Origin: Candidatus Omnitrophota bacterium
GTDB taxonomy: Bacteria; Omnitrophota; Gorgyraeia; Gygaellales; Profunditerraquicolaceae
Length of the DNA stretch: 64,000 nt
Assembly: GCA_028718245.1 (NCBI GenBank)
Contig: JAQUME010000001.1
Location: forward strand, 8,390 to 72,389
Direction: 5' to 3'
The position numbers were made by a program, and so were the translations under genes. The notes beneath the pieces are model-generated. The model was not told the origin of the DNA. It ran no database searches and saw nothing but the letters and a program-made list of their open reading frames with translations. Shown here piece by piece: positions 1 through 64,000 of this stretch. Position 1 is the stretch's first letter. Every line of letters starts with the position of its first letter.

Positions 1-566
1 AAGATCCTACCAATAGCGTAAAGAAAAGAAGTGCCAAGATCGAGCCGATCTCTTTTTTAAGCCAGGATAACTTGATAGGCAGGTATTCGCTTATATCCAG
101 ATTGATCAGGGTTGATAGTTTCGGTAAGATACGGGGTACTTTTTGACAGTATTGCCGGTAGGCATCCGGGAATGCGGAGCGCAGCTTCTTTTCCTCCCCG
201 TACATAAGAAGTATATAGCGGATGACAAAGATCATGATGAATATAACCGCTACCCACAATTTAAAAACCGCTAATACTACGCCTAAACCGATGAGGAATA
301 TCCCTAGGTACATGGGATTGCGCACGACCTGATAAGGCCCTCCCTGGATCAATACCTGGCCTTCCCGGGAATGCTCTGCCTTGTATCCGCGCGCGGAAAC
401 CCGGATGATCTGCCCTAGGAGAATGAGGGAAAAACCCATGATTTCTATATATTCTTCCAGTATCTTTCCGGAGCCATTGCTGCGAAAGAAGACCTTGGGG
501 AAAAACGCGACTATAACTGTGGCGCAGAAGATAATTATTCCGTTGATCTTAAGGCGTTTTTTCATA
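1..566 (-). CDS. Isoprenylcysteine carboxyl methyltransferase / phospholipid methyltransferase (ICMT/PEMT) family membrane protein, C-terminally truncated by window edge
   Basis: Manual minus-strand translation from ATG at 566 gives MKKRLKINGIIIFCATVIVAF... with hydrophobic segments and the VVRNPMYLG motif typical of this family. The frame stays open to position 1. The ORF track shows only an internal-Met piece (57..257). Confidence 0.6.
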
Positions 567-568
567 AT

Positions 569-1369
569 TTATTTCTGGCACTTCGGGCAAAAATAAGTGC
601 CTCTTCCTCCCTGAGTAAATTTTTTAACCGGGTTCCCGCAGACAAAACAAGGTTTCCCTTCCCGGCCATACACCTGGTGAAATCTCACATAATCCCCCGG
701 CTTGCCTGAAACCCGCACATAATCATCTACTGAAGAACCGCCGTGTTTGATCGCGCTGGTCAATACTTTTTTTATTTCCCGATACAGGATTTCTTTTTCT
801 TTATTGGTCAGGCTTTGGCCGGGCCTTTGCGGGTTGATCTTGGAGCGGAATAATATCTCGGAGGCATAGAGGTTACCGATACCCGCTATAAAACCCTGGT
901 CCATGAGCAAGGGCTTGATCTTGGTTTTCTTCTTAGAGAGCATATCCCTAAAATCCGCGGAAGTCAAATCAAAAGGCTCCGGGCCCAGGCCCTGCACAAA
1001 CTTCAACTTTTTCCAGTCGCTGATCAAACGCAACTCTCCGAATAAACGCTGGTCATTAAAATCCAGGGCGCTCCCGCCGGTAAGATGAAAGGCCACGCGG
1101 CTGTTCTTGATTTTTCCCGGGTAAACCAACTGACCGGTCATTTTTAAATGTATGGTCAGGGCCCTGCCGTTAGAGAGCTCCAAGATCAACAGTTTCCCCC
1201 GACGCAGTATATTTTTTACAGTCAGGCCTTCAAGAGATTTCTTAAATTCCGCCGGCGATGGTTCGCGGATAACCCGGGGATTATTCACGCAAACCCCGGT
1301 TATTTTCTTACCCAGGATCGTCTTCGTTAAATCCCTTTTGATAGTCTCAACCTCTGGCAGTTCCGGCAT
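569..1369 (-). CDS. fpg: Formamidopyrimidine-DNA glycosylase (Fpg/MutM)
   Basis: The protein has the canonical MPELPEVE N-terminus (catalytic Pro2) and a C-terminal zinc finger CPKCQK. The start was moved to the MPELPEVE Met, not the upstream MKIM. Confidence 0.9.
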   Translation of the reverse strand: MPELPEVETIKRDLTKTILGKKITGVCVNNPRVIREPSPAEFKKSLEGLTVKNILRRGKLLILELSNGRALTIHLKMTGQLVYPGKIKNSRVAFHLTGGSALDFNDQRLFGELRLISDWKKLKFVQGLGPEPFDLTSADFRDMLSKKKTKIKPLLMDQGFIAGIGNLYASEILFRSKINPQRPGQSLTNKEKEILYREIKKVLTSAIKHGGSSVDDYVRVSGKPGDYVRFHQVYGREGKPCFVCGNPVKKFTQGGRGTYFCPKCQK

Positions 1370-1393
1370 AATCTTCACCCTGCATTCTACCTA

Positions 1394-2971
1394 CTAACTA
1401 CTACCTACCCTCTTTCTCTTTTTATTCTTATAATACGCCTGCAAAGGTTTCACTTTGAGTTTCTTCTTCCGCAATATTTCTATTCCGCTGACCGAGGCGA
1501 TCGCCCCGAATATGGTCGTGGTATAAGGTATGCCATACAAAATAACCTGTGAACGGATCTTTACCTCATCGATCCTGGGTATCCTGCCTGAAGGGGTATT
1601 AATCACCAGCTGGATCTTGCCCTCTTTCATAAGATCAAGGACGTTTGGCTTACCCTCGGAGATCTTCGGCAGGATTTTTGCCGGAATGCTGCTTTTGGCT
1701 AATGCCGCGGCTGTCCCGGCTGACGCGTATATCTTAAATCCCATATCTTTTAGCTTTTTAGCCACCAGGATGACATCCCTTTTATCCCGGTCATGCACGG
1801 AGATAAAAACATTGCCTCTCGTAGGCAGCTTCTGGCCCGCGGCCAGCTGGCTCTTTATATAGGCCTGGCCAAAATCCGCGTCAATACCCATAACCTCGCC
1901 GGTAGATTTCATCTCCGGGCCAAGAATTATATCAACGCCGGGAAAACGATTAAAGGGGAACACCGATTCCTTGATGGAGACATGTTTGGGAATAATTTCT
2001 TCGGTAAATCCCAGCTCTTTTAACTTTTTGCCCAACATGACCTTGGTTGCCAGCTTTGCCAAAGGCACGCCGATCGCCTTTGAAACAAAGGGAATTGTAC
2101 GACTGGCCCGGGGATTGACTTCCAGCACATAAACCAGGTTATCCTTTACCGCGTACTGCACATTCATTAAACCCACCACATGTAATTCCCTGGCCATATG
2201 CACGGTTGCCTGGCGGATATTTTTTAGCACTTCGGCGGATAAAGTATAGGTGGGGATGGACATTGCCGCATCCCCCGAATGCACCCCGGCCTGCTCAATA
2301 TGTTCCATTATCCCGCCGATTATAAAATCCTCTCCGTCACCTACCAGGTCAACATCCACCTCAATGGCATCCTCCAGGAATTTATCAACCAGAATGGGGT
2401 GCTCACCGGAGACTTCTGCCGCCTCTTTGATGAACCTCTCCAGGACATTCTGGTCATAAACGATCTCCATTGCCCTGCCGCCTAATACGTAGGAAGGCCG
2501 GACCAATACCGGATATCCGATCTTTGTAGCTACCTCCTTTGCCTCCTCAAATGTAAATGCCGTGCCGCTCTGCGGCTGCCGCAATCCCAGTTTATCCAGC
2601 AGCTGTTTAAAACGCTTGCGGTTCTCGGCAATATCAATACTGTCGGCGCTTGTCCCAAGAAGATTAACCCCCGCCTGAAGCAAAAGAACAGCCAGGTTAA
2701 GCGGTGTTTGGCCGCCAAACTGCACGATCACCCCTATCGGCTTCTCCAGCTCAATAATGTTCATAATATCTTCGAAGGTAAGCGGCTCAAAATAAAGACG
2801 GTCGGAAGTATCATAATCGGTAGAGACTGTTTCCGGGTTGCAATTCACCATGATGCTATCTATGCCTTCTTCCTTAAGCGCGTAAGCCGCATGGCAGCAG
2901 CAATAATCAAACTCAATGCCCTGGCCGATCCTGTTCGGCCCTCCTCCTAAGATAACTACCTTCTTCTGCAT
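1394..2971 (-). CDS. carB: Carbamoyl-phosphate synthase large subunit, C-terminal half only (second ATP-grasp + MGS-like domain); split carB
   Basis: The 525-aa product begins [34 protein letters not shown]...[21 protein letters not shown]. This matches the start of the second homologous half of CarB (about residue 550 onward), not the N-terminal half. Confidence 0.85.
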
Positions 2972-2972
2972 T

Positions 2973-3431
2973 TCACTTCTCTCCTAAAATCTTTTTGGCC
3001 TGTGTAATAACATCATCAACAGTATTGGCTTTAATAACCCCCCTGACATCCCAAGAGCCTAAGCTAATTATCGGGATCCCAAACTGTAAACAATAGGCGA
3101 TCTCAGATAGCGTGCCTGCTTCCCCTGGAAGCGCTATTACCAGATCCGCTGCTTTAACCACCAGCACATTCCTGGCTAAGCCTAAGCCCGTGGGTATAAC
3201 TATATCTACAAATTCATTGGCATCTTTTTTGTCGTAACTCGGTATAATACCGATAGTTAGGCCACCTTTGACCTTAAAACCAGAGCAAACCGCCTTCATT
3301 GTTCCCTGCAAACCGCCAGATATTAAAATATCAACCACTTTAGCCAGTTTTAAACCTAAACTATGGGCTAATTGCTCCACTTCAGCATTACAATGACGCC
3401 CACCAATAACTGAGACTATTTTCTTTCGCAT
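2973..3431 (-). CDS. LOG/TIGR00725-like Rossmann-fold nucleotide-binding protein
   Basis: The protein carries [11 protein letters not shown] and PGEAGTLSE motifs (GGxGxM / PGGxGTxxE of the LOG family). The start was placed at the internal Met ([11 protein letters not shown]) because the longer ORF would overlap the tRNA-Arg gene. Confidence 0.55.
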
Positions 3432-3437
3432 ATTTTT

Positions 3438-3509
3438 TGCGCCTGGCAGGAATTGAACCTGCACCACCAGCTTCGGAGGCTGATGCGCTATCCGTTGCGC
3501 TACAGGCGC
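3438..3509 (-). tRNA. tRNA-Arg (anticodon CCG)
   Basis: The minus-strand sequence GCGCCTGTAGCGCAACGGATAGCGCATCAGCCTCCGAAGCTGGTGGTGCAGGTTCAATTCCTGCCAGGCGCA folds as a cloverleaf. Acceptor GCGCCTG/CAGGCGC, D-stem GCGC/GCGC, anticodon loop CTCCGAA, T-arm GCAGG-TTCAATT-CCTGC. No CCA is encoded. Confidence 0.85.
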
Positions 3510-3513
3510 ATAT

Positions 3514-4752
3514 TTAAAATAAACTTAACTGTTGCTCTCCTTTTCCCTGTTCTTCATTATCTTCAAATATAGAGATCGTGCCATATTCGCCATCAAACCC
3601 AGCCTTGATATCAACCTTTCCCTGACGCACCCGCAAAACCCCTTCGGCAACCTTTTTCGGCAGGTTTTTGAGCAATTCTTCTTTTGAAGCCCTGAGTAAA
3701 ACTTCAAACTCTGTTCCGAATTTCGCCAGGTAACCGTGATAATCTCTGGTCACGTTTATCGAACCCTTGCCTACGCCTTTTGCCCCGGCAATTATCTCAT
3801 CAAAAGGGATCAGATTCTTAAAGGGTATGGCATTCTCCGGCTTAAAACCTTCAGGCCGATCGGCAAGTTTTTCCACCCGGTTTGCCACGCCTACCGTAAC
3901 CGGTTTGCCGCATTTAGGGCACCTGCCGTTATTTTCTTTTGTTTCTTTCGGCGAAAGCCGCACACCGCAGAGACGATGGCCGTCAAAATGGTATTTGCCC
4001 TCCTCGGGAAAGAATTCAATGGTGTACAAAAATCTTCCCTTGTCCTTGGTTTTCAAAACTTCGCGAATGGTGTTATAATCCAATTCGCAATTAAAAACAT
4101 TTGCCTCGCGGCCGATCTTCTGCGGAGAGTGGCTGTCGGAGTTGCTGATCAGCGTATATTTATCCAGCGCCGAAAGCCTCCAGTTCATTGCCGGGTCCGA
4201 AGAGAGGCCGGTTTCCAGCGCAAAGATCTTTGGGGTCTGCTCTTCAAAGCAATCCTGGATCTTATCAAACCCTGACATTGAGCCGAACAAACTGAACCAC
4301 GGGGTCCAGATATGGCCGGGGACGATCATGCAGTTTTCGTCAATATCAAAAACAATGCGCGCAAGTTCTGCGGCATCCAGACCCAATATCGGCCGACCAT
4401 CGCTGGCCAGGTTACCGATCCTGCTTAAGCGTTCATTTATCTTGTCTACGCTTTTGAATGAAGGGCTGAAAATCAAATTGTGGATGCGGTAAGTGCGGCC
4501 ATTCTTGGAATAAATGCTGCTTACCTCGGCGGTGAGCATAAAATAAATTCCGGCGTGTTTAAAGAGGCCGTTCCCGCAGTCTTCCAGGTTATGCTTTAGC
4601 TCTTCCAGCCAGAGATGGTGCGTAAAATCCCCGGTGCCCATTAAAGTAATGCCTTTTAATTGCGCCCACTCTGCCAGGTGCTTAATATCCATATCCCGGC
4701 TGGTCGCCCGGGAGTATTTTGAATGGATATGAAAATCGGCAATAAATTCCAT
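3514..4752 (-). CDS. PHP-domain protein of the TIGR00375 / endonuclease Q-like family with CxxC zinc ribbon
   Basis: The N-terminus ADFHIHSKYSRATSRDMD is a PHP metal-binding His motif. CPKCGK forms a zinc ribbon. Length is 412 aa. Archaeal members of this family were characterised as EndoQ, which cleaves 5' of deaminated bases. Confidence 0.5.
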   Translation of the reverse strand: MEFIADFHIHSKYSRATSRDMDIKHLAEWAQLKGITLMGTGDFTHHLWLEELKHNLEDCGNGLFKHAGIYFMLTAEVSSIYSKNGRTYRIHNLIFSPSFKSVDKINERLSRIGNLASDGRPILGLDAAELARIVFDIDENCMIVPGHIWTPWFSLFGSMSGFDKIQDCFEEQTPKIFALETGLSSDPAMNWRLSALDKYTLISNSDSHSPQKIGREANVFNCELDYNTIREVLKTKDKGRFLYTIEFFPEEGKYHFDGHRLCGVRLSPKETKENNGRCPKCGKPVTVGVANRVEKLADRPEGFKPENAIPFKNLIPFDEIIAGAKGVGKGSINVTRDYHGYLAKFGTEFEVLLRASKEELLKNLPKKVAEGVLRVRQGKVDIKAGFDGEYGTISIFEDNEEQGKGEQQLSLF

Positions 4753-4754
4753 CT

Positions 4755-6029
4755 TTACCTTTTATAAACTATTTTCCCGTTACATATCGTATAATCTACC
4801 GCGCCTTTTAAAGTGCGCCCGATAAATGCGCAGTTTTTGGATTTTGAGATCAAGCCGCCCTTAGTGACCTGCCATTCTTCTTCGGGAGAAATAACCACTA
4901 TATCCGCTGTCTTGCCCTCGCTTAAAGTCCCTTTGTCTATGCCTAAGATCCTTGCAGGATTTACCGCGAGACACTCAACCAGTTGCCTCCAGTCCAATAT
5001 TTTAGAGTAGACCAATTCGGTTATACTGGCGGCTAATTCGGTTTCTAAGCCGATCACCCCGAACTCCGCGCGCTCAAACTCAATATCCTTTTCATTCTCC
5101 GTATGCGGGGCGTGGTCGGAAGCGATGACGTCAATAGTCCCGTCTTTTAATCCCTCTTTTATCGCCGCCAGGTCACTTTTACTTCTTAAGGGAGGGTTCA
5201 TCTTCATGTTTGTATCATACCCTAAAAGGGCATCTTCGGTAAGTGAAAAATAATGCGGGGCAGTTTCACAGGTTACCTTGATTCCTTTTTTCTTAGCCGT
5301 GGCAATGATCTCTACCGACTCCCGGCAACTCACGTGGGCGATATGAACCGGCGCTTGAGCTTTTTCTGCCAGTTCAATATCCCGTTCCACTCTTCTGTAT
5401 TCCGATTCCTTTGGTATGCCGCGCAGACCAAGGCGGGTAGAATTAAACCCGAGATTGACCACCCCTCTTCCTGAAAGTATTTTATCCTCGCTGTGGCAAA
5501 TGGCCAGGAGCCCGGACTGCTTTGCTTTTTTAAATGCCCCAAGCATCAGCTCATCGTTATCTACCGAACAGCCATCATCGGATATTGCGTAAGCTCCGCT
5601 TTTCTTTAACGCGAGGATATCGCTTAATTCCTGGCCCAGGCGACCTTTAGTAATAGTTCCGCAGATAAGCACATTGATCCTGGCGTCTTTAGCGATTATT
5701 CCTTTTAACAGTTCAATGCTCTCTGGGCAATCCATAGCCGGATTAGTGTTCGGCATGGCTAAAACAGTGGCCACCCCGCCTTTGGCAGCTGCGGATGTGG
5801 CAGTAGCCACTGTCTCCTTATCCTCTCTTCCGGGCTGGCGCAGATGCACGTGCATATCAATGATCCCCGGGCTAACAATTTTGCCTGCCGCATCAATTAT
5901 GCTCTCTGCATGGGCTTTGATATTTTTGGCAACCTGGGATATTTTTTCGCCTTCAATTAAAATATCTCTCAGGCCATCAATTTTGTTTGCCGGGTCAATG
6001 ACCCTTGCGCCTTTGATCAGTATGCTCAT
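4755..6029 (-). CDS. pyrC: Dihydroorotase
   Basis: The protein carries DMHVHLRQPG and DHAPH motifs and is 424 aa. It overlaps pyrB by 4 nt. Confidence 0.9.
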   Translation of the reverse strand: MSILIKGARVIDPANKIDGLRDILIEGEKISQVAKNIKAHAESIIDAAGKIVSPGIIDMHVHLRQPGREDKETVATATSAAAKGGVATVLAMPNTNPAMDCPESIELLKGIIAKDARINVLICGTITKGRLGQELSDILALKKSGAYAISDDGCSVDNDELMLGAFKKAKQSGLLAICHSEDKILSGRGVVNLGFNSTRLGLRGIPKESEYRRVERDIELAEKAQAPVHIAHVSCRESVEIIATAKKKGIKVTCETAPHYFSLTEDALLGYDTNMKMNPPLRSKSDLAAIKEGLKDGTIDVIASDHAPHTENEKDIEFERAEFGVIGLETELAASITELVYSKILDWRQLVECLAVNPARILGIDKGTLSEGKTADIVVISPEEEWQVTKGGLISKSKNCAFIGRTLKGAVDYTICNGKIVYKR

Positions 6030-6958
6030 GTTTTTAGTTCCCTTGCCTGGGCTACCAGGAATAAAACCGCCATTCTTACGGCAATGCCATTGGTTACCTG
6101 CTCTAAAATTACCGAGTTTGCACCGTCGGCGACCTCGCTGGACATCTCAATGCCCCGGTTGATCGGGCCTGGATGCATAACCACTATATCCTTTTTGGCC
6201 TTGGCTAACCTCTCCACGGTGATCCCGAACTTCTTAAAATAATCCAATTGCTCGGGGAATGCCGTCCCTTCATCGCGTTCAAATTGCATCCTCAAAACAT
6301 TTACCGCGTCAGCGTTTTTCAGGGCTTCATCTATATTGCTGGAGGTTTTCACCCCGGTTTTTTCTATTTCAACCGGGAGCAGCATCTCCGGAGCGCATAC
6401 CGTGACATTGGCCCCTAATTTAGTCAGCCCCCAGATGTTAGAACGGGCAACCCGGGAATGGGCGATATCGCCGACAATAGTTACATTCAGGCCTTGAATT
6501 TTTCCCAGCTTTTCTTTAAGGGTGAAAATATCCAGCAATGCCTGCGTAGGATGCTCATGCCAGCCGTCTCCGGCATTTACCACGCTTATATCTAGATGCC
6601 GGGCCAGCATATTCGCAGCACCCGAACAATTATGCCGCATAATGATTATATCTGCTTTTAGCGCCTGGATATTTTTCCCCGTATCGATCAGGGTCTCTCC
6701 CTTACGGACGCTGGAGGTTTCGGTAGCGATATTAATTACATCCGCAGAGAGCCTTTTTGCCGCTACCTCAAAGGAAACCCTTGTCCTGGTTGACGGTTCG
6801 TAGAAAAGATTTACCGCGGTCTTGCCGCGCAAGGCCGGGACCTTCTTGATCTCCCTTGTAGAGACCTCCTTAAATGACTCTACGGTATCAAGAATTATTT
6901 CTATTTCTTCCCTGGTTAAATACTCCAGCCCCAATAAATCCTTCTTTGTCCAGGACAT
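6026..6958 (-). CDS. pyrB: Aspartate carbamoyltransferase catalytic subunit
   Basis: The protein carries STRTR, HPTQ and HPGP motifs and is 310 aa. Confidence 0.95.
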   Translation of the reverse strand: MSWTKKDLLGLEYLTREEIEIILDTVESFKEVSTREIKKVPALRGKTAVNLFYEPSTRTRVSFEVAAKRLSADVINIATETSSVRKGETLIDTGKNIQALKADIIIMRHNCSGAANMLARHLDISVVNAGDGWHEHPTQALLDIFTLKEKLGKIQGLNVTIVGDIAHSRVARSNIWGLTKLGANVTVCAPEMLLPVEIEKTGVKTSSNIDEALKNADAVNVLRMQFERDEGTAFPEQLDYFKKFGITVERLAKAKKDIVVMHPGPINRGIEMSSEVADGANSVILEQVTNGIAVRMAVLFLVAQARELKT

Positions 6959-7534
<576 letters not shown>

Positions 7535-7616
7535 TTAATTTTGGTCTTCTTATTTTACTCATTTCTTCCTTGCCAGCTTCTCAAGAGCCAGCTTAAAGGG
7601 TTAATTTATTGATATA

Positions 7617-7645
7617 AATATAGCACCTGAAAGGTATCCTGTCAA
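7617..7645 (-). promoter_or_regulatory. Sigma70-like promoter for pyrR operon (TTGACA-N17-TATATT)
   Basis: The minus strand reads cccTTGACAggatacctttcaggtgcTATATTtatatc. The spacing is perfect and it lies about 110 nt upstream of pyrR. Confidence 0.4.
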
Positions 7646-7688
7646 GGGCATATTTTTCCAGGGCGCCGCTAGAGATTACAAAGAAAAA

Positions 7689-7748
7689 GGGACGCTTAAT
7701 AGGGAACCTTCTTTTTGGCTGATAAACCTGTGGGAAGGTAAGCGTCCC
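7689..7748 (-). terminator. Rho-independent terminator of the giant ORF
   Basis: GGGACGCTTA (7689-7698) pairs with TAAGCGTCCC (7739-7748). On the minus strand it lies just 3' of the stop codon and is followed by UUUUUCUU. Confidence 0.6.
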
Positions 7749-7750
7749 TT

Positions 7751-10700
7751 TTATTGAGTTATCAATTGCGGTTCTTTTGCGAGAACCTGTATATTTATTA
7801 ATGCCAGCCTTAATTCATTTACCGGCTTACCTGATTCAAGCAAAACCAGGATTTCCTTTAAAGAAGATTCCGTGCCGCAGGCCTTTTCCTCCTCCTGCCT
7901 CAAAATATCGGCGATGCAGGCAAGGACCCTGTCTATCTGGGTGCTTGGATCTTGCAGAGACAAAAGATATTCTCTTATGCGTTCGCAGGAAGGCGCTATT
8001 CCTGAATTTGCCATCCTCTCTATCTCCTGCCATTCCTTATCAGAAAGAGGAGCTGTCCCCGAAGGGGACTGTCCCTGCTTCACCAAAGGACTCCCAGCTG
8101 TTACTTTTTCCACCTTCGTATACTTGGGCAGCGACCGCATATCAATACCGCCAACAGAGTTATCTTCCTTTTGATCTCTTGCTTCCAATGGACTTACCCC
8201 TCCTAAAGCAAGGTTCTCATAAGAAATATAGTCCTGCTCTGTTAAAGGGGTGAAATAAAAAACTCCATCCCTTTGTGCCCAAACTACTCCATATAAATAT
8301 GGACCATATGCATTTGACCAAGAAGTTAGACCACCCTTTTCTCTAATTTTAGTTACCAACATTTGCGCGGGGCCTTCTACCAACCCTCTGGCAACTGGAT
8401 CATCTCTAAATTTACCCCATTCATCACCTCTGGCCACTGCTATACGCCGCGACAAATCAACAGCCCATGCTTCTCCTCTATTTTTTGTTATTAACGCTGT
8501 TATATCATCGGCCTGTAGTGTGCCTGGGAATTCTTGTTGCAGGCTTTGCACGGGCCTAAATGGCGCTAATATTTCCTTCTGTCTTTGCAATCTATCCTGT
8601 ATAAGTTTTAACCTTTCTGTCGAATATTCCAAAGGTTCGTTTATCCCTGGCCTCGCAACCTTGACTGGATTCCGCATCGGCGAGCCGGCGGCAACTTTAG
8701 ATCTTATCAAAAGGGCTACCCCTGTTTCTGCATTATATGTCTTCACGGTTAAAGCTCTGCCATTTTGTGAGGAGTATTGTTGAATATAACCTCCCCACCC
8801 GTGTTGTTCCGGCACAAAATCAAACACTATGAATCCGTCTTCTGTAAGCAAGTTTTCCAACTCTCTAAGGTGGCTAAAAAATCTCTTAAGTTTTGCGCTG
8901 TCTTCATTATGAGTTGGCAAAAGGTGCCATAGCGATGTATAGCTATAGATGATATCGACTTTACCATTCCCTAAAAATTCTTTTATCCGTTCTTGCAATT
9001 TTGTATCCGTATCGACAATAAATAAAATGTTATCTGGAATGGGCCTGGAGGCTGGATAAAAAGTGTCTCCAAAAGCAAGAATAAATACATTATTTCTGCC
9101 TTTTGCTTTCAGGCGATCATGCAAATCCATTATCTCGGTTAAGTCGCCGGCTCCCCACCCAAGAACATATACCGGCTCTTCCTTCCGGCTTTCGGATAAA
9201 GCTGAGATTTTATCAAACAATTCTCCTCCAAGAATATCTTTAAAGGACGCATTAATTTCTTCAAATCTTGAATTTATTTGAATCCAAGGCGAATCTTGTA
9301 TCTTAATCTCACCGTTTTCCTCTCTTAGTACTCTCTTGCCCCCCTCGCTATGCTTAATTTCCTCAATCTGTTCTTGAGACAAATCTGGGGGAAATACAAT
9401 ACCATCCGCTGGACGTCCTAAAAATCCTTGCACCGGACTGACCACGGCAGCCTTTACGGTATCCGCAACCGGCGAACCGACGGATTTTTCTATGTCTTTA
9501 AATGCCGTAGCAACGGGAAGCCCTTCGATTGCCCCTTGCTGCATGGATTCTTCTTTTGCCGTATCCAAGAACTTCCCAAGCCCGGCAATAATCGGGCTCA
9601 CAATAGAAGCGGTTAATAAATCTCTTCGCCATACCAGATGCTCGGGAAGCCCATATTTGGCTTGGATTTTCATCACAAGCCCTCTTAATTCCCCTTCCAT
9701 CTGTTTAGCATCTTTTTTGGAAAAACCCTGGAAAAAATCCGCCAATTTCTTTACTTGTTCCGGTCCTATGCCAGAGAACAGACTGACCTGGCAAAGCTCC
9801 TCAAAAATAATGCTCATCGCAAAATAATCAATGTTGTTTATCACCGCTGATTGGACAAAATTAAGCATTTTTAAGATTTCAATTTGCGGGTAGTTCCCGC
9901 TTAAGCTCCTCAGCCTGGCATCAAGTTCATTAGTAACATCCCTGGCGTTTTCTCTAACGCCTTCTGCTCTAGGTTTACCTCCGAGCCCAATAATTACCCT
10001 GGCTATCTTTTCTCCTATCTTGTCATTATCCAGCTGGCGGTGGCGGTTAAAAGCATGCTCTGATTCATGGTAAATAATATTCTCTTCCAGGGCGGCCAAA
10101 ACAATATTATTCCAATCTTTTCTGCCTTTAGCATCTTTGAATGTTTCTTGTATTATTTTCGCATATGCCATTCTTAAAGACGCTATATTAGGCCCTGCCC
10201 ATTCATCCCAAACAGGAATTGTATTACTGTTCCCGGCGAGCACAGGATAAATATACTTATCAATAATCTTTTGCACCTGGCTGCGAATAACAACAACCAT
10301 ATCCAGATCATAATTATAAAACCCGTTGGCATTAAAACGCTCGCCGTTAACCGGTTCAACAATTATAGCTTTTACCTTCCTTAAGCCGTCTTTAGAAGGA
10401 ATTACCTTAGTTTCGAGAATACGAAATTCAGCCCTCTCGATTACTATGCTTTCTCCCTTTTTATTTTTAGCGCCAAAAACGGCATCTGCTGCTGCGGCCG
10501 GGCCATGTAACAGCGCTATCCCTAAACCTGCCCCAAGGCCTATCAGAAAATTCCTTTTCTTGAGGTCTACCGACTCTCCCTGCCCTGGCGTTTCGCCGGG
10601 CAAAAAAGAATCCGATTTTTTCGCGATGGGGGAACCGGCGCCACTTTGATTTTGAAACGCTAAACCTGCAGGCTGAACCGGCCTGTTTGATTTAAGGATT

Positions 10701-12526
10701 ATTTCGCCAGGAATTTGTCCGTCTAATGCCAGGCGGACATTCTCTGAAAACCCTCCACCTGACCTAGCTTTCGCTAACAAGGTGTTCGGCAGCACTTCTT
10801 CAAAGCCCGTCCCGCTATTCATTGCTTCCATGATGGCTTTTTTAAAAATAGAGGTCAGGGGGACCGTATGCAGATAGTAATTCTTCTCCTTTATGCCGCT
10901 TAGTTCTTTAACCTTTGACTTTTCTTCCCAGGGACGGCTGGGAATGGCGTTATAAATGCTCTGCAGGGTTTCAAGGTTATTTACAAAACCACTTACCTCG
11001 GTTATATTGCCAAAAAAAGCCTCTCTTGCTGCTTTCAACATATGTCCATATATATCTTGACCCCGATGGACAGGTTTAACATAGACATTATCGCCAAAGA
11101 TCCCCCGGCTGCCGTCGGGAAGATCATACAGCTTAAATTTCATTTCGCCGGCTGTCGTATAATCTTGAGAGCGGACTTCTATCTTATACCCCTCTCCTAA
11201 ATCATAAAGATTAAATCTGTAATATGCCCTACTCCCCTTATCATCTCCGAGCTCGTAAGTTATGTTTTTCTTCTCCAGCGCCGAGCCGGCGACAGACGAC
11301 CGCTCCTTCGCAGATACAACAGCTTCTATTTCTACCTCAAAGGGGCTGCTTGCTGAGCCACCCTTAGTATTTAAATGTATTATATATGGCGCAGGCCCCA
11401 AATGCCCGCGGGTGCTTGGTACAATTCCAGTTGAAATGGCAGAGGATACTGAAGCAAAAGCAATCCCCCCGCTCATATAGCTCCTTATGCTCTGGCCGTA
11501 CAGAGTGGAGCGCGGCTCTTTAATGTTGTATTCTCCCTGTTGAAATGAGGCTTTGTACGCGTTAAAGTAAGTTGTTTTAGACCAGGAGGTCTTGGAGGTT
11601 AAGCCATTAAGGTTGTGCCTGTCTATGAGGTAGGCATATACGCCTGATTTGCCGTAGAATCTCTGTTTAAACCATTGCGCCAGGATAAGCGAGTAGTAAA
11701 CTTGCCTTAAGGGGGCGTATCTTTTGGAGGAGTTAATTTCTTTGGTTAACTTAGGGATAATAGTTTCTCTGATGAGTTGAGAGGAGTATTCATTCAGGAC
11801 TTTGGAGCGCTGATCCGGAAAGCTGTAGGTGGATGAATCTTTGAGATAATCCTGTTCAAGCATGACTTTAAGCGTTGCCTTGTAGATGTAGGCATTGTTG
11901 GAGCTCTCCCTGATGATGATCTCATCCGGAACAATCCAGGGACGGGTGAGAGTGGGTATGGCTATGTTCTCATTGCCGTAGAGCTCTTCTGCTTTTTTGT
12001 AAAGCTTATCCCAGTAATCTTTTCCTTCCGGGGTTTGGGGTGAGGTAAAGTTAGCTGTGTCTTTCTTAAGCTGGAGGTCGGCCTCAAGCAGGATCCTGCC
12101 TACGTCAGTTTCAGCAAGCTCCGGGTCAATAATGTTATTGGGTGAATCAGGCCGCAGGTTTACCCAGAAAGCTTCATTAGGTAAGGATATGCCGATGAAG
12201 AAATAATTGAGCAGGGTTTTGGTTTCCCGCTGCAAGATCTCTTCAGGGACAGTCCCCTTGTCTTCCTTCGTGATAGCTTCCCGCGGGGACAGTCCCTTCG
12301 CGAAATCTCCTTTGTCCAGAAGAAGGTTGAAGTTGTTGCTCAAGGCGTCGTAGGAAAGGTACCTTAGGTGAAGAGGGCGGAATCTGTCCTGAATGAAGCT
12401 ATTTCGCAGGGCAAAGAAGTGGCCTGAAAGATCCAACTCTCCAGCGATCTGGGTAAAGCCGGATTGCTGAAAAATAAGCACAAAACAAAGCAAAAAAGAT
12501 AAAATTTTGGTAAGCTTATGTGGCAT
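7751..12526 (-). CDS. Giant hypothetical bitopic membrane protein: signal peptide, about 630-aa extracytoplasmic region, one TM, and a cytoplasmic region with HExxH motif and class I SAM-methyltransferase-like domain
   Basis: It is a single uninterrupted 1591-aa ORF. The N-terminus MPHKLTKILSFLLCFVLIFQQSGFTQIAG is signal-like. A hydrophobic helix FLIGLGAGLGIALLHGPAAAA sits at about aa 660-680. IIYHESEHAF is at aa 818-827. MTase-like motifs are VYVLGWGAGD (I), VDIIYSYTSLWHL (II) and LLTEDGFIVFDF (III) at aa 1119-1240. I recognise no other family match. Confidence 0.8.
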   Translation of the reverse strand: MPHKLTKILSFLLCFVLIFQQSGFTQIAGELDLSGHFFALRNSFIQDRFRPLHLRYLSYDALSNNFNLLLDKGDFAKGLSPREAITKEDKGTVPEEILQRETKTLLNYFFIGISLPNEAFWVNLRPDSPNNIIDPELAETDVGRILLEADLQLKKDTANFTSPQTPEGKDYWDKLYKKAEELYGNENIAIPTLTRPWIVPDEIIIRESSNNAYIYKATLKVMLEQDYLKDSSTYSFPDQRSKVLNEYSSQLIRETIIPKLTKEINSSKRYAPLRQVYYSLILAQWFKQRFYGKSGVYAYLIDRHNLNGLTSKTSWSKTTYFNAYKASFQQGEYNIKEPRSTLYGQSIRSYMSGGIAFASVSSAISTGIVPSTRGHLGPAPYIIHLNTKGGSASSPFEVEIEAVVSAKERSSVAGSALEKKNITYELGDDKGSRAYYRFNLYDLGEGYKIEVRSQDYTTAGEMKFKLYDLPDGSRGIFGDNVYVKPVHRGQDIYGHMLKAAREAFFGNITEVSGFVNNLETLQSIYNAIPSRPWEEKSKVKELSGIKEKNYYLHTVPLTSIFKKAIMEAMNSGTGFEEVLPNTLLAKARSGGGFSENVRLALDGQIPGEIILKSNRPVQPAGLAFQNQSGAGSPIAKKSDSFLPGETPGQGESVDLKKRNFLIGLGAGLGIALLHGPAAAADAVFGAKNKKGESIVIERAEFRILETKVIPSKDGLRKVKAIIVEPVNGERFNANGFYNYDLDMVVVIRSQVQKIIDKYIYPVLAGNSNTIPVWDEWAGPNIASLRMAYAKIIQETFKDAKGRKDWNNIVLAALEENIIYHESEHAFNRHRQLDNDKIGEKIARVIIGLGGKPRAEGVRENARDVTNELDARLRSLSGNYPQIEILKMLNFVQSAVINNIDYFAMSIIFEELCQVSLFSGIGPEQVKKLADFFQGFSKKDAKQMEGELRGLVMKIQAKYGLPEHLVWRRDLLTASIVSPIIAGLGKFLDTAKEESMQQGAIEGLPVATAFKDIEKSVGSPVADTVKAAVVSPVQGFLGRPADGIVFPPDLSQEQIEEIKHSEGGKRVLREENGEIKIQDSPWIQINSRFEEINASFKDILGGELFDKISALSESRKEEPVYVLGWGAGDLTEIMDLHDRLKAKGRNNVFILAFGDTFYPASRPIPDNILFIVDTDTKLQERIKEFLGNGKVDIIYSYTSLWHLLPTHNEDSAKLKRFFSHLRELENLLTEDGFIVFDFVPEQHGWGGYIQQYSSQNGRALTVKTYNAETGVALLIRSKVAAGSPMRNPVKVARPGINEPLEYSTERLKLIQDRLQRQKEILAPFRPVQSLQQEFPGTLQADDITALITKNRGEAWAVDLSRRIAVARGDEWGKFRDDPVARGLVEGPAQMLVTKIREKGGLTSWSNAYGPYLYGVVWAQRDGVFYFTPLTEQDYISYENLALGGVSPLEARDQKEDNSVGGIDMRSLPKYTKVEKVTAGSPLVKQGQSPSGTAPLSDKEWQEIERMANSGIAPSCERIREYLLSLQDPSTQIDRVLACIADILRQEEEKACGTESSLKEILVLLESGKPVNELRLALINIQVLAKEPQLITQ

Positions 12527-12608
12527 TTGTTGAGCTTGTTTTAAGATGCGGTTTATCAGCCGTATTAATAATTAAGTATGCTATATAGGTAAGGGCGGTT
12601 CAAGGGCA

Positions 12609-12634
12609 AAACCGCTGTTTTGGGAAAGCGGTTT
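12609..12634 (-). terminator. Terminator-like hairpin downstream of rsmI
   Basis: AAACCGCT (12609-16) pairs with AGCGGTTT (12627-34) as an 8-bp stem about 20 nt 3' of the rsmI stop. The trailing U-tract is weak. Confidence 0.3.
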
Positions 12635-12654
12635 CTTGGACTAAAGTGGGATTT

Positions 12655-13308
12655 TTACAGAATGATTACAAATTCACCGCGGGGTTTTTGATCCTTTAGG
12701 GACTCGAGAATGGCTTTTGCGCTGCCGCGTTTTACCTCTTCGAATTTTTTGGTAAGTTCTCTGGCTACAGCTATCTCTTTATCGCCAAAGACGGCTTGAA
12801 TATCTTCTAGGGCAGCTAAAATCCTGTGGCAGGATTCATAAAAGATCAGGGTGTATTTTAACTTCGCCAGCTCTTTAAGCCGGTTGCGCCGGGCCTGCGT
12901 CCGGTTGGGAAGGAATCCTTCAAAAATAAATTTGTGGGCAGGTTTACCCGACAATACCAGCGCGTTTACCAAGGCAGTCGGCCCAGGCAGTACTGAAATC
13001 GGAATATTATTCTTTATGGCCGAGTTGATTATATTGTATCCCGGATCAAGTATCCCCGGCATACCCGCGTCTGAAACCAGAGCAACGGATTTGCCGTCTT
13101 TGAGCAATTTAAGCAAATGCTCTGCTTTGGTAATCCTGTTGTGCTGAAAAAAACTGGTGGTGGGGGCCTGGATGCCGTAATGATCAAGCAGTATCTTAGT
13201 GTGGCGCGTATCCTCGCAGGCGATCAAATCCACCTGCTTCAACACCTCCAGGGCGCGCAAGGTAATATCTTTTAAGTTGCCGATGGGGGTAGCGACTATG
13301 TATAACAT
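12655..13308 (-). CDS. rsmI: 16S rRNA (cytidine1402-2'-O)-methyltransferase RsmI
   Basis: The N-terminus MLYIVATPIGNLKDITLRALEVL and the motifs IACEDTRHT and LVSDAGMPGI place it in the tetrapyrrole-methylase family. Confidence 0.85.
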   Translation of the reverse strand: MLYIVATPIGNLKDITLRALEVLKQVDLIACEDTRHTKILLDHYGIQAPTTSFFQHNRITKAEHLLKLLKDGKSVALVSDAGMPGILDPGYNIINSAIKNNIPISVLPGPTALVNALVLSGKPAHKFIFEGFLPNRTQARRNRLKELAKLKYTLIFYESCHRILAALEDIQAVFGDKEIAVARELTKKFEEVKRGSAKAILESLKDQKPRGEFVIIL

Positions 13309-15143
13309 TATTCCACGGTCACAGATTTGGCTAGATTACGCGGCTGGTCAACGTCGCATCCGCGTTTTACCGCGATGTGGTATGCCAATAACTGCAGCGG
13401 CAGCACTGCCAGGAGGGGAGAGAATAATTCTTCGCATTTCGGAATATATACTACCTCAGAAGTCAGCTCCTTGATATTAGAGTCTCCTTCGGTGGCAATA
13501 GCAATTATCTTGCCGCAGCGGGAGCGGATCTCCTGGATGTTAGAAACCATCTTTTCATAAACCTTTGATGCCGGGGCAATGCAGACTACGGCGCGGTATT
13601 CATCGATCAAGGCGATCGGGCCATGCTTCATCTCTCCTGCGGCGTAACCTTCCGCCGGAATATAAGAAATCTCTTTTAATTTTAACGCCCCCTCCAAAGC
13701 CGATGGATAATTTATATTCCTGCCCAAATACAAGAATGAACCAAAATGCGAGTGCCTGCGGGAAAGCCTGGCAATTGCATCCTGCTCCTTAAGGATCTCC
13801 TCCTGTTTCTTGGGTATGCCTCTTAACTCTTCCAGTAATTTATTGATTTTATTTTGTGGGATTATCCCGCGGACCTCTGCCAGATAAAAGGCAAACAAAT
13901 AAATCGCGGTCAGCTGCGCGGTATAGGCCTTAGTGGAGGCAACCCCGATCTCCGGGCCGGCGTGGGTATACATTACCCCGTCTGATTCGCGGGTCAAGGT
14001 TGAACCCAGGACATTGCAGATGGAAATTACCGAAGCCCCCAGTTTTTTGGCCTCTCTGACCCCTGCCAGGGTATCCGCGGTCTCTCCGGACTGGCTGATC
14101 GCCAATACCAGGGTATCCTTATCAATCAGCAGGTCCCGGTAACGGAATTCGCTTGAAACATCTATATACGTAGGTATCTTACAGAGGGATTCCAGGGCAT
14201 ACTTGCCCACCATACCCGCATGATAAGCTGTGCCGCAGGCAACGATAAAAATACTCTTGATGCTTTTCAACTTTTCAAGCGGGATATCCTGCTCCTGAAA
14301 AAGAATGCTGTTGTTTTTTTGGATCCTCAAATCAAGCAGGTTATCGATTATCTTAGGCTGCTCATTGATCTCCTTGAGCATAAAATGCTTATACCCCTGC
14401 TTTTGCGCCTGCTCAATATCCCAGCTGATCCGCCTTGTTTCCCTGGTTACTGTCTTGCCGTTCAGATCGGTTATTTTACAGCTATTCTTGCTTAATACCG
14501 CCACCTCGTTCTCATCCAGGAAAATTATATCTTTGGTGTGCTCAAGGATCGCCGGGGCATCCGAGGCAAGAAAGTTCTCCTCTTTGCCGATCCCGATGAT
14601 CAAAGGGCTGCCTGAGCGCGCGCCTACAAGTTTGCCCGGTTCCCGTTTGGCAATAACCGCGATGGCAAAGGAACCGGTAACTAATTTAAGGGCCTTGCGA
14701 ACCGCCTCTTCTAACGGGGTATTTTTGTAAAATTTCTCAATAAGATGCACGATGACCTCGGTATCGGTCTGGCTGCGGAAGTTATGCCCCTCTTTGATCA
14801 GCTGCGCTTTCAGGGATTCGTAGTTTTCGATTATCCCATTATGCACCAGTGCTATTTCATTTTTGCAATCAGTATGGGGATGGGCATTATTTTGGGTAGG
14901 CGCTCCGTGAGTAGCCCAACGGGTATGCGCAATCCCTACCGAACCTGCGAGGGGCTTTGATCTTAGTAATTTATCCAGGGCTTTGATCTTGCCGGGAGAT
15001 TTTCTGACGGAGGGGGTGTTTTTGCCGGGAAGAATAACGGCTATACCGCTGGAATCATAACCGCGGTACTCCAGGCGCTTAAGGCCAGTCAAGAGTATTT
15101 CTTGGGCTGGCCTTTCACCTATGTATCCGACTATTCCGCACAT
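13308..15143 (-). CDS. glmS: Glutamine--fructose-6-phosphate aminotransferase
   Basis: The protein has the MCGIVGY N-terminus with catalytic Cys2 and a C-terminal KSVTVE. It is 611 aa. Confidence 0.95.
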   Translation of the reverse strand: MCGIVGYIGERPAQEILLTGLKRLEYRGYDSSGIAVILPGKNTPSVRKSPGKIKALDKLLRSKPLAGSVGIAHTRWATHGAPTQNNAHPHTDCKNEIALVHNGIIENYESLKAQLIKEGHNFRSQTDTEVIVHLIEKFYKNTPLEEAVRKALKLVTGSFAIAVIAKREPGKLVGARSGSPLIIGIGKEENFLASDAPAILEHTKDIIFLDENEVAVLSKNSCKITDLNGKTVTRETRRISWDIEQAQKQGYKHFMLKEINEQPKIIDNLLDLRIQKNNSILFQEQDIPLEKLKSIKSIFIVACGTAYHAGMVGKYALESLCKIPTYIDVSSEFRYRDLLIDKDTLVLAISQSGETADTLAGVREAKKLGASVISICNVLGSTLTRESDGVMYTHAGPEIGVASTKAYTAQLTAIYLFAFYLAEVRGIIPQNKINKLLEELRGIPKKQEEILKEQDAIARLSRRHSHFGSFLYLGRNINYPSALEGALKLKEISYIPAEGYAAGEMKHGPIALIDEYRAVVCIAPASKVYEKMVSNIQEIRSRCGKIIAIATEGDSNIKELTSEVVYIPKCEELFSPLLAVLPLQLLAYHIAVKRGCDVDQPRNLAKSVTVE

Positions 15144-15162
15144 TGAGCACCTTAAATTTTAA

Positions 15163-15237
15163 TGACCCTGACGGGATTTGAACCCGTGTCGAGAGCTTGA
15201 AAAGCTCTTGTCCTAGACCAGGCTAGACGACAGGGTC
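15163..15237 (-). tRNA. tRNA-Glu (anticodon TTC)
   Basis: The minus-strand sequence GACCCTGTCGTCTAGCCTGGTCTAGGACAAGAGCTTTTCAAGCTCTCGACACGGGTTCAAATCCCGTCAGGGTCA folds as a cloverleaf. Acceptor GACCCTG/CAGGGTC, anticodon stem AGAGC/GCTCT, loop TTTTCAA. Confidence 0.85.
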
Positions 15238-15242
15238 GGGAT

Positions 15243-17675
15243 CTACTCTTCCTCTTCGGCAATTACGGGGGCAACGCAGGAAACCCGGTCCTTATCCTGC
15301 AGCTTGATCAGCCGCACACCTTGCGCTGAACGGCCGGTTTCGCGGATATCCTTTATAGCGCAGCGCAGGAATATGCCGTTCTGGGTGATCACCATAAGCT
15401 CATCGTTATCTTTTACTGTCTTTAAATTTACCGCCTCGCCGTTCTTATCCGTAACCCTGATATTGATCACCCCTTTGCCGCCGCGGCTGGTCAGGCGATA
15501 TTCATCAATGGTCGTCCGTTTTGCAAAACCTAATGCCGTAACCGTCAGTATCGTCGAGTCCTTCTGTGGGACGACCATGTCGATAACTTCATCCTTTTTG
15601 GACAGGGATATTGCGCGCACTCCATGCGCCCCCCTCCCCATATCGCGCACATTCTCTTCGGAAAATCTTATGGCCTTGCCCTGCCTGGTGCCGATCAAAA
15701 GCTCCTGTTTGCCATCGGTCATCTCCACGCCGATAAGAGCGTCATCTTTATCTAAAGTGATCCCGATGATCCCGCCCTTGCGCGGGTTACTGTAAGCTTC
15801 AAGCTTGGTCTTCTTGATCTGGCCAAGCTTGGTTACCATCACCAAGTATTTATCCGGGGAGAATTCCTTTACCGGGATAGTCGAACTGACCTTAGCCGCC
15901 TGTTCCATCTGCACCAAGTTAACGATCGCCTTGCCTTTTGAAATACGGCTGGCTTGCGGGATTTCATAAACCTTAAGCCAGTGCACCTGGCCTTTATCGG
16001 TAAAGATCAGCAGGTAATCTTTGGTTGAGGCCACAAATAGATGTTCGCTGAAATCTTCATCCTTTAACTCCGCCCCGGTCACCCCTTTTCCCCCGCGTTT
16101 TTGTTTGCGATAGGCGCTTACCGGCAGGCGCTTGATATAACCGCTGTGGCTGATCGTCACCACTACGTCCTCTTCGGCAATTAAATCTTCGACCTCCAGC
16201 TCCTCCGCCTCTTTGACAATGTCTGTGCGCCGGGAGTCGCCGTATTTTTTCTTCAAATTCTCCAGTTCTTCCTTAATGATCCCCTCGATCTTCTTCTCGG
16301 AGGCTAAAATTGCCCGGCATAGCTCGATCTTCTTTAATAGCTCGGCGTACTCCGCGTCGATTTTATCCCTCTCTAGAGCCGTAAGCCGCTGCAGCTGCAT
16401 TTCCAGGATCGCCTGCGACTGGATCTCGGAAAGCTCGAACTCCTTCATCAGGTTGACTTTGGCCGCTTCAACGCTTTTGGAGGTCTTGATGACTTTGATG
16501 ATCCGGTCGATAAATTTAAGCGCGATCTTCAGGCCTTCCAAGATGTGGGCGCGCTTTAAGGCCTTATCTAATTCAAATTGCGTGCGCCTGCGGATAACTA
16601 TCTTGCGGTGTTCGATATAACAATCCAGGACCTGGCGCAAATTCAGGACCTTTGGCCGGTTATCCACCAAAGCCAGCATAATAATACCGAAGGTATTTTC
16701 CAGCTGGGTATGCTTAAAAAGCTGGTTTAAAACGATCTGGGATTCGATATCCCGCTTAAGCTCCACTACAATACGCATGCCGTCTTTGTCGGATTCATCG
16801 CGGACATCAGATATGCCTTCAATCTTTTTATCGTCAACTAAAGCGGCAATGGCCTCAATGATCCCGGATTTCTGCACCTGATAAGGGATCTCGGTAAAGA
16901 CGATCAGGTCCTTGCCGTTCTTCTGATGCTCCACCGTCGCCCGGGCGCGTACTAATAGCTTGCCTCTTCCGGTAGTATAGGCATCTTTGATCCCGGCCTT
17001 GCCGCAGATCAATCCTCCGGTGGGAAAATCCGGGCCCGTAACATAACGCATGAGATCTTTTATCTCCGCTTCTGGATGATCGAGGAGATAAATGATCGCA
17101 TCACAAACCTCATGTAAATTATGCGGTGGAATATTGGTAGCCATGCCTACGGCAATGCCGCTTGAACCGTTGACTAAAAGGTTGGGCAAGGTCGCCGGTA
17201 AAAGCAGGGGTTCCTTTAAAGAGGAATCGAAGTTGGGCCCGAAAATAACCGTGTCCTTTTCAATGTCCGCGAGCATCTCCTCGGAAACCGATGCAAGACG
17301 CGCCTCGGTATAACGCATGGCCGCGGCAGTATCCCCGTCTACAGAGCCAAAGTTACCCTGGCCGTCCACAAGAGGATAACGTAGGGAAAAATCCTGAGCC
17401 ATTCTTACCAGGGTATCATAGACCGCTACATCTCCATGGGGATGGTATTTACCCAGGACCTCTCCGACGATACGCGCGCATTTTTTATAAGGCTTGGAAT
17501 GCTCAAGATTAAGCTCCTGCATCGCGTAAAGGATCCTGCGATGAACCGGCTTTAACCCGTCGCGCACATCGGGCAGGGCCCGGCCCACGATCACGCTCAT
17601 CGCGTAATTTAAATATGAGTCCTTGACCTCATCTTCAATATAAACCGGAATGATTCTTTCGTTACGAGTATACAT
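15243..17675 (-). CDS. gyrA: DNA gyrase subunit A
   Basis: The N-terminal region matches GyrA ([11 protein letters not shown], active-site Tyr region). It is 810 aa. Confidence 0.95.
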
Positions 17676-17676
17676 T

Positions 17677-20402
<2,726 letters not shown>

Positions 20403-20406
20403 ACTC

Positions 20407-21498
20407 TTAATTAAGGCGCATGGGCAACACTATATAAATATACCCGCTAGTCCGGATCACCCCGGGTTTTTCGCTGTCGGTCAACTCCAGGCTGATCGTT
20501 TCCTCGTTCAGGTTTTTCAAAATATCAATTAAATAGGCCGGGTTAAAACCAATCACCAGCTCCTTACCCTGGTATTCTACAGCTAACTCCTCCCGAGACT
20601 CGCCTACATCCGGGGTGGACTTGGAAATAACTAATTTGTTTTTAAAAACCTCTAATTTCACTCCCTGGTAATCCGGGGTTGCCAGGAGCGCGGCTCTTTT
20701 GACCGCCAACAAAAACTGGTTACGGCCTATCTTCAATTTATTTTCGGAGGCCGGCGGCACAACTTGTTTGTAATCAGGGAATTCTCCCTCGATCAAACGC
20801 GAAATCAACACAACTCCCCCCAGATCAAAAAGCGCCTGATTGCTTCCCACAACCAAGGATAGTTCCCCGTCCTCTTTCAGGTTGCGGTTTAATTCATGGA
20901 TTGTTTTAATAGGGACGATCATTTGCAGGTCCCCCTCTATTTCTCCTCCCAGTTTTCTTTCGGCAACAGCCAGCCTTTTTCCATCGGTAGAGACCAGGGT
21001 TAATAAGCCTTTACCGATCTTAAAAAGGGTGCCATTTAAAATATAGCGGGTTTCATCTAAAGAAACAGCAAAAGAGGTCAAAGACAACATTTCTTTTAAG
21101 GTAGATTGCTCGAGTTTAATTGCTTTTTTATCCTTAAACTCAGGCAGCCTGGGAAATTCTTCCCCGCCTAAGCCCATAATTTTAAACTGGCACATATCCG
21201 AATCAATGATCGTGAGATTGTTCTTTTTGGTGGTAACGTTCACCATCTCCAGCGGGAATTCTTTGATTATATCGCTAAATCTTTTAGCCGGTATTGTGAC
21301 CTTACCGGGTTCCTGAATATCCACAGGGATTACACAGGTTATCCCTATATCTAAATCCGTCGCAGTCAGACTGATCCCCTTCTGCTGCGTCTCTATTAAA
21401 ATATTGGAAAGTATAGGTAAAGTAGACTTGGTGCTGATAACATTCTGTACTGTTTGGATCGCATTGATCAGGGTGTTTTTCTCAACCTTAAACCTCAT
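20407..21498 (-). CDS. dnaN: DNA polymerase III beta sliding clamp
   Basis: The N-terminus MRFKVEKNTLINAIQTVQNVIS... is DnaN-like. The protein is 363 aa with a three-domain clamp architecture. Confidence 0.9.
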   Translation of the reverse strand: MRFKVEKNTLINAIQTVQNVISTKSTLPILSNILIETQQKGISLTATDLDIGITCVIPVDIQEPGKVTIPAKRFSDIIKEFPLEMVNVTTKKNNLTIIDSDMCQFKIMGLGGEEFPRLPEFKDKKAIKLEQSTLKEMLSLTSFAVSLDETRYILNGTLFKIGKGLLTLVSTDGKRLAVAERKLGGEIEGDLQMIVPIKTIHELNRNLKEDGELSLVVGSNQALFDLGGVVLISRLIEGEFPDYKQVVPPASENKLKIGRNQFLLAVKRAALLATPDYQGVKLEVFKNKLVISKSTPDVGESREELAVEYQGKELVIGFNPAYLIDILKNLNEETISLELTDSEKPGVIRTSGYIYIVLPMRLN

Positions 21499-21639
21499 TT
21501 TTTATCTCCTTCTATTTATATATATTTAAAAACTTAATATCGTAATAGTAATAAAGGACTTAAGTTTCTGTTGAAAAGTCCCCAACCCCTTGGATCATAT
21601 GGCAATTAAAACTAAACCATCCCCTTGATAACCCGTGGA

Positions 21640-23013
21640 TTATTGTTTAATAACCTGGATAACTTTTTCCAGGCGCTCCTTTAGATCGGGATCATGCAGT
21701 ACGTTTTCTTTGATTTTGTTATAAGAATGCAATACGGTAGTGTGGTCTTTGCCTCCAAAGGCCTCCCCGATCTCGGGCAGGGACAGGTCTGTCAACTCCC
21801 TGCTTAAATACATGGCGATCTGCCGCGGCAACACTACTTGTTTGTTACGGCGTTTGGTTTTTAGATCCTGCAAAGTAACACTGAACTCCTCTACCACGCA
21901 GCGTTGAATAAAGTCAACGGTAATTAACTTCTTTGGTTCTTTTAAGAGGTCCTTGAGCACCTCTTTAGTCAGCTGCAGGGTTACCGGTTCCTCTTCCAGG
22001 AGAGAATAGGCAATGGTCCTGATCAAGGCCCCCTCCAATTCGCGGATATTGGTTTTGATCAGCTGGGCAATAAAAAAGATCACTTCATCCGGCACGCTAA
22101 CCGGCTCCCGCTCGATCTTTTTCTTGAGGATAGCCACGCGTGTCTCCAGGTCCGGAGGCTGGATATCCGTGGTAAGCCCCCAGCCGAACCGCGACACCAG
22201 CCGCTCCTGTAAATTGGCGATCTCCTTAGGGGGCCGGTCTGATGAGAAAACGATCTGCTTATGGCTGTCGTAAAGAGTGTTAAATGTATGGAAAAATTCT
22301 TCCTGGGTAGATTCTTTGCCGGCAATAAAGTGGATATCATCGATAACCAGGACATCGGCATTGCGGTATTTTTGGCGGAACGACGCCGTGGAATGATGCT
22401 GTATGGCGTCGATCAACTCATTGGTGAACTTTTCGCTGGATATATAACATATTTTTACCCCGGCCGGCGAAGAGTTTTTTATATGGTGGCAGATCGCCTG
22501 GATCAGGTGTGTTTTGCCCAAGCCCACCCCTCCGTAAATAAAGAGCGGGTTATATGTTTTAGCCGGGGCATTGGCCACTGCCAGCGAATAAGCGTGCGCA
22601 TGGCGGTTTCCGGAGCCCACGACAAAATTTTCAAAGGTATAGCGCGAGTTGAGATTGATGTATCCGGCAACCTGGCCTGTCTTGATGTTCGGTTCTGCCG
22701 CTTTCTCCGGGGCGGCAGGTTTGATTTGACTGTTGCCCACGCTCAATGTTACTAACAGATTATTCAGGCCTCGTTGTTTGAGGGTTTCTGCAATAGAGCC
22801 GAGATAATGCTTTTCAACCCAATCTTTGAAAAATTGATCCGGGGCTTCAAGATCGATCTCCTGGCTGCCCTTGGCAGAAAATTTAAGAGGGGCGATCCAA
22901 GTAGCAAAGATGGTCTCTCCAAGCCTCCCCTTCAACTCCCTCTGCGCTTCTTCCCACTGTTGATTAATTTCAGGCATAGTCCCCATTAAAAAATTTATCT
23001 CGCCAGATAGCAT
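21640..23013 (-). CDS. dnaA: Chromosomal replication initiator DnaA
   Basis: The protein carries Walker A GVGLGKTHL, an AAA+ domain and a C-terminal DnaA box-binding domain. The true start is probably MPEINQQW, about 12 codons into the listed ORF. Confidence 0.95.
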   Translation of the reverse strand: MLSGEINFLMGTMPEINQQWEEAQRELKGRLGETIFATWIAPLKFSAKGSQEIDLEAPDQFFKDWVEKHYLGSIAETLKQRGLNNLLVTLSVGNSQIKPAAPEKAAEPNIKTGQVAGYINLNSRYTFENFVVGSGNRHAHAYSLAVANAPAKTYNPLFIYGGVGLGKTHLIQAICHHIKNSSPAGVKICYISSEKFTNELIDAIQHHSTASFRQKYRNADVLVIDDIHFIAGKESTQEEFFHTFNTLYDSHKQIVFSSDRPPKEIANLQERLVSRFGWGLTTDIQPPDLETRVAILKKKIEREPVSVPDEVIFFIAQLIKTNIRELEGALIRTIAYSLLEEEPVTLQLTKEVLKDLLKEPKKLITVDFIQRCVVEEFSVTLQDLKTKRRNKQVVLPRQIAMYLSRELTDLSLPEIGEAFGGKDHTTVLHSYNKIKENVLHDPDLKERLEKVIQVIKQ

Positions 23014-23266
23014 AGCCGGCCGGCGGGTTTAACAGAGTTAACAGTTTATGCACAGCTTGCATAAGTCTGTGGATAAAAATCAAGTTCAGCCTATCTTCGA
23101 TCAAGGCCATTATAACAGAGAGCAAAATCCTTACAAGCAAAAAAGTTAAACGCCATTTATTATACAATAATATGCGGGGGCGTCAACAAAAAACTTGACC
23201 GCCTGGAAAATGTGTGTTACAATTCACAAAATCAAGAAGGCTTGTTTAAAAAAGGAGTTCTAAAAA
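23014..23266. other. Candidate oriC: DnaA boxes plus AT-rich unwinding region between dnaA and rpmH
   Basis: There is a perfect DnaA box TGTGGATAA at 23068-23076. A one-mismatch box TTATGCACA sits at 23046-23054. An AT-rich stretch, aaaaagttaaacgccatttattatacaataatat, spans 23140-23175. Confidence 0.5.
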
Positions 23267-23404
23267 ATGAAGAAGAATTTAAAAACGCCTACAAACATCG
23301 TGGGCAAGAAACGTCATGGTTTCCGCAGCAAAATGGCCACTAAGTCCGGGCGCAGCCTATTAGCTCGCCGACGGAAGAAAGGCAGAAGGAAGCTTTGCGT
23401 TTGA
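23267..23404 (+). CDS. rpmH: 50S ribosomal protein L34
   Basis: The 45-aa [48 protein letters not shown] is below the ORF-track cutoff. It is preceded by an AAAGGAG Shine-Dalgarno sequence. Confidence 0.9.
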
Positions 23405-23418
23405 GGCTTGTAAGCTTG

Positions 23419-23619
23419 ATGCTGGGGTTGATCACGGCATACCAGAGGTATTTAAGGAGCATCCTACCGGAAACATGCCGTTTTGAACCAGGCTGCTCTG
23501 AATATACCAAACAGGCAATTTCAAAATACGGAATCATTAAAGGAGTATCTAAGGGTCTGACAAGAATATCCCGCTGCCACCCATTTTCCGGCCGGTCAGG
23601 TTATGATCCCTTAATATAA
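23419..23619 (+). CDS. yidD: Membrane protein insertion efficiency factor YidD
   Basis: The product carries the CRFEPGCSEY and RCHPFSGRSGYDP motifs of DUF37/YidD. An alternative upstream start at 23395 would overlap rpmH. Confidence 0.8.
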   Translation: MLGLITAYQRYLRSILPETCRFEPGCSEYTKQAISKYGIIKGVSKGLTRISRCHPFSGRSGYDPLI

Positions 23620-23624
23620 AATTT

Positions 23625-25139
23625 ATGGAAAAACGCTTAGTGCTTGCTATTGCTTTGTCGCTTTTGATAATGTTAAGCTGGTCAACGCTAGTTAATAAAA
23701 CTCAAACCATTGATAATAAACAGGTTACGCAATTAACTACGCCTAATGTCAATAACCTGCCTTCTGCCGTTGTCCAGGCCTCCGCGCAGCCCCCCAAAGA
23801 AGCGGCAAAAGAGCTGGTGAGTTTTAAACAGAATAACCGGGAAATAATTTTTGACGTTGCAAAAGCAGCGATTGTTGAGGTGATCTTTAAGGTTAACCTG
23901 GATCACAGCCTGGTGCTGGCAGATGGTTTTTACAGCGACGGCGATAATCTATTTAAGCTGGACAAGATAACCAGGGATTCAATTTCCTTTATTTACCACG
24001 GTCAAGATAAACACATTGTTAAAGAATTTTATTTTCCTAAAGATAGTTATGTCATAGAGTTAAAGATAAATACCCGCAATATATCCTCTTCTGTCCTTAC
24101 ACTAAATTCCCGTTTATCCTTAGGAACACTCAATATGTCTTCAAAGAATCCGCAATCACGTTATTACGGTGTTTTTGTAGCAGGCGGGGAAAAGAATTGG
24201 CATCTTGGCGCCGGAAAAGAGTTCAATAGCCAGGATGTAAAATTCATAGGTTTACGCGACCAGTATTTTTGCGCCATTGTTGAACCGGTTTCCGCAGCCA
24301 GCGGCTATATTAAGAAACTCAATGGTCAGGAATCTGAGATCGGAATACAGGGGAAAGAGATCAATTTAAAGCCAAATGAACAGATTGGACAATTATATCG
24401 AATTTATTTGGGGCCGCAGGATTCAAAAACTATAAATAATATAAAGCCAGAATGGTCCGCAATAATCTACTACGGAACCTTTGATTTTATTGCCCAGCTT
24501 CTTTTACAGCTATTAGGATTCTTTTATAGTTTGGTGCATAATTGGGGTTTGGCCATAATTCTCTTGAGCCTTGTAGTTTATCTTGTGCTTTTCCCGCTCA
24601 CCTTAAAACAAATGCGCTCAATGAAAGAAATGCAATTATTACAGCCCAAAATTGAAGCCCTGCGCTGCGAGCTTAAAAATAATCCACAAAAATTGAACAA
24701 GGAAATAATGGAACTCTATAAGGAACATAAGGTTAACCCATTAGGCGGTTGTCTGCCTTTGTTGTTACAAATGCCTATTTTCTTTGCTCTATATCAGGCG
24801 CTGATCCGCTCTGTCGCATTAAGGGGGGCAAAGTTCTTGTGGATCCAGGATCTTTCTGCTCCGGACCACCTCTTCACTCTAAAAAATTCAATACCATTTT
24901 TAGGAAACCATATTAATATATTACCTATTCTTATGGCTATCGGTATGTTTGTGCAACAAAAGATTTCCATGGCTAAAACAACCGGAGAAGCGGCACAGCA
25001 GCAGAAAATGATGTCTATTATAATGCCGATCATGTTTGGGGTTATTTTTTATCAAATGCCCTCAGGATTAGTGCTCTATTGGTTTGTGAATAGCACATTA
25101 ATGCTTGCATATCAATTCCGTATTAACAGGCAAAAATGA
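23625..25139 (+). CDS. yidC: Membrane protein insertase YidC
   Basis: The 504-aa product has an N-terminal TM, a periplasmic domain and a C-terminal 5-TM core with PSGLVLYWFVNSTL. Confidence 0.9.
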   Translation: MEKRLVLAIALSLLIMLSWSTLVNKTQTIDNKQVTQLTTPNVNNLPSAVVQASAQPPKEAAKELVSFKQNNREIIFDVAKAAIVEVIFKVNLDHSLVLADGFYSDGDNLFKLDKITRDSISFIYHGQDKHIVKEFYFPKDSYVIELKINTRNISSSVLTLNSRLSLGTLNMSSKNPQSRYYGVFVAGGEKNWHLGAGKEFNSQDVKFIGLRDQYFCAIVEPVSAASGYIKKLNGQESEIGIQGKEINLKPNEQIGQLYRIYLGPQDSKTINNIKPEWSAIIYYGTFDFIAQLLLQLLGFFYSLVHNWGLAIILLSLVVYLVLFPLTLKQMRSMKEMQLLQPKIEALRCELKNNPQKLNKEIMELYKEHKVNPLGGCLPLLLQMPIFFALYQALIRSVALRGAKFLWIQDLSAPDHLFTLKNSIPFLGNHINILPILMAIGMFVQQKISMAKTTGEAAQQQKMMSIIMPIMFGVIFYQMPSGLVLYWFVNSTLMLAYQFRINRQK

Positions 25140-25342
25140 AGAAGGAAAGATATATAGAGGCTGAGGGCAAAACCATAGAAGAGGCGGTAAAAAATGCCCT
25201 TCAGATACTTAAGCTGCCGCGTAAATGCGTGAAAATAAAGACACTGTCTGAAGAAAAAAAGGGTCTTTTTGGAATGCCGGGAGCTAAGCCGGTTAAGGTA
25301 CGGGTGACCGTAATTGCAGGTAGAGATCCTGTATCGGCATAG
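25136..25342 (+). CDS. Jag/KhpB N-terminal domain protein (truncated; no KH/R3H domains)
   Basis: The 68-aa product MKKERYIEAEGKTIEEAVKNALQILKL resembles a Jag_N domain. It sits in the canonical position after yidC. Confidence 0.55.
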   Translation: MKKERYIEAEGKTIEEAVKNALQILKLPRKCVKIKTLSEEKKGLFGMPGAKPVKVRVTVIAGRDPVSA

Positions 25343-25357
25343 GGTTCAAGAAAACAC

Positions 25358-25385
25358 TTGACAATTGCTTTGCATTTGAGATAAT
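25358..25385 (+). promoter_or_regulatory. Sigma70-like promoter upstream of parA (TTGACA-N16-GATAAT)
   Basis: The sequence is cacTTGACAattgctttgcatttgaGATAATtaag. It lies about 60 nt upstream of parA. Confidence 0.4.
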
Positions 25386-25442
25386 TAAGTTAAATAAAAG
25401 GCAGGGTTTCCCGGGGAACTAATTGTAAGTTTAATAATATCA

Positions 25443-26240
25443 ATGGGTAAGATAATTGCAGTCTGCAATCAAAAAGGTGGTGTAGGCAAAACTACCACAT
25501 CCATTAATCTCTCCGTATCTCTGGCCATGACCGGCAAAAAGGTTCTGTTAATTGACCTGGATCCTCAGGCCAATGCCACCAGCGGCATAGGGATAAACAA
25601 GCACGATATTAAAAAAAGCACCTATCATATTTTGCTAGAGGAGTTAAACCTCGGCGATATTTTACAGAAGACAATGGTAGATAATCTTCTGCTGGCTCCT
25701 TCTAATCTGGATTTAACCGGGGCAGAAGTGGAGTTGGTCGGCGCATTAGGCCGTGAATATAGATTAAAAAGAGCCCTGCAAAAAGAAAAAGAAAACTATG
25801 ATTTTATCATTATTGATTCGCCGCCATCACTGGGCCTGTTAACCATTAATGGTTTATGCGCTGCCGATTCCGTGATCATCCCGGTGCAATGTGAATATTA
25901 TGCGTTAGAAGGTTTGACGCAACTCCATAACACTATTAGACTTGTGAAGGAAAATCTTAATCCTGCCTTGGAGATCGAAGGGGTATTATTAACCATGGCA
26001 GATTTTCGCACCAATCTTACCAAAGAGGTTATTCAGGAAGCGCGCAATCATTTTAAAGATAAAGTTTATAATACCGTAATTCCTAGAAACATAAGGCTTA
26101 CCGAGGCCCCGGGTTTTGGCAAGCCGATCGCTTTATATGACGCCGATTCTCTCGGCGCGCAGAAATACGCGGAACTAACCAGGGAGTTGTTGGGTATAGC
26201 GCTAAACACTGATTCTAAAATTTCACAAGGAGAGGTTTGA
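25443..26240 (+). CDS. parA: Chromosome partitioning ATPase ParA/Soj
   Basis: The protein carries a deviant Walker A KGGVGKTTT and is 265 aa. Confidence 0.9.
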   Translation: MGKIIAVCNQKGGVGKTTTSINLSVSLAMTGKKVLLIDLDPQANATSGIGINKHDIKKSTYHILLEELNLGDILQKTMVDNLLLAPSNLDLTGAEVELVGALGREYRLKRALQKEKENYDFIIIDSPPSLGLLTINGLCAADSVIIPVQCEYYALEGLTQLHNTIRLVKENLNPALEIEGVLLTMADFRTNLTKEVIQEARNHFKDKVYNTVIPRNIRLTEAPGFGKPIALYDADSLGAQKYAELTRELLGIALNTDSKISQGEV

Positions 26241-27100
26241 TGGAGAGAAGAGCTTTAGGAAAGGGCCTTAGCGCTTTAATTCCGGAGAAAGCAGTAGAGA
26301 GTGCAGCGCATAAAGAGGAAATTATTTATGTTCAATCTGGACAAATAAAACCAAATCCTTTTCAGCCGCGGGAAGATTTTGATCAGCAGAGTATTGAAGA
26401 GCTGGCCCAGTCTATAAAAGAAAAAGGTGTTATCCAGCCGCTCTTAGTCAGGCGCAGAGGCGATAATTATGAGCTGATCGCCGGAGAAAGAAGGCTGCGC
26501 GCTGCCAGCTCATTGGGGTTAAAAGAGATCCCGATCATAGTGCGCGAGGTTAGCGATCAGGATTCACTGGAGCTGGCTTTGATCGAGAATATCCAAAGGG
26601 AGGGCTTAAACCCCATTGAAGAAGCGCATGCCTACCAGCATCTTCTGGATAAATTTAATGTTACCCAGGAAAAAATAAGCGAGGTCTTGGGCAAGGCCAG
26701 GGTCACCATTACCAATACCTTGCGCCTGCTTAAGCTGCCGCATGAGATCCAGGATGAGATGAAAAAAGGCCGGATCAGTTTTGCGCATGGCCGGGCCTTG
26801 CTTGAGGTTGAAGACGCAAACCAGCAGCGCAGGTTTGCCCAGGATATTATCTCTAAGGGGCTTTCTGTGCGCGAGCTGGAGAGTTTGCTTAAGAGCATCC
26901 GGCCGAAAATCGCTAAACGTAAGATCGGGGCAGGCTTGCGCGAGCCGATCGTCGCTATTCTTGAAGAGCAGCTGCAGCATGCCTTGGCCACCAAGGTAAG
27001 GATCAGTAAAAGAAAAAAACGCGGGCACATCAATATTGAATTTTATTCACAGGAGGACCTTGAGCGGATCGTAAATGTTATTAAAGGAGGAAACAGTTAA
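26237..27100 (+). CDS. parB: Chromosome partitioning protein ParB/Spo0J
   Basis: The protein has a ParB box GERRLRAA and an HTH. It overlaps parA by 4 nt. Confidence 0.9.
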   Translation: MMERRALGKGLSALIPEKAVESAAHKEEIIYVQSGQIKPNPFQPREDFDQQSIEELAQSIKEKGVIQPLLVRRRGDNYELIAGERRLRAASSLGLKEIPIIVREVSDQDSLELALIENIQREGLNPIEEAHAYQHLLDKFNVTQEKISEVLGKARVTITNTLRLLKLPHEIQDEMKKGRISFAHGRALLEVEDANQQRRFAQDIISKGLSVRELESLLKSIRPKIAKRKIGAGLREPIVAILEEQLQHALATKVRISKRKKRGHINIEFYSQEDLERIVNVIKGGNS

Positions 27101-27603
27101 TGAACCAGGCAGTTTTAATACTTATTAAGCCCGACGGGTTAAAAAAATCCCTCACCGGGAATATCCTTACGCGCCTGTCGGAAACAAAGCTTGAGATAGT
27201 CGCCGCGAAAATGGTACGCGTATCCAAAGATCTGGCCCAGGAGCATTACCGGCACTTGAAGGAGAAACCTTTCTTTAATGAGATAATAAAGTATCTGCAG
27301 GGTGATTTGCATGACCGCAAAAAGGTCATGGCTTTGGTTTATTGGGGTAAGGATGCGATCAAGAAATGCCGCGATCTGGCCGGGGCAACTAACCCCGAGG
27401 AGGCTGACCCTACTTCTATCCGCGGCTCTTACGGCAGGATCACCACCTCCGGGATTTATGAGAACGTGATCCATGTTTCATCAAATGAGCCGGAGGCAGA
27501 GAGGGAGATCAAGCTTTGGTTTAACCCCGATGAGATCATCGTCGATCTTTACCCGGCAAAAGAGATGGTGCAAAAAGAAATTAAGAGCAAAGTTTGGGCT
27601 TAA
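27100..27603 (+). CDS. ndk: Nucleoside diphosphate kinase-like protein
   Basis: The protein carries LIKPDG, a YxxxxxxPFF motif, NPEEADPTSIRGSYG, and a catalytic-His region NVIHVSS. It is somewhat divergent and C-terminally extended. Confidence 0.75.
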   Translation: MNQAVLILIKPDGLKKSLTGNILTRLSETKLEIVAAKMVRVSKDLAQEHYRHLKEKPFFNEIIKYLQGDLHDRKKVMALVYWGKDAIKKCRDLAGATNPEEADPTSIRGSYGRITTSGIYENVIHVSSNEPEAEREIKLWFNPDEIIVDLYPAKEMVQKEIKSKVWA

Positions 27604-27614
27604 GAGAGGATAAT

Positions 27615-28442
27615 ATGATCAGCAGTATGACCGGTTTTGGAAGTTGCGAGGCAGATGTTAGCTCCGTCGGCAGGATAAGCGTGGAGTTAAGATGCACCAA
27701 CCATAAATTCCTGGAGAGTGTTTTTCATCTACCGGATGGGATGCTTTCTTTGGAGGACAAGATCAAGAAGGAGATCGAGGCAAGGATCCGCCGGGGAAGG
27801 GTTTTTTGCAGCGTAAACATAAAAGGGGAAGAGGCGCAAGGTATCTTTGTAAACCGCCGGCTCCTGAAGAATTACCTGCGTGAATTAAACGGCGTTAAGA
27901 ATGAATTTAAAATCAAGGATGGCTTGACTTTGGATTCTTTGATCCGCCTGCCCGGGGTCCTCTCCCTTAAAGAGAATAAGCCGCAGGGTTTGCATATCTG
28001 GGAACGCCTTTTACCCTTGATTAAATTGGCGCTGGCAGAGTTGATAAAGACCAGGGCTAAAGAAGGAAAGGCCCTGGCGGGTTTATTAAGGGAGAGAAAC
28101 GGGCTGCTTAAAAAAGATTTGATGATAATAAAACAGCGTTTTGCGGTGGCCTCAAAAAGCAGGCTCAGGAAGATTGAAGCTGAGGAGGAGCGCGCGGCTT
28201 TCTTGAAAAGTGCGGATATCTCGGAGGAGCTGGACCGTTTGAATTTTCACATCAGGAATTTCCAGCAGAAGATCGCCAAAGGCGGCCCAGTCGGAAAAGA
28301 GCTGGATTTTATCACCCAGGAGATGCAGCGGGAGGCCAATACCCTGGCAGCCAAGTCATTCGACCTGATTATCTCCGGATGCGCCGTACAGATGAAAAGC
28401 CAGATCGAGAAAATCCGCGAACAAGTGCAGAATATAGAGTAG
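27615..28442 (+). CDS. yicC: YicC-family protein (TIGR00255)
   Basis: The start was placed at MISSMTGFG, the hallmark YicC N-terminus, which is preceded by AGAGAGGA. The product has a coiled-coil middle and a conserved C-terminal DUF1732-like region. Confidence 0.8.
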   Translation: MISSMTGFGSCEADVSSVGRISVELRCTNHKFLESVFHLPDGMLSLEDKIKKEIEARIRRGRVFCSVNIKGEEAQGIFVNRRLLKNYLRELNGVKNEFKIKDGLTLDSLIRLPGVLSLKENKPQGLHIWERLLPLIKLALAELIKTRAKEGKALAGLLRERNGLLKKDLMIIKQRFAVASKSRLRKIEAEEERAAFLKSADISEELDRLNFHIRNFQQKIAKGGPVGKELDFITQEMQREANTLAAKSFDLIISGCAVQMKSQIEKIREQVQNIE

Positions 28443-29041
28443 TGAAAACCGCCGGAAGACAAAAGAAGCAAGGAAAAATATTCGTTATCTCCGGGCCTTC
28501 GGGCTCAGGCAAGACCACCCTCCTGAACAGGCTAACCCAGGATAAAGAAATCGGCAAATTGCTTATAAAATCGCGCTCTCTTACTACCCGGCCCAGGCGT
28601 TGGCAGGAGAGGGATGGCAGGGATTATTTTTTTGTTTCTCCGGGCGAGTTCAAGCGGCTGTTAAAAGCTAAAAAAATTCTTGAATGGACCAGGTATTTGG
28701 GCTATTATTACGGAACGCCTAGGGGCGAGGTTGAGGCCCGGCTTAAAAAAGGCGGGCATATCGGTTTTTGCCTGGATCTTAAGGGCGCGGCGCTCCTTAA
28801 AAAAATCTACCCGAAAAATACGGTAACGGTTTTTGTCCTTCCGCCTTCGCTGGAGACGCTAAAGGCAAGGATTGAAGGGCGTTCCAGATCTACCGACAAA
28901 AAAGAGGTGGCCCAGCGCCTAAAGCTGGCGGCACAGGAGTTGTCAGCCGCCTCTGATTTTGATTACTGCATACTGAACAACAACCTGCAGGTGGCGCTTA
29001 AAGAGTTGAAAGAGATCGTTCTAACGCACATTGCTTCTTAA
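28442..29041 (+). CDS. gmk: Guanylate kinase
   Basis: The protein carries GPSGSGKTT and gmk signatures. The ORF-track ATG at 28379 lies inside yicC. An in-frame GTG at 28442 that overlaps the yicC stop by 1 nt is the more likely start. Confidence 0.85.
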   Translation: MKTAGRQKKQGKIFVISGPSGSGKTTLLNRLTQDKEIGKLLIKSRSLTTRPRRWQERDGRDYFFVSPGEFKRLLKAKKILEWTRYLGYYYGTPRGEVEARLKKGGHIGFCLDLKGAALLKKIYPKNTVTVFVLPPSLETLKARIEGRSRSTDKKEVAQRLKLAAQELSAASDFDYCILNNNLQVALKELKEIVLTHIAS

Positions 29042-29067
29042 CGGCATTTTCTTGACTGGAGGGGGAA

Positions 29068-29277
29068 ATGAGATATGAGGGTAGAGAGAAACTTTTAGAT
29101 AAAAGCCTGGGTTCCATCTATAAGCTGGTAATTCTGGCTTCCAAGAGAGCCCTTGAGCTTGCCGAGGGGCAGCCGAAATTAGTGGATTGCGCCCCGACGC
29201 TAAAACCATCTACGATCGCCTTGTACGAGATCGCCGAAGGCAAGATAGAAGCCAAGAAAATAAAGGCAAAAGACTAA
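29068..29277 (+). CDS. rpoZ: DNA-directed RNA polymerase subunit omega
   Basis: The 69-aa product reads SIYKLVILASKRALELAEG. It sits in the conserved gmk-rpoZ position. Confidence 0.8.
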   Translation: MRYEGREKLLDKSLGSIYKLVILASKRALELAEGQPKLVDCAPTLKPSTIALYEIAEGKIEAKKIKAKD

Positions 29278-29822
29278 TGAAGAAAGGTCAAAAGCACATT
29301 ATCTTGGGTGTGACCGCCAGTATCGCTATTTATAAAGCCTGCGAGCTTATCCGCAGGCTCAAGGATTGCGGTTTTACGGTGACGGTAGTTATGACTAAGG
29401 AGGCCCAGGAGTTGATCAGGCCGGTCGTTTTCCAAACCCTAAGCGCCGGCCGCGTTTACGGGGGCGGGTTGTTTGATGATCCGGATAATTGGGAGATCGA
29501 ACATATATCTCTGGCTCAGTCTGCAGACCTGATCTTAATTGCACCGGCCACAGCAAATATTATTGCTAAGATAGCCGCCGGAATTTGTGATGATCTGCTT
29601 ACCTGCACGGTTTGCGCAACCAAGGCGGATGTTTTGATCGCTCCGGCAATGAATGAGAATATGTATAACAATAAGATCACGCAAGGCAACATCCGGAAAT
29701 TAAAGTCTTTCGGTTATAAATTTATTCCCCCGCGCAAAGGCAAGCTTGCCTGCGGCAGGGAGGGGACAGGTTGTTTGGCGCAGCTGGAAGATATTATTAA
29801 AGAGGTAAAAAGTTTTTTTTAG
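29277..29822 (+). CDS. coaC: Phosphopantothenoylcysteine decarboxylase flavoprotein (CoaC domain only)
   Basis: The start is at MKKGQKHIILGVTASIAIYKA, in a TAATG overlap with rpoZ. The product has the flavoprotein fold and a PAMNENM motif. No CoaB synthetase domain follows. Confidence 0.85.
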   Translation: MKKGQKHIILGVTASIAIYKACELIRRLKDCGFTVTVVMTKEAQELIRPVVFQTLSAGRVYGGGLFDDPDNWEIEHISLAQSADLILIAPATANIIAKIAAGICDDLLTCTVCATKADVLIAPAMNENMYNNKITQGNIRKLKSFGYKFIPPRKGKLACGREGTGCLAQLEDIIKEVKSFF

Positions 29823-29827
29823 CTTTT

Positions 29828-29899
29828 GGCGACGTAGCCAAGTGGTAAGGCAGTTGTCTGCAAAACAACTATTCAGCGGTTCAATTCCGCTCGTCGCCT
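29828..29899 (+). tRNA. tRNA-Cys (anticodon GCA)
   Basis: Acceptor GGCGACG/CGTCGCC, anticodon stem GTTGT/ACAAC, loop CTGCAAA, T-arm AGCGG-TTCAATT-CCGCT. Confidence 0.85.
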
Positions 29900-29910
29900 G
29901 AATTCATAGC

Positions 29911-29993
29911 GGGCAAGTGGTGGAATGGCATACACGACAGACTTAAAATCTGTTGGCCGCAAGGTCGTAAGGGTCCGACTCCCTTCTTGCCCA
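29911..29993 (+). tRNA. tRNA-Leu (anticodon TAA), long variable arm
   Basis: Acceptor GGGCAAG/CTTGCCC, anticodon stem ACAGA/TCTGT, loop CTTAAAA, T-arm AAGGG-TCCGACT-CCCTT. Confidence 0.8.
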
Positions 29994-30016
29994 TTTAAAT
30001 AAAGATTATTGTGCTT

Positions 30017-30090
30017 GGGCTCATAGCTCAGTTGGTTAGAGCGTTGCGTTGACATCGCAAAGGTCTGAGGTCCGAATCCTCATGGGCCCA
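30017..30090 (+). tRNA. tRNA-Val (anticodon GAC)
   Basis: The sequence GGGCTCATAGCTCAGTTGGTTAGAGCGTTGCGTTGACATCGCAAAGGTCTGAGGTCCGAATCCTCATGGGCCCA gives a textbook cloverleaf. Confidence 0.85.
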
Positions 30091-30119
30091 TTTTAGTTTT
30101 CCGATAAGGAAAACTAAAA
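30091..30119. repeat. Perfect 12-bp inverted repeat with 5-nt spacer (TTTTAGTTTTCC-GATAA-GGAAAACTAAAA)
   Basis: This was read directly in the sequence, immediately 3' of tRNA-Val and 5' of the thrS leader. It has no trailing U-tract, so it is not a classic terminator and could be an operator or processing site. Confidence 0.6.
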
Positions 30120-30236
30120 TGGTACTCGAGCGAGTATGAAACGACACGACAAGCGCGCAGTAAGCGCGCACTTGCGCAATTCAAATCAGCGCAAGGTGTC
30201 GAGCAGCGAGCGGAGTACCCCGAGAGAGAAATAAAT
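30120..30236 (+). promoter_or_regulatory. Structured GC-rich thrS leader (class unknown)
   Basis: An outer stem GGTACTC (30121-27) / GAGTACC (30213-19) encloses two hairpins, GCGCGC-AGTAA-GCGCGC and CTTGCGC-N11-GCGCAAG. A Shine-Dalgarno GAGAGAGA follows. No T-box consensus was recognised. Confidence 0.3.
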
Positions 30237-31955
30237 ATGGAACTATCTACTTTACGACATTCCTGTTCCCACATCATGGCCGAGGCCGTAAAAAAGCTCT
30301 GGCCGGATACGAAGCTGGCCATCGGCCCGGCGATCGAAGACGGTTTTTACTATGATTTTGACAAGGAAGATCCGTTTACCGAAGAGGATTTGGTTAAGAT
30401 CGAAGGGGAGATGAAGAAGATCATCGCCAGGGACGAAGCGTTTTTGCATGAGGAGATGGATAAGGGGCAAGCCCTTGAACTCTTCAAAAAATTAAAAGAG
30501 GATTACAAGGTTGAACTGATCCAGGGCATAGCGGGCAATAAGGTCTCCATTTACAAAACGGGAAAAGATTTTTTGGATCTTTGCGCCGGCCCGCACATAA
30601 AATCAACCGGCAAGATCAAGGCATTCAAATTATTATCGGTTGCCGGGGCATATTGGCACGGGATCGAGACTAATCCCATGCTGCAACGGATTTACGGCAC
30701 TTGTTTTGAAACCACAAAAGAATTAGATGAGTATTTAAAAAATTTAGAGGAAGCAAAGCTGCGCGACCACAGGAAGCTGGGCCCGCAGCTGGGGTTCTTT
30801 GATATTTATCATGAGGAGGCAGGGGCAGGACTGGTATTTTATCATCCTAAGGGAGCGTTGTTACGCACTATCATCGAGGATTATGAAAAAAGTGAGCATT
30901 TAAAACGGGGCTATCAGCTGGTGATCACCCCGCATATTATGGATGCCTCGCTCTGGAAGACCAGCGGCCATTACGATTATTATAAAGAAAATATGTATAC
31001 CTTTACCGCCGAGGAGAAGGAGTTTGTTTTAAAGCCGATGAACTGCCCCGGCCATATGCTCATCTATAAATCAAAAACCCGCAGCTATAAAGATATGCCT
31101 TTGCGGTTTTTCGAACTGGGCACGGTTTACCGCCGGGAGAAAGCCGGGGTATTGCACGGCCTCCTGCGCGTGCGCGGTTTTACCCAGGATGACGCGCATA
31201 TATTCTGCCTGCCGGAGCAGCTGCGCCAGGAGATAAAGGGAGTCATTGATTTTGTGTTTGATACTATGAAGGTTTTCGGATTTGAGGAAGTAGGGATCGA
31301 ATTAAGCACGCGTCCGGAAAAATCCATTGGCTCGGATGAAGATTGGCAGAAAGCTACCGCGGCTCTTGAAGATGCCTTGAAAGAAAAAGGCCTGAACTAT
31401 GAAATTAACCAGGGTGACGGCGCTTTTTACGGGCCGAAGATCGATATAAAATTAAAAGACGCGCTTAAAAGGACATGGCAGTGCGCCACTATCCAATGCG
31501 ACTTTGCCCTTCCCAAAAGGTTTAACCTTGCATACATCGATGCTGAAGGCAAGGAGAAGCAACCGATCATGCTGCACCGGGTTTTATTGGGGAGTTTAGA
31601 GCGTTTTATCGGAGCACTTATCGAGCATTATAAGGGGGATCTCCCTTTGTGGCTGGCACCGGTCCAGGTTTTATTGATCCCGATCAAAGATACGGCGCGG
31701 TCTTACGCCGAAACCGTCAAGGCAAGGCTGGAAAAGGAAAATATCCGGGTAGATATCGACCTGCGCAATGAAACACTGGATAAACGCATCCGTAACGCCG
31801 AGTTGAATAAGATCCCTTATTGTTTAATTATCGGCGAGCGTGAGGCAAAACAGAGCCTCGTAAGCGTGCGCAAAAAAGGCGCTGGCGACCAGGGTGCAGT
31901 CGCTCCAGATAAATTTATTGAACAGTTAAAAAACCAGATCCAGGAACACAAATAG
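30237..31955 (+). CDS. thrS: Threonyl-tRNA synthetase lacking the N-terminal TGS domain
   Basis: The protein aligns with ThrRS from the editing domain (RHSCSHIMAEAVKKLWPDTKLAIGPAIEDGFYYDF) through class II motifs and the anticodon-binding domain. It is 572 aa versus about 640 typically. Confidence 0.95.
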   Translation: MELSTLRHSCSHIMAEAVKKLWPDTKLAIGPAIEDGFYYDFDKEDPFTEEDLVKIEGEMKKIIARDEAFLHEEMDKGQALELFKKLKEDYKVELIQGIAGNKVSIYKTGKDFLDLCAGPHIKSTGKIKAFKLLSVAGAYWHGIETNPMLQRIYGTCFETTKELDEYLKNLEEAKLRDHRKLGPQLGFFDIYHEEAGAGLVFYHPKGALLRTIIEDYEKSEHLKRGYQLVITPHIMDASLWKTSGHYDYYKENMYTFTAEEKEFVLKPMNCPGHMLIYKSKTRSYKDMPLRFFELGTVYRREKAGVLHGLLRVRGFTQDDAHIFCLPEQLRQEIKGVIDFVFDTMKVFGFEEVGIELSTRPEKSIGSDEDWQKATAALEDALKEKGLNYEINQGDGAFYGPKIDIKLKDALKRTWQCATIQCDFALPKRFNLAYIDAEGKEKQPIMLHRVLLGSLERFIGALIEHYKGDLPLWLAPVQVLLIPIKDTARSYAETVKARLEKENIRVDIDLRNETLDKRIRNAELNKIPYCLIIGEREAKQSLVSVRKKGAGDQGAVAPDKFIEQLKNQIQEHK

Positions 31956-31968
31956 AGAGGAGGGTGCT

Positions 31969-32475
31969 ATAAAAAAGTACATCCGTATTAATGAAAGGAT
32001 TAATGTTCCGCAGGTGCGGGTTATCGGATCCGACGGGAGCCAGCTGGGGGTAATGTCGGTGCAAAGGGCCATGGAGATCGCAGGCGGGGAGGATTTAGAT
32101 TTGGTAGAGGTTGCACCGGCAGCTAATCCTCCGGTTTGCAGGATCATCGAATTCAGCAAGTTCAAGTACGACCTTGAGAAGAAAGAACGGGAATCCAAAA
32201 AACACCAGAAACAGGGCCGTTTGAAAGAGATCCGGCTTAAGCCGAATATCGATGAACATGATTTTGCAACCAAAGTCAAGCAGGCGCAAAGCTTCCTGAA
32301 GAAGAAAGATAAAGTCAGAGTAAATCTTTTCTTCCGCGGCAGGCAGATGGAGCATGTTGATCTGGGGAGAAAAGTTCTAGATAAATTTATCGTTGACACA
32401 CAGGGGGATGGACAGGTGGAGAAGGCGCCCTCAATGGAGGGGAGAATAATGTCCTTTGTGATTGCCCCAAAATAG
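31969..32475 (+). CDS. infC: Translation initiation factor IF-3 with probable non-canonical AUA start
   Basis: The open frame upstream of the listed GTG reads (I)KKYIRINERINVPQVRVIGSDG, matching the IF-3 N-terminus. The Shine-Dalgarno GAGGAGGG (31957-31964) is followed at 5 nt by ATA (31969). There is no in-frame ATG. Confidence 0.8.
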   Translation: MKKYIRINERINVPQVRVIGSDGSQLGVMSVQRAMEIAGGEDLDLVEVAPAANPPVCRIIEFSKFKYDLEKKERESKKHQKQGRLKEIRLKPNIDEHDFATKVKQAQSFLKKKDKVRVNLFFRGRQMEHVDLGRKVLDKFIVDTQGDGQVEKAPSMEGRIMSFVIAPK

Positions 32476-32550
32476 GATATAATTAGGATACAATAACACC
32501 CGGCGCTTATTTGATTTGCGCCGGTGTGCCCTTATGGGCTAGGAGATAAA

Positions 32551-32751
32551 ATGGGAAAGTTAAAGACGAAAAGAGGGGTGGCTAAGCGTTTTAAGCTTAC
32601 CAAAAAGGGCAAGGTTAAATATTCAGGGGGAGGCAAAAGCCATTTGGCTTCAAGCAAAAAAGCCAAGAGGCTGCGCTCTTTACGAAAACGCAAGACCATT
32701 ACCGGCAAGAAGGAAGCGAAGTTCGTTAAATCCATGCTGCCTTATGGTTAA
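32551..32751 (+). CDS. rpmI: 50S ribosomal protein L35
   Basis: The start was placed at MGKLKTKRGVAKRFKLTKKGKVK, preceded by AGGAGA. The product ends LPYG. Confidence 0.9.
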   Translation: MGKLKTKRGVAKRFKLTKKGKVKYSGGGKSHLASSKKAKRLRSLRKRKTITGKKEAKFVKSMLPYG

Positions 32752-32775
32752 ATAATGTTTTAAAGGAGAAAAATA

Positions 32776-33123
32776 ATGGCAAAGGCAAGACACAGTGTAG
32801 CGACCCGTAAAAGAAAAAAGAAGGTTTTAAAACAGGCCAAAGGATTCTGGGGCGACGCCAGCAAACAATACCAGCAGGCTAAAAGGGTATTGATGCACGC
32901 GCTCAAGTACGCTTATCGCGACCGCCGGAATAAAAAGCGCGAATTCCGTTCTCTTTGGATCGTCCGCATCAACGCGGCTTGCAGGCAGGAGGGAATTTCT
33001 TACAGCGCATTCATGAGCGGATTAAAGAAATCCAAGATCAATCTGGATCGCAAAATGTTGGCTGATCTGGCGGTAAAGGATAGCAATGCCTTTAAGAAAC
33101 TGGTTGAGATGATCAAGAAATAA
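32776..33123 (+). CDS. rplT: 50S ribosomal protein L20
   Basis: The product MAKARHSVATRKRKKKVLKQAKGFWG... is 115 aa. Confidence 0.95.
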   Translation: MAKARHSVATRKRKKKVLKQAKGFWGDASKQYQQAKRVLMHALKYAYRDRRNKKREFRSLWIVRINAACRQEGISYSAFMSGLKKSKINLDRKMLADLAVKDSNAFKKLVEMIKK

Positions 33124-33134
33124 AGGAAGGGCCC

Positions 33135-33788
33135 ATGTACGTAATTATCATAGGTTGCGGAAGGGTAGGGGCTGAGTTGGCTAAGCTTTTATCAGGTGAA
33201 GGCCATGACGTGGTGGTTATCGATAAAGCCCGGGATGCTTTCAACCGGCTCGGGGATACCTTTAATGGCCTGACCATGGTAGGCAATGGGTTTGACCTGG
33301 CGCTCTTAAAACAGGTAGGCATTGAGAAGGCGGATGCTCTCTGCGCGGTGACTAACGGCGACAACACCAATTTGATCAGCGCCCAGGTAGCCAAAAAGAT
33401 CTTCCGTGTGCCTAAAGTGCTTGCCCGCGTCTATGACCCGCAGCGGGCGCATATTTACTCCGCTCTCGGCCTGGATATTATCAGCGGCACCATGCTGTTT
33501 TCAGCCATGCTGCGCGATAAGATAATTGAAAGCAGGTTCTCCAGCTACCTGATCGAATCCAAGGATCTCGGGGTCATTGAAATTGAAGTAAAAGAGAGCC
33601 TGGTAGGCAAAACCATCCAGGATATAAATATCCCCGGGGATTTTGTGGTGGTGGCTTTAAGGAGAATGCAGGGGGTTATAATACCGGAACCCAAGACCGT
33701 TTTAAAAAATAAAGATATCCTGATGGGCGTAGTTAAGGTTTCCAGCCTTCAAGAGGTCCGGGAAAAGTTCCACTTGAAAGAGGGATAG
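33135..33788 (+). CDS. trkA: Trk/Ktr potassium transport NAD-binding subunit TrkA (RCK N+C)
   Basis: The N-terminus MYVIIIGCGRVGAELAKLL has a Rossmann GxGxxG, and there is a C-terminal TrkA_C domain. Confidence 0.85.
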   Translation: MYVIIIGCGRVGAELAKLLSGEGHDVVVIDKARDAFNRLGDTFNGLTMVGNGFDLALLKQVGIEKADALCAVTNGDNTNLISAQVAKKIFRVPKVLARVYDPQRAHIYSALGLDIISGTMLFSAMLRDKIIESRFSSYLIESKDLGVIEIEVKESLVGKTIQDINIPGDFVVVALRRMQGVIIPEPKTVLKNKDILMGVVKVSSLQEVREKFHLKEG

Positions 33789-33790
33789 TT

Positions 33791-34453
33791 ATGTATATTC
33801 TGATTATCGGCGCAGGCAAAATAGGATATTTCTTAGCCAAAAGGCTCTGCCAGGGAAAACATACGGTCAGTATTGTGGATAAAGACCGGATAATCTGCGA
33901 AGAGATCGCCAAGGAACTGGAAGCATTGGTGATCAATGGTGACGGCTGCGACCCCCATATCCTGGAGGAGGCCGGAATTGAGCGTGCCGACGTGCTGGCT
34001 GCGGTTACCGGGGATGATGAAGATAACCTGATCATCTGCCAGTTGGCTAAGGAAAAATTCAATATCCAGCGTACCGTCGGCCGGGTGAACAATCCCGATA
34101 ATGAGCATACCTTTAGCGAATTAGGCATCGATGTGCCGGTGGATTCGACAAAAATTATAGCTAAAGTCATTGAAGAAGAGGTTTCCTTCTCGGATTTTGT
34201 AAACCTTATGAGCTTTAAGCGGGGAAAGCTGGCTATTGTGCGCGTAGACTTGCCGCAGGACTCGCCCATAATAAATAAAGAGATAAAGGATGTGGAATTG
34301 CCTCCGGATTCGGTTTTGGTCTCCATTGTCAGGGGGGAAGAAGTAATTATCCCGAAAGGCAACACCGTTTTGAAGCCCGGAGACGATGTTATCGCCTTGA
34401 CCCTGGTCGGAAATGAACCGCAACTTTTAAGCCTGTTAGCGGGCAATCTGTGA
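33791..34453 (+). CDS. trkA: Second TrkA-family RCK subunit
   Basis: The N-terminus reads MYILIIGAGKIGYFLAKRL. The domain layout matches the adjacent paralog. Confidence 0.85.
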   Translation: MYILIIGAGKIGYFLAKRLCQGKHTVSIVDKDRIICEEIAKELEALVINGDGCDPHILEEAGIERADVLAAVTGDDEDNLIICQLAKEKFNIQRTVGRVNNPDNEHTFSELGIDVPVDSTKIIAKVIEEEVSFSDFVNLMSFKRGKLAIVRVDLPQDSPIINKEIKDVELPPDSVLVSIVRGEEVIIPKGNTVLKPGDDVIALTLVGNEPQLLSLLAGNL

Positions 34454-34567
34454 TATGAAGCTGAGGCTTACCCTTAATATAGCTTTAGGTATTGCAACCG
34501 AAGTCTTGTATACCCTGATCATAATGCTGGCAGGGTTTGCTATTTGCCTGGCGATATCTATTAAGAC

Positions 34568-36073
34568 ATGATATTAAGGCCCCGTCTTGAAGAAGTAAAA
34601 ATAATCGGATATTATCTCGGAAAGATTATTCTGGGATTGGCCTTTACCATGCTGATCCCGGTGATAATCGGATTGGCCTTCAAAGAGTTAAACCCCACCT
34701 TTGATTTCCTGATCGGTTTTGAAGCGGCCCTGCTGTTTGGTTTTTTCCTGACCAGGGTCTGCCATACGGAAAAAGACCTGAACTGGATGCAGGGGATGAT
34801 AGTCGTCAGCCTCTCCTGGCTGGCTGCGATGGCGTTGGGAGCCATACCCCTGTTTTTGAGCGGCCATTGGAAATCATCATTAGACGCCTGTTTTGAGATG
34901 ATGTCGGGCCTTTCAACCACCGGGCTTGTTTTGGTGCAGGACCTGGACCATTTATCTTTCGCGCACAACCTCTGGAGGCACCTGGGGCCTTTTATCGGCG
35001 GCCAGGGTATCGCCATTGTAGCCCTCTCTTTTTTCGTAAAGGGTACCTCCGGGGCTTTTAAGATGTATGTGGGGGAGGCGCGGGAGGAAAAACTTTTACC
35101 GAACGTAATCCATACCGCGCGTTTCATTTGGCTGATCAGTATCGTATATTTGGTTTTAGGGACGCTTGCCTTAGGCATAACGGGAATATTAAACGGGATA
35201 AAACCGGCGAATGCCTTTTTTCACGGCGCCTGTATATTTATGGCGGGTTTTGATACCGCGGGTTTTGCCCCCCAGTCGCAGAATATCCTGTATTATCACA
35301 GCCCGGCTTTTGAAATGGTAACCATGTTTTTTATGGTTTTCGGTTCGCTTAATTTCAATCTGCATTATCAACTATGGAACGGCAACCGCAGGGAAATATT
35401 CAAAAATATCGAAACAAGAACCTTGTTTATCAGTATTATGCTCACTTTTTTCATTGTAACCGTCGGCCTGAACCAGCTGAATGTTTATCCGAAAGCCATA
35501 CTCTTGTTTCGCAAGGGCTTTTTCCATCTCCTCTCCGGGCATACTACCACCGGTTATATGACAATATACGCCACCCAGTTCATCAATGAATGGGGGAGCT
35601 TGGCGCTGGTTACTTTGATCTGCGCGATGGCTTTAGGTTCCTGCGCCTGTTCTACTTCCGGAGGCATCAAGATGCTGCGCGTAGGGATCATGTTCAAGGC
35701 CTTAAAAGAGGACATAAAGAGGATTATTCTTCCCGGCAAGGCCGTCGTAGTGGAGAAGTTTCATCATATAAAAGATGTTTTTGTTGAAGACAGGTCTGTC
35801 AGGGCGGCATTTCTAATTACCGTCTCATATTTAGTCCTGTATATCGCGGGGGCGCTTATCGGCATGTTTTTCGGTTATCCTTTTTTGAGTTCTTTATTTG
35901 AGTCTACTTCGGCAGCGGGAAATGTCGGTTTTTCCTGCGGGATTACAGACACGGCCATGCCGACAGCCCTGAAGATCACCTATATAATCCAGATGTGGGC
36001 TGGCCGCCTGGAGTTTATGTCTATATTTGCCTTAATAGGGTTTGTTATGGCTTCCATCCGGGGGAAAAAATAA
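34568..36073 (+). CDS. trkH: Trk/Ktr potassium transporter membrane subunit TrkH/KtrB
   Basis: The 501-aa polytopic membrane protein has repeated pore-loop GxG segments (LSTTGLV, AGFDTAGFA, SGHTTTGY, STSAAGNVGF). Confidence 0.85.
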   Translation: MILRPRLEEVKIIGYYLGKIILGLAFTMLIPVIIGLAFKELNPTFDFLIGFEAALLFGFFLTRVCHTEKDLNWMQGMIVVSLSWLAAMALGAIPLFLSGHWKSSLDACFEMMSGLSTTGLVLVQDLDHLSFAHNLWRHLGPFIGGQGIAIVALSFFVKGTSGAFKMYVGEAREEKLLPNVIHTARFIWLISIVYLVLGTLALGITGILNGIKPANAFFHGACIFMAGFDTAGFAPQSQNILYYHSPAFEMVTMFFMVFGSLNFNLHYQLWNGNRREIFKNIETRTLFISIMLTFFIVTVGLNQLNVYPKAILLFRKGFFHLLSGHTTTGYMTIYATQFINEWGSLALVTLICAMALGSCACSTSGGIKMLRVGIMFKALKEDIKRIILPGKAVVVEKFHHIKDVFVEDRSVRAAFLITVSYLVLYIAGALIGMFFGYPFLSSLFESTSAAGNVGFSCGITDTAMPTALKITYIIQMWAGRLEFMSIFALIGFVMASIRGKK

Positions 36074-36564
36074 TGCTGAAGAGGATATCCGCCGTATTAT
36101 TCCTTGTTTTTATTCTGGCTTACGGCCCGCAGCAGGTAATCTGTTTTGCCAAGAGCATTTCCAGCACAGAGCTGATCAATAACGCTAAGGCCTATGATGG
36201 AAAAACAGTCACTTACGAAGGGGAGGCCATCGGGGATATAATGAGGCGCGGGGAGTATGCCTGGATAAATGTCAATGATGGTATTAATGCTATCGGCATT
36301 TGGATAAATGTATCGTTGCTCAAAGATATAAATTATACAGGCAGCTATAAATCATCCGGAGACAAGATCGAGGTTAAGGGGATTTTCCACCGCGCCTGCC
36401 TTGAGCACGGAGGAGACCTGGATATTCACGCCGAGAGCGTGCGTAAAATTGAAAGCGGCAGGATGATCGACCGCAAGACAGATCCGGCTAAGAGGAACCT
36501 TAGCCTTATTCTAGGCGGGGTACTGGTATTGATATGGATATTAAGCTTATTCAAGCGCAAATAG
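36073..36564 (+). CDS. Hypothetical secreted protein with C-terminal membrane anchor
   Basis: The start lies in a TAATG overlap with trkH. The product begins MLKRISAVLFLVFILAYG as a signal peptide, has a soluble middle, and ends with the hydrophobic LSLILGGVLVLIWILSLF. No family was recognised. Confidence 0.5.
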   Translation: MLKRISAVLFLVFILAYGPQQVICFAKSISSTELINNAKAYDGKTVTYEGEAIGDIMRRGEYAWINVNDGINAIGIWINVSLLKDINYTGSYKSSGDKIEVKGIFHRACLEHGGDLDIHAESVRKIESGRMIDRKTDPAKRNLSLILGGVLVLIWILSLFKRK

Positions 36565-37547
36565 AGACTGACCTTGCAAACGCAATCTCTCCGCAATTAT
36601 TAGAGGAGTTGCGCGTAAAATATTTAGGGAGAAAAGGGCTGATCGCAGAGCTGACCGCCTCTATTCCCACGCTTGCTGCCCAAGAACGGGGCGCTTTCGG
36701 CAGGGAGGTAAATGGCCTAAAAAGCAAGCTGTTAACTCTCTTTGCCGAGAAAGAAAAAAACCTGACCGGCAGCATTCAGGGAGAAATCAATAATAATATT
36801 GATATCGGCATGCCCGGGATCGCTCCAACTTTGGGTTCCGTGCACCCGATCACCCAGATCATTGATGAGATATGCGGGATATTCACCCGTATGGGTTTCT
36901 GCGTAGTTGAAGGCCCGGAAGTTGAGACGGAGAATAATAATTTTACGGGCCTGAACATTCCACTGGAGCATCCTTCCCGCGACGCTTTTGATACATTCTA
37001 TTTGAAAGATTATCCCAAACTTCTCCTGCGCAGCCATACCTCTCCGGTGCAGGTGCGGGCAATGAAAGCGCACAAGCCGCCACTGGCCATTGTTGTGCCG
37101 GGGAGGGTTTACCGGCCGGATGCCGTAGATGCCAGCCACCTTTTCATGTTCCATCAGATCGAGGGGTTCCTGGTCGATGAAAATATAAGGTTTTCAGACC
37201 TGAAAGGGACCTTAAGCCTCTTTGCCAAAAGCGTATTCGGCAGGGATATCAAAATGCGCTTCCGTCCGCACTTTTTTCCTTTTACCGAGCCCTCGGCAGA
37301 GGTGGATATCTCCTGCATTATCTGTAAAGGCAAGGGGTGCTCGGTATGCGGCAGGAAAGGCTGGCTTGAAATATTGGGCGCGGGCATGATCCACCCCAAT
37401 GTTTTTAAGCATGTCGGTTATGATCCTGAAAAATATACCGGTTTTGCTTTCGGCATGGGGATAGAGAGGATCGCCATGCTTAAATACGGGATCAATGATA
37501 TCAGGCTATTTTTTGAAAATGACCTCAGGTTTCTAAACCAATTCTAA
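36534..37547 (+). CDS. pheS: Phenylalanyl-tRNA synthetase alpha subunit
   Basis: The protein has class II motifs (FRPHFFPFTEPSAEVD, GAGMIHPNV). Confidence 0.95.
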   Translation: MDIKLIQAQIETDLANAISPQLLEELRVKYLGRKGLIAELTASIPTLAAQERGAFGREVNGLKSKLLTLFAEKEKNLTGSIQGEINNNIDIGMPGIAPTLGSVHPITQIIDEICGIFTRMGFCVVEGPEVETENNNFTGLNIPLEHPSRDAFDTFYLKDYPKLLLRSHTSPVQVRAMKAHKPPLAIVVPGRVYRPDAVDASHLFMFHQIEGFLVDENIRFSDLKGTLSLFAKSVFGRDIKMRFRPHFFPFTEPSAEVDISCIICKGKGCSVCGRKGWLEILGAGMIHPNVFKHVGYDPEKYTGFAFGMGIERIAMLKYGINDIRLFFENDLRFLNQF

Positions 37548-37600
37548 CCTGGGGACGGTTCTCAAACCAAAGCTAAACTGTCCCTGGAAAAGGATACGCA

Positions 37601-39631
37601 GTGAAGGTAACTTATAATTGGCTGAAAGATTTTCTAAATATTAAAATTTCCCCTAAATCCCTGGCAGAGAAACTGACCATGGCAGGATTGGAGGTAGTTT
37701 CTTTGGAGGAGGCGGGGGGGGATTTTGTTTTTGAGATAGAGATCACCTCAAACCGGCCGGACTGGTTAAGTATCCTCGGAGTTGCTCGTGAGATCAGTGC
37801 TGTTACCGGTACAAAACTTAAAGCCGTTAACCCGAAAGAACCCAAGATAAAAGTTAAAGGGATCAAGCCGGTAAATATATCTGTTCAAGATAAGAAAGAC
37901 TGTTCATTTTATAGCGCCAGGGTGATTCGCGATGTAAAGATCGGTCCTTCTCCGCAGTGGCTTAAAGAGCGATTAGAATTATTGGGTTGCCGCAGCGTAA
38001 ACAACATAGTTGATATTACCAATTATGTTTTATTTGAGCTGGGCCATCCGTTGCATGCTTTTGACCTGGATCTCTTAAACCAAGAAACAATTGTCGTGCG
38101 CCGGGCTAAACCCGGAGAGAAAATAACTACTCTGGATGATCAGCAAAGGCTTTTAGGCCCCGAAACTTTAGTTATCGCCGATAATGAAAAACCCCAGGCC
38201 ATAGCCGGGATTATGGGAGGCAAAGCAAGCGAAGTTACCGCCAGGACGCGTAACATCCTGCTTGAGTCAGCGGTATTTAATCCTGTGCTTATACGCAGGA
38301 CCCGGCAAAAATCAGGCCTGCAATCCGAATCAGCGTATAGGTTTGAAAGAGGGGTTAATCTAGAAACCGCTAAACTTGCTTCTTTAGCTGCCCAGGGCTT
38401 GATCTGTAAACTTGCCTCCGGCAAACCCTGCGGCTATAAAAGCATAGGTATAGCCAGATCAACCGATCCGTCGATAAAATTAGAAACAGCGTATGTAAAC
38501 AGGATATTGGGGTCAACTATATCCGCCCCTAAGATCAGGCAGATCTTAAAGGCCCTGGATTTTTGCCTAAAGGCGCAAAGAAAAGGCGCATTTCTGGTGA
38601 AGGCCCCCGGTTTTCGCCAGGATATAAAGTCAGCCATAGACCTGGTAGAGGAGATCGGCCGGATTTATGGCTACCCGGAGATCCCGCAAACCCTGCCTGC
38701 GATAAAGCCAAATTTAAATATCTGCGGCCAAAGGGATATTGTCTCCCGCCTAAAAAATGCACTTGTCGGCTTAGGCCTGCAGGAGGCGATCACCTATAGT
38801 TTAATTGACCGGGAGCTGCTGGCAAGATCCGGGATCAAGCCGCCTGCTCAACTGGTGGAGATCCTTAATCCCTTAAGCAGGGAGCAGGAGGTATTGCGGC
38901 CCAGCCTTTTACCCGGCCTTATCCGCTGCCTGGCGTATAATTTAGACCGGCAGCAGGAGTATGCAAGTGTTTTTGAGATAGCCAATGTTTTTTCAGGCAG
39001 CGCTGGTTCTCCTGAGGAGAGATTGTCATTGGGTATAGCTTTATGCGGCTCCCGGCCTATTCTGACCAAACAGGGCTTGGTCAGGGATGAGTTTATCCTC
39101 CTTCACTTAAAAGGTATTTTAGAGAGGCTTTTCAATAACCTTGGCATCCGGGAATACGATTTTAGCTCTCAAGGTTCCGGGCTAGTCAATGTAGCCATCA
39201 AGCAACAGGAAACAGGATTTATGCTTGATCTAAATAAGCAATCCCTGGATGCCCTTGGCATCAAGAACAAGCGGGTTATTCTGGCCGAGATTAATTTAGA
39301 AAAGATGCTTAGCCATATAAATTTAGATAAAAAATTCTTCAGCATCCCCAGGTACCCGGCAGTAACCCGGGATATAAGTTTTATAATCAAAGATGATATA
39401 CCTGTCCAGGGGCTGCTTGCGGCAATAGAAGCCAAAGGCCTGCCTTTGTTGCATTCAGCAAAGATCGTGGATTATTACCAGGGTAAACAGATCCCTCCCG
39501 GATTCAGGGGGCTGACCGTATCCTGCGTTTATCGCGCCAATGACCGGACCCTTACCGAAAGCGAGCTCGCACCTTTGCATAATTCCATCTGTTCTTTGTT
39601 GGAAGAGCGTTTTGGGATCAAATTGCGCTAG
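37601..39631 (+). CDS. pheT: Phenylalanyl-tRNA synthetase beta subunit (short form, 676 aa)
   Basis: The N-terminus MKVTYNWLKDFLNIKISPKSLAEKLTMAGLEV is PheT-like. B3/4, B5 and FDX-ACB-like C-terminal domains are present. Confidence 0.9.
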   Translation: MKVTYNWLKDFLNIKISPKSLAEKLTMAGLEVVSLEEAGGDFVFEIEITSNRPDWLSILGVAREISAVTGTKLKAVNPKEPKIKVKGIKPVNISVQDKKDCSFYSARVIRDVKIGPSPQWLKERLELLGCRSVNNIVDITNYVLFELGHPLHAFDLDLLNQETIVVRRAKPGEKITTLDDQQRLLGPETLVIADNEKPQAIAGIMGGKASEVTARTRNILLESAVFNPVLIRRTRQKSGLQSESAYRFERGVNLETAKLASLAAQGLICKLASGKPCGYKSIGIARSTDPSIKLETAYVNRILGSTISAPKIRQILKALDFCLKAQRKGAFLVKAPGFRQDIKSAIDLVEEIGRIYGYPEIPQTLPAIKPNLNICGQRDIVSRLKNALVGLGLQEAITYSLIDRELLARSGIKPPAQLVEILNPLSREQEVLRPSLLPGLIRCLAYNLDRQQEYASVFEIANVFSGSAGSPEERLSLGIALCGSRPILTKQGLVRDEFILLHLKGILERLFNNLGIREYDFSSQGSGLVNVAIKQQETGFMLDLNKQSLDALGIKNKRVILAEINLEKMLSHINLDKKFFSIPRYPAVTRDISFIIKDDIPVQGLLAAIEAKGLPLLHSAKIVDYYQGKQIPPGFRGLTVSCVYRANDRTLTESELAPLHNSICSLLEERFGIKLR

Positions 39632-39713
39632 TAAAATGATAGAGCGCAGTTGGGATTGACTTTTCTTCTAAATATGTGCTATACTTTTGTGAGAAGAGAC
39701 CGTTCTTTTAGAT

Positions 39714-39876
39714 ATCCCTGCGGTGCACGTTGGAGAACTTGATAATTATTGAACCAACACTTTTGTTCAGGGAGCCCGAACTCTCTTAGCGCTTAGGCGC
39801 CAAGGGGAGGGCACCCACCTGAAACCAAATCGGTTCAGACTATCTCTCCAACGGCACTTCTGCGGGGATTTTTTTT
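39714..39876 (+). promoter_or_regulatory. Structured RNA element (three hairpins closed by an 18-bp bipartite helix, then U8) immediately 5' of rarA
   Basis: Helix atccctgcgg (39714-23) pairs with ctgcggggat (39860-69). A second helix cgttggag (39728-35) pairs with ctccaacg (39846-53). Inner hairpins lie at 39750-69, 39789-800 and 39819-38. A T8 run precedes the ATG at 39877. Confidence 0.35.
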
Positions 39877-41214
39877 ATGGACTTATTTCTACAGGAAACA
39901 AAACAGCCAAAAAATTTTAAAGATCTGCCTCTGGCAGTGCGCATGCGCCCGGTGACCCTTGATGAACTGTTCGGTCAGGAGCATATCCTGGGCAAGGGTA
40001 AATTATTGCGCCGCGCCATAGAGGCCGACCGGTTGAGCTCGCTTATTCTTTTCGGCCCTCCCGGCTCAGGGAAAACCTCTTTGGCCTGGTGTATCGCCAA
40101 GATGACCCGGGCCAATTATGTAGCTATAAACGCCACTACCTCCAATGTTGAAGAGTTAAGGAAGGTCATCTCCGGGGCAAAATTGGCCGCCAGGGATAAT
40201 CAAAAGAAAACCATACTTTTCATCGACGAGATACATCGTTTTAACAAGGCCCAGCAGGATGTGCTCCTGCCTGATGTAGAGGAGGGCAGGTTGATATTGA
40301 TCGGCGCAACCGTCCACAATCCTTATTTTTCGCTTACCTCAGCCCTTTTATCCCGCTCCATCGTCTGTGAATTAAAGGCGCTTGAGCAGCCGGAGCTGTT
40401 AAAAATAATTGACAATGCCTTAAAGGACAAAGACAGGGGCCTGGGGAATATCAAGGTTAAGGCAGATAAAAAAGCGCTCAATTTTCTGGCCAAGATCTGT
40501 GAAGGGGATGCCCGCCGTGCACTGGCTAGCCTGGAGCTGGGTGTTTTGACCACCCCGGCAGCTCAAGACGGATATGTCAATTTTGATCTAGAGGTAGCTC
40601 AAGAGTCTATTCAGAAGAAAGCAGTAGTTTATGACCGGGATGAAGACGGCCACTATGACACAGCCTCCGCATTTATCAAATCCATGCGCGGCTCTGATCC
40701 CGACGCGGCGATCTATTGGCTGGCCAAGATGCTTTATGCCGGTGAAGACCCGCGTTTTATCTGCCGCCGGATTTGTATCCTGGCTGCCGAAGATGTGGGC
40801 AATGCCGACCCGATGGCTTTGGTCCTGGCTAACGCGGCCTCGCAGATCTGTGAATTTGTGGGTATGCCCGAAGCCAGGATCCCGCTGGCCCAGGCGGTAA
40901 TTTATGTTTCCTGCGCACCCAAATCAAACGCCAGTTATATGGCAATTGAGAAGGCGACGCAGGATATTAAGGAGGGCAAGGTCCAGGAGGTCCCGGATTA
41001 TTTGAAGGACGCCAACTACAACGGAGCGGAGAAATTAGGGCATGGCATCGGATATAAATACGCGCATGATTACCCGGGTCATTTTGTAAAACAGAAATAT
41101 ACCCGGAAGAAAGTACGCTACTATGAGCCCACTAATATAGGCTATGAAGCCAAGATCAAAGAACGGCTGGATAAGCTTGCCGCAAAATCTGCCGCAAGTC
41201 AAGGAGTGAGTTAA
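39877..41214 (+). CDS. rarA: Replication-associated recombination protein A (RarA/MgsA AAA+ ATPase)
   Basis: The protein carries Walker [12 protein letters not shown] and a MgsA C-terminal domain. It is 445 aa. Confidence 0.9.
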
Positions 41215-41215
41215 G

Positions 41216-44200
41216 ATGCTGCTGGCAATGCAGATACTGGCGGTTTTAGGAACCGGGATGATCGTCTACGCGGTCATCGGGATGTTTACTTCCGGGTCAT
41301 CCTCCCGTTCCTCAAAAAAGAAGAAGGAGCAGAAAAGCAGGGTCCCTGAAGAGCTGCATAAAGAGCAGATGGTACAGCGGCTGGAGAGCCACGCGCAGGG
41401 ATTAGAGAGCGAGCTTGCTCAGGTTAAGGCCGATTATGATAAAGAGAAGTCCGGGTTTTTGGCGGCCAGGGAAAAAGAGGCCAAATTTTCGGATGAGTTG
41501 AAACGCAGAGAGGATTGGGTTGCTAAGGCAGAGGCAGAGCTGGCCAAGAAAAGTGCCGAGAGCCTGGAGCTGAAAAATAAGTTTATTGCCAAAGAACATG
41601 AGCTTCAGGAGGAGTTTGCCAAGAATGTGGAGTTGTCCCGGCAGCTGCGCGAATTGAAAACATCTTTAGAGTCGGAAGAGAAGGCGATTAAAGATAAAGA
41701 GGAGCAGATCCAGATCCAAAAACACCAGATCGAAAAACAGCTCAAGGATATTAAGGAGCATTTAGCTGTCATCGCCGAGTTTAAGCGCAAAGAAAAGATC
41801 AGCGAGTGGGTGCCTAAAGCGGAGTTCAATAAATTAAATGAGGAATACACGGAGCTGGAAAAAGAGCTGGAGGAAAAAGAGGAAAGGCTGAAAAGTTTTG
41901 CCGAGGAGATCAGCCATTTAAGACAAGGGCAGCAGAAGAAAGAGCCGGAAAAAGCAGCCGAGGCGGTTGCCGGGCCGGAAATAACAGAAAAGCCAAAACC
42001 CAAGGAAGAACCTAAGCCCAGCGAAGAGCCCAAGCCAGATAAAGAGGCGGCACAGGAGTTGGATAAGGCCGCACCTAAAAAAGAAGAGCCGGAGAAAATA
42101 GCGGAACAGCCGCTTAAAGAAGAGGCAAAAGAAAAACCCCAGGTAGAGCCGCGCACAAGTTTAGATAAGGTCAGGAATATCGGGATCATGGCGCATATTG
42201 ACGCCGGAAAGACCACTACCACCGAGAGGATCCTGTTTTACACCGGCCGCTCTTATAAGATCGGTGAGGTGCATGACGGCGCGGCAACCATGGATTGGAT
42301 GAAGCAGGAGCAGGAGCGCGGCATTACCATCACTGCTGCAGCTACAACCTGTTTCTGGAAAGAACATCGCATTAACATCATCGATACCCCGGGCCATGTT
42401 GATTTTACCGTTGAGGTAGAAAGATCCCTGCGCGTGCTTGATGGTGCAGTGGCGGTATTTTGCGCGGTAGGCGGGGTAGAGCCGCAGTCAGAGACGGTCT
42501 GGAGGCAGTCCGACAAGTACAATGTCCCCAAAGTCGCCTTTATCAATAAAATGGACCGTACGGGAGCGGATTTTTACAGCGTATTGAACGCCATCGAAAA
42601 AGATTTAAGCGCCTGCGCCATTCCCCTGGAAATACCTATCGGCAGCGAAGATAAATTCCGCGGGGTGGTTGACCTGATCGAGATGAAGGCCTATATTTAT
42701 AATGAGGAATCCCTGGGCAAGGAATTCAGCGTTGGGGATATTCCCGAAGAATTAAAAGAGCAGGCCAAAAAATACCGGCACATTATGGTTGAACGCGCCT
42801 CCTCTCTTAACGAAGAGCTTATGAAAAAATTCCTGGAGCAGGAGGATACGATTACTTCCTGGGAGCTCTACCAGGCTATCCGGCAGGGAACTGTAGCCAA
42901 CAAAATGGTTCCGGTTATCTGCGGCGCCTCGTTTAAGAATAAGGGGGTGCAAAAACTTTTGGACACCATTGTCGCTTTTCTGCCTTCTCCGTTAGATGTA
43001 CCGGCGGTCCAGGGGGATGATCCGAATGATCCGGAGAAAAAGATAGAGCGCAAGGCCGATATCAATGAGCCGTTTTCCGGCCTGGCCTTTAAAGTTCAGG
43101 CTGACCAGCATATGGGAAAGTTGGTCTATGTGCGGGTATATTCGGGAAGGCTTTCGGCGGGCACCTATATTTTAAATACCACCAAAAATAAAAAAGAAAG
43201 GGTAAGCCGCATTGTGCAGATGCATGCCAACCAGCGGGAGAATGTCGATTATGCTTTTGCCGGGGATATTGTGGCAGTGCCGGGTTTAACCAGCACTATA
43301 ACCGGGGATACACTTTGTGACCCGGATAACCCGATAATCCTGGAGGCGATAAAATTCCCTGCTCCGGTGATCTCTTTAAGCATTGTCCCCAAGAGCCGCT
43401 CAGACCAGGATAAATTAGGCAAAGGCCTGGCTAAGCTGACCGAAGAGGACCCTACATTTAAGGTTGAGACCGACGAGGAAACCAAAGAGGTCATCCTTAC
43501 CGGCATGGGTGAGTTACATTTAGAGATCATTGTTGACAGGTTAAAAGAGGAGTTCGGGGTAGAAGCCATTGTCGGCCAGCCTAAGGTCGCCTACCGCGAG
43601 ACGATCCTAAAGCCGGCCAGCGCGGAGAGTAAATACATTAAACAGTCCGGCGGACGCGGCCAGTACGGACACGTAGTTTTGGAGCTCTCTCCGAATAAGC
43701 CGGGTGAGGGGCTGGATTTTATCGACAGCATTAAAGGCGGGGCGATCCCCCGGAACTTTATCCCGGCGGTAGAAAAGGGTGTTATCGAAGCCATGCAAAA
43801 GGGAGCTTATGGCGGTTACCCGGTTGTGGATGTGAAGGTAGAGTTAGTGGACGGCTCATTCCATGAAGTGGATTCATCGGAGATAGCTTTTAAAATGGCA
43901 GCCATATTCGGTTTTAAAGAGGCATTCTTAAAGGGCTCTCCTGTGTTCTTAGAGCCGAGCATGAAGTTGGAGGTTTCAACTCCCGAAGAGTATTTAAACG
44001 GCTGCGTGGGTTATATCTGTTCGCACCGCGGCAAGATCTTGAATGTTGATGCCAAGGCCAACCAGAAGGTCATCTCTGCCGAAGCCCCCCTGGCAGAAAT
44101 GTTTGGTTATGCCACCAGTTTCCGCTCCCTCTCCAGCGGCCGGGCAAATGCCACCATGGAATTCGATAAGTACACGCAGGTGCCGGGAGAAATTGCCCAG

Positions 44201-44248
44201 AAGATCCTGCAGGATAGGCAGAAACAAAAAGAGGAGGAGGATAAATAA
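41216..44248 (+). CDS. EF-G paralog fused to an N-terminal TM anchor, about 230-aa coiled coil and Pro/Lys/Glu-rich linker
   Basis: It is a single 1010-aa ORF. Aa 1-25 ([25 protein letters not shown]) form a TM, followed by basic [13 protein letters not shown]. Aa 40-250 are heptad-like and K/E-rich. Aa 255-290 are [18 protein letters not shown] repeats. From aa 318, [26 protein letters not shown]... is a full-length EF-G (G, G', II-V). Confidence 0.85.
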
Positions 44249-44251
44249 GTT

Positions 44252-44794
44252 ATGAAAAGAATATTTATAGGGATGCTGATCATTGGATCGGTGTTTTGCT
44301 ACGGGAGGATCTTGGCTATGGACGGAACAATTGTAGTTTTGGAGACTAATCAAGGGAATATAGAGATTAAATTAAAACCTGATGTCGCGCCAAAAGCCTG
44401 TGAAAATTTCACCAAATTGGCAGAAAAGGGGTATTATGACGGATTGATCTTTCACCGGGTGATCAAAGGTTTTATGATCCAGGGAGGAGACCCCACGGGG
44501 ACCGGCATGGGTGGAGAGTCAATTTGGGGCAGGCCTTTTGAAGATGAGGTCAGTCCCGTAGCTAAATTCGATGCACCCGGTATTTTAGCCATGGCTAATT
44601 CAGGCCCGAATACAAATGGCAGCCAGTTTTTTATCACCACGGCAAAGACCCCCTGGTTAAATATGCGTCATACCATATTTGGCGAGGTGGTTTCCGGGTT
44701 AGAGGTGGTGCAAAAGATCGAAAATACCCCGGTTAATGCCGAAGACAGGCCGATCACCGAGCAAAAGATCATCCGGGCATATATAAAATCGTAA
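44252..44794 (+). CDS. Cyclophilin-type peptidyl-prolyl cis-trans isomerase, probably exported
   Basis: The protein carries HRVIKGFMIQGGDPTGTG and FFITT motifs. Its N-terminus MKRIFIGMLIIGSVFCYG is hydrophobic. Confidence 0.9.
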   Translation: MKRIFIGMLIIGSVFCYGRILAMDGTIVVLETNQGNIEIKLKPDVAPKACENFTKLAEKGYYDGLIFHRVIKGFMIQGGDPTGTGMGGESIWGRPFEDEVSPVAKFDAPGILAMANSGPNTNGSQFFITTAKTPWLNMRHTIFGEVVSGLEVVQKIENTPVNAEDRPITEQKIIRAYIKS

Positions 44795-44827
44795 AAGCTC
44801 AAAAACCCTAAAAGCGCCCTTATAAGC

Positions 44828-44860
44828 AAAAGTGGCCTTGGTATGTCCAAGGCCACTTTT
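44828..44860 (+). terminator. Terminator-like 14-bp perfect hairpin after the cyclophilin gene
   Basis: AAAAGTGGCCTTGG-TATGT-CCAAGGCCACTTTT forms a 14-bp perfect hairpin. The U-run lies within the 3' arm and is followed by GG. Confidence 0.45.
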
Positions 44861-44997
44861 GGAGGGGATAATCCTCGATGGCTTGCGCTATCCGTTCCTC
44901 CGCTTGAGTTAACAAAAAAAGAGTAATCAAAGCATGCCATATGCCGGATAAAAATCAAGGGCATTTTAATGACTTTTGGAAAGCGCTTTCTTAAAAG

Positions 44998-47031
44998 ATG
45001 AAAAAAATAGATTATCACAAGGAATTAAATTGCGCGCAATTAACGGCGGTGGAGTCTATCGACGGGCCGCATCTGGTGATCGCCGGAGCAGGAAGCGGCA
45101 AAACCCGGGTCTTAGTGCACCGGGTGGCCTACCTGGTTGAAAAAGGGGTAAGACCTGAGCAGATCCTCCTGCTCACCTTTACCCGCCGGGCATCCGAAGA
45201 GATGCTGCGCAGGGCGGCTTTGCTTTTGGATGAGCGCTGCAAGCATGTTTCCGGAGGAACCTTCCATTCCTTTGCCAATATGATCTTGAGAAAATACGCC
45301 GGGCTTTTAGGGATCAGCAATAATTTTACCATTTTAGACCAGGCGGATGCCGAGGACGCGGTGAATTTCGTGCGCACAAAGTTAGGGTATCATAAATCAG
45401 AGAAACGTTTCCCGCGCAAACACGCGATATTAGAGGTGATCTCTAAAAGCGTGAATAAATCCAGCCAGTTAAGCGATGTCCTGTATGATGAATACCCCCA
45501 GTTCATGGAATTTACCGAAGAAATCAAAAAGATCCGCGATGAGTACAATAAATATAAACGCCAGAAATCCCTTCTGGACTATGATGACCTTTTGGTTTTC
45601 CTGAAAAATCTGCTTAGCCAGCATGAGGATGTGCGCCAGCTCCTTTCGGCTAAATATAAGTATATCATGGTTGATGAGTATCAGGATACGAATAAGCTTC
45701 AGGCGCATATCGCCTGCCTTTTGGCAGCTGATCATGCCAATATAATGGTCGTAGGCGATGACGCTCAAAGCATATATTCCTTCCGCGGGGCTAATTTCAA
45801 GAATATAATCGATTTCCCCAAGATCTTCAAAGGCACCCAGATTATTACCTTAGAGGAGAACTACCGCTCAACGCAGCCGATCCTGAATCTGACTAACGCG
45901 GTCATTGCCCAGGCCAAGGAAAAATTCGAGAAGAGCCTCTATACTAAAAAGAAAGAGGGGAATATCCCGGTTTTTATCGACTGCAGCGACGAGAATTCGC
46001 AGTCAAGCTTTGTGGCGGACAAGATCCTGGAGTTAAGAGAGGAGGGGGTGGGTTTAAATGATATAGCCGTGCTTTTCCGTTCAGGCTGGCATTCCAATGA
46101 CCTGGAGATCACCCTGGCCAGCCGCAATATCCCTTTTGTAAAATACGGGGGCCAAAAATTTGTTGAAGCCGCCCACATAAAAGATATCTTATCCTATCTG
46201 CGCATAGCTTATAATGCGCAAGATCAGGTCAGCTGGCTGCGCGCCCTATTGTTAATTCCCGGGATCGGGCCCAAAACCGGCCAAAAAATCATTGAGTTGC
46301 TCGCGCAAAAAGGCAATGCCGCAGGAGACGCGTTATTAAAGAAAAATGACACATTGATGAAACTCTTCGGATTATTAAAGGAAGTTGACATCCAGGGGGA
46401 TGAGCCGGCAAAGATCATCGAGAGGTTCCTCGGTTTTTACCAGCCGCTTTTAAAAATAAAATACGATGATTTTAACAAGCGGCTGAATGATCTGGATTCT
46501 TTATTGCGTATTGCCCAGCGCTACAAATCAGTGGAGCAATTCCTGGTGGATATGGCCCTGGAGCCTCCGGAGAGAAGCATAGTGGAGGCAGGGAAAAAGG
46601 ATAGGGATGATTTCCCGCTTACCCTCTCAACCATACATTCGGCAAAGGGATTGGAGTGGCATACCGTATTCTTAATTTATGTTGCCGAAGGACACCTCCC
46701 TTCCTACCTTTCCCTGGAAACAGAGGATGAAATCGAAGAGGAGCGCCGGCTCTTGTATGTCGCTGCCACCCGCGCCAAGGTCAATTTATTCTTATTGAAA
46801 CCGCATATTGACCGCTCTCCCAGAAGTTTTATGGATTCCGGCGGCTCGGTCTTCACTCAGGTCTCGCGTTTCCTGGGGCAGGGAGGGTTGCTGGATAAGT
46901 TTGCGGATGTACGCAGCGCAGGAGGCCTGGAAGAGCTGGATGATGTGGGGTTGGAGGATATTATCGGAGAGGGAAAGCGAAAGAATAAAGAGTTTTTTGA
47001 AACCCTGGAAGAGTATTTTCGCGATGAATAG
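44998..47031 (+). CDS. UvrD/Rep/PcrA-family ATP-dependent DNA helicase
   Basis: The protein carries Walker A AGAGSGKT, DEYQDTN and helicase motifs through VI. It is 677 aa. Confidence 0.9.
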   Translation: MKKIDYHKELNCAQLTAVESIDGPHLVIAGAGSGKTRVLVHRVAYLVEKGVRPEQILLLTFTRRASEEMLRRAALLLDERCKHVSGGTFHSFANMILRKYAGLLGISNNFTILDQADAEDAVNFVRTKLGYHKSEKRFPRKHAILEVISKSVNKSSQLSDVLYDEYPQFMEFTEEIKKIRDEYNKYKRQKSLLDYDDLLVFLKNLLSQHEDVRQLLSAKYKYIMVDEYQDTNKLQAHIACLLAADHANIMVVGDDAQSIYSFRGANFKNIIDFPKIFKGTQIITLEENYRSTQPILNLTNAVIAQAKEKFEKSLYTKKKEGNIPVFIDCSDENSQSSFVADKILELREEGVGLNDIAVLFRSGWHSNDLEITLASRNIPFVKYGGQKFVEAAHIKDILSYLRIAYNAQDQVSWLRALLLIPGIGPKTGQKIIELLAQKGNAAGDALLKKNDTLMKLFGLLKEVDIQGDEPAKIIERFLGFYQPLLKIKYDDFNKRLNDLDSLLRIAQRYKSVEQFLVDMALEPPERSIVEAGKKDRDDFPLTLSTIHSAKGLEWHTVFLIYVAEGHLPSYLSLETEDEIEEERRLLYVAATRAKVNLFLLKPHIDRSPRSFMDSGGSVFTQVSRFLGQGGLLDKFADVRSAGGLEELDDVGLEDIIGEGKRKNKEFFETLEEYFRDE

Positions 47032-47058
47032 AGCAGGCGCGAAACCCCTTCTTTTCTC

Positions 47059-47087
47059 TTGAGATAGGCATAATTTTGTGTTAGAAT
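47059..47087 (+). promoter_or_regulatory. Sigma70-like promoter (TTGAGA-N17-TAGAAT) positioned for a leaderless transcript
   Basis: The -10 element ends 7 nt before the ATG at 47095. No Shine-Dalgarno sequence is present. Confidence 0.35.
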
Positions 47088-47094
47088 TTTTAAT

Positions 47095-47748
47095 ATGATC
47101 ATCAGCCAGCAAAAGCCTTTAGGGGAGTTATTGGCCAGCCTAAAGGAATATAAGAAAATATTCCTGGTGGGCTGCGGGGAGTGCGCTGCTACCTGTAAGA
47201 GCGGCGGAGAGCCCGAATTGATTAAGATGAAGGCAGATCTGGAGGCAGCGGGAAAGACGGTTCTGGGAATGTGTATGCCCGGGGCTCCTTGTGTTGCCCC
47301 GCAGATCAAGACGGAGCTGGCAAAAAATATAAAAGTACTGCGCGACTCTGAAGCTATTTTGGTTTTAGCCTGCGGATTAGGGGTACAGTCAGTAAAAGAG
47401 AATGACCGCCTGGGCTTGCCGGTTTTTCCGGCTAATAATACTCTATTCGGGGCGGTCATGGATGCCCAAGGTAATTTTTATGAAAAATGTTCTATGTGCG
47501 CGGAGTGTGTTTTAGGAGAGACTGCGGGGATCTGCCCGGTCACCCTTTGTGCAAAAGGACTTTTGAATGGCCCCTGCGGTGGGATGAATAAAGGCAAATG
47601 TGAGACAGACAGTGAAAAGGACTGCGCCTGGGTTTTGATCTACAAGGAGATGGAAAAGAGAAATAAGCTGGATAAGATCAAAGAGATCCATAAGGAGCGT
47701 GATTATAAGAAAAGCTCCCGGCCGCATAAACTGATAATGAGCAAATAA
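47095..47748 (+). CDS. Cys-rich protein resembling the MTHFR C-terminal (MetV-like) domain
   Basis: Multiple Cys clusters are present (GCGECAATC, CMPGAPC, CSMCAEC, CPVTLC, LNGPCGGMNKGKCE). The NGPCGG motif is what I recall from Pfam MTHFR_C. This assignment is from memory only. Confidence 0.45.
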   Translation: MIISQQKPLGELLASLKEYKKIFLVGCGECAATCKSGGEPELIKMKADLEAAGKTVLGMCMPGAPCVAPQIKTELAKNIKVLRDSEAILVLACGLGVQSVKENDRLGLPVFPANNTLFGAVMDAQGNFYEKCSMCAECVLGETAGICPVTLCAKGLLNGPCGGMNKGKCETDSEKDCAWVLIYKEMEKRNKLDKIKEIHKERDYKKSSRPHKLIMSK

Positions 47749-47749
47749 A

Positions 47750-48187
47750 ATGGCAGAACAATTACCTTACAGCGAAAAAGTCATGGATCATTTTACCAAT
47801 CCACGCAATGTCGGCGAGATCCCCGATGCCAGCGGCATCGGTACCGTCGGCAATCCCGTATGTGGTGACGTGATGAAGATGTACCTTAAGATCGAAAACG
47901 AAATTATCGTCGACGTTAAATTCAAGACCTTTGGCTGCGGGGCAGCGGTTGCCACCAGCTCTATGGTCACGGAGATGGTCAAAGGCAAGAGCATCGCCGA
48001 GGCCTTAACTATTACCAATAACGCGGTCGCCGAGGCCTTAGGAGGCCTGCCTCCCGTAAAAATGCACTGTTCTGTTTTGGCGGAGGAGGCACTGCGTTCG
48101 GCCCTAAAGGATTATTACAAGAAGCAGGGCAAGCCCGTACCTTTTGAGGACAAAGGCCATGCTCATGAGGGGGAGACCTGCTTATAG
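47750..48187 (+). CDS. iscU: Fe-S cluster assembly scaffold IscU/NifU-like
   Basis: The protein carries NPVCGD and MHCSVLA motifs and has three conserved Cys. It is 145 aa. Confidence 0.85.
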   Translation: MAEQLPYSEKVMDHFTNPRNVGEIPDASGIGTVGNPVCGDVMKMYLKIENEIIVDVKFKTFGCGAAVATSSMVTEMVKGKSIAEALTITNNAVAEALGGLPPVKMHCSVLAEEALRSALKDYYKKQGKPVPFEDKGHAHEGETCL

Positions 48188-48193
48188 GCAGTT

Positions 48194-48739
48194 ATGTTGA
48201 CAAAAGCCCAAATACGTAGTAAAATTCTCTTGAAGTTAAAAACTCAGAAGGAGGAAGACCGAAACCGAAAAAGTAAGCTTATTCAGGATAAACTTTTAAG
48301 GAATAAGGTTTTTAGGAAGGCGAAGATAGTGATGTTTTACATCGCCTTTGGCGGGGAAGTAAATACAGAAGAGATGATCAAGGAAGCCAAGAAAATAGGC
48401 AAGCTTATATGCGTGCCGATTTGCAGAAAAGATAAAGAAATTATGCAGCCAGCCATATTAGAAGACCACGCGAAATTAAAAGTAGGCCCTTACGGAGTTT
48501 GGGAGCCTGTAGCCGAGACCCTGGTTAAGCCGGAGGATTTAGACCTAATTATCACCCCCGGTTTAGCTTTTGATAAAAAAGGCAACCGCCTGGGTCGCGG
48601 CAAGGGTTACTACGACCGTTTCTTAAGCAAACTTTCTGATAGGGCGCCTTCCATAGGCCTGGCTTTTGACTTCCAGATCTTGCCTCTAATCCCCACCACT
48701 AGCCACGATGTAAGCGTTAACAAAATTATCTTCTCCTAA
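48194..48739 (+). CDS. 5-formyltetrahydrofolate cyclo-ligase
   Basis: The C-terminal motif [26 protein letters not shown] is typical of MTHFS. Confidence 0.8.
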
Positions 48740-48785
48740 AGCTCCTGTAGGAAGTCCCACAAGCAGGTTAAAAGGGAGGATAGAA

Positions 48786-50342
48786 ATGATTCTCAACATA
48801 GTGATACTTATAGTCATTGCGATAGCCGCCACATACTCCGGTTATTTCTTAAGGAAGCATATTGCCGAAAAAAAATTAAAGAGCGCTGAGGCAGAAGCCG
48901 AGCATATCCTGGAGGTTGCCAAAAAGGAGATCCTGGATAAACGCCGGGAAGCGGAGCTGGAGGCCAAAGACCTCTTGTACCGCATGCGCCAGGATTTTGA
49001 GCGGGAAACCAAAGACCGCAAGCAGGAGATCGCCAACCTCGAACGCAGGCTTACCCAGAAAGAAGAGAATATTGACCGCAGGCTTGACCTTATGGAGAAG
49101 AAAGAAAAAGAGATCGACAGCCGCAGCGGCAATCTCAAGAAGCAGGAGGATGGGCTAAAAGTAAAAGAGGGGCAACTGCAGGCTTTAGTTGCCGAAGAAA
49201 AAGAAAGGCTGCAAAAAATATCTTCTCTCTCCGCCGAGGAAGCAAAGCATATTTTGCTTAGCCGTCTTAACGAGGAACTGAGTAATGAAAAGGCCGTATT
49301 TATCAGGCGCCAGGAAGAGGAGGCCCGCAGTGCCGCGGACAAAAAAGCCCGGGAGATAGTCAGCCTGGCGATCCAGCGCTGCAGCGCGGAGCACACCGTG
49401 GAGTCAACCGTAAGCGTGGTAAATCTGCCTAATGATGAGATGAAGGGCAGGGTTATCGGCCGCGAAGGAAGGAATATCCGCGCCCTGGAGATGGCAACCG
49501 GGGTCGACGTAATTATCGACGATACCCCGGAGGCGGTTACCCTTTCCGGGTTTGACGCGGTGAGGCGCGAGATCGCCCGCCTTAGCCTTGAAAAGCTGAT
49601 CTCCGACGGAAGGATCCATCCCGGCCGGATCGAAGAGATAGTTGAGAAAACCAAGAAAGAAATGGATGAGAAGATCCGCGAGGAGGGGGAGCGGGCGGCT
49701 TTTGATACCGGGGTTAATGGTCTGCATCCCGAAATAATCAAACTTCTCGGCCGCCTTAAATACCGCACCAGCTATGGCCAAAATGCCCTGCAGCACTCCA
49801 AAGAAGTTTCATATCTGTTAGGAGTGATGGCTTCGGAGCTGGGCCTGGATTTTAAATTAGGCCGCAGGATCGGGCTCTTGCACGACATAGGCAAGGCCGT
49901 AGATCACCAGGTTGAGGGAACGCACGCCAAGCTGGGAGCTGAACTGGCCAAGAAATACAATGAGTCCGTCGAAGTGATCGGATCTATAGAGTCGCATCAT
50001 GAAGAAGCCCAGCCGCAGAGCTTATATGCGGTCTTAGCCGTAGCCGCCGATGCCATAAGCGCAGCCCGGCCCGGAGCAAGAAGGGAAACCCTTGAAACTT
50101 ATATTAAACGGTTGGATAAACTGGAGGCGATCGCCAATCTATTCAAAGGGGTGGAGAAGTCTTTCGCCATTCAGGCGGGACGCGAGATCCGCGTTATCGT
50201 GCAGCCGGAAAAAATAAATGATAATGAAGCAGTGGCCATGGCCAGGGACATACGTAAAAAGATCGAGGAGGGGATGGAGTATCCGGGACAGATCAAGGTT
50301 ACGGTGATCCGTGAAATGCGCGCCATCGAGTATGCGAAATAA
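48786..50342 (+). CDS. rny: Ribonuclease Y
   Basis: The protein has an N-terminal TM, a coiled coil, a KH domain and an HD domain (HSKEVSYL...LLHDIGK). Confidence 0.9.
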
Positions 50343-50367
50343 GCGTCGCCAGTAGGGACAGCCAAAA

Positions 50368-51156
50368 ATGAATATCTTATTCATCGGAGACATAGTCGGT
50401 TCACCCGGAAGAAAAGCGATCGCCAAATTGGTCCCCGGGCTTAGGGCTGAGATGGGAATTGATTTTGTGATCGCTAACGCCGAGAATTCCTCCGGCGGTT
50501 CGGGGATCACCGCAAAGGTTGCCGCGGAATTATTCTCATCGGGAGTGGATGTGCTTACCTCCGGTGATCACATCTGGAAAAAAAGCGAGATCTTCCAGCT
50601 GATCAACCAGGAGGAGAGGATACTGCGGCCCATCAATTATCCTGAAGGATCCCCCGGCCGCGGAGCCCATGTGTTTAAGGCCGCCAACGGCCTTAAGGTC
50701 GGGGTAATCAATGTCAACGGCCGGGTTTTTATGGATGCCCTGGAATGCCCTTTTAAAACTACTCTTCGGGCCTGCAATGAGTTGGCCAAGGAAACCAAGA
50801 TCATTATCGTGGATGTGCACGCAGAGGCGACTTCAGAAAAGGTCGCCTTGGGTTGGTACCTGGATGGCAAAGCTTCCGCTGTTCTTGGCACGCATACGCA
50901 TATCCAGACCGCCGATGAAAAGATCCTTCCCAAGGGTACCGCTTATCTAACCGACGCCGGCATGACCGGGCCGTATGATTCCGTGATCGGCAGAAATGTG
51001 GAGGATGTGCTTACCCGTTTCTTAAGCTCTATCCCGGTAAAATTTAATGTTGCCGAAGAAAATATACAGCTGCATGGAGCATTTGTCCGGATCGATGAAA
51101 AAACAGGCTCGGCAGTTTCAATCTCAAGGGTGCAGAAAAAACTTTTAGATGAATAA
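50368..51156 (+). CDS. ymdB: YmdB-family metallophosphoesterase (2',3'-cyclic nucleotide 2'-phosphodiesterase-like, TIGR00282)
   Basis: The product MNILFIGDIVGSPGR...GDHIW... has calcineurin-like motifs. It sits in the conserved rny-ymdB arrangement. Confidence 0.8.
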   Translation: MNILFIGDIVGSPGRKAIAKLVPGLRAEMGIDFVIANAENSSGGSGITAKVAAELFSSGVDVLTSGDHIWKKSEIFQLINQEERILRPINYPEGSPGRGAHVFKAANGLKVGVINVNGRVFMDALECPFKTTLRACNELAKETKIIIVDVHAEATSEKVALGWYLDGKASAVLGTHTHIQTADEKILPKGTAYLTDAGMTGPYDSVIGRNVEDVLTRFLSSIPVKFNVAEENIQLHGAFVRIDEKTGSAVSISRVQKKLLDE

Positions 51157-52918
51157 AAAACAGGCGTTTTCACTATTTTTATCCCTGGTGTTATTTTTCT
51201 CAGCCGGCACCTCTCTTGCCCAAAGCACCGATGAACTGGAATTCAATATAGATGCAAGTTCTCCGGGCATCCCCCTTCCCAGAATATATAAACCAAGCAT
51301 TGACTTAAGCGGCAGGGGGGCGCATCGCGATCTGACCTGGCCCCAAACATTGGCCGCCAAAGGTATCCTGGAAACCTGGCAGGCTGACCTGGGTTTTGCC
51401 AATTTCTACCGCTTGCAATATAATCTTTGGGAGGTCGAGCAGCTCGCCAAGGATAAGGCTGCCAGGGATAAGCTTTTAGATAACTACGAAAGCGTGATCA
51501 AGCAGATAAGCGATTCCGGCGGGGTAATTATCCTTAATCTTTTCGGCACTCCTTCGGGACTGGGCAAGGTTCTTGATAAGAACAGCGCCGTGCACAATCT
51601 AAAAAAATATAAACAACTGGTCAAGGATACTATCCGTCGGCTAAGCTGCGAGAAGAAATATAATATCTGGTATGAGCTCTGGAATGCCCCGGACCTAGAG
51701 GATTTCTATTTAGGGGAAAGGTCGGAGTATCTTAATCTTTACCGCATTGTCGCAGAAGCGGTAAAGGAGCTGCGCCAGGAAGCTAAGATGCATATACCCT
51801 TAGGAGGACCGGCGACAAGCTCCTGGTTTGCCAATATCCAGCCCAACGATATCCTTACCCCCGAACGCAGTTTGATCTATGAACTGATAAAATACTGCTA
51901 TAGTTATAAATTGCCGCTGGATTTTATATCGTGGCATGCCTATTCTTCAGACCCGGCTCTCGAGAAACAGCTAAGTATTTATAAAAAACCATTTATTAAG
52001 CTGATCCGCGAATGGCTAAGCTATTTTCATTTTGAAAGCAGCATGCCCCTGATCATCGACGAATGGAACTTTGATGCCGCCGCCAATATTTCCTCTAAAA
52101 GAGGCAGGGAGGCCTATGTTACCGCCAGCTTCATACCCGCCCGCCTTAAGAATATGCAGGAAGCAGGGCTTGACTACCAGACATATTTCTGCCTTGAGGA
52201 TTTTGGAGGTAATAAAGAAGGGGTGAACAGGAACCTGGGGGTTTTTTCCTTTGATGGCCAGGAGCGCTCCGATTACAAGGTCTATGCCAAGGCCGGATAC
52301 AATACCTTCCGCATGCTCAATCTTCTGGGCAATGAATTATTGCCCAGCCCACCGGCGGATGAATTTGCCGGGATCATCCCCACAAGGAGCCAGGATTACC
52401 TGGCAGTGCTCATTTTTAATTATATTGACCCGCAGGCGGCAATGAATTATTTGTCGCGCTCTATAGTTGAGCTGAACAGCGCGGAGAGAAAATACATCAT
52501 CAACATCATTAAATCCGACCGGATAGAAAAGATCCTTTCCGGCCAACTGGATTTATCCACTTTGCGGCTGCCGGCTAAAGCCAGGAACATGCTTAAGAGC
52601 GCCATAGAGCTTAATAACCTGGCCGGTAAATTTTCGGCGGCTAACCGGAAGATCAAAGTCTCCTTTAAAGGGGCAAAAGATGTTTACATGTTCAGCCGCT
52701 ACATCGTGGATAGCAGTTGCAGCCGCGATTGCGCGTTTAAGGCTTCTGATGAAAAAGAGATCGATCTTGGACAGGGATACAGCGAAATAATAGAGATGTC
52801 CCCATATTCGGTGCAGCTGTTGGTTTTTAAGAAAAAACCTCTGCCTCCAGTCGAGGAAAAACCCGCGGCCAGCTCCTCCGTTGAGGAACCGGTTAAAAAT
52901 GCAGAAAGCAAGCCATAA
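51149..52918 (+). CDS. Secreted glycoside-hydrolase-like protein (clan GH-A TIM-barrel suggested)
   Basis: A signal peptide MNKKQAFSLFLSLVLFFSAGTSLA is present. IWYELWNAPDL resembles the acid/base strand WNEP with E replaced by A. LIIDEWNFD resembles the nucleophile strand. Confidence 0.4.
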   Translation: MNKKQAFSLFLSLVLFFSAGTSLAQSTDELEFNIDASSPGIPLPRIYKPSIDLSGRGAHRDLTWPQTLAAKGILETWQADLGFANFYRLQYNLWEVEQLAKDKAARDKLLDNYESVIKQISDSGGVIILNLFGTPSGLGKVLDKNSAVHNLKKYKQLVKDTIRRLSCEKKYNIWYELWNAPDLEDFYLGERSEYLNLYRIVAEAVKELRQEAKMHIPLGGPATSSWFANIQPNDILTPERSLIYELIKYCYSYKLPLDFISWHAYSSDPALEKQLSIYKKPFIKLIREWLSYFHFESSMPLIIDEWNFDAAANISSKRGREAYVTASFIPARLKNMQEAGLDYQTYFCLEDFGGNKEGVNRNLGVFSFDGQERSDYKVYAKAGYNTFRMLNLLGNELLPSPPADEFAGIIPTRSQDYLAVLIFNYIDPQAAMNYLSRSIVELNSAERKYIINIIKSDRIEKILSGQLDLSTLRLPAKARNMLKSAIELNNLAGKFSAANRKIKVSFKGAKDVYMFSRYIVDSSCSRDCAFKASDEKEIDLGQGYSEIIEMSPYSVQLLVFKKKPLPPVEEKPAASSSVEEPVKNAESKP

Positions 52919-54125
52919 GCATATTTATACCGTTTCCGAGATCACTCAGGTGATCAAAGGCCTGCTTGAGCAAAATGTCGGAGAGGTTTGGATTGAAGGA
53001 GAGATCTCCAATTTTAAAGCCGCATCCAGCGGCCACTTTTATTTTTCGCTTAAGGACCAGGGGGCGCTGATCCTGGCGGCGATGTTTGCTTACGCCAACA
53101 AAGGCTTGAAATTCAAAATTGAAGACGGCCTGAAGGTTATTTGTTTCGGTAAAATAGATGTTTACGGCCCGCGCGGCCAGTATCAGATCATAGTTGATAG
53201 AATAGAGCCTAAGGGGATAGGCAGCCGGCAGCTGGCTTTTGAGCAGCTGAAGAAAAAATTAGCGCAGGAAGGCTTGTTTGACCCCGGGCATAAAAAAGCG
53301 CTGCCGCTTATGCCTTTTTCCGTCGGGATCGTTACCTCCGCCAAGGGCGCGGCAGTGCGCGATATCCTGCATATCCTTAAAAAAGGCGCTTCTTTCGTGG
53401 ATGTGCTGATCCGTCCGGTGCGCGTGCAGGGGGAACTGGCTGCTTCCGAGATCGCCGCGGCGGTAGAGGAACTGAATCATTTCGGCAAATCTGACCTGAT
53501 CATTGTCAGCCGGGGAGGGGGCTCAACCGAAGACCTGTGGGCCTTTAACGAAGAGATCGTTGCTCGGGCAATTTATAATTCAGGCCTGCCGGTTATTTCT
53601 GCGGTGGGGCATCAGATCAACACCACTATCGCCGACCTAGTGGCAGATGTTTTCGTAGAGACGCCGACTGCCGCCGCCAAGATCATCGTAGATAAAAAGA
53701 ATTTCCTTATTTCCGAGCTTGCCGGCGCCCGGCATGAGATGGACTTCTCGGTCACGGATCTGATCGGCGGTTTACAAAATCGGCTCACCGGATTTACCCA
53801 TATGCTTAAGAGCCCGGAGGACCGATTACTGGAAAAACAACAATTTTTGGATGAGCTATCCTCCGGGCTGAATTATAATATGCGGCATTGCCTGGAGCTG
53901 GCAAAGGAGCGCTCGAGGGCGCTGATCGACAGGCTGGGGGCATTGAGCCCATTATCCATATTATCGCGCGGATACAGCTTAAGCATGCTTATGCCGCAAG
54001 GCGCGATTGTCAAAGAGGCCGGGCAACTTAAAGCCGGCGACAGGTTAAAAACCGTTCTACATAAAGGGGCGTTCATAAGTTTGGTGCAGGAGGTCATGAA
54101 TGATGAAAGAGAAAGCGGTGTTTGA
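52881..54125 (+). CDS. xseA: Exodeoxyribonuclease VII large subunit
   Basis: The protein has an OB-fold N-terminus and an ExoVII_large domain. The start may be 6 codons later, at 52899. Confidence 0.9.
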   Translation: MRNRLKMQKASHKHIYTVSEITQVIKGLLEQNVGEVWIEGEISNFKAASSGHFYFSLKDQGALILAAMFAYANKGLKFKIEDGLKVICFGKIDVYGPRGQYQIIVDRIEPKGIGSRQLAFEQLKKKLAQEGLFDPGHKKALPLMPFSVGIVTSAKGAAVRDILHILKKGASFVDVLIRPVRVQGELAASEIAAAVEELNHFGKSDLIIVSRGGGSTEDLWAFNEEIVARAIYNSGLPVISAVGHQINTTIADLVADVFVETPTAAAKIIVDKKNFLISELAGARHEMDFSVTDLIGGLQNRLTGFTHMLKSPEDRLLEKQQFLDELSSGLNYNMRHCLELAKERSRALIDRLGALSPLSILSRGYSLSMLMPQGAIVKEAGQLKAGDRLKTVLHKGAFISLVQEVMNDERESGV

Positions 54126-54345
54126 AGAGGATCTGAAAAAACTGCAGAAGATCGTGGAAGAGCTTTCCAGCGGGAAGATCACATTGGGGGAATCACTTAA
54201 AAAATACGAAGAAGGGGTAAGGTTGGCTAAATCCTGCTCCGGGGTTTTAGCCGAAGCCCAGCGCAAAGTAGAGCTGCTCATGAAAAAAGACGGCAAATTT
54301 GAGACGGGAAAGTTCGACGATTCGGGAGAAGAGGAAGATAAATAG
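54100..54345 (+). CDS. xseB: Exodeoxyribonuclease VII small subunit
   Basis: The 81-aa helical protein directly follows and overlaps xseA. Confidence 0.85.
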   Translation: MMKEKAVFEEDLKKLQKIVEELSSGKITLGESLKKYEEGVRLAKSCSGVLAEAQRKVELLMKKDGKFETGKFDDSGEEEDK

Positions 54346-54347
54346 GG

Positions 54348-56213
54348 ATGATATTAGAGAAAATAAATTCCCCGCAGGAGCTCAAAACATTAAGCCTGGA
54401 TGAGCTTAATCGTTTAGCCAGGGAGATAAGGCAAAGGTTGATCGAAGTGGTTTCCAAGAACGGCGGCCACCTGGCTTCAAGCTTGGGAGCGGTGGAGTTG
54501 ATCATCGCCTTGCATTATTGCCTGAACACCCCTAAAGATAAGATCATTTTTGATGTGGGGCATCAGGCCTACGCCCACAAAATATTGACCGGACGCAATC
54601 TTCAGTTTTCGACACTAAGGCAGTATGGCGGTTTGAGCGGATTCCCTTCCAGGGATGAATCGGTTTACGACCCTTTTACTACCGGCCATAGTTCAAACGC
54701 GGTATCCCTGGGACTGGGTCTTGCCTGCGCCAGGGACCTTTTACCTGAAAAGGAGAGGTTTAAGGTTGTCTGCGTGATCGGGGATGGTTCCTTAAGCGGC
54801 GGGCTTTGCTTTGAGGGCCTGAATAATGCCGGCCACCTGAAAAAGGATATTTTGGTGGTTTTAAATACCAATGAGTTGAGCATCTCCCCTAACGTGGGGG
54901 CGATCAGCAATTACCTGAATAAGATCATCTCCCTGCCGGTATATAACCGCGTTCATGATAACCTGGTGAATTTCTTAAAAACCCGGCTGGGGGAGGAAGG
55001 CCGCCTGATAAAGCTTATGAACAGGTTTGAAGAGGGTTTAAAAGGCCTGTTTATCCCCGGGATGTTCTTTGAAGAGATGGGATTCCGCTATTTCGGGCCC
55101 ATTGACGGGCATGACCTGAATAAGCTGACATCTACATTAAAAAATATCACGAGTTTTAAAGGCCCCCGGTTATTGCATGTAGTCACCAAAAAAGGAAAGG
55201 GCTGTTGTTTTGCCGAGGAGGATCCGGTAAGGTTCCACGGCATAAGCTGTTTTGATATAAACACCGGCGAGGTATTGGATAAGAAACCCTCAGGGGGAGG
55301 AAGAAGCTACACGGAGGTATTCGGCGATAAATTAGTCTCTCTGGCCGGCGCGGATCCGAAGATCGTCGCAATAACGGCGGCAATGCCCGAGGGAACGGGG
55401 CTGGATAAATTCCGCGATAATTTTCCGGAGAGATTTTTTGATGTGGGTATTGCCGAGGCTCACGCGGTTTGCTTTGCGGCGGGCTTGGCCAAGCAGGGGT
55501 TTAAACCAGTAGTTGCCGTTTATTCCACATTTTTGCAGCGCGCATATGACCAGATCATCCAGGAGGTTTCCCTGCAAGGACTTCCGGTAATATTCGCTAT
55601 TGACCGGGCAGGAATTGTGGGGGAAGATGGGGTTACGCATCAGGGGATATTTGATATCGCTTATCTTAAAAGCATCCCGGATCTGGTGATCATGGCGCCT
55701 AAGGATGGGGCGGAGTTGGAGGATATGTTGGAGTTTGCTTTACGGCTGGGAAAGCCGGCAGCAATAAGGTATCCTCGTGCAAGCGCGCCTTTATCCGTTA
55801 AAACAGGCGCGCCTTTAGAATTAGGAAAGGCTGAACTGATCCGGGAGGGCAGCGATTTTACGATCATCGCTTTAGGAAGCATGGTTTCGGCTGCCTCGGA
55901 GGCCGTTGACCTATTGAGCAAAGAAAACATCTCCGGGGCCCTGATCAATGCCAGATTCGCGCACCCATTGGATATGGATTTAATTAAAGAGGTTTGCGCG
56001 AAGACAAAGTTTGTTTTTACGGTGGAAGAGGGGATTAGGGATGGAGGATTCGGCGCTAGCGTTGCCCAGGAGTTAGGCAGGCGGGTTAGGCGTATCGGCC
56101 TGCCTCTTGAGTTTATCCCGCACGGCTCAAGGGCACTCCTTCTTGAAAAATACGGGTTAACCGCGCCAGGGATTGCCGCAGAGCTCCTCCGGCAAATAAA
56201 AAACAATGGCTAA
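54348..56213 (+). CDS. dxs: 1-deoxy-D-xylulose-5-phosphate synthase
   Basis: The 621-aa product has GGHLASSLG, a TPP-binding GDG motif, and transketolase-like domains. Confidence 0.95.
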   Translation: MILEKINSPQELKTLSLDELNRLAREIRQRLIEVVSKNGGHLASSLGAVELIIALHYCLNTPKDKIIFDVGHQAYAHKILTGRNLQFSTLRQYGGLSGFPSRDESVYDPFTTGHSSNAVSLGLGLACARDLLPEKERFKVVCVIGDGSLSGGLCFEGLNNAGHLKKDILVVLNTNELSISPNVGAISNYLNKIISLPVYNRVHDNLVNFLKTRLGEEGRLIKLMNRFEEGLKGLFIPGMFFEEMGFRYFGPIDGHDLNKLTSTLKNITSFKGPRLLHVVTKKGKGCCFAEEDPVRFHGISCFDINTGEVLDKKPSGGGRSYTEVFGDKLVSLAGADPKIVAITAAMPEGTGLDKFRDNFPERFFDVGIAEAHAVCFAAGLAKQGFKPVVAVYSTFLQRAYDQIIQEVSLQGLPVIFAIDRAGIVGEDGVTHQGIFDIAYLKSIPDLVIMAPKDGAELEDMLEFALRLGKPAAIRYPRASAPLSVKTGAPLELGKAELIREGSDFTIIALGSMVSAASEAVDLLSKENISGALINARFAHPLDMDLIKEVCAKTKFVFTVEEGIRDGGFGASVAQELGRRVRRIGLPLEFIPHGSRALLLEKYGLTAPGIAAELLRQIKNNG

Positions 56214-56409
56214 GATCATAATCAATCAGGATAAGTGCAAGGGCTGTCTTCTCTGCGTGAGTTTCTGCCCTAAAGGCCTGATCAAAAAAAGCGGTAAATT
56301 AAATAAGCGGGGTTTGAGTTACGTAGAATTTGACAGCCGCGGAAAATGCATAGGATGCGGGCAATGCGCGGTGATCTGCCCGGATTGCTGCATCGAAATA
56401 TACAAATAA
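56206..56409 (+). CDS. 2x[4Fe-4S] ferredoxin (delta subunit of 2-oxoacid:ferredoxin oxidoreductase)
   Basis: The 67-aa product has two CxxCxxCxxxCP motifs. Confidence 0.7.
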   Translation: MAKIIINQDKCKGCLLCVSFCPKGLIKKSGKLNKRGLSYVEFDSRGKCIGCGQCAVICPDCCIEIYK

Positions 56410-56465
56410 GCGTAGCGGCAGGAACTGTCCCCGAATGGGGACTGTCCCTGCTAAGCGAGGTAAGT

Positions 56466-57545
56466 ATGGCACGGGAGAAACACCAAAAAAAGCTCAAGAA
56501 GATCCTCATTACCGGTAACGAGGCTATTGCCGAGGGCGCACTTTCAGCAGGCTGTGATTTTTATGCCGGCTATCCGATCACCCCTCAAAACGAGCTCATT
56601 GCTTATATGGCTAAGTATATGCCCGAGAGCGGCAGGGTATTTATCCAGGCGGAATCGGAATTAGCGGCGATCAATATGGTTTATGGGGCAAGCGCTGCGG
56701 GTGCCAGGGCAATGACCTCATCTTCCAGCCCGGGGATAAGTTTAAAACAGGAGGGGATATCTTATATAGCGGGTGCCGAGCTTCCGGCGGTGATCGTCAA
56801 TATTATGCGCGGCGGCCCGGGATTGGGGAATATTGCCCCGGCGCAATCAGATTACTTTCAGGCCACCCGCGGCGGCGGGCACGGAGATTATCATACGATA
56901 GTTTTGGCTCCGGCTTATGTCCAGGAGGCATATGACCTGGCGCGGACAAGCTTTGACCTGGCGGACAAATATCGCATGCCGGTTATGATACTTGGGGACG
57001 GGTTTTTAGGCCAGATGATGGAGCCGATACTTGTTAGGCGCCGGTCTCCAGCCACAAAGGGCCATAATAAAGAAAAGCCCTGGGCGCTTACCGGATGCGA
57101 AGGAAGAAGGCCAAATATTATTAAATCATTTGCCCTGGCTGAAGGCGCTTTAGAACAGCTCAACCTTAAGCTGCAGCAAAAATATAAGGTTATTAAAAAT
57201 AAAGAAGCACGATTTGAGGGTTTATTTTTGGATGACGCTAAAATTGTTCTGGTAGCTTATGGGACAATGGCGCGCATCGCTAAAAGCAGCCTCACCCGCT
57301 TGAGGCTTGCGGGAGAGAGAGTGGGGATGATCCGGCCGATCAGCCTCTGGCCATTTCCGCAAAAAGCCTTTTGCCCCCGGAGTAAAAAAATTAAATATTT
57401 GGTAATTGAGATGTCCTATGGCCAGATGCTTGAAGATGTTCAGCTGGCCCTTAACGGCAAAGCGCAGGTAGAGTTTCTCGGCCGTTCAGGCGGAGGCCTG
57501 CCCAGCGAAGAAGAGATCATTAACAAGGTAAAGAAAATATTATAA
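56466..57545 (+). CDS. 2-oxoacid:ferredoxin oxidoreductase alpha subunit
   Basis: The start was placed at [25 protein letters not shown], preceded by GAGGTAAG. It is PorA/KorA-like. Confidence 0.8.
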
Positions 57546-58273
57546 TGGAAAAAATATTTTTTCCTCCGGAATCGCTATATGATGTGCCTACGCATTACTG
57601 CCCGGGCTGCGGCCACGGCATTGCCCACCGCCTGGTTGCCGAGATAATCGACCAGCTGGGGATAAGAGAGAAAACTATCGGCATAGCTCCGGTAGGCTGC
57701 GCGGTAATCGCCTATGATTACTGGAAGTTTGACTGTTCGGAGGCTGCGCATGGCCGGGCTTTAGCCGTAGCCACCGCCATAAAAAGGGTGCGTCCGCAAA
57801 ATATTGTTTTTACTTATCAGGGTGACGGAGACCTGGCTGCCATAGGTACAAACGAAACTATCCACGCGGCTAACCGGGGGGAAAACCTGACGGTTATTTT
57901 TATCAATAATGCGGTATACGGAATGACCGGAGGCCAAATGGCGCCCACTACGCTTTTAGGCCAAAAGACATCCACCACCCTTGACGGAAGAGACCGGCAA
58001 AAACACGGCTATCCCCTAAAAATATCCGAGATGCTGGCGTTACTGCCCGGAGTGCATTATATTGAAAGGGTATCTTTGCATAGCCCGCAGGAGGTACTGA
58101 AGGCCAAGTCCGCCATCAGGCAGGCATTTGAGAACCAGATAAACAACGCGGGGTTTTCGCTGGTGGAGATACTTTCTCCCTGCCCGACCTGCTGGGGATT
58201 AAGCCCGAAAGAATCCCTGGATTGGATCCGGGATCACATGCAGAAGGAATTCCCTCTGGGAAGGATCAAATGA
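57545..58273 (+). CDS. 2-oxoacid:ferredoxin oxidoreductase beta subunit (TPP-binding)
   Basis: The protein carries [12 protein letters not shown] and a TPP motif. Confidence 0.85.
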
Positions 58274-58806
58274 CCGAACGCATAATTATTGCCGGCAGCG
58301 GAGGACAGGGGGTAATGCTTTTGGGCAAGGTTTTGGCCCAGGCAGCCATGGAGGAAGGTAAATGCGTTACCTGGCTTCCTGCCTACGGGCCGGAGGTCCG
58401 CGGCGGGACCAGCCATTGTATGGTCACAATCTCCGATCAGGAGATCGGCTCACCTTATATAAACAAAGCAGATACGCTGATAATTTTGAACAACCCTTCA
58501 TTAAAAAGATTTGGCACCAGGCTTAAGGACAAGGGGTTATTGGTCTCGAATTCTTCTTTAGCTAAAGCCGGGCCCGATAAAAGGATTAAGATATTACAGT
58601 TCCCTTTTACCGATATCGCCGTAGAATTAGGCAACATAAAAGTTGCCAACATGGTGGCATTAGGCTGTTATTTGAGGGAGAAGGAGATCATCAAGATCAA
58701 GAAAATGCTTGAGGTCTTCAGATTTATGTCTCCTGCCGGGAGAAATGATATTTTAGAGGTCAATGAAAGGGCTTTGCAGGAAGGAGCGCAATTAATCGAT
58801 GGTTAG
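58270..58806 (+). CDS. 2-oxoacid:ferredoxin oxidoreductase gamma subunit
   Basis: The start is at [15 protein letters not shown], in an ATGA overlap with the beta subunit. Confidence 0.8.
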
Positions 58807-60091
58807 GGTCAGGTTCGCGCCCAGTCCGACGGGGAATCTGCATATTGGGGGAGGCCGCACGGCGCTCTTCAACTGGCTTTTTGCGCAGTCGCAGAAGGGC
58901 AAGTTTATCCTGCGCATCGAAGATACGGATAAGGAGCGCTCCAAAAAAGAATTTGTGGATGAGATACTTTTTAGCCTTAAGTGGCTCGGGTTTAACTGGG
59001 ATGAGCTTTATTATCAGAGCCGGCGTTTTGACAGGTACCGGATGCATGCGGATAAGCTGCTTAAGGCAGGTTTGGCCTATATTGAAAAATCTCCCGAAGG
59101 GAAAGAAGCAATAATTTTTAAGGTTAACCCGCAGAAGATCAAGGTGGATGATCTGATCCGCGGCCAGATCGAGTTTGACGCCAGCCTGATCAAGCCCCAG
59201 GTATTGATCAAGTCCGACGGCAGCCCTACTTATAATTTCGCCTGCGTGGTTGATGACGCGGAGATGAATATCACGCATATTATCCGCGGGGATGACCATA
59301 TATCCAACACTCCGAAGCAGGCCTTATTGTACCAGGCATTGGGCTTTGAGCTTCCGCAATTTGCGCACCTTCCCCTGATCATGGGCATGGATGGCGGCAG
59401 GCTTTCCAAGCGCACTGGTGCCACCGCTATTAGTGATTACCGCAAAATGGGATATTTGCCGGAAGCCCTGGTCAATTACCTTTTATTGCTCAGCTGGTCT
59501 CCGGGAAATAACCGCGAGCTTGTCAGCATAAAAGAAGCTGTCGGGTTATTTGATATCAAAAACGTCAACAGGACAGCAGCTGCCTTTGACCTGAAGAAGC
59601 TGGACTGGATCAACAACCAATACCTTAAAAGCGCTGATCCGGAAAAACTGGCGGATGAGCTTATCCCGCTATTGATCGAACGGAACTATATAAACAAGGA
59701 TAATTTTGACCGCGGCTACCTGATTACCCTGGTGAAATTATTCCAGGCGCGGCTGCCGCGCTTAAATGATTTTGCAGATTGGGCGGATTTCTTCTTTCTT
59801 GATGAGCCGGTAATGGATGAAGCGGCCAAAGAAAAATATTTATCCCAGGATCTGTCAAAAGAATTCAAGCTTTTTAGCCAGCGGCTGAATGATCTGGCCA
59901 ACTTTGATATTGTGAATATCGAGGCCAGTTTCCGGGAGTTGGTGGCAGAACTTGGTATTGAGGCCAAGAAATTGATCCATCCCATCCGCGTGGCGCTTAC
60001 CGGAAAGACCATCGGCCCGGGGTTGTTTGAGGTGATCTATTATCTGGGAAAAGAGAGAAGCTCCAAGAGGTTATTGAAATGGATAAAGTAA
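58799..60091 (+). CDS. gltX: Glutamyl-tRNA synthetase
   Basis: The protein carries the HIGG motif (PSPTGNLHIGGGRTAL) and KMSKS-like LSKR. It is 430 aa. Confidence 0.9.
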   Translation: MVRVRFAPSPTGNLHIGGGRTALFNWLFAQSQKGKFILRIEDTDKERSKKEFVDEILFSLKWLGFNWDELYYQSRRFDRYRMHADKLLKAGLAYIEKSPEGKEAIIFKVNPQKIKVDDLIRGQIEFDASLIKPQVLIKSDGSPTYNFACVVDDAEMNITHIIRGDDHISNTPKQALLYQALGFELPQFAHLPLIMGMDGGRLSKRTGATAISDYRKMGYLPEALVNYLLLLSWSPGNNRELVSIKEAVGLFDIKNVNRTAAAFDLKKLDWINNQYLKSADPEKLADELIPLLIERNYINKDNFDRGYLITLVKLFQARLPRLNDFADWADFFFLDEPVMDEAAKEKYLSQDLSKEFKLFSQRLNDLANFDIVNIEASFRELVAELGIEAKKLIHPIRVALTGKTIGPGLFEVIYYLGKERSSKRLLKWIK

Positions 60092-60175
60092 AGGGAACGA
60101 GCAATATCGGTAGCTGAAAATATTTTTTCCTTCCCTTGAAATAGGCAGCGGATTTGTGTTATATTTAAGTAGTGA

Positions 60176-60266
60176 GGTTGGTGAAAGGCAAGGGGTAAAC
60201 TACCAGCGGGCAGGCAATGCCCAGGAGTTAAAACCAACAAAATTTCCCCTTGCCTTTTTTCTTTAT
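60176..60266 (+). terminator. Long-loop terminator-like structure after gltX with competing/pseudoknot pairing
   Basis: GGCAAGGGG (60187-95) pairs with CCCCTTGCC (60246-54), followed by T6. An inner hairpin GGGCA-GGCAA-TGCCC lies at 60208-22. GGTTGG (60176-81) can pair with ACCAAC (60233-38), which lies inside the loop. Confidence 0.35.
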
Positions 60267-60315
60267 TAATAATAAAATAGCTGTAAAGTATTGAATCGCA
60301 CTAAAGGAGGGGGTA

Positions 60316-60513
60316 ATGATCAAAAAGTCATTCTTACTGGTTATCCTTTTTGCCTTTGTTTCTTTGTCCGGCTGCTGTACCGTGGCCAAAGGAACGGCCG
60401 GCACCGCTGTCGGAGCTGCCGGAGGCTTTGCCCAGGGGGTAAAAGAAGGGGCCAAGGACGACTATAACGCGATCCAGAAGGCTGATGCCTGGGTGAAAGA
60501 AAATCTCTGGTAG
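60316..60513 (+). CDS. Small lipoprotein (Gly/Ala-rich, entericidin-like size)
   Basis: The product MIKKSFLLVILFAFVSLSGC has a lipobox. The mature peptide of about 45 aa is rich in G/A/K. A Shine-Dalgarno AAAGGAGGGGG precedes it. Confidence 0.5.
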   Translation: MIKKSFLLVILFAFVSLSGCCTVAKGTAGTAVGAAGGFAQGVKEGAKDDYNAIQKADAWVKENLW

Positions 60514-60560
60514 CCTCCCATAAATAAATTAATAATTTGGTAGTGGAGTAGCGATACTAA

Positions 60561-60581
60561 GCCGGGTTTATCCCGGCTTTT
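60561..60581 (+). terminator. Rho-independent terminator of the lipoprotein gene
   Basis: The hairpin GCCGGG-TTTAT-CCCGGC is followed by TTTT. Confidence 0.6.
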
Positions 60582-60591
60582 CACAATCATC

Positions 60592-60607
60592 TGCCCTGTC
60601 GTCTAAT
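60592..60607 (+). repeat. Direct repeat of the first 16-17 nt of tRNA-Gln (decayed tRNA fragment)
   Basis: ctgccctgtcgtctaat at 60591-60607 is identical to 60685-60701. The downstream sequence does not fold as a tRNA. A GC hairpin CCCGCC-N8-GGCGGG lies at 60639-60658. Confidence 0.5.
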
Positions 60608-60685
60608 TTGAGCACCTTGGTTTTTAGTTTAGCGAAATCCCGCCGGTTTTTAGGCGGGAGGTAGGCACTGCTTTAAGAGATTTAC

Positions 60686-60756
60686 TGCCCTGTCGTCTAA
60701 TGGTAGGACACAAGATTCTGGATCTTGTTATCATGGTTCGAGTCCATGCGGGGCAA
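60686..60756 (+). tRNA. tRNA-Gln (anticodon CTG)
   Basis: Acceptor TGCCCTG/CGGGGCA with U1:A72, D-stem GTCT/GGAC, anticodon stem CAAGA/TCTTG, loop TTCTGGA, T-arm CATGG-TTCGAGT-CCATG. Confidence 0.8.
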
Positions 60757-60768
60757 TAAAGATTATAA

Positions 60769-60812
60769 CCGAGAATTTTGACGTTTTCCGTCGAGATTCT
60801 CGGCTTTTTATT
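60769..60812 (+). terminator. Rho-independent terminator after tRNA-Gln
   Basis: CCGAGAATTTTGACG-TTTTC-CGTCGAGATTCTCGG is an imperfect 15-bp stem. It is followed by CTTTTTATT. Confidence 0.75.
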
Positions 60813-60900
60813 CAAAGGATGACCCCCTGGTAGGCGAAAGCCAGAACCCCATATATAGTTTATAATGTTATTGGGTGGTTTAACTAAAAAAGGAGGGGCG

Positions 60901-60999
60901 ATGGCCAGGAAAGGAAGATTAATAGATTGCGATGATAGAATTACTTTTGTGGAGCCATGGGAATTAATTGAACCTACTAATCCAGCGCTTAAAAGATAG
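60901..60999 (+). CDS. Possible 32-aa small ORF with strong Shine-Dalgarno sequence
   Basis: AAAAAGGAGGGGCG is followed by ATG. The product is MARKGRLIDCDDRITFVEPWELIEPTNPALKR. It is too short to assess. Confidence 0.2.
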   Translation: MARKGRLIDCDDRITFVEPWELIEPTNPALKR

Positions 61000-61103
61000 C
61001 AGATTTTAAGCCTACCTTAGCGGCTGTATCCGAGAAAGAATTTTATCGCAATATAGATAAAATAGTGAAAAAGGTATGTTTACATTTCAAGATCTGAAGT
61101 TTC

Positions 61104-61889
61104 TCAATGAGATGGAGTAATGATTTTTTTGGAGTTTCTAATATAATCTTCTTGAATTTGCTTTCTGCTACGATAATCACCTGGGAATAAAAGGTGTACT
61201 GGTAGAACTTGCGGGTAAATGGTGAGTTCTCTTGGTTGGTCATAATCAAACCTTGAAAAATCTGTTATTTCGAATAGCCGATCATCCGGCGGACTGGAAT
61301 TTAACGTTAGAACATACCCAAATGGCGTATATCCTATTTCGCTTAATACAACCATATCGCCTTTAAGATCACACCGGGCCGCAATACCAGAAAACCGAAA
61401 TTTATTTCCCAGATTATAATAGGTAAAAAATCTATATTTAGTAGGAAGAAACTTTAATCTTTTGTTTAAGACAAATCGGACTAATTCAGGATTAGCGCGA
61501 GCAAATTCCGGAGGATTTATTGAAAGAAACATTGAGACGATTTGTTTCAATATCTCTAATGGATAGGCCCTTCTTAAATATATGCCTCTTGGTTTTCCTT
61601 CGGATTTTATTAGAATGTAAAAAGCTTCGTAACACCAGTTAACGAACCTTGTTCCATAAAATCTTCCCGTATAACTGTTGCATTGAGCACAAAGAGTATG
61701 TCCTCCCGAGCCTCTTTGGTTAATAGGTCCTTTTACGAATTCATCTGGTCCAAGTTTTATAGCGGAATCAAAATTCAGCGTTATGACTCTTCTGTCATTA
61801 AAAGCTGCTCTTGGGGGAATATGTTCAAAGGTGAGTTCTCTTAATCTTAAACATATATGGCAGTAATCTATGATTTTGTTCTTGCTCAT
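61104..61889 (-). CDS. HNH endonuclease domain protein with uncharacterised about 170-aa C-terminal region
   Basis: The N-terminus CHIC...EHIPPRAAFN...GGHTLCAQCNS fits the HNH pattern (CxxC ... HxxP ... N ... CxxC). The gene is visibly more AT-rich than its neighbours. Confidence 0.6.
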   Translation of the reverse strand: MSKNKIIDYCHICLRLRELTFEHIPPRAAFNDRRVITLNFDSAIKLGPDEFVKGPINQRGSGGHTLCAQCNSYTGRFYGTRFVNWCYEAFYILIKSEGKPRGIYLRRAYPLEILKQIVSMFLSINPPEFARANPELVRFVLNKRLKFLPTKYRFFTYYNLGNKFRFSGIAARCDLKGDMVVLSEIGYTPFGYVLTLNSSPPDDRLFEITDFSRFDYDQPRELTIYPQVLPVHLLFPGDYRSRKQIQEDYIRNSKKIITPSH

Positions 61890-62115
61890 ATGTTAAGTAT
61901 ACCTGATTCCAAAAGATCAAACAATGAGTATTGACACAGTTTTGCCTATTTTTGTTTGATTCCGAATAAGTAAGTGTTAAAATTTAAGGTATAAATGACT
62001 ATAATTTCAGTCCGAGTTTAAGTAAGGGCGAATTTATAGACAAAAACCATGTTCTGTGATATAAGATAGGAGTTCGGGTTTTCGCCTACGTTGGGCAACC
62101 AAAATATAATCCTGT

Positions 62116-62877
62116 ATGAAAATATTAAGAAGAATAATTTTTACACTTGGCCTTATCTCTTTGGTTCTCCTCATCCTGTTGTCAGCCAGCTTTTTCGTGC
62201 TGAAACAGCTCAAGATCAAAGAGATCGTGGAAAATGAAATAGAGCATAGCCTGGGGATCAATATTACCATCAAGGAATTGGAGTTTTCCCCGTTCCTGGC
62301 GCATATCGGTTTAAACGGGATAACCGTGTTTAACCCGCCCGGTTTTCCGGGAGATGAGCTGGCCTATATAGAATCTCTCCACTTTGTTTATGACCCCGTA
62401 GAGATGATCACCAGGAGAAAGCCCAATATTTATCTTATGGCCCTGGATTTAAAGCGCCTTAATATAGCGAAAAATAAAGAAGGAAAAATAAACATAAAAG
62501 AGCTTATTCCGGTTAAAGATGATACTGTGGGAGCGCCCGCGGAGACGCCGTTTTATTTCGATGTCCTGGTCTTGAGCGTAGGCACGGTAACCTATGCGGA
62601 TTACAGCGGGAAAAATAAAAAGGAATATACATATGCCATTGGGCTGAAGAATGCGGCATTCGTGGGCTTAAAAGATGAAAATGCGGTTGTGAGGATGATT
62701 ATTTTCAAGGCGCTGGAGAATACCAGGATCGGCAAACTTATTAATCTGACCATTGTGCCGGTTGTTTCCTCAATAGGGGATACCGTGGATGCGGCCTGGG
62801 GTACGGCCAAGATCGGGGCAAAAAGCGCCTGGGAGATCGGCACTTTACCTATAAAACTGTTTTTTGGGCAGCACTGA
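62116..62877 (+). CDS. Hypothetical N-terminally membrane-anchored protein
   Basis: The N-terminus MKILRRIIFTLGLISLVLLILLSASFFVL is a TM, and the remainder is beta-rich. No motif was recognised. Confidence 0.5.
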   Translation: MKILRRIIFTLGLISLVLLILLSASFFVLKQLKIKEIVENEIEHSLGINITIKELEFSPFLAHIGLNGITVFNPPGFPGDELAYIESLHFVYDPVEMITRRKPNIYLMALDLKRLNIAKNKEGKINIKELIPVKDDTVGAPAETPFYFDVLVLSVGTVTYADYSGKNKKEYTYAIGLKNAAFVGLKDENAVVRMIIFKALENTRIGKLINLTIVPVVSSIGDTVDAAWGTAKIGAKSAWEIGTLPIKLFFGQH

Positions 62878-62888
62878 TAAAATATCTA

Positions 62889-63200
62889 ATGGCAAAATTG
62901 AATTGCTGGGAATTCAAGAAGTGCGGAAGGGAACCAGGGGGCGCCAAAGTCAAGGAGCTGGGGGTTTGCCCGGCAGCTGTTGAAAAGCGCGTGGATGGGA
63001 TTAATCGCGGCAAGAATGCCGGCCGCTGCTGCTGGGCCTGCGCAGGGACATTCTGCGAAGGCAAGGTCCAGGGCGTATTCGCCTCTAAAATAACCAGCTG
63101 CCTGCAATGCGATTTCTTTAAATTAGTAGCTAAAGAGGAAGGGCATAATTTAAAAACCGCAAAAGACATACTGGATAAGCTTGGGAAGGAAGAAAAATAG
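62889..63200 (+). CDS. Small Cys/Trp-rich protein with two CW pairs (two-CW-like domain)
   Basis: The product MAKLNCWEFKKCGREPGGAKVKELGVCPAA...GRCCWACAGTFCEG...CLQCDFF has 10 Cys in 103 aa. The NCWEF and CCWAC pairs resemble the 'two-CW' domain I recall from TIGRFAMs, though I cannot verify the accession. Confidence 0.45.
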   Translation: MAKLNCWEFKKCGREPGGAKVKELGVCPAAVEKRVDGINRGKNAGRCCWACAGTFCEGKVQGVFASKITSCLQCDFFKLVAKEEGHNLKTAKDILDKLGKEEK

Positions 63201-63319
63201 TTAACGGCAGCTGGGCAATATAAAGCTTGACCGGATATTATCTATGATTATACTATTAATTGCAGGCAGGGAACAGACAGCTTGTTGGAGCGCAGCATAA
63301 AACTACAAGGAGGCCGGGA

Positions 63320-63727
63320 ATGAAGATTAAATTTTTAGCTACCTTCTTATTCATTATAATTTTAACCGGGTCCCTATTTGCTTTGGATAGGAGCCGCAAG
63401 ATCGAACCGGTGACGGATGATCTCCATCTAGTTTTGACAAAGAGCCTGTACAATCAGACCCAGGGAATGGATGAGGCTACAAGAAGGATGATTTATGTTG
63501 CTTATATTGCGGGTTTTGTGGATGCCATGCAATTGGAAACTACCGATACCGGGGCAGCCAAAAAATTCCTCGATGATTGCCAGGGGATGACTTTAGGCGA
63601 TCTTATAGATATGATGATAAAATTTAAGGACGAAAACAGCCAATTTAGGAATGTCAGCCCGGCTGTCGCATTGACAGTTGTGATCCCAAGGCTGAAAAAA
63701 GGATTAGCGCCCTTTCCCGAGAAGTAA
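63320..63727 (+). CDS. Hypothetical secreted protein
   Basis: The start was placed at MKIKFLATFLFIIILTGSLFA (signal peptide), preceded by AAGGAGG. The product is 135 aa and mostly helical by composition. Confidence 0.5.
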   Translation: MKIKFLATFLFIIILTGSLFALDRSRKIEPVTDDLHLVLTKSLYNQTQGMDEATRRMIYVAYIAGFVDAMQLETTDTGAAKKFLDDCQGMTLGDLIDMMIKFKDENSQFRNVSPAVALTVVIPRLKKGLAPFPEK

Positions 63728-64000
63728 GTAAGCAGTAAACCTATGATCCACAGGTGATAAAGAAACCGCTTTCCGGAAGTTCCCAAAAACTCTTGAAATT
63801 AATTGCCCGATGTAGCATATTTAAGTAGAGACGGTTGGGGAATATAGCACCTCTAAAAGCCACGGGAAATTGCAAAAATTTGTATTTTTTTGATCGCGCG
63901 TCTTTAGCATTTTATGCTGGAGAAGTCTTTTCGTTCCTTTATCGTTTCAAGGGGCAGCGATAAGTTTCGAAAAACAGGGATAACTAAGATGGAAGAGAGA

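Follow-up and report, generated by a model that had tools for sequence, protein, structure and literature searches.

The window analyzed here, the whole stretch of 64,000 nucleotides, contains a gene whose product raises a question: how should a protein of 1591 residues be understood when it begins like an exported protein, carries a hydrophobic segment in its interior, and continues with an HExxH motif and methyltransferase-like motifs? The complete coding sequence occupies positions 7751..12526 on the minus strand, as do all features of the gene described below, and consists of a single ATG-to-stop open reading frame (ORF) of 1591 aa plus stop. This bore out the initial annotation, as did the ORF list for the location of the gene between rsmI (12655-13308) and the pyr operon (pyrR/pyrB/pyrC, 4755-7504). 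The gene lies about 10.5 kb from oriC in a conserved, syntenic core region, and an NCBI hypothetical protein of one Candidatus Omnitrophica MAG has the same sequence as its product (100% identity). The terminator that had been ascribed to the gene was also found. RNA folding places an intrinsic-terminator-like hairpin at 7679..7752 (hairpin 7685-7752), overlapping the stop codon and followed by a U-run, UUUUUCUUU; its dG is -28.4 kcal/mol (z = -5.89), and none of 200 shuffles was equally stable.

Residues 1-25 (12452..12526) resemble a Sec-type signal peptide in hydropathy and in the family consensus, and would be cleaved from an exported protein. Read by eye, they comprise a K-rich n-region (MPHKLTK), a 12-residue hydrophobic core, and the c-region QQSGFT, followed by Q. 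The corresponding family consensus is MxxKxxKIxxxxLCFxLIFEQSGFA with QVAG after the putative cleavage site and a hydrophobic stretch of 12-13 residues. By inspection, position -1 of this site is T in the 1591-aa protein and A in the consensus.

The 1591-aa protein is a member of a very large family, hitherto undescribed in the sources searched and almost entirely confined to Omnitrophota. All 119 top hits of the homology search align solely to aa 1 to about 370 and aa about 1445 to 1591. The first ~355 and the last ~150 residues are common to thousands of proteins, with identities of 57-86% and 30-78%, respectively. With one exception, these top hits have an N-domain that begins in their first 24 residues; the C-domain ends no more than 16 residues from the C-terminus, and the middle measures 360-2286 aa. 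An exhaustive search returned 7,468 cluster representatives at E ≤ 1e-3, of which 5,692 also pass E ≤ 1e-30; the longest has 7,391 aa, and almost every source with a name is an Omnitrophota MAG. A total of 449 loci were confirmed in species-representative genomes. Among the best 80 loci, at least 12 assemblies contain 2-3 family copies each, and tandem copies occur at loci L018 and L067; no paralog of either end domain was found elsewhere in the 64-kb window. No description of the family, of its junction motif, or of its internal Tat signals was found in the literature and sequence libraries searched.

The conserved N-domain, the first of the two bookends, covers aa 26-354 (11465..12451) and ends at an invariant R-x-Y-x-S-G-G. 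It was modelled as an alpha+beta domain, and the structure search returned no solved or viral structure. The second bookend is the C-terminal block, aa 1443-1591 (7754..8200), which aligned in 115 of the 119 top hits. The C-terminal region had been described as lacking any recognisable motif; in fact, its last ~150 residues form the second conserved domain of the family. The block consists of the junction GVSPL (1443-1447), GGIDMRSLP (1459-1467; family consensus GGIDFRALPIVTQP, general form GGID(F/M)RxLP), the junction AGSPL (1477-1481), a P/S-rich linker, and a helical bundle at about 1494-1579. The bundle, of about 90 aa, carries a conserved Cys (..ACIADILRQEEEKAC..) and was modelled by AF2 at pLDDT 84-90. 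Neither bookend matched Pfam, NCBIfam, PHROGs, PADLOC, or PDB sequences, and the C-terminal block also matched nothing in a PDB profile search. The N-domains of paralogs within one genome are mostly 58-70% identical, the same as pairs between genomes (median 64%). Gene conversion or concerted evolution was considered as a source of N-domain conservation and rejected; because pairs from one genome have diverged as far as pairs from different genomes, it does not explain the conservation of the ends.

Between the bookends, the middle of the gene has been replaced wholesale, even among syntenic orthologs and recent tandem duplicates. When the window is compared with the syntenic locus L001, DNA identity is 81-83% across gyrB, gyrA, glmS, rsmI, and codons 1-370 of the family gene. 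Codons ~370-1483, which span 3.3 kb here against 6.2 kb in L001, show no DNA similarity; beyond them the two loci match again, on into the pyr genes. The rsmI gene lies directly upstream of the family gene in 24 of 80 loci, where protein lengths range from 1591 to more than 3690 aa; no more than 7 of these loci also have pyr genes downstream, many loci ending before that point. Recent paralogs with 86-91% identical N-domains likewise have middles without similarity. In these pairs, similarity breaks exactly after SGG and resumes at SSP(L/V)..GGID.

The middle consists of domain-sized modules, put together as a mosaic from a pool common to the family. Half of the middle residues (50%) have a homolog in another sampled member, and the shared stretches have a median length of 218 aa, a median identity of 36%, and a median positional offset of 513 aa. 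Four modules were recognized in the 1591-aa protein, M1 to M4, and each recurs elsewhere in the family at another position. M1 with its preceding linker covers aa 355-634 (10625..11464), from the junction ASSPF (392-396) to the junction AGSPI (630-634); one homolog spans residues 3509-3743 in a member of 4375 aa (53% identity), another residues 6102-6305 in a member of 7391 aa. M4, aa 1285-1442 (8201..8674), is 70% identical to residues 1834-2020 of the relative P0002 and was predicted to be mostly helical, at low AF2 confidence. The alignment for the AF2 model of aa 680-1591 consisted of module fragments anchored through to the C-terminus. A homology search with aa 432-1440 matched only the protein itself, its sensitivity being limited by a word prefilter; BLAST against family members does find the module homologs. 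A homology search with the M3 alignment gave no matches, its own members included, and so says nothing about whether M3 also exists as a separate protein. Searches of Pfam (whole protein and six segments, E ≤ 10), NCBIfam, PHROGs, PADLOC, and PDB sequences yielded nothing usable. In relatives, the cargo includes HATPase_c, GGDEF, kinases, radical SAM, and PPDK, as well as peptidases, glycosyltransferases, DnaJ, HEAT and TPR repeats, and metabolic enzymes; most of the cargo is Pfam-dark.

The modules are joined by Ser/Ala/Gly-rich linkers ending in [A/S/V][S/G]-S-P-[V/L/I/A], a motif specific to the family. It is enriched 15-38x over composition; family proteins contain 1.43 instances per 1000 aa, and the other ORFs at these loci 0.06. 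Its position follows the modules: 5.5% of instances lie inside shared modules against an expected 22.5 +/- 1.7%, and 32% lie at module ends against an expected 13.4 +/- 1.5%. The motif may or may not also be a recombination site at the DNA level. Its codons vary, TCG and CCG are overused (44% vs a background of 11%, and 57% vs 30%), and the instances are not independent of one another.

M2, aa 635-1020 (9467..10624), combines a segment resembling a Tat signal with a beta-rich piece and a helical region that holds the HExxH motif, and ends at the junction VGSPV (1016-1020). It is 31% identical over 278 aa to residues 972-1244 of the relative P0057; its AF2 model, from an alignment of 2 sequences, is of low confidence (pLDDT 35-60). 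Only in part did the single TM segment proposed at about aa 660-680 stand. One hydrophobic segment does follow the N-terminus, at aa 659-683, and it is marginal (Kyte-Doolittle 19-residue maximum of 1.64) and resembles a twin-arginine signal in KR form: KKRNFLIGLGAGLGIALLHGPAAAADA. The whole segment, aa 655-686 (10469..10564), KKRNFLIGLGAGLGIALLHGPAAAADAVFGAK, lies 27 aa past a junction motif and has K-R-N-F-L-I (KR in place of RR), a G/A-rich h-region, and AADA. By itself, the KR pattern is not enriched in the family (1 observed vs 1.2 expected). Canonical internal RR signals (RRxFLK), however, occur in 16 of 206 relatives against an expected 0.91 +/- 0.92, a 17x enrichment, and internal near-canonical Tat signals often lie 8-27 aa past a junction. 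P0057 itself has a canonical RR signal upstream of its HExxH module.

The HExxH motif reported for this protein is present as HESEH, H820-E-S-E-H824 (10055..10069), with the earlier coordinates off by about one residue. It is a candidate zincin metal site, kept as HEVQH in P0057, the sole homologous module. The supposition that one such motif is expected by chance in 1591 aa was mistaken; the computed expectation is 0.019 per protein of such composition, and 1.7% of shuffles contained one. Downstream is an ELxxRLxxLSGxYP block, also present in P0057, in which the conserved Glu of ELxxRL, about 47 residues downstream of HExxH, may be the third metal ligand (M2 model pLDDT 35-60). No peptidase family model of Pfam, NCBIfam, PHROG, or PADLOC matched M2. 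The HExxH region is possibly a metalloprotease.

M3, aa 1021-1284 (8675..9466), ends at the junction AGSPM (1280-1284) and is confidently predicted to have a class I SAM-methyltransferase fold. In the AF2 model (aa ~1039-1279), alternating beta/alpha Rossmann-type elements have pLDDT values of 85-97. Foldseek returned 298 PDB matches at E ≤ 1e-3, the best at E = 3.6e-7; among the best 50 of these 298, nearly all are methyltransferases, with target-normalised TM-scores of up to 0.57, to FtsJ (1eiz). The methyltransferase motifs claimed at aa 1119-1240 correspond to beta1-beta5 of a confident Rossmann-type model, but no sequence HMM recognizes them: Pfam gave 0 families for the M3 segment even at E ≤ 10, and NCBIfam gave nothing significant. 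Homologs of M3 have sub-threshold Pfam matches to Methyltransf_17 (0.0044), Methyltransf_25 (0.052), Methyltransf_32, and Methyltransf_31. Motif I is VYVLGWGAGD (aa 1119-1128), beta2 ends in D1154, and beta4 contains D1191. Six M3-homologous modules are found in other members, at other positions. In the M3 homologs (n=7), W-G-A-G is invariant and the third Gly is replaced by D or N; G1123 stands where 4 of 7 homologs have Asp, and the position of D1154 is D or N. Like FtsJ/RrmJ/Spb1, COMT, and PrmC, M3 has a predicted Rossmann-type fold and D-x-x-x-S in beta4, and its G-x-G after beta1 and acidic beta2 end may be the counterparts of motif I and of the residue that binds the SAM ribose in such enzymes. 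It differs from class I methyltransferases in its motif I, which is WGAG(D/N) and not GxGxG, and in its identity of 8-17% to solved structures. Designer PPR proteins, obtained in a PDB profile search with the M3 alignment (E~1e-9), were rejected because no single stretch was significant; the score is a repeat summation of a 26-residue match.

Constant ends and exchangeable modules may be brought together in one reading, in which the ends handle cargo and the middle recombines; this is considered somewhat more probable than its negation. Because the ends are conserved in ancient paralogs while the middle is swapped, the bookends most likely do one common job. The N- and C-domains would perform it in every copy, whether export, anchoring, or docking to a common partner or machine. 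The middle would be an exchangeable cargo of enzymes and binding modules, swapped by recombination with the conserved end-coding DNA and the junctions as a fixed frame. The methyltransferase-fold and HExxH modules would therefore be two cargo items of the 1591-aa copy and not the outputs of a sensor. For annotation, this means that such modules are better treated as interchangeable cargo than as a dedicated signalling circuit.

Some observations sit uneasily beside a handling role for the bookends. Roughly one member in four carries a TM-like segment directly behind the N-domain, so topology may vary within the family. Typical cytoplasmic, nucleotide-dependent cargo fits poorly with N-terminal export, unless it acts in another cell. 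The bookends also have no likeness to a known targeting, secretion, or anchoring domain, and beside family members no partner, immunity, secretion-system, or small-family gene recurs, housekeeping synteny alone being seen.

The junctions and the internal Tat signals raise the alternative of a precursor polyprotein, which is unlikely. Such a precursor would be cut after YxSGG, between GG and ID, and at the A-S-S-P-V junctions; freed modules with Tat signals would be exported, and the bookends would serve synthesis, handling, or processing. Consistent with this are a family-specific motif precisely at module boundaries and the sharp boundaries at SGG and GGID. The Tat-like segment here begins at residue 655 of the ORF and so lacks the N-terminal placement of a Tat signal; being internal, it could function only after cleavage, and the 17x enriched signals of relatives, often close behind a junction, are likewise usable only if cleavage exposes them. 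In line with it too, a preprint on giant Omnitrophota proteins proposes that their C39 and S8 peptidase domains cut them into smaller polypeptides (10.1101/2023.11.21.568195). Against it, no protease for the junction or GG sites was identified, and the HExxH module occurs in only a few members. Moreover, the motif may be a plain linker or a trace of module joining, the Tat signals may be recent relics of captured genes, and N-terminal Sec export is hard to reconcile with cytoplasmic cleavage followed by Tat export. Given its junction motifs, self-processing of the 1591-aa protein is possible.

A bolder combination, a tentative idea that is probably not correct, is that of cargo-cassette polyproteins: whole genes with their own Tat signals would be captured or swapped, then cut at SGG/GGID and A-S-S-P-V, some products being re-exported through Tat and some perhaps acting on host or prey cells. 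If true, it would be a new way to organize and diversify the bacterial secretome, in which one gene gives a changeable set of enzymes, and perhaps a mid-size counterpart of the unexplained giant Omnitrophota proteins.

A polymorphic effector or toxin is a rather unlikely explanation, in which the ends would direct secretion and translocation and the enzyme modules would act in host or prey cytoplasm. MARTX toxins of Vibrio and its relatives have conserved ends around a mosaic effector array that varies between strains by recombination, with short linkers as processing sites. The 1591-aa protein shares with them great length and conserved ends bracketing an exchangeable enzyme array; constant ends, a shuffled central array, and rapid cargo replacement among close relatives all suit the effector reading. 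The cargo of the family also recalls effector repertoires (kinases, phosphatases, GNAT, methyltransferases, peptidases, DnaJ). Omnitrophota have been proposed to be host-dependent or predatory nanobacteria (PMC10066038), a lifestyle that would fit. However, the protein has no RTX or glycine-rich repeats, cysteine protease domain, Rhs/VENN-type elements, type I secretion neighbours, or Pfam match, and neither its sequence nor its fold resembles MARTX. The family has a putative Sec-type N-terminal signal and several copies per genome, and the copy here is a syntenic core-region gene with no recurring immunity-like or secretion-system neighbour. CdiA, Rhs, and MuF proteins also join a constant part to exchanged modules, and their switch motifs, VENN (CdiA) and PxxxxDPxGL (Rhs), are comparable to SGG, A-S-S-P-V, and GGID. 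In those systems, however, the polymorphic part is a C-terminal tip accompanied by an immunity gene, whereas in the Omnitrophota family the C-terminus is conserved, the variability is internal and multi-modular, and a terminator and pyrR lie downstream.

The bitopic signal transducer of the initial annotation, with an exported sensor, a TM segment at aa ~660-680, and cytoplasmic metalloprotease-like and methyltransferase outputs, is quite unlikely. A sensor shared by many outputs is a known design, for example in Cache or CHASE domains. The N-terminus of the 1591-aa protein is indeed signal-like, and a single hydrophobic segment follows further on; roughly one relative in four shows a TM-like stretch at aa 365-700, just after the N-domain, and the cargo of relatives includes signalling outputs (HATPase_c, GGDEF, Ser/Thr kinase, FHA, metallophosphatase). 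On the other hand, 135 of 206 sampled members have no hydrophobic segment after the N-terminus (Kyte-Doolittle 19-residue average ≥1.6), and the segment here is weak and Tat-signal-like, with a similar signal upstream of the HExxH module in P0057. The supposed sensor is constant (57-86%) across proteins with unrelated remainders; sensors diverge with their ligands, but the N-domain keeps an identity of about 60% or more even between ancient paralogs and is accompanied by the conserved C-terminal domain. Peptidases, glycosyltransferases, DnaJ, HEAT/TPR repeats, metabolic enzymes, and a mostly Pfam-dark remainder, in middles reaching thousands of residues, also fit poorly with a transducer.

An artefact, whether two or more genes joined by mis-assembly or sequencing error or a non-coding ORF, is highly improbable. 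In its favour, the sole exact copy of the sequence is in one MAG, with no match in the contig index. Against it, 44 two-ended ORFs on independent contigs, including single-cell genomes, have the same layout, in which the N-domain opens the protein at residue 1 and the C-domain runs to its last residue. Family lengths run from 609 to more than 7,000 aa, the conserved C-domain is in frame at the extreme end of the ORF just before a strong terminator, and every one of M1-M4 is matched in frame by modules of other members.

An origin from a phage or a mobile element was also considered and rejected; the N-domain occurs on 2 of 2.9 million viral contigs, both times at a contig end, and no PHROG matched. 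The polyvalent proteins of phages and conjugative elements resemble the family in being giant and in combining methyltransferase and zincin-like peptidase modules in variable order, but the bookend family is chromosomal and has constant end domains.

Omnitrophota are widespread, uncultured, and probably host-dependent nanobacteria whose long and giant proteins are a recognized puzzle, and the family adds at least 7,400 sequence clusters with a simple, testable grammar of end domains, junction motif, and module exchange. The end domains, the motif, and the internal Tat signals offer handles on the export, display, or delivery of enzymes and on the assembly of long multi-enzyme ORFs. As described in two reports, giant Omnitrophota proteins ('Archaeovorins', dockerin-type; 10.1101/2023.11.21.568195, 10.64898/2026.06.07.730766) likewise contain strings of HATPase_c, radical SAM, PPDK_N, NUDIX, GGDEF, HAD, and GNAT domains along with predicted signal peptides and/or TM segments and extensive regions dark to Pfam, and they are proposed to be processed by proteolysis. 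Membership in the giant classes is set there by a length threshold (at least 10-30 kaa) together with Pfam content (dockerin, TSP3, C39, SecA), and the passages searched make no mention of a conserved pair of N- and C-domains, of the junction motif, of internal Tat signals, or of cassette replacement. The bookend family is set apart from the giants here by these published descriptions. At the other extreme of size, the shortest two-ended ORF has 609 aa and consists of the N-domain, a linker of ~140 aa, and the C-domain.

The 1591-aa protein, encoded by a single unbroken ORF on the minus strand (7751..12526), belongs to a large family whose members share their two ends. Searched against 5.8 billion proteins, its sequence had more than 810 matches, and the best 119 were mapped by BLAST. 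All 119 align only to aa 1 to about 370 (56-82% identity) and to aa 1591 back to about 1445 (32-77%). The N-domain begins no more than 24 residues from the start in these matches, with one exception, the C-domain ends no more than 16 residues from the C-terminus, and 360-2286 residues of unrelated sequence lie between them. With aa 1-400 as the query, exhaustive HMMER searching gave 7,468 cluster representatives, 5,692 of them at E<=1e-30; among the 150 matches listed, the N-domain started within about 60 residues and protein lengths reached 7,391 aa. The shortest ORF bearing both end domains has 609 aa, with a linker of about 140 aa joining them. Species-representative genomes contain 449 confirmed family loci, nearly all labelled Omnitrophota, and the few other labels probably reflect binning or naming; the N-domain was found in just 2 of 2.9 million viral contigs. 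Among the best 80 related loci, at least 12 assemblies carry two or three family copies each. Some copies are in tandem, with gaps of only about 20-60 bp at two loci (L018, 656-9982 and 10004-15922; L067, 3913-8892 and 8951-16207). In several cases (L047, at 10001-13885, and L037, L038, L045 and L075) one frameshift or stop divides a family gene, which could reflect sequencing errors or pseudogenes.

The middles of these proteins have been replaced, not diverged. In 24 of the 80 related loci rsmI lies directly upstream of the family gene, and the pyr genes follow downstream as well in up to 7 of the 24, many loci stopping short of that point; the family copies next to rsmI are between 1591 and over 3690 aa long. 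In the closest syntenic locus the genes upstream and the first 370 codons of the family gene are collinear with the window, at 81-83% DNA identity. From about codon 370 to about 1483 no DNA similarity is left, with 3.3 kb in the window against 6.2 kb in the other locus, and identity then returns and runs on into the pyr genes. Recent duplicates are likewise alike at their ends only, as in the L018 tandem pair (N-domains 86% identical) and between L018 and L021 (91%). Their similarity breaks just past an invariant ...RSYxSGG and returns at (S/A)SP(L/V)...GGID. Gene conversion was considered as the cause of end conservation and rejected: N-domain identities of paralogs within a genome are mostly 58-70%, in line with the between-genome median of 64%, so it is selection that holds the ends.

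The replaced middles are drawn from a shared pool. Across 193 sampled members, half of the middle residues can be matched to a homologous stretch in a different member. The shared stretches are the size of domains, with a median length of 218 aa and 36% identity, and their positions differ widely (median offset 513 aa). Each of the four middle modules of the 1591-aa protein is found again elsewhere in the family: M1 (aa 403-633) at residues 3509-3743 of a 4375-aa member, M2 (aa 694-964) at 972-1244 of the sampled member P0057, M3 (aa 1025-1280) in six members, and M4 (aa 1261-1445) in the member P0002.

Module boundaries are marked by a short motif. Tetrapeptides like ASSP, SSPV and AGSP are 15-38-fold over-represented past the N-domain. 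The rate of the pattern [A/S/V][S/G]-S-P-[V/L/I/A] is 1.43 per 1000 aa in the family, compared with 0.06 in the remaining ORFs of these loci. Its first copy lies at a median of aa 408, its last at a median of 150 aa from the C-terminus, and the median distance between copies is 270 aa. Only 5.5% of its copies lie within shared modules, where 22.5 +/- 1.7% would be expected, and 32% lie at module ends, where the expectation is 13.4 +/- 1.5%. In the 1591-aa protein it falls at the module boundaries, at aa 392, 630, 1016, 1028, 1280, 1443 and 1477. The S-P codons, counted in the family ORFs of the best 80 loci, vary but favour TCG (44% against an 11% background) and CCG (57% against 30%); junctions in the window include nt 8675-8689 and 9467-9481. 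This overuse of TCG-CCG could be due to a role at the DNA level or to shared descent.

The initial annotation had described an exported sensor wired through one transmembrane segment to cytoplasmic metalloprotease-like and methyltransferase outputs. The features it listed are all present. The N-terminus (MPHKLTK, ILSFLLCFVLIF, QQSGFT|Q) has the n/h/c pattern of a Sec signal peptide, and the ORF stop is followed by a hairpin and U-run (-28.4 kcal/mol, z = -5.9). A hypothetical protein from a Candidatus Omnitrophica MAG is 100% identical to the product. The observation is confirmed, and the mechanistic reading is partly supported. The sole later hydrophobic stretch (aa 659-683) is marginal, with a Kyte-Doolittle value of 1.64, and its sequence, KKRNFLIGLGAGLGIALLHGPAAAADA, resembles a twin-arginine signal with KR replacing RR. 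Of 206 relatives, 16 contain near-canonical internal Tat signals (SRRNFLK..., SRRGFLKFAGAAVGAAALG, TRREFLKMIGIGAVATAV...), a 17-fold excess over shuffled sequences (0.91 +/- 0.92). The signals often lie 8-27 residues past a junction motif; examples are at aa 441 of P0070, aa 691 of P0035, aa 410 of P0117 and aa 3784 of P0124. In three internal signals a Met stands 1-2 residues ahead of RR, which looks like the in-frame capture of an entire gene. Since P0057 also carries a Tat-like signal upstream of its own copy of the HExxH module, the hydrophobic segment belongs to M2, and that module has the look of a present or past Tat substrate. A hydrophobic segment past the N-terminus is absent in 135 of the 206 members and lies at aa 365-700 in roughly a quarter. 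The family as a whole is therefore not bitopic, and the proposed wiring from sensor through transmembrane segment to outputs is not supported.

Sequence models recognised nothing in the protein. Pfam, searched up to E<=10 with the whole sequence and with six segments, returned zero families; NCBIfam, PHROGs, PADLOC and PDB sequences gave nothing usable, and profile searches of PDB sequences with each bookend were empty. By the criterion that the initial annotation had set, the methyltransferase motifs claimed in M3 fail HMM significance; it is the fold that the structure prediction confirmed. In a model of aa 680-1591, aa 1039-1279 (approximately) reach pLDDT 85-97 with alternating beta/alpha elements. 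Foldseek gave 298 PDB matches at E<=1e-3, and class I SAM methyltransferases (Spb1/FtsJ/Trm7, COMT, MnmC and PrmC included) make up almost all of the best 50, which supports a class I methyltransferase fold for M3. The predicted SAM site is partly canonical, with an invariant WGAG and D1154 at the end of beta2; position 1123 is Gly here and Asp in most homologs. On top of this divergent WGAG-type module, P0057 (aa ~1390-1440) and P0014 (aa ~2000-2040) have a second, canonical PrmA-like motif I (VWDYGVGDG, VFDFGAGDG), so methyltransferase-fold cargo recurs in more than one form. The HExxH is present at H820-H824; one occurrence had been taken as expected by chance, and the expectation for this composition is 0.019. 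It is kept together with ELxxRLxxLSGxYP in one homolog (31% identity). No peptidase family was matched in Pfam at E<=10 and the module was modelled with low confidence; the HExxH is plausible, and the module is at most a candidate zincin. The N-domain model, from a 33-sequence alignment, has a confident alpha+beta core (pTM 0.71), and no Cys or His is invariant in this domain. The helical bundle of the C-terminal bookend (aa ~1494-1579; window 7790-8047) is also confident and keeps Cys residues (..EYLxSCC.., ..VLxCIADILRLEEExxC.T..), which suggest a disulfide or metal site.

Direct observations are the bookends, the family's scale, the replacement of cassettes, the pool of modules, the junction motif, the Tat-like signals inside the proteins and the methyltransferase fold. 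Because the end domains change so little between ancient paralogs whose middles are unrelated, the bookends most likely perform one common task in every copy. The task may be to export or anchor the protein or to dock it to a shared partner, and the middle would be exchangeable cargo. The family would consist of modular proteins with constant handling parts and exchangeable cargo, built from domains lacking detectable relatives. Many relatives place cytoplasm-type enzyme domains behind a predicted export signal; such proteins may act in another cell, some members may have a different topology, or processing may precede targeting. That the proteins are precursors cut into modules would account for the junction motif and the internal Tat-like signals, and a preprint has proposed proteolytic processing for giant Omnitrophota proteins (10.1101/2023.11.21.568195); for the present family we consider the polyprotein explanation unlikely.

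The closest known designs to a bookend family with exchangeable cargo are MARTX and polymorphic toxins. RTX repeats and a cysteine protease domain were sought in the 1591-aa protein (Pfam, E<=10) and not found, nor were a polymorphic C-terminal tip, immunity genes or secretion-system neighbours at the family loci. The passages searched by keyword in papers on long and giant Omnitrophota proteins contain nothing on this N/C domain pair, the junction motif, internal Tat signals or cassette replacement, and a search of the broader literature for the family and these features found none. The domain content listed for the giant proteins overlaps the cargo of the family, and a relationship between the two is plausible.

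The gene lies about 10.5 kb from oriC, in the minus-strand order dnaA, dnaN, gyrB, gyrA, tRNA, glmS, rsmI, 1591-aa gene, pyrR, pyrB, pyrC; rsmI also ends in its own hairpin, judged by reading the sequence. Between the terminator of the giant gene and pyrR lies a sequence resembling a strong promoter (TTGACA-17-TATATT, preceded by TG; 7645-7617, minus strand), and a second hairpin and U-run (CCGCC..GGGCGGATTTTTTT; about 7505-7530, minus strand) directly precedes pyrR. Together (7505-7650) they may form a PyrR-type attenuator; Rfam gave no match there at the gathering score. The probable replication origin is 23014-23624, as gene orientation diverges there and the cumulative GC-skew minimum falls at about 22-24 kb. 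It is flanked by dnaA (21640-23013, minus) and yidC (23625-25139, plus), with dnaN, gyrB and gyrA on the dnaA side and parA and parB on the other, where yidC, parA and parB point away from the origin on the plus strand. The window also carries a 6S/SsrS RNA gene (39712-39872, plus; Rfam RF00013, 68.7 bits against a gathering score of 46.4), a three-tRNA cluster (29828-30090, plus) and single tRNA genes at 3438-3509 (minus), 15163-15237 (minus) and 60686-60756 (plus), one of these sitting between gyrA and glmS. G+C is clearly reduced in two 2-kb stretches, 24001-26000 (0.397) and 60001-62000 (0.394), against a window mean of about 0.47.
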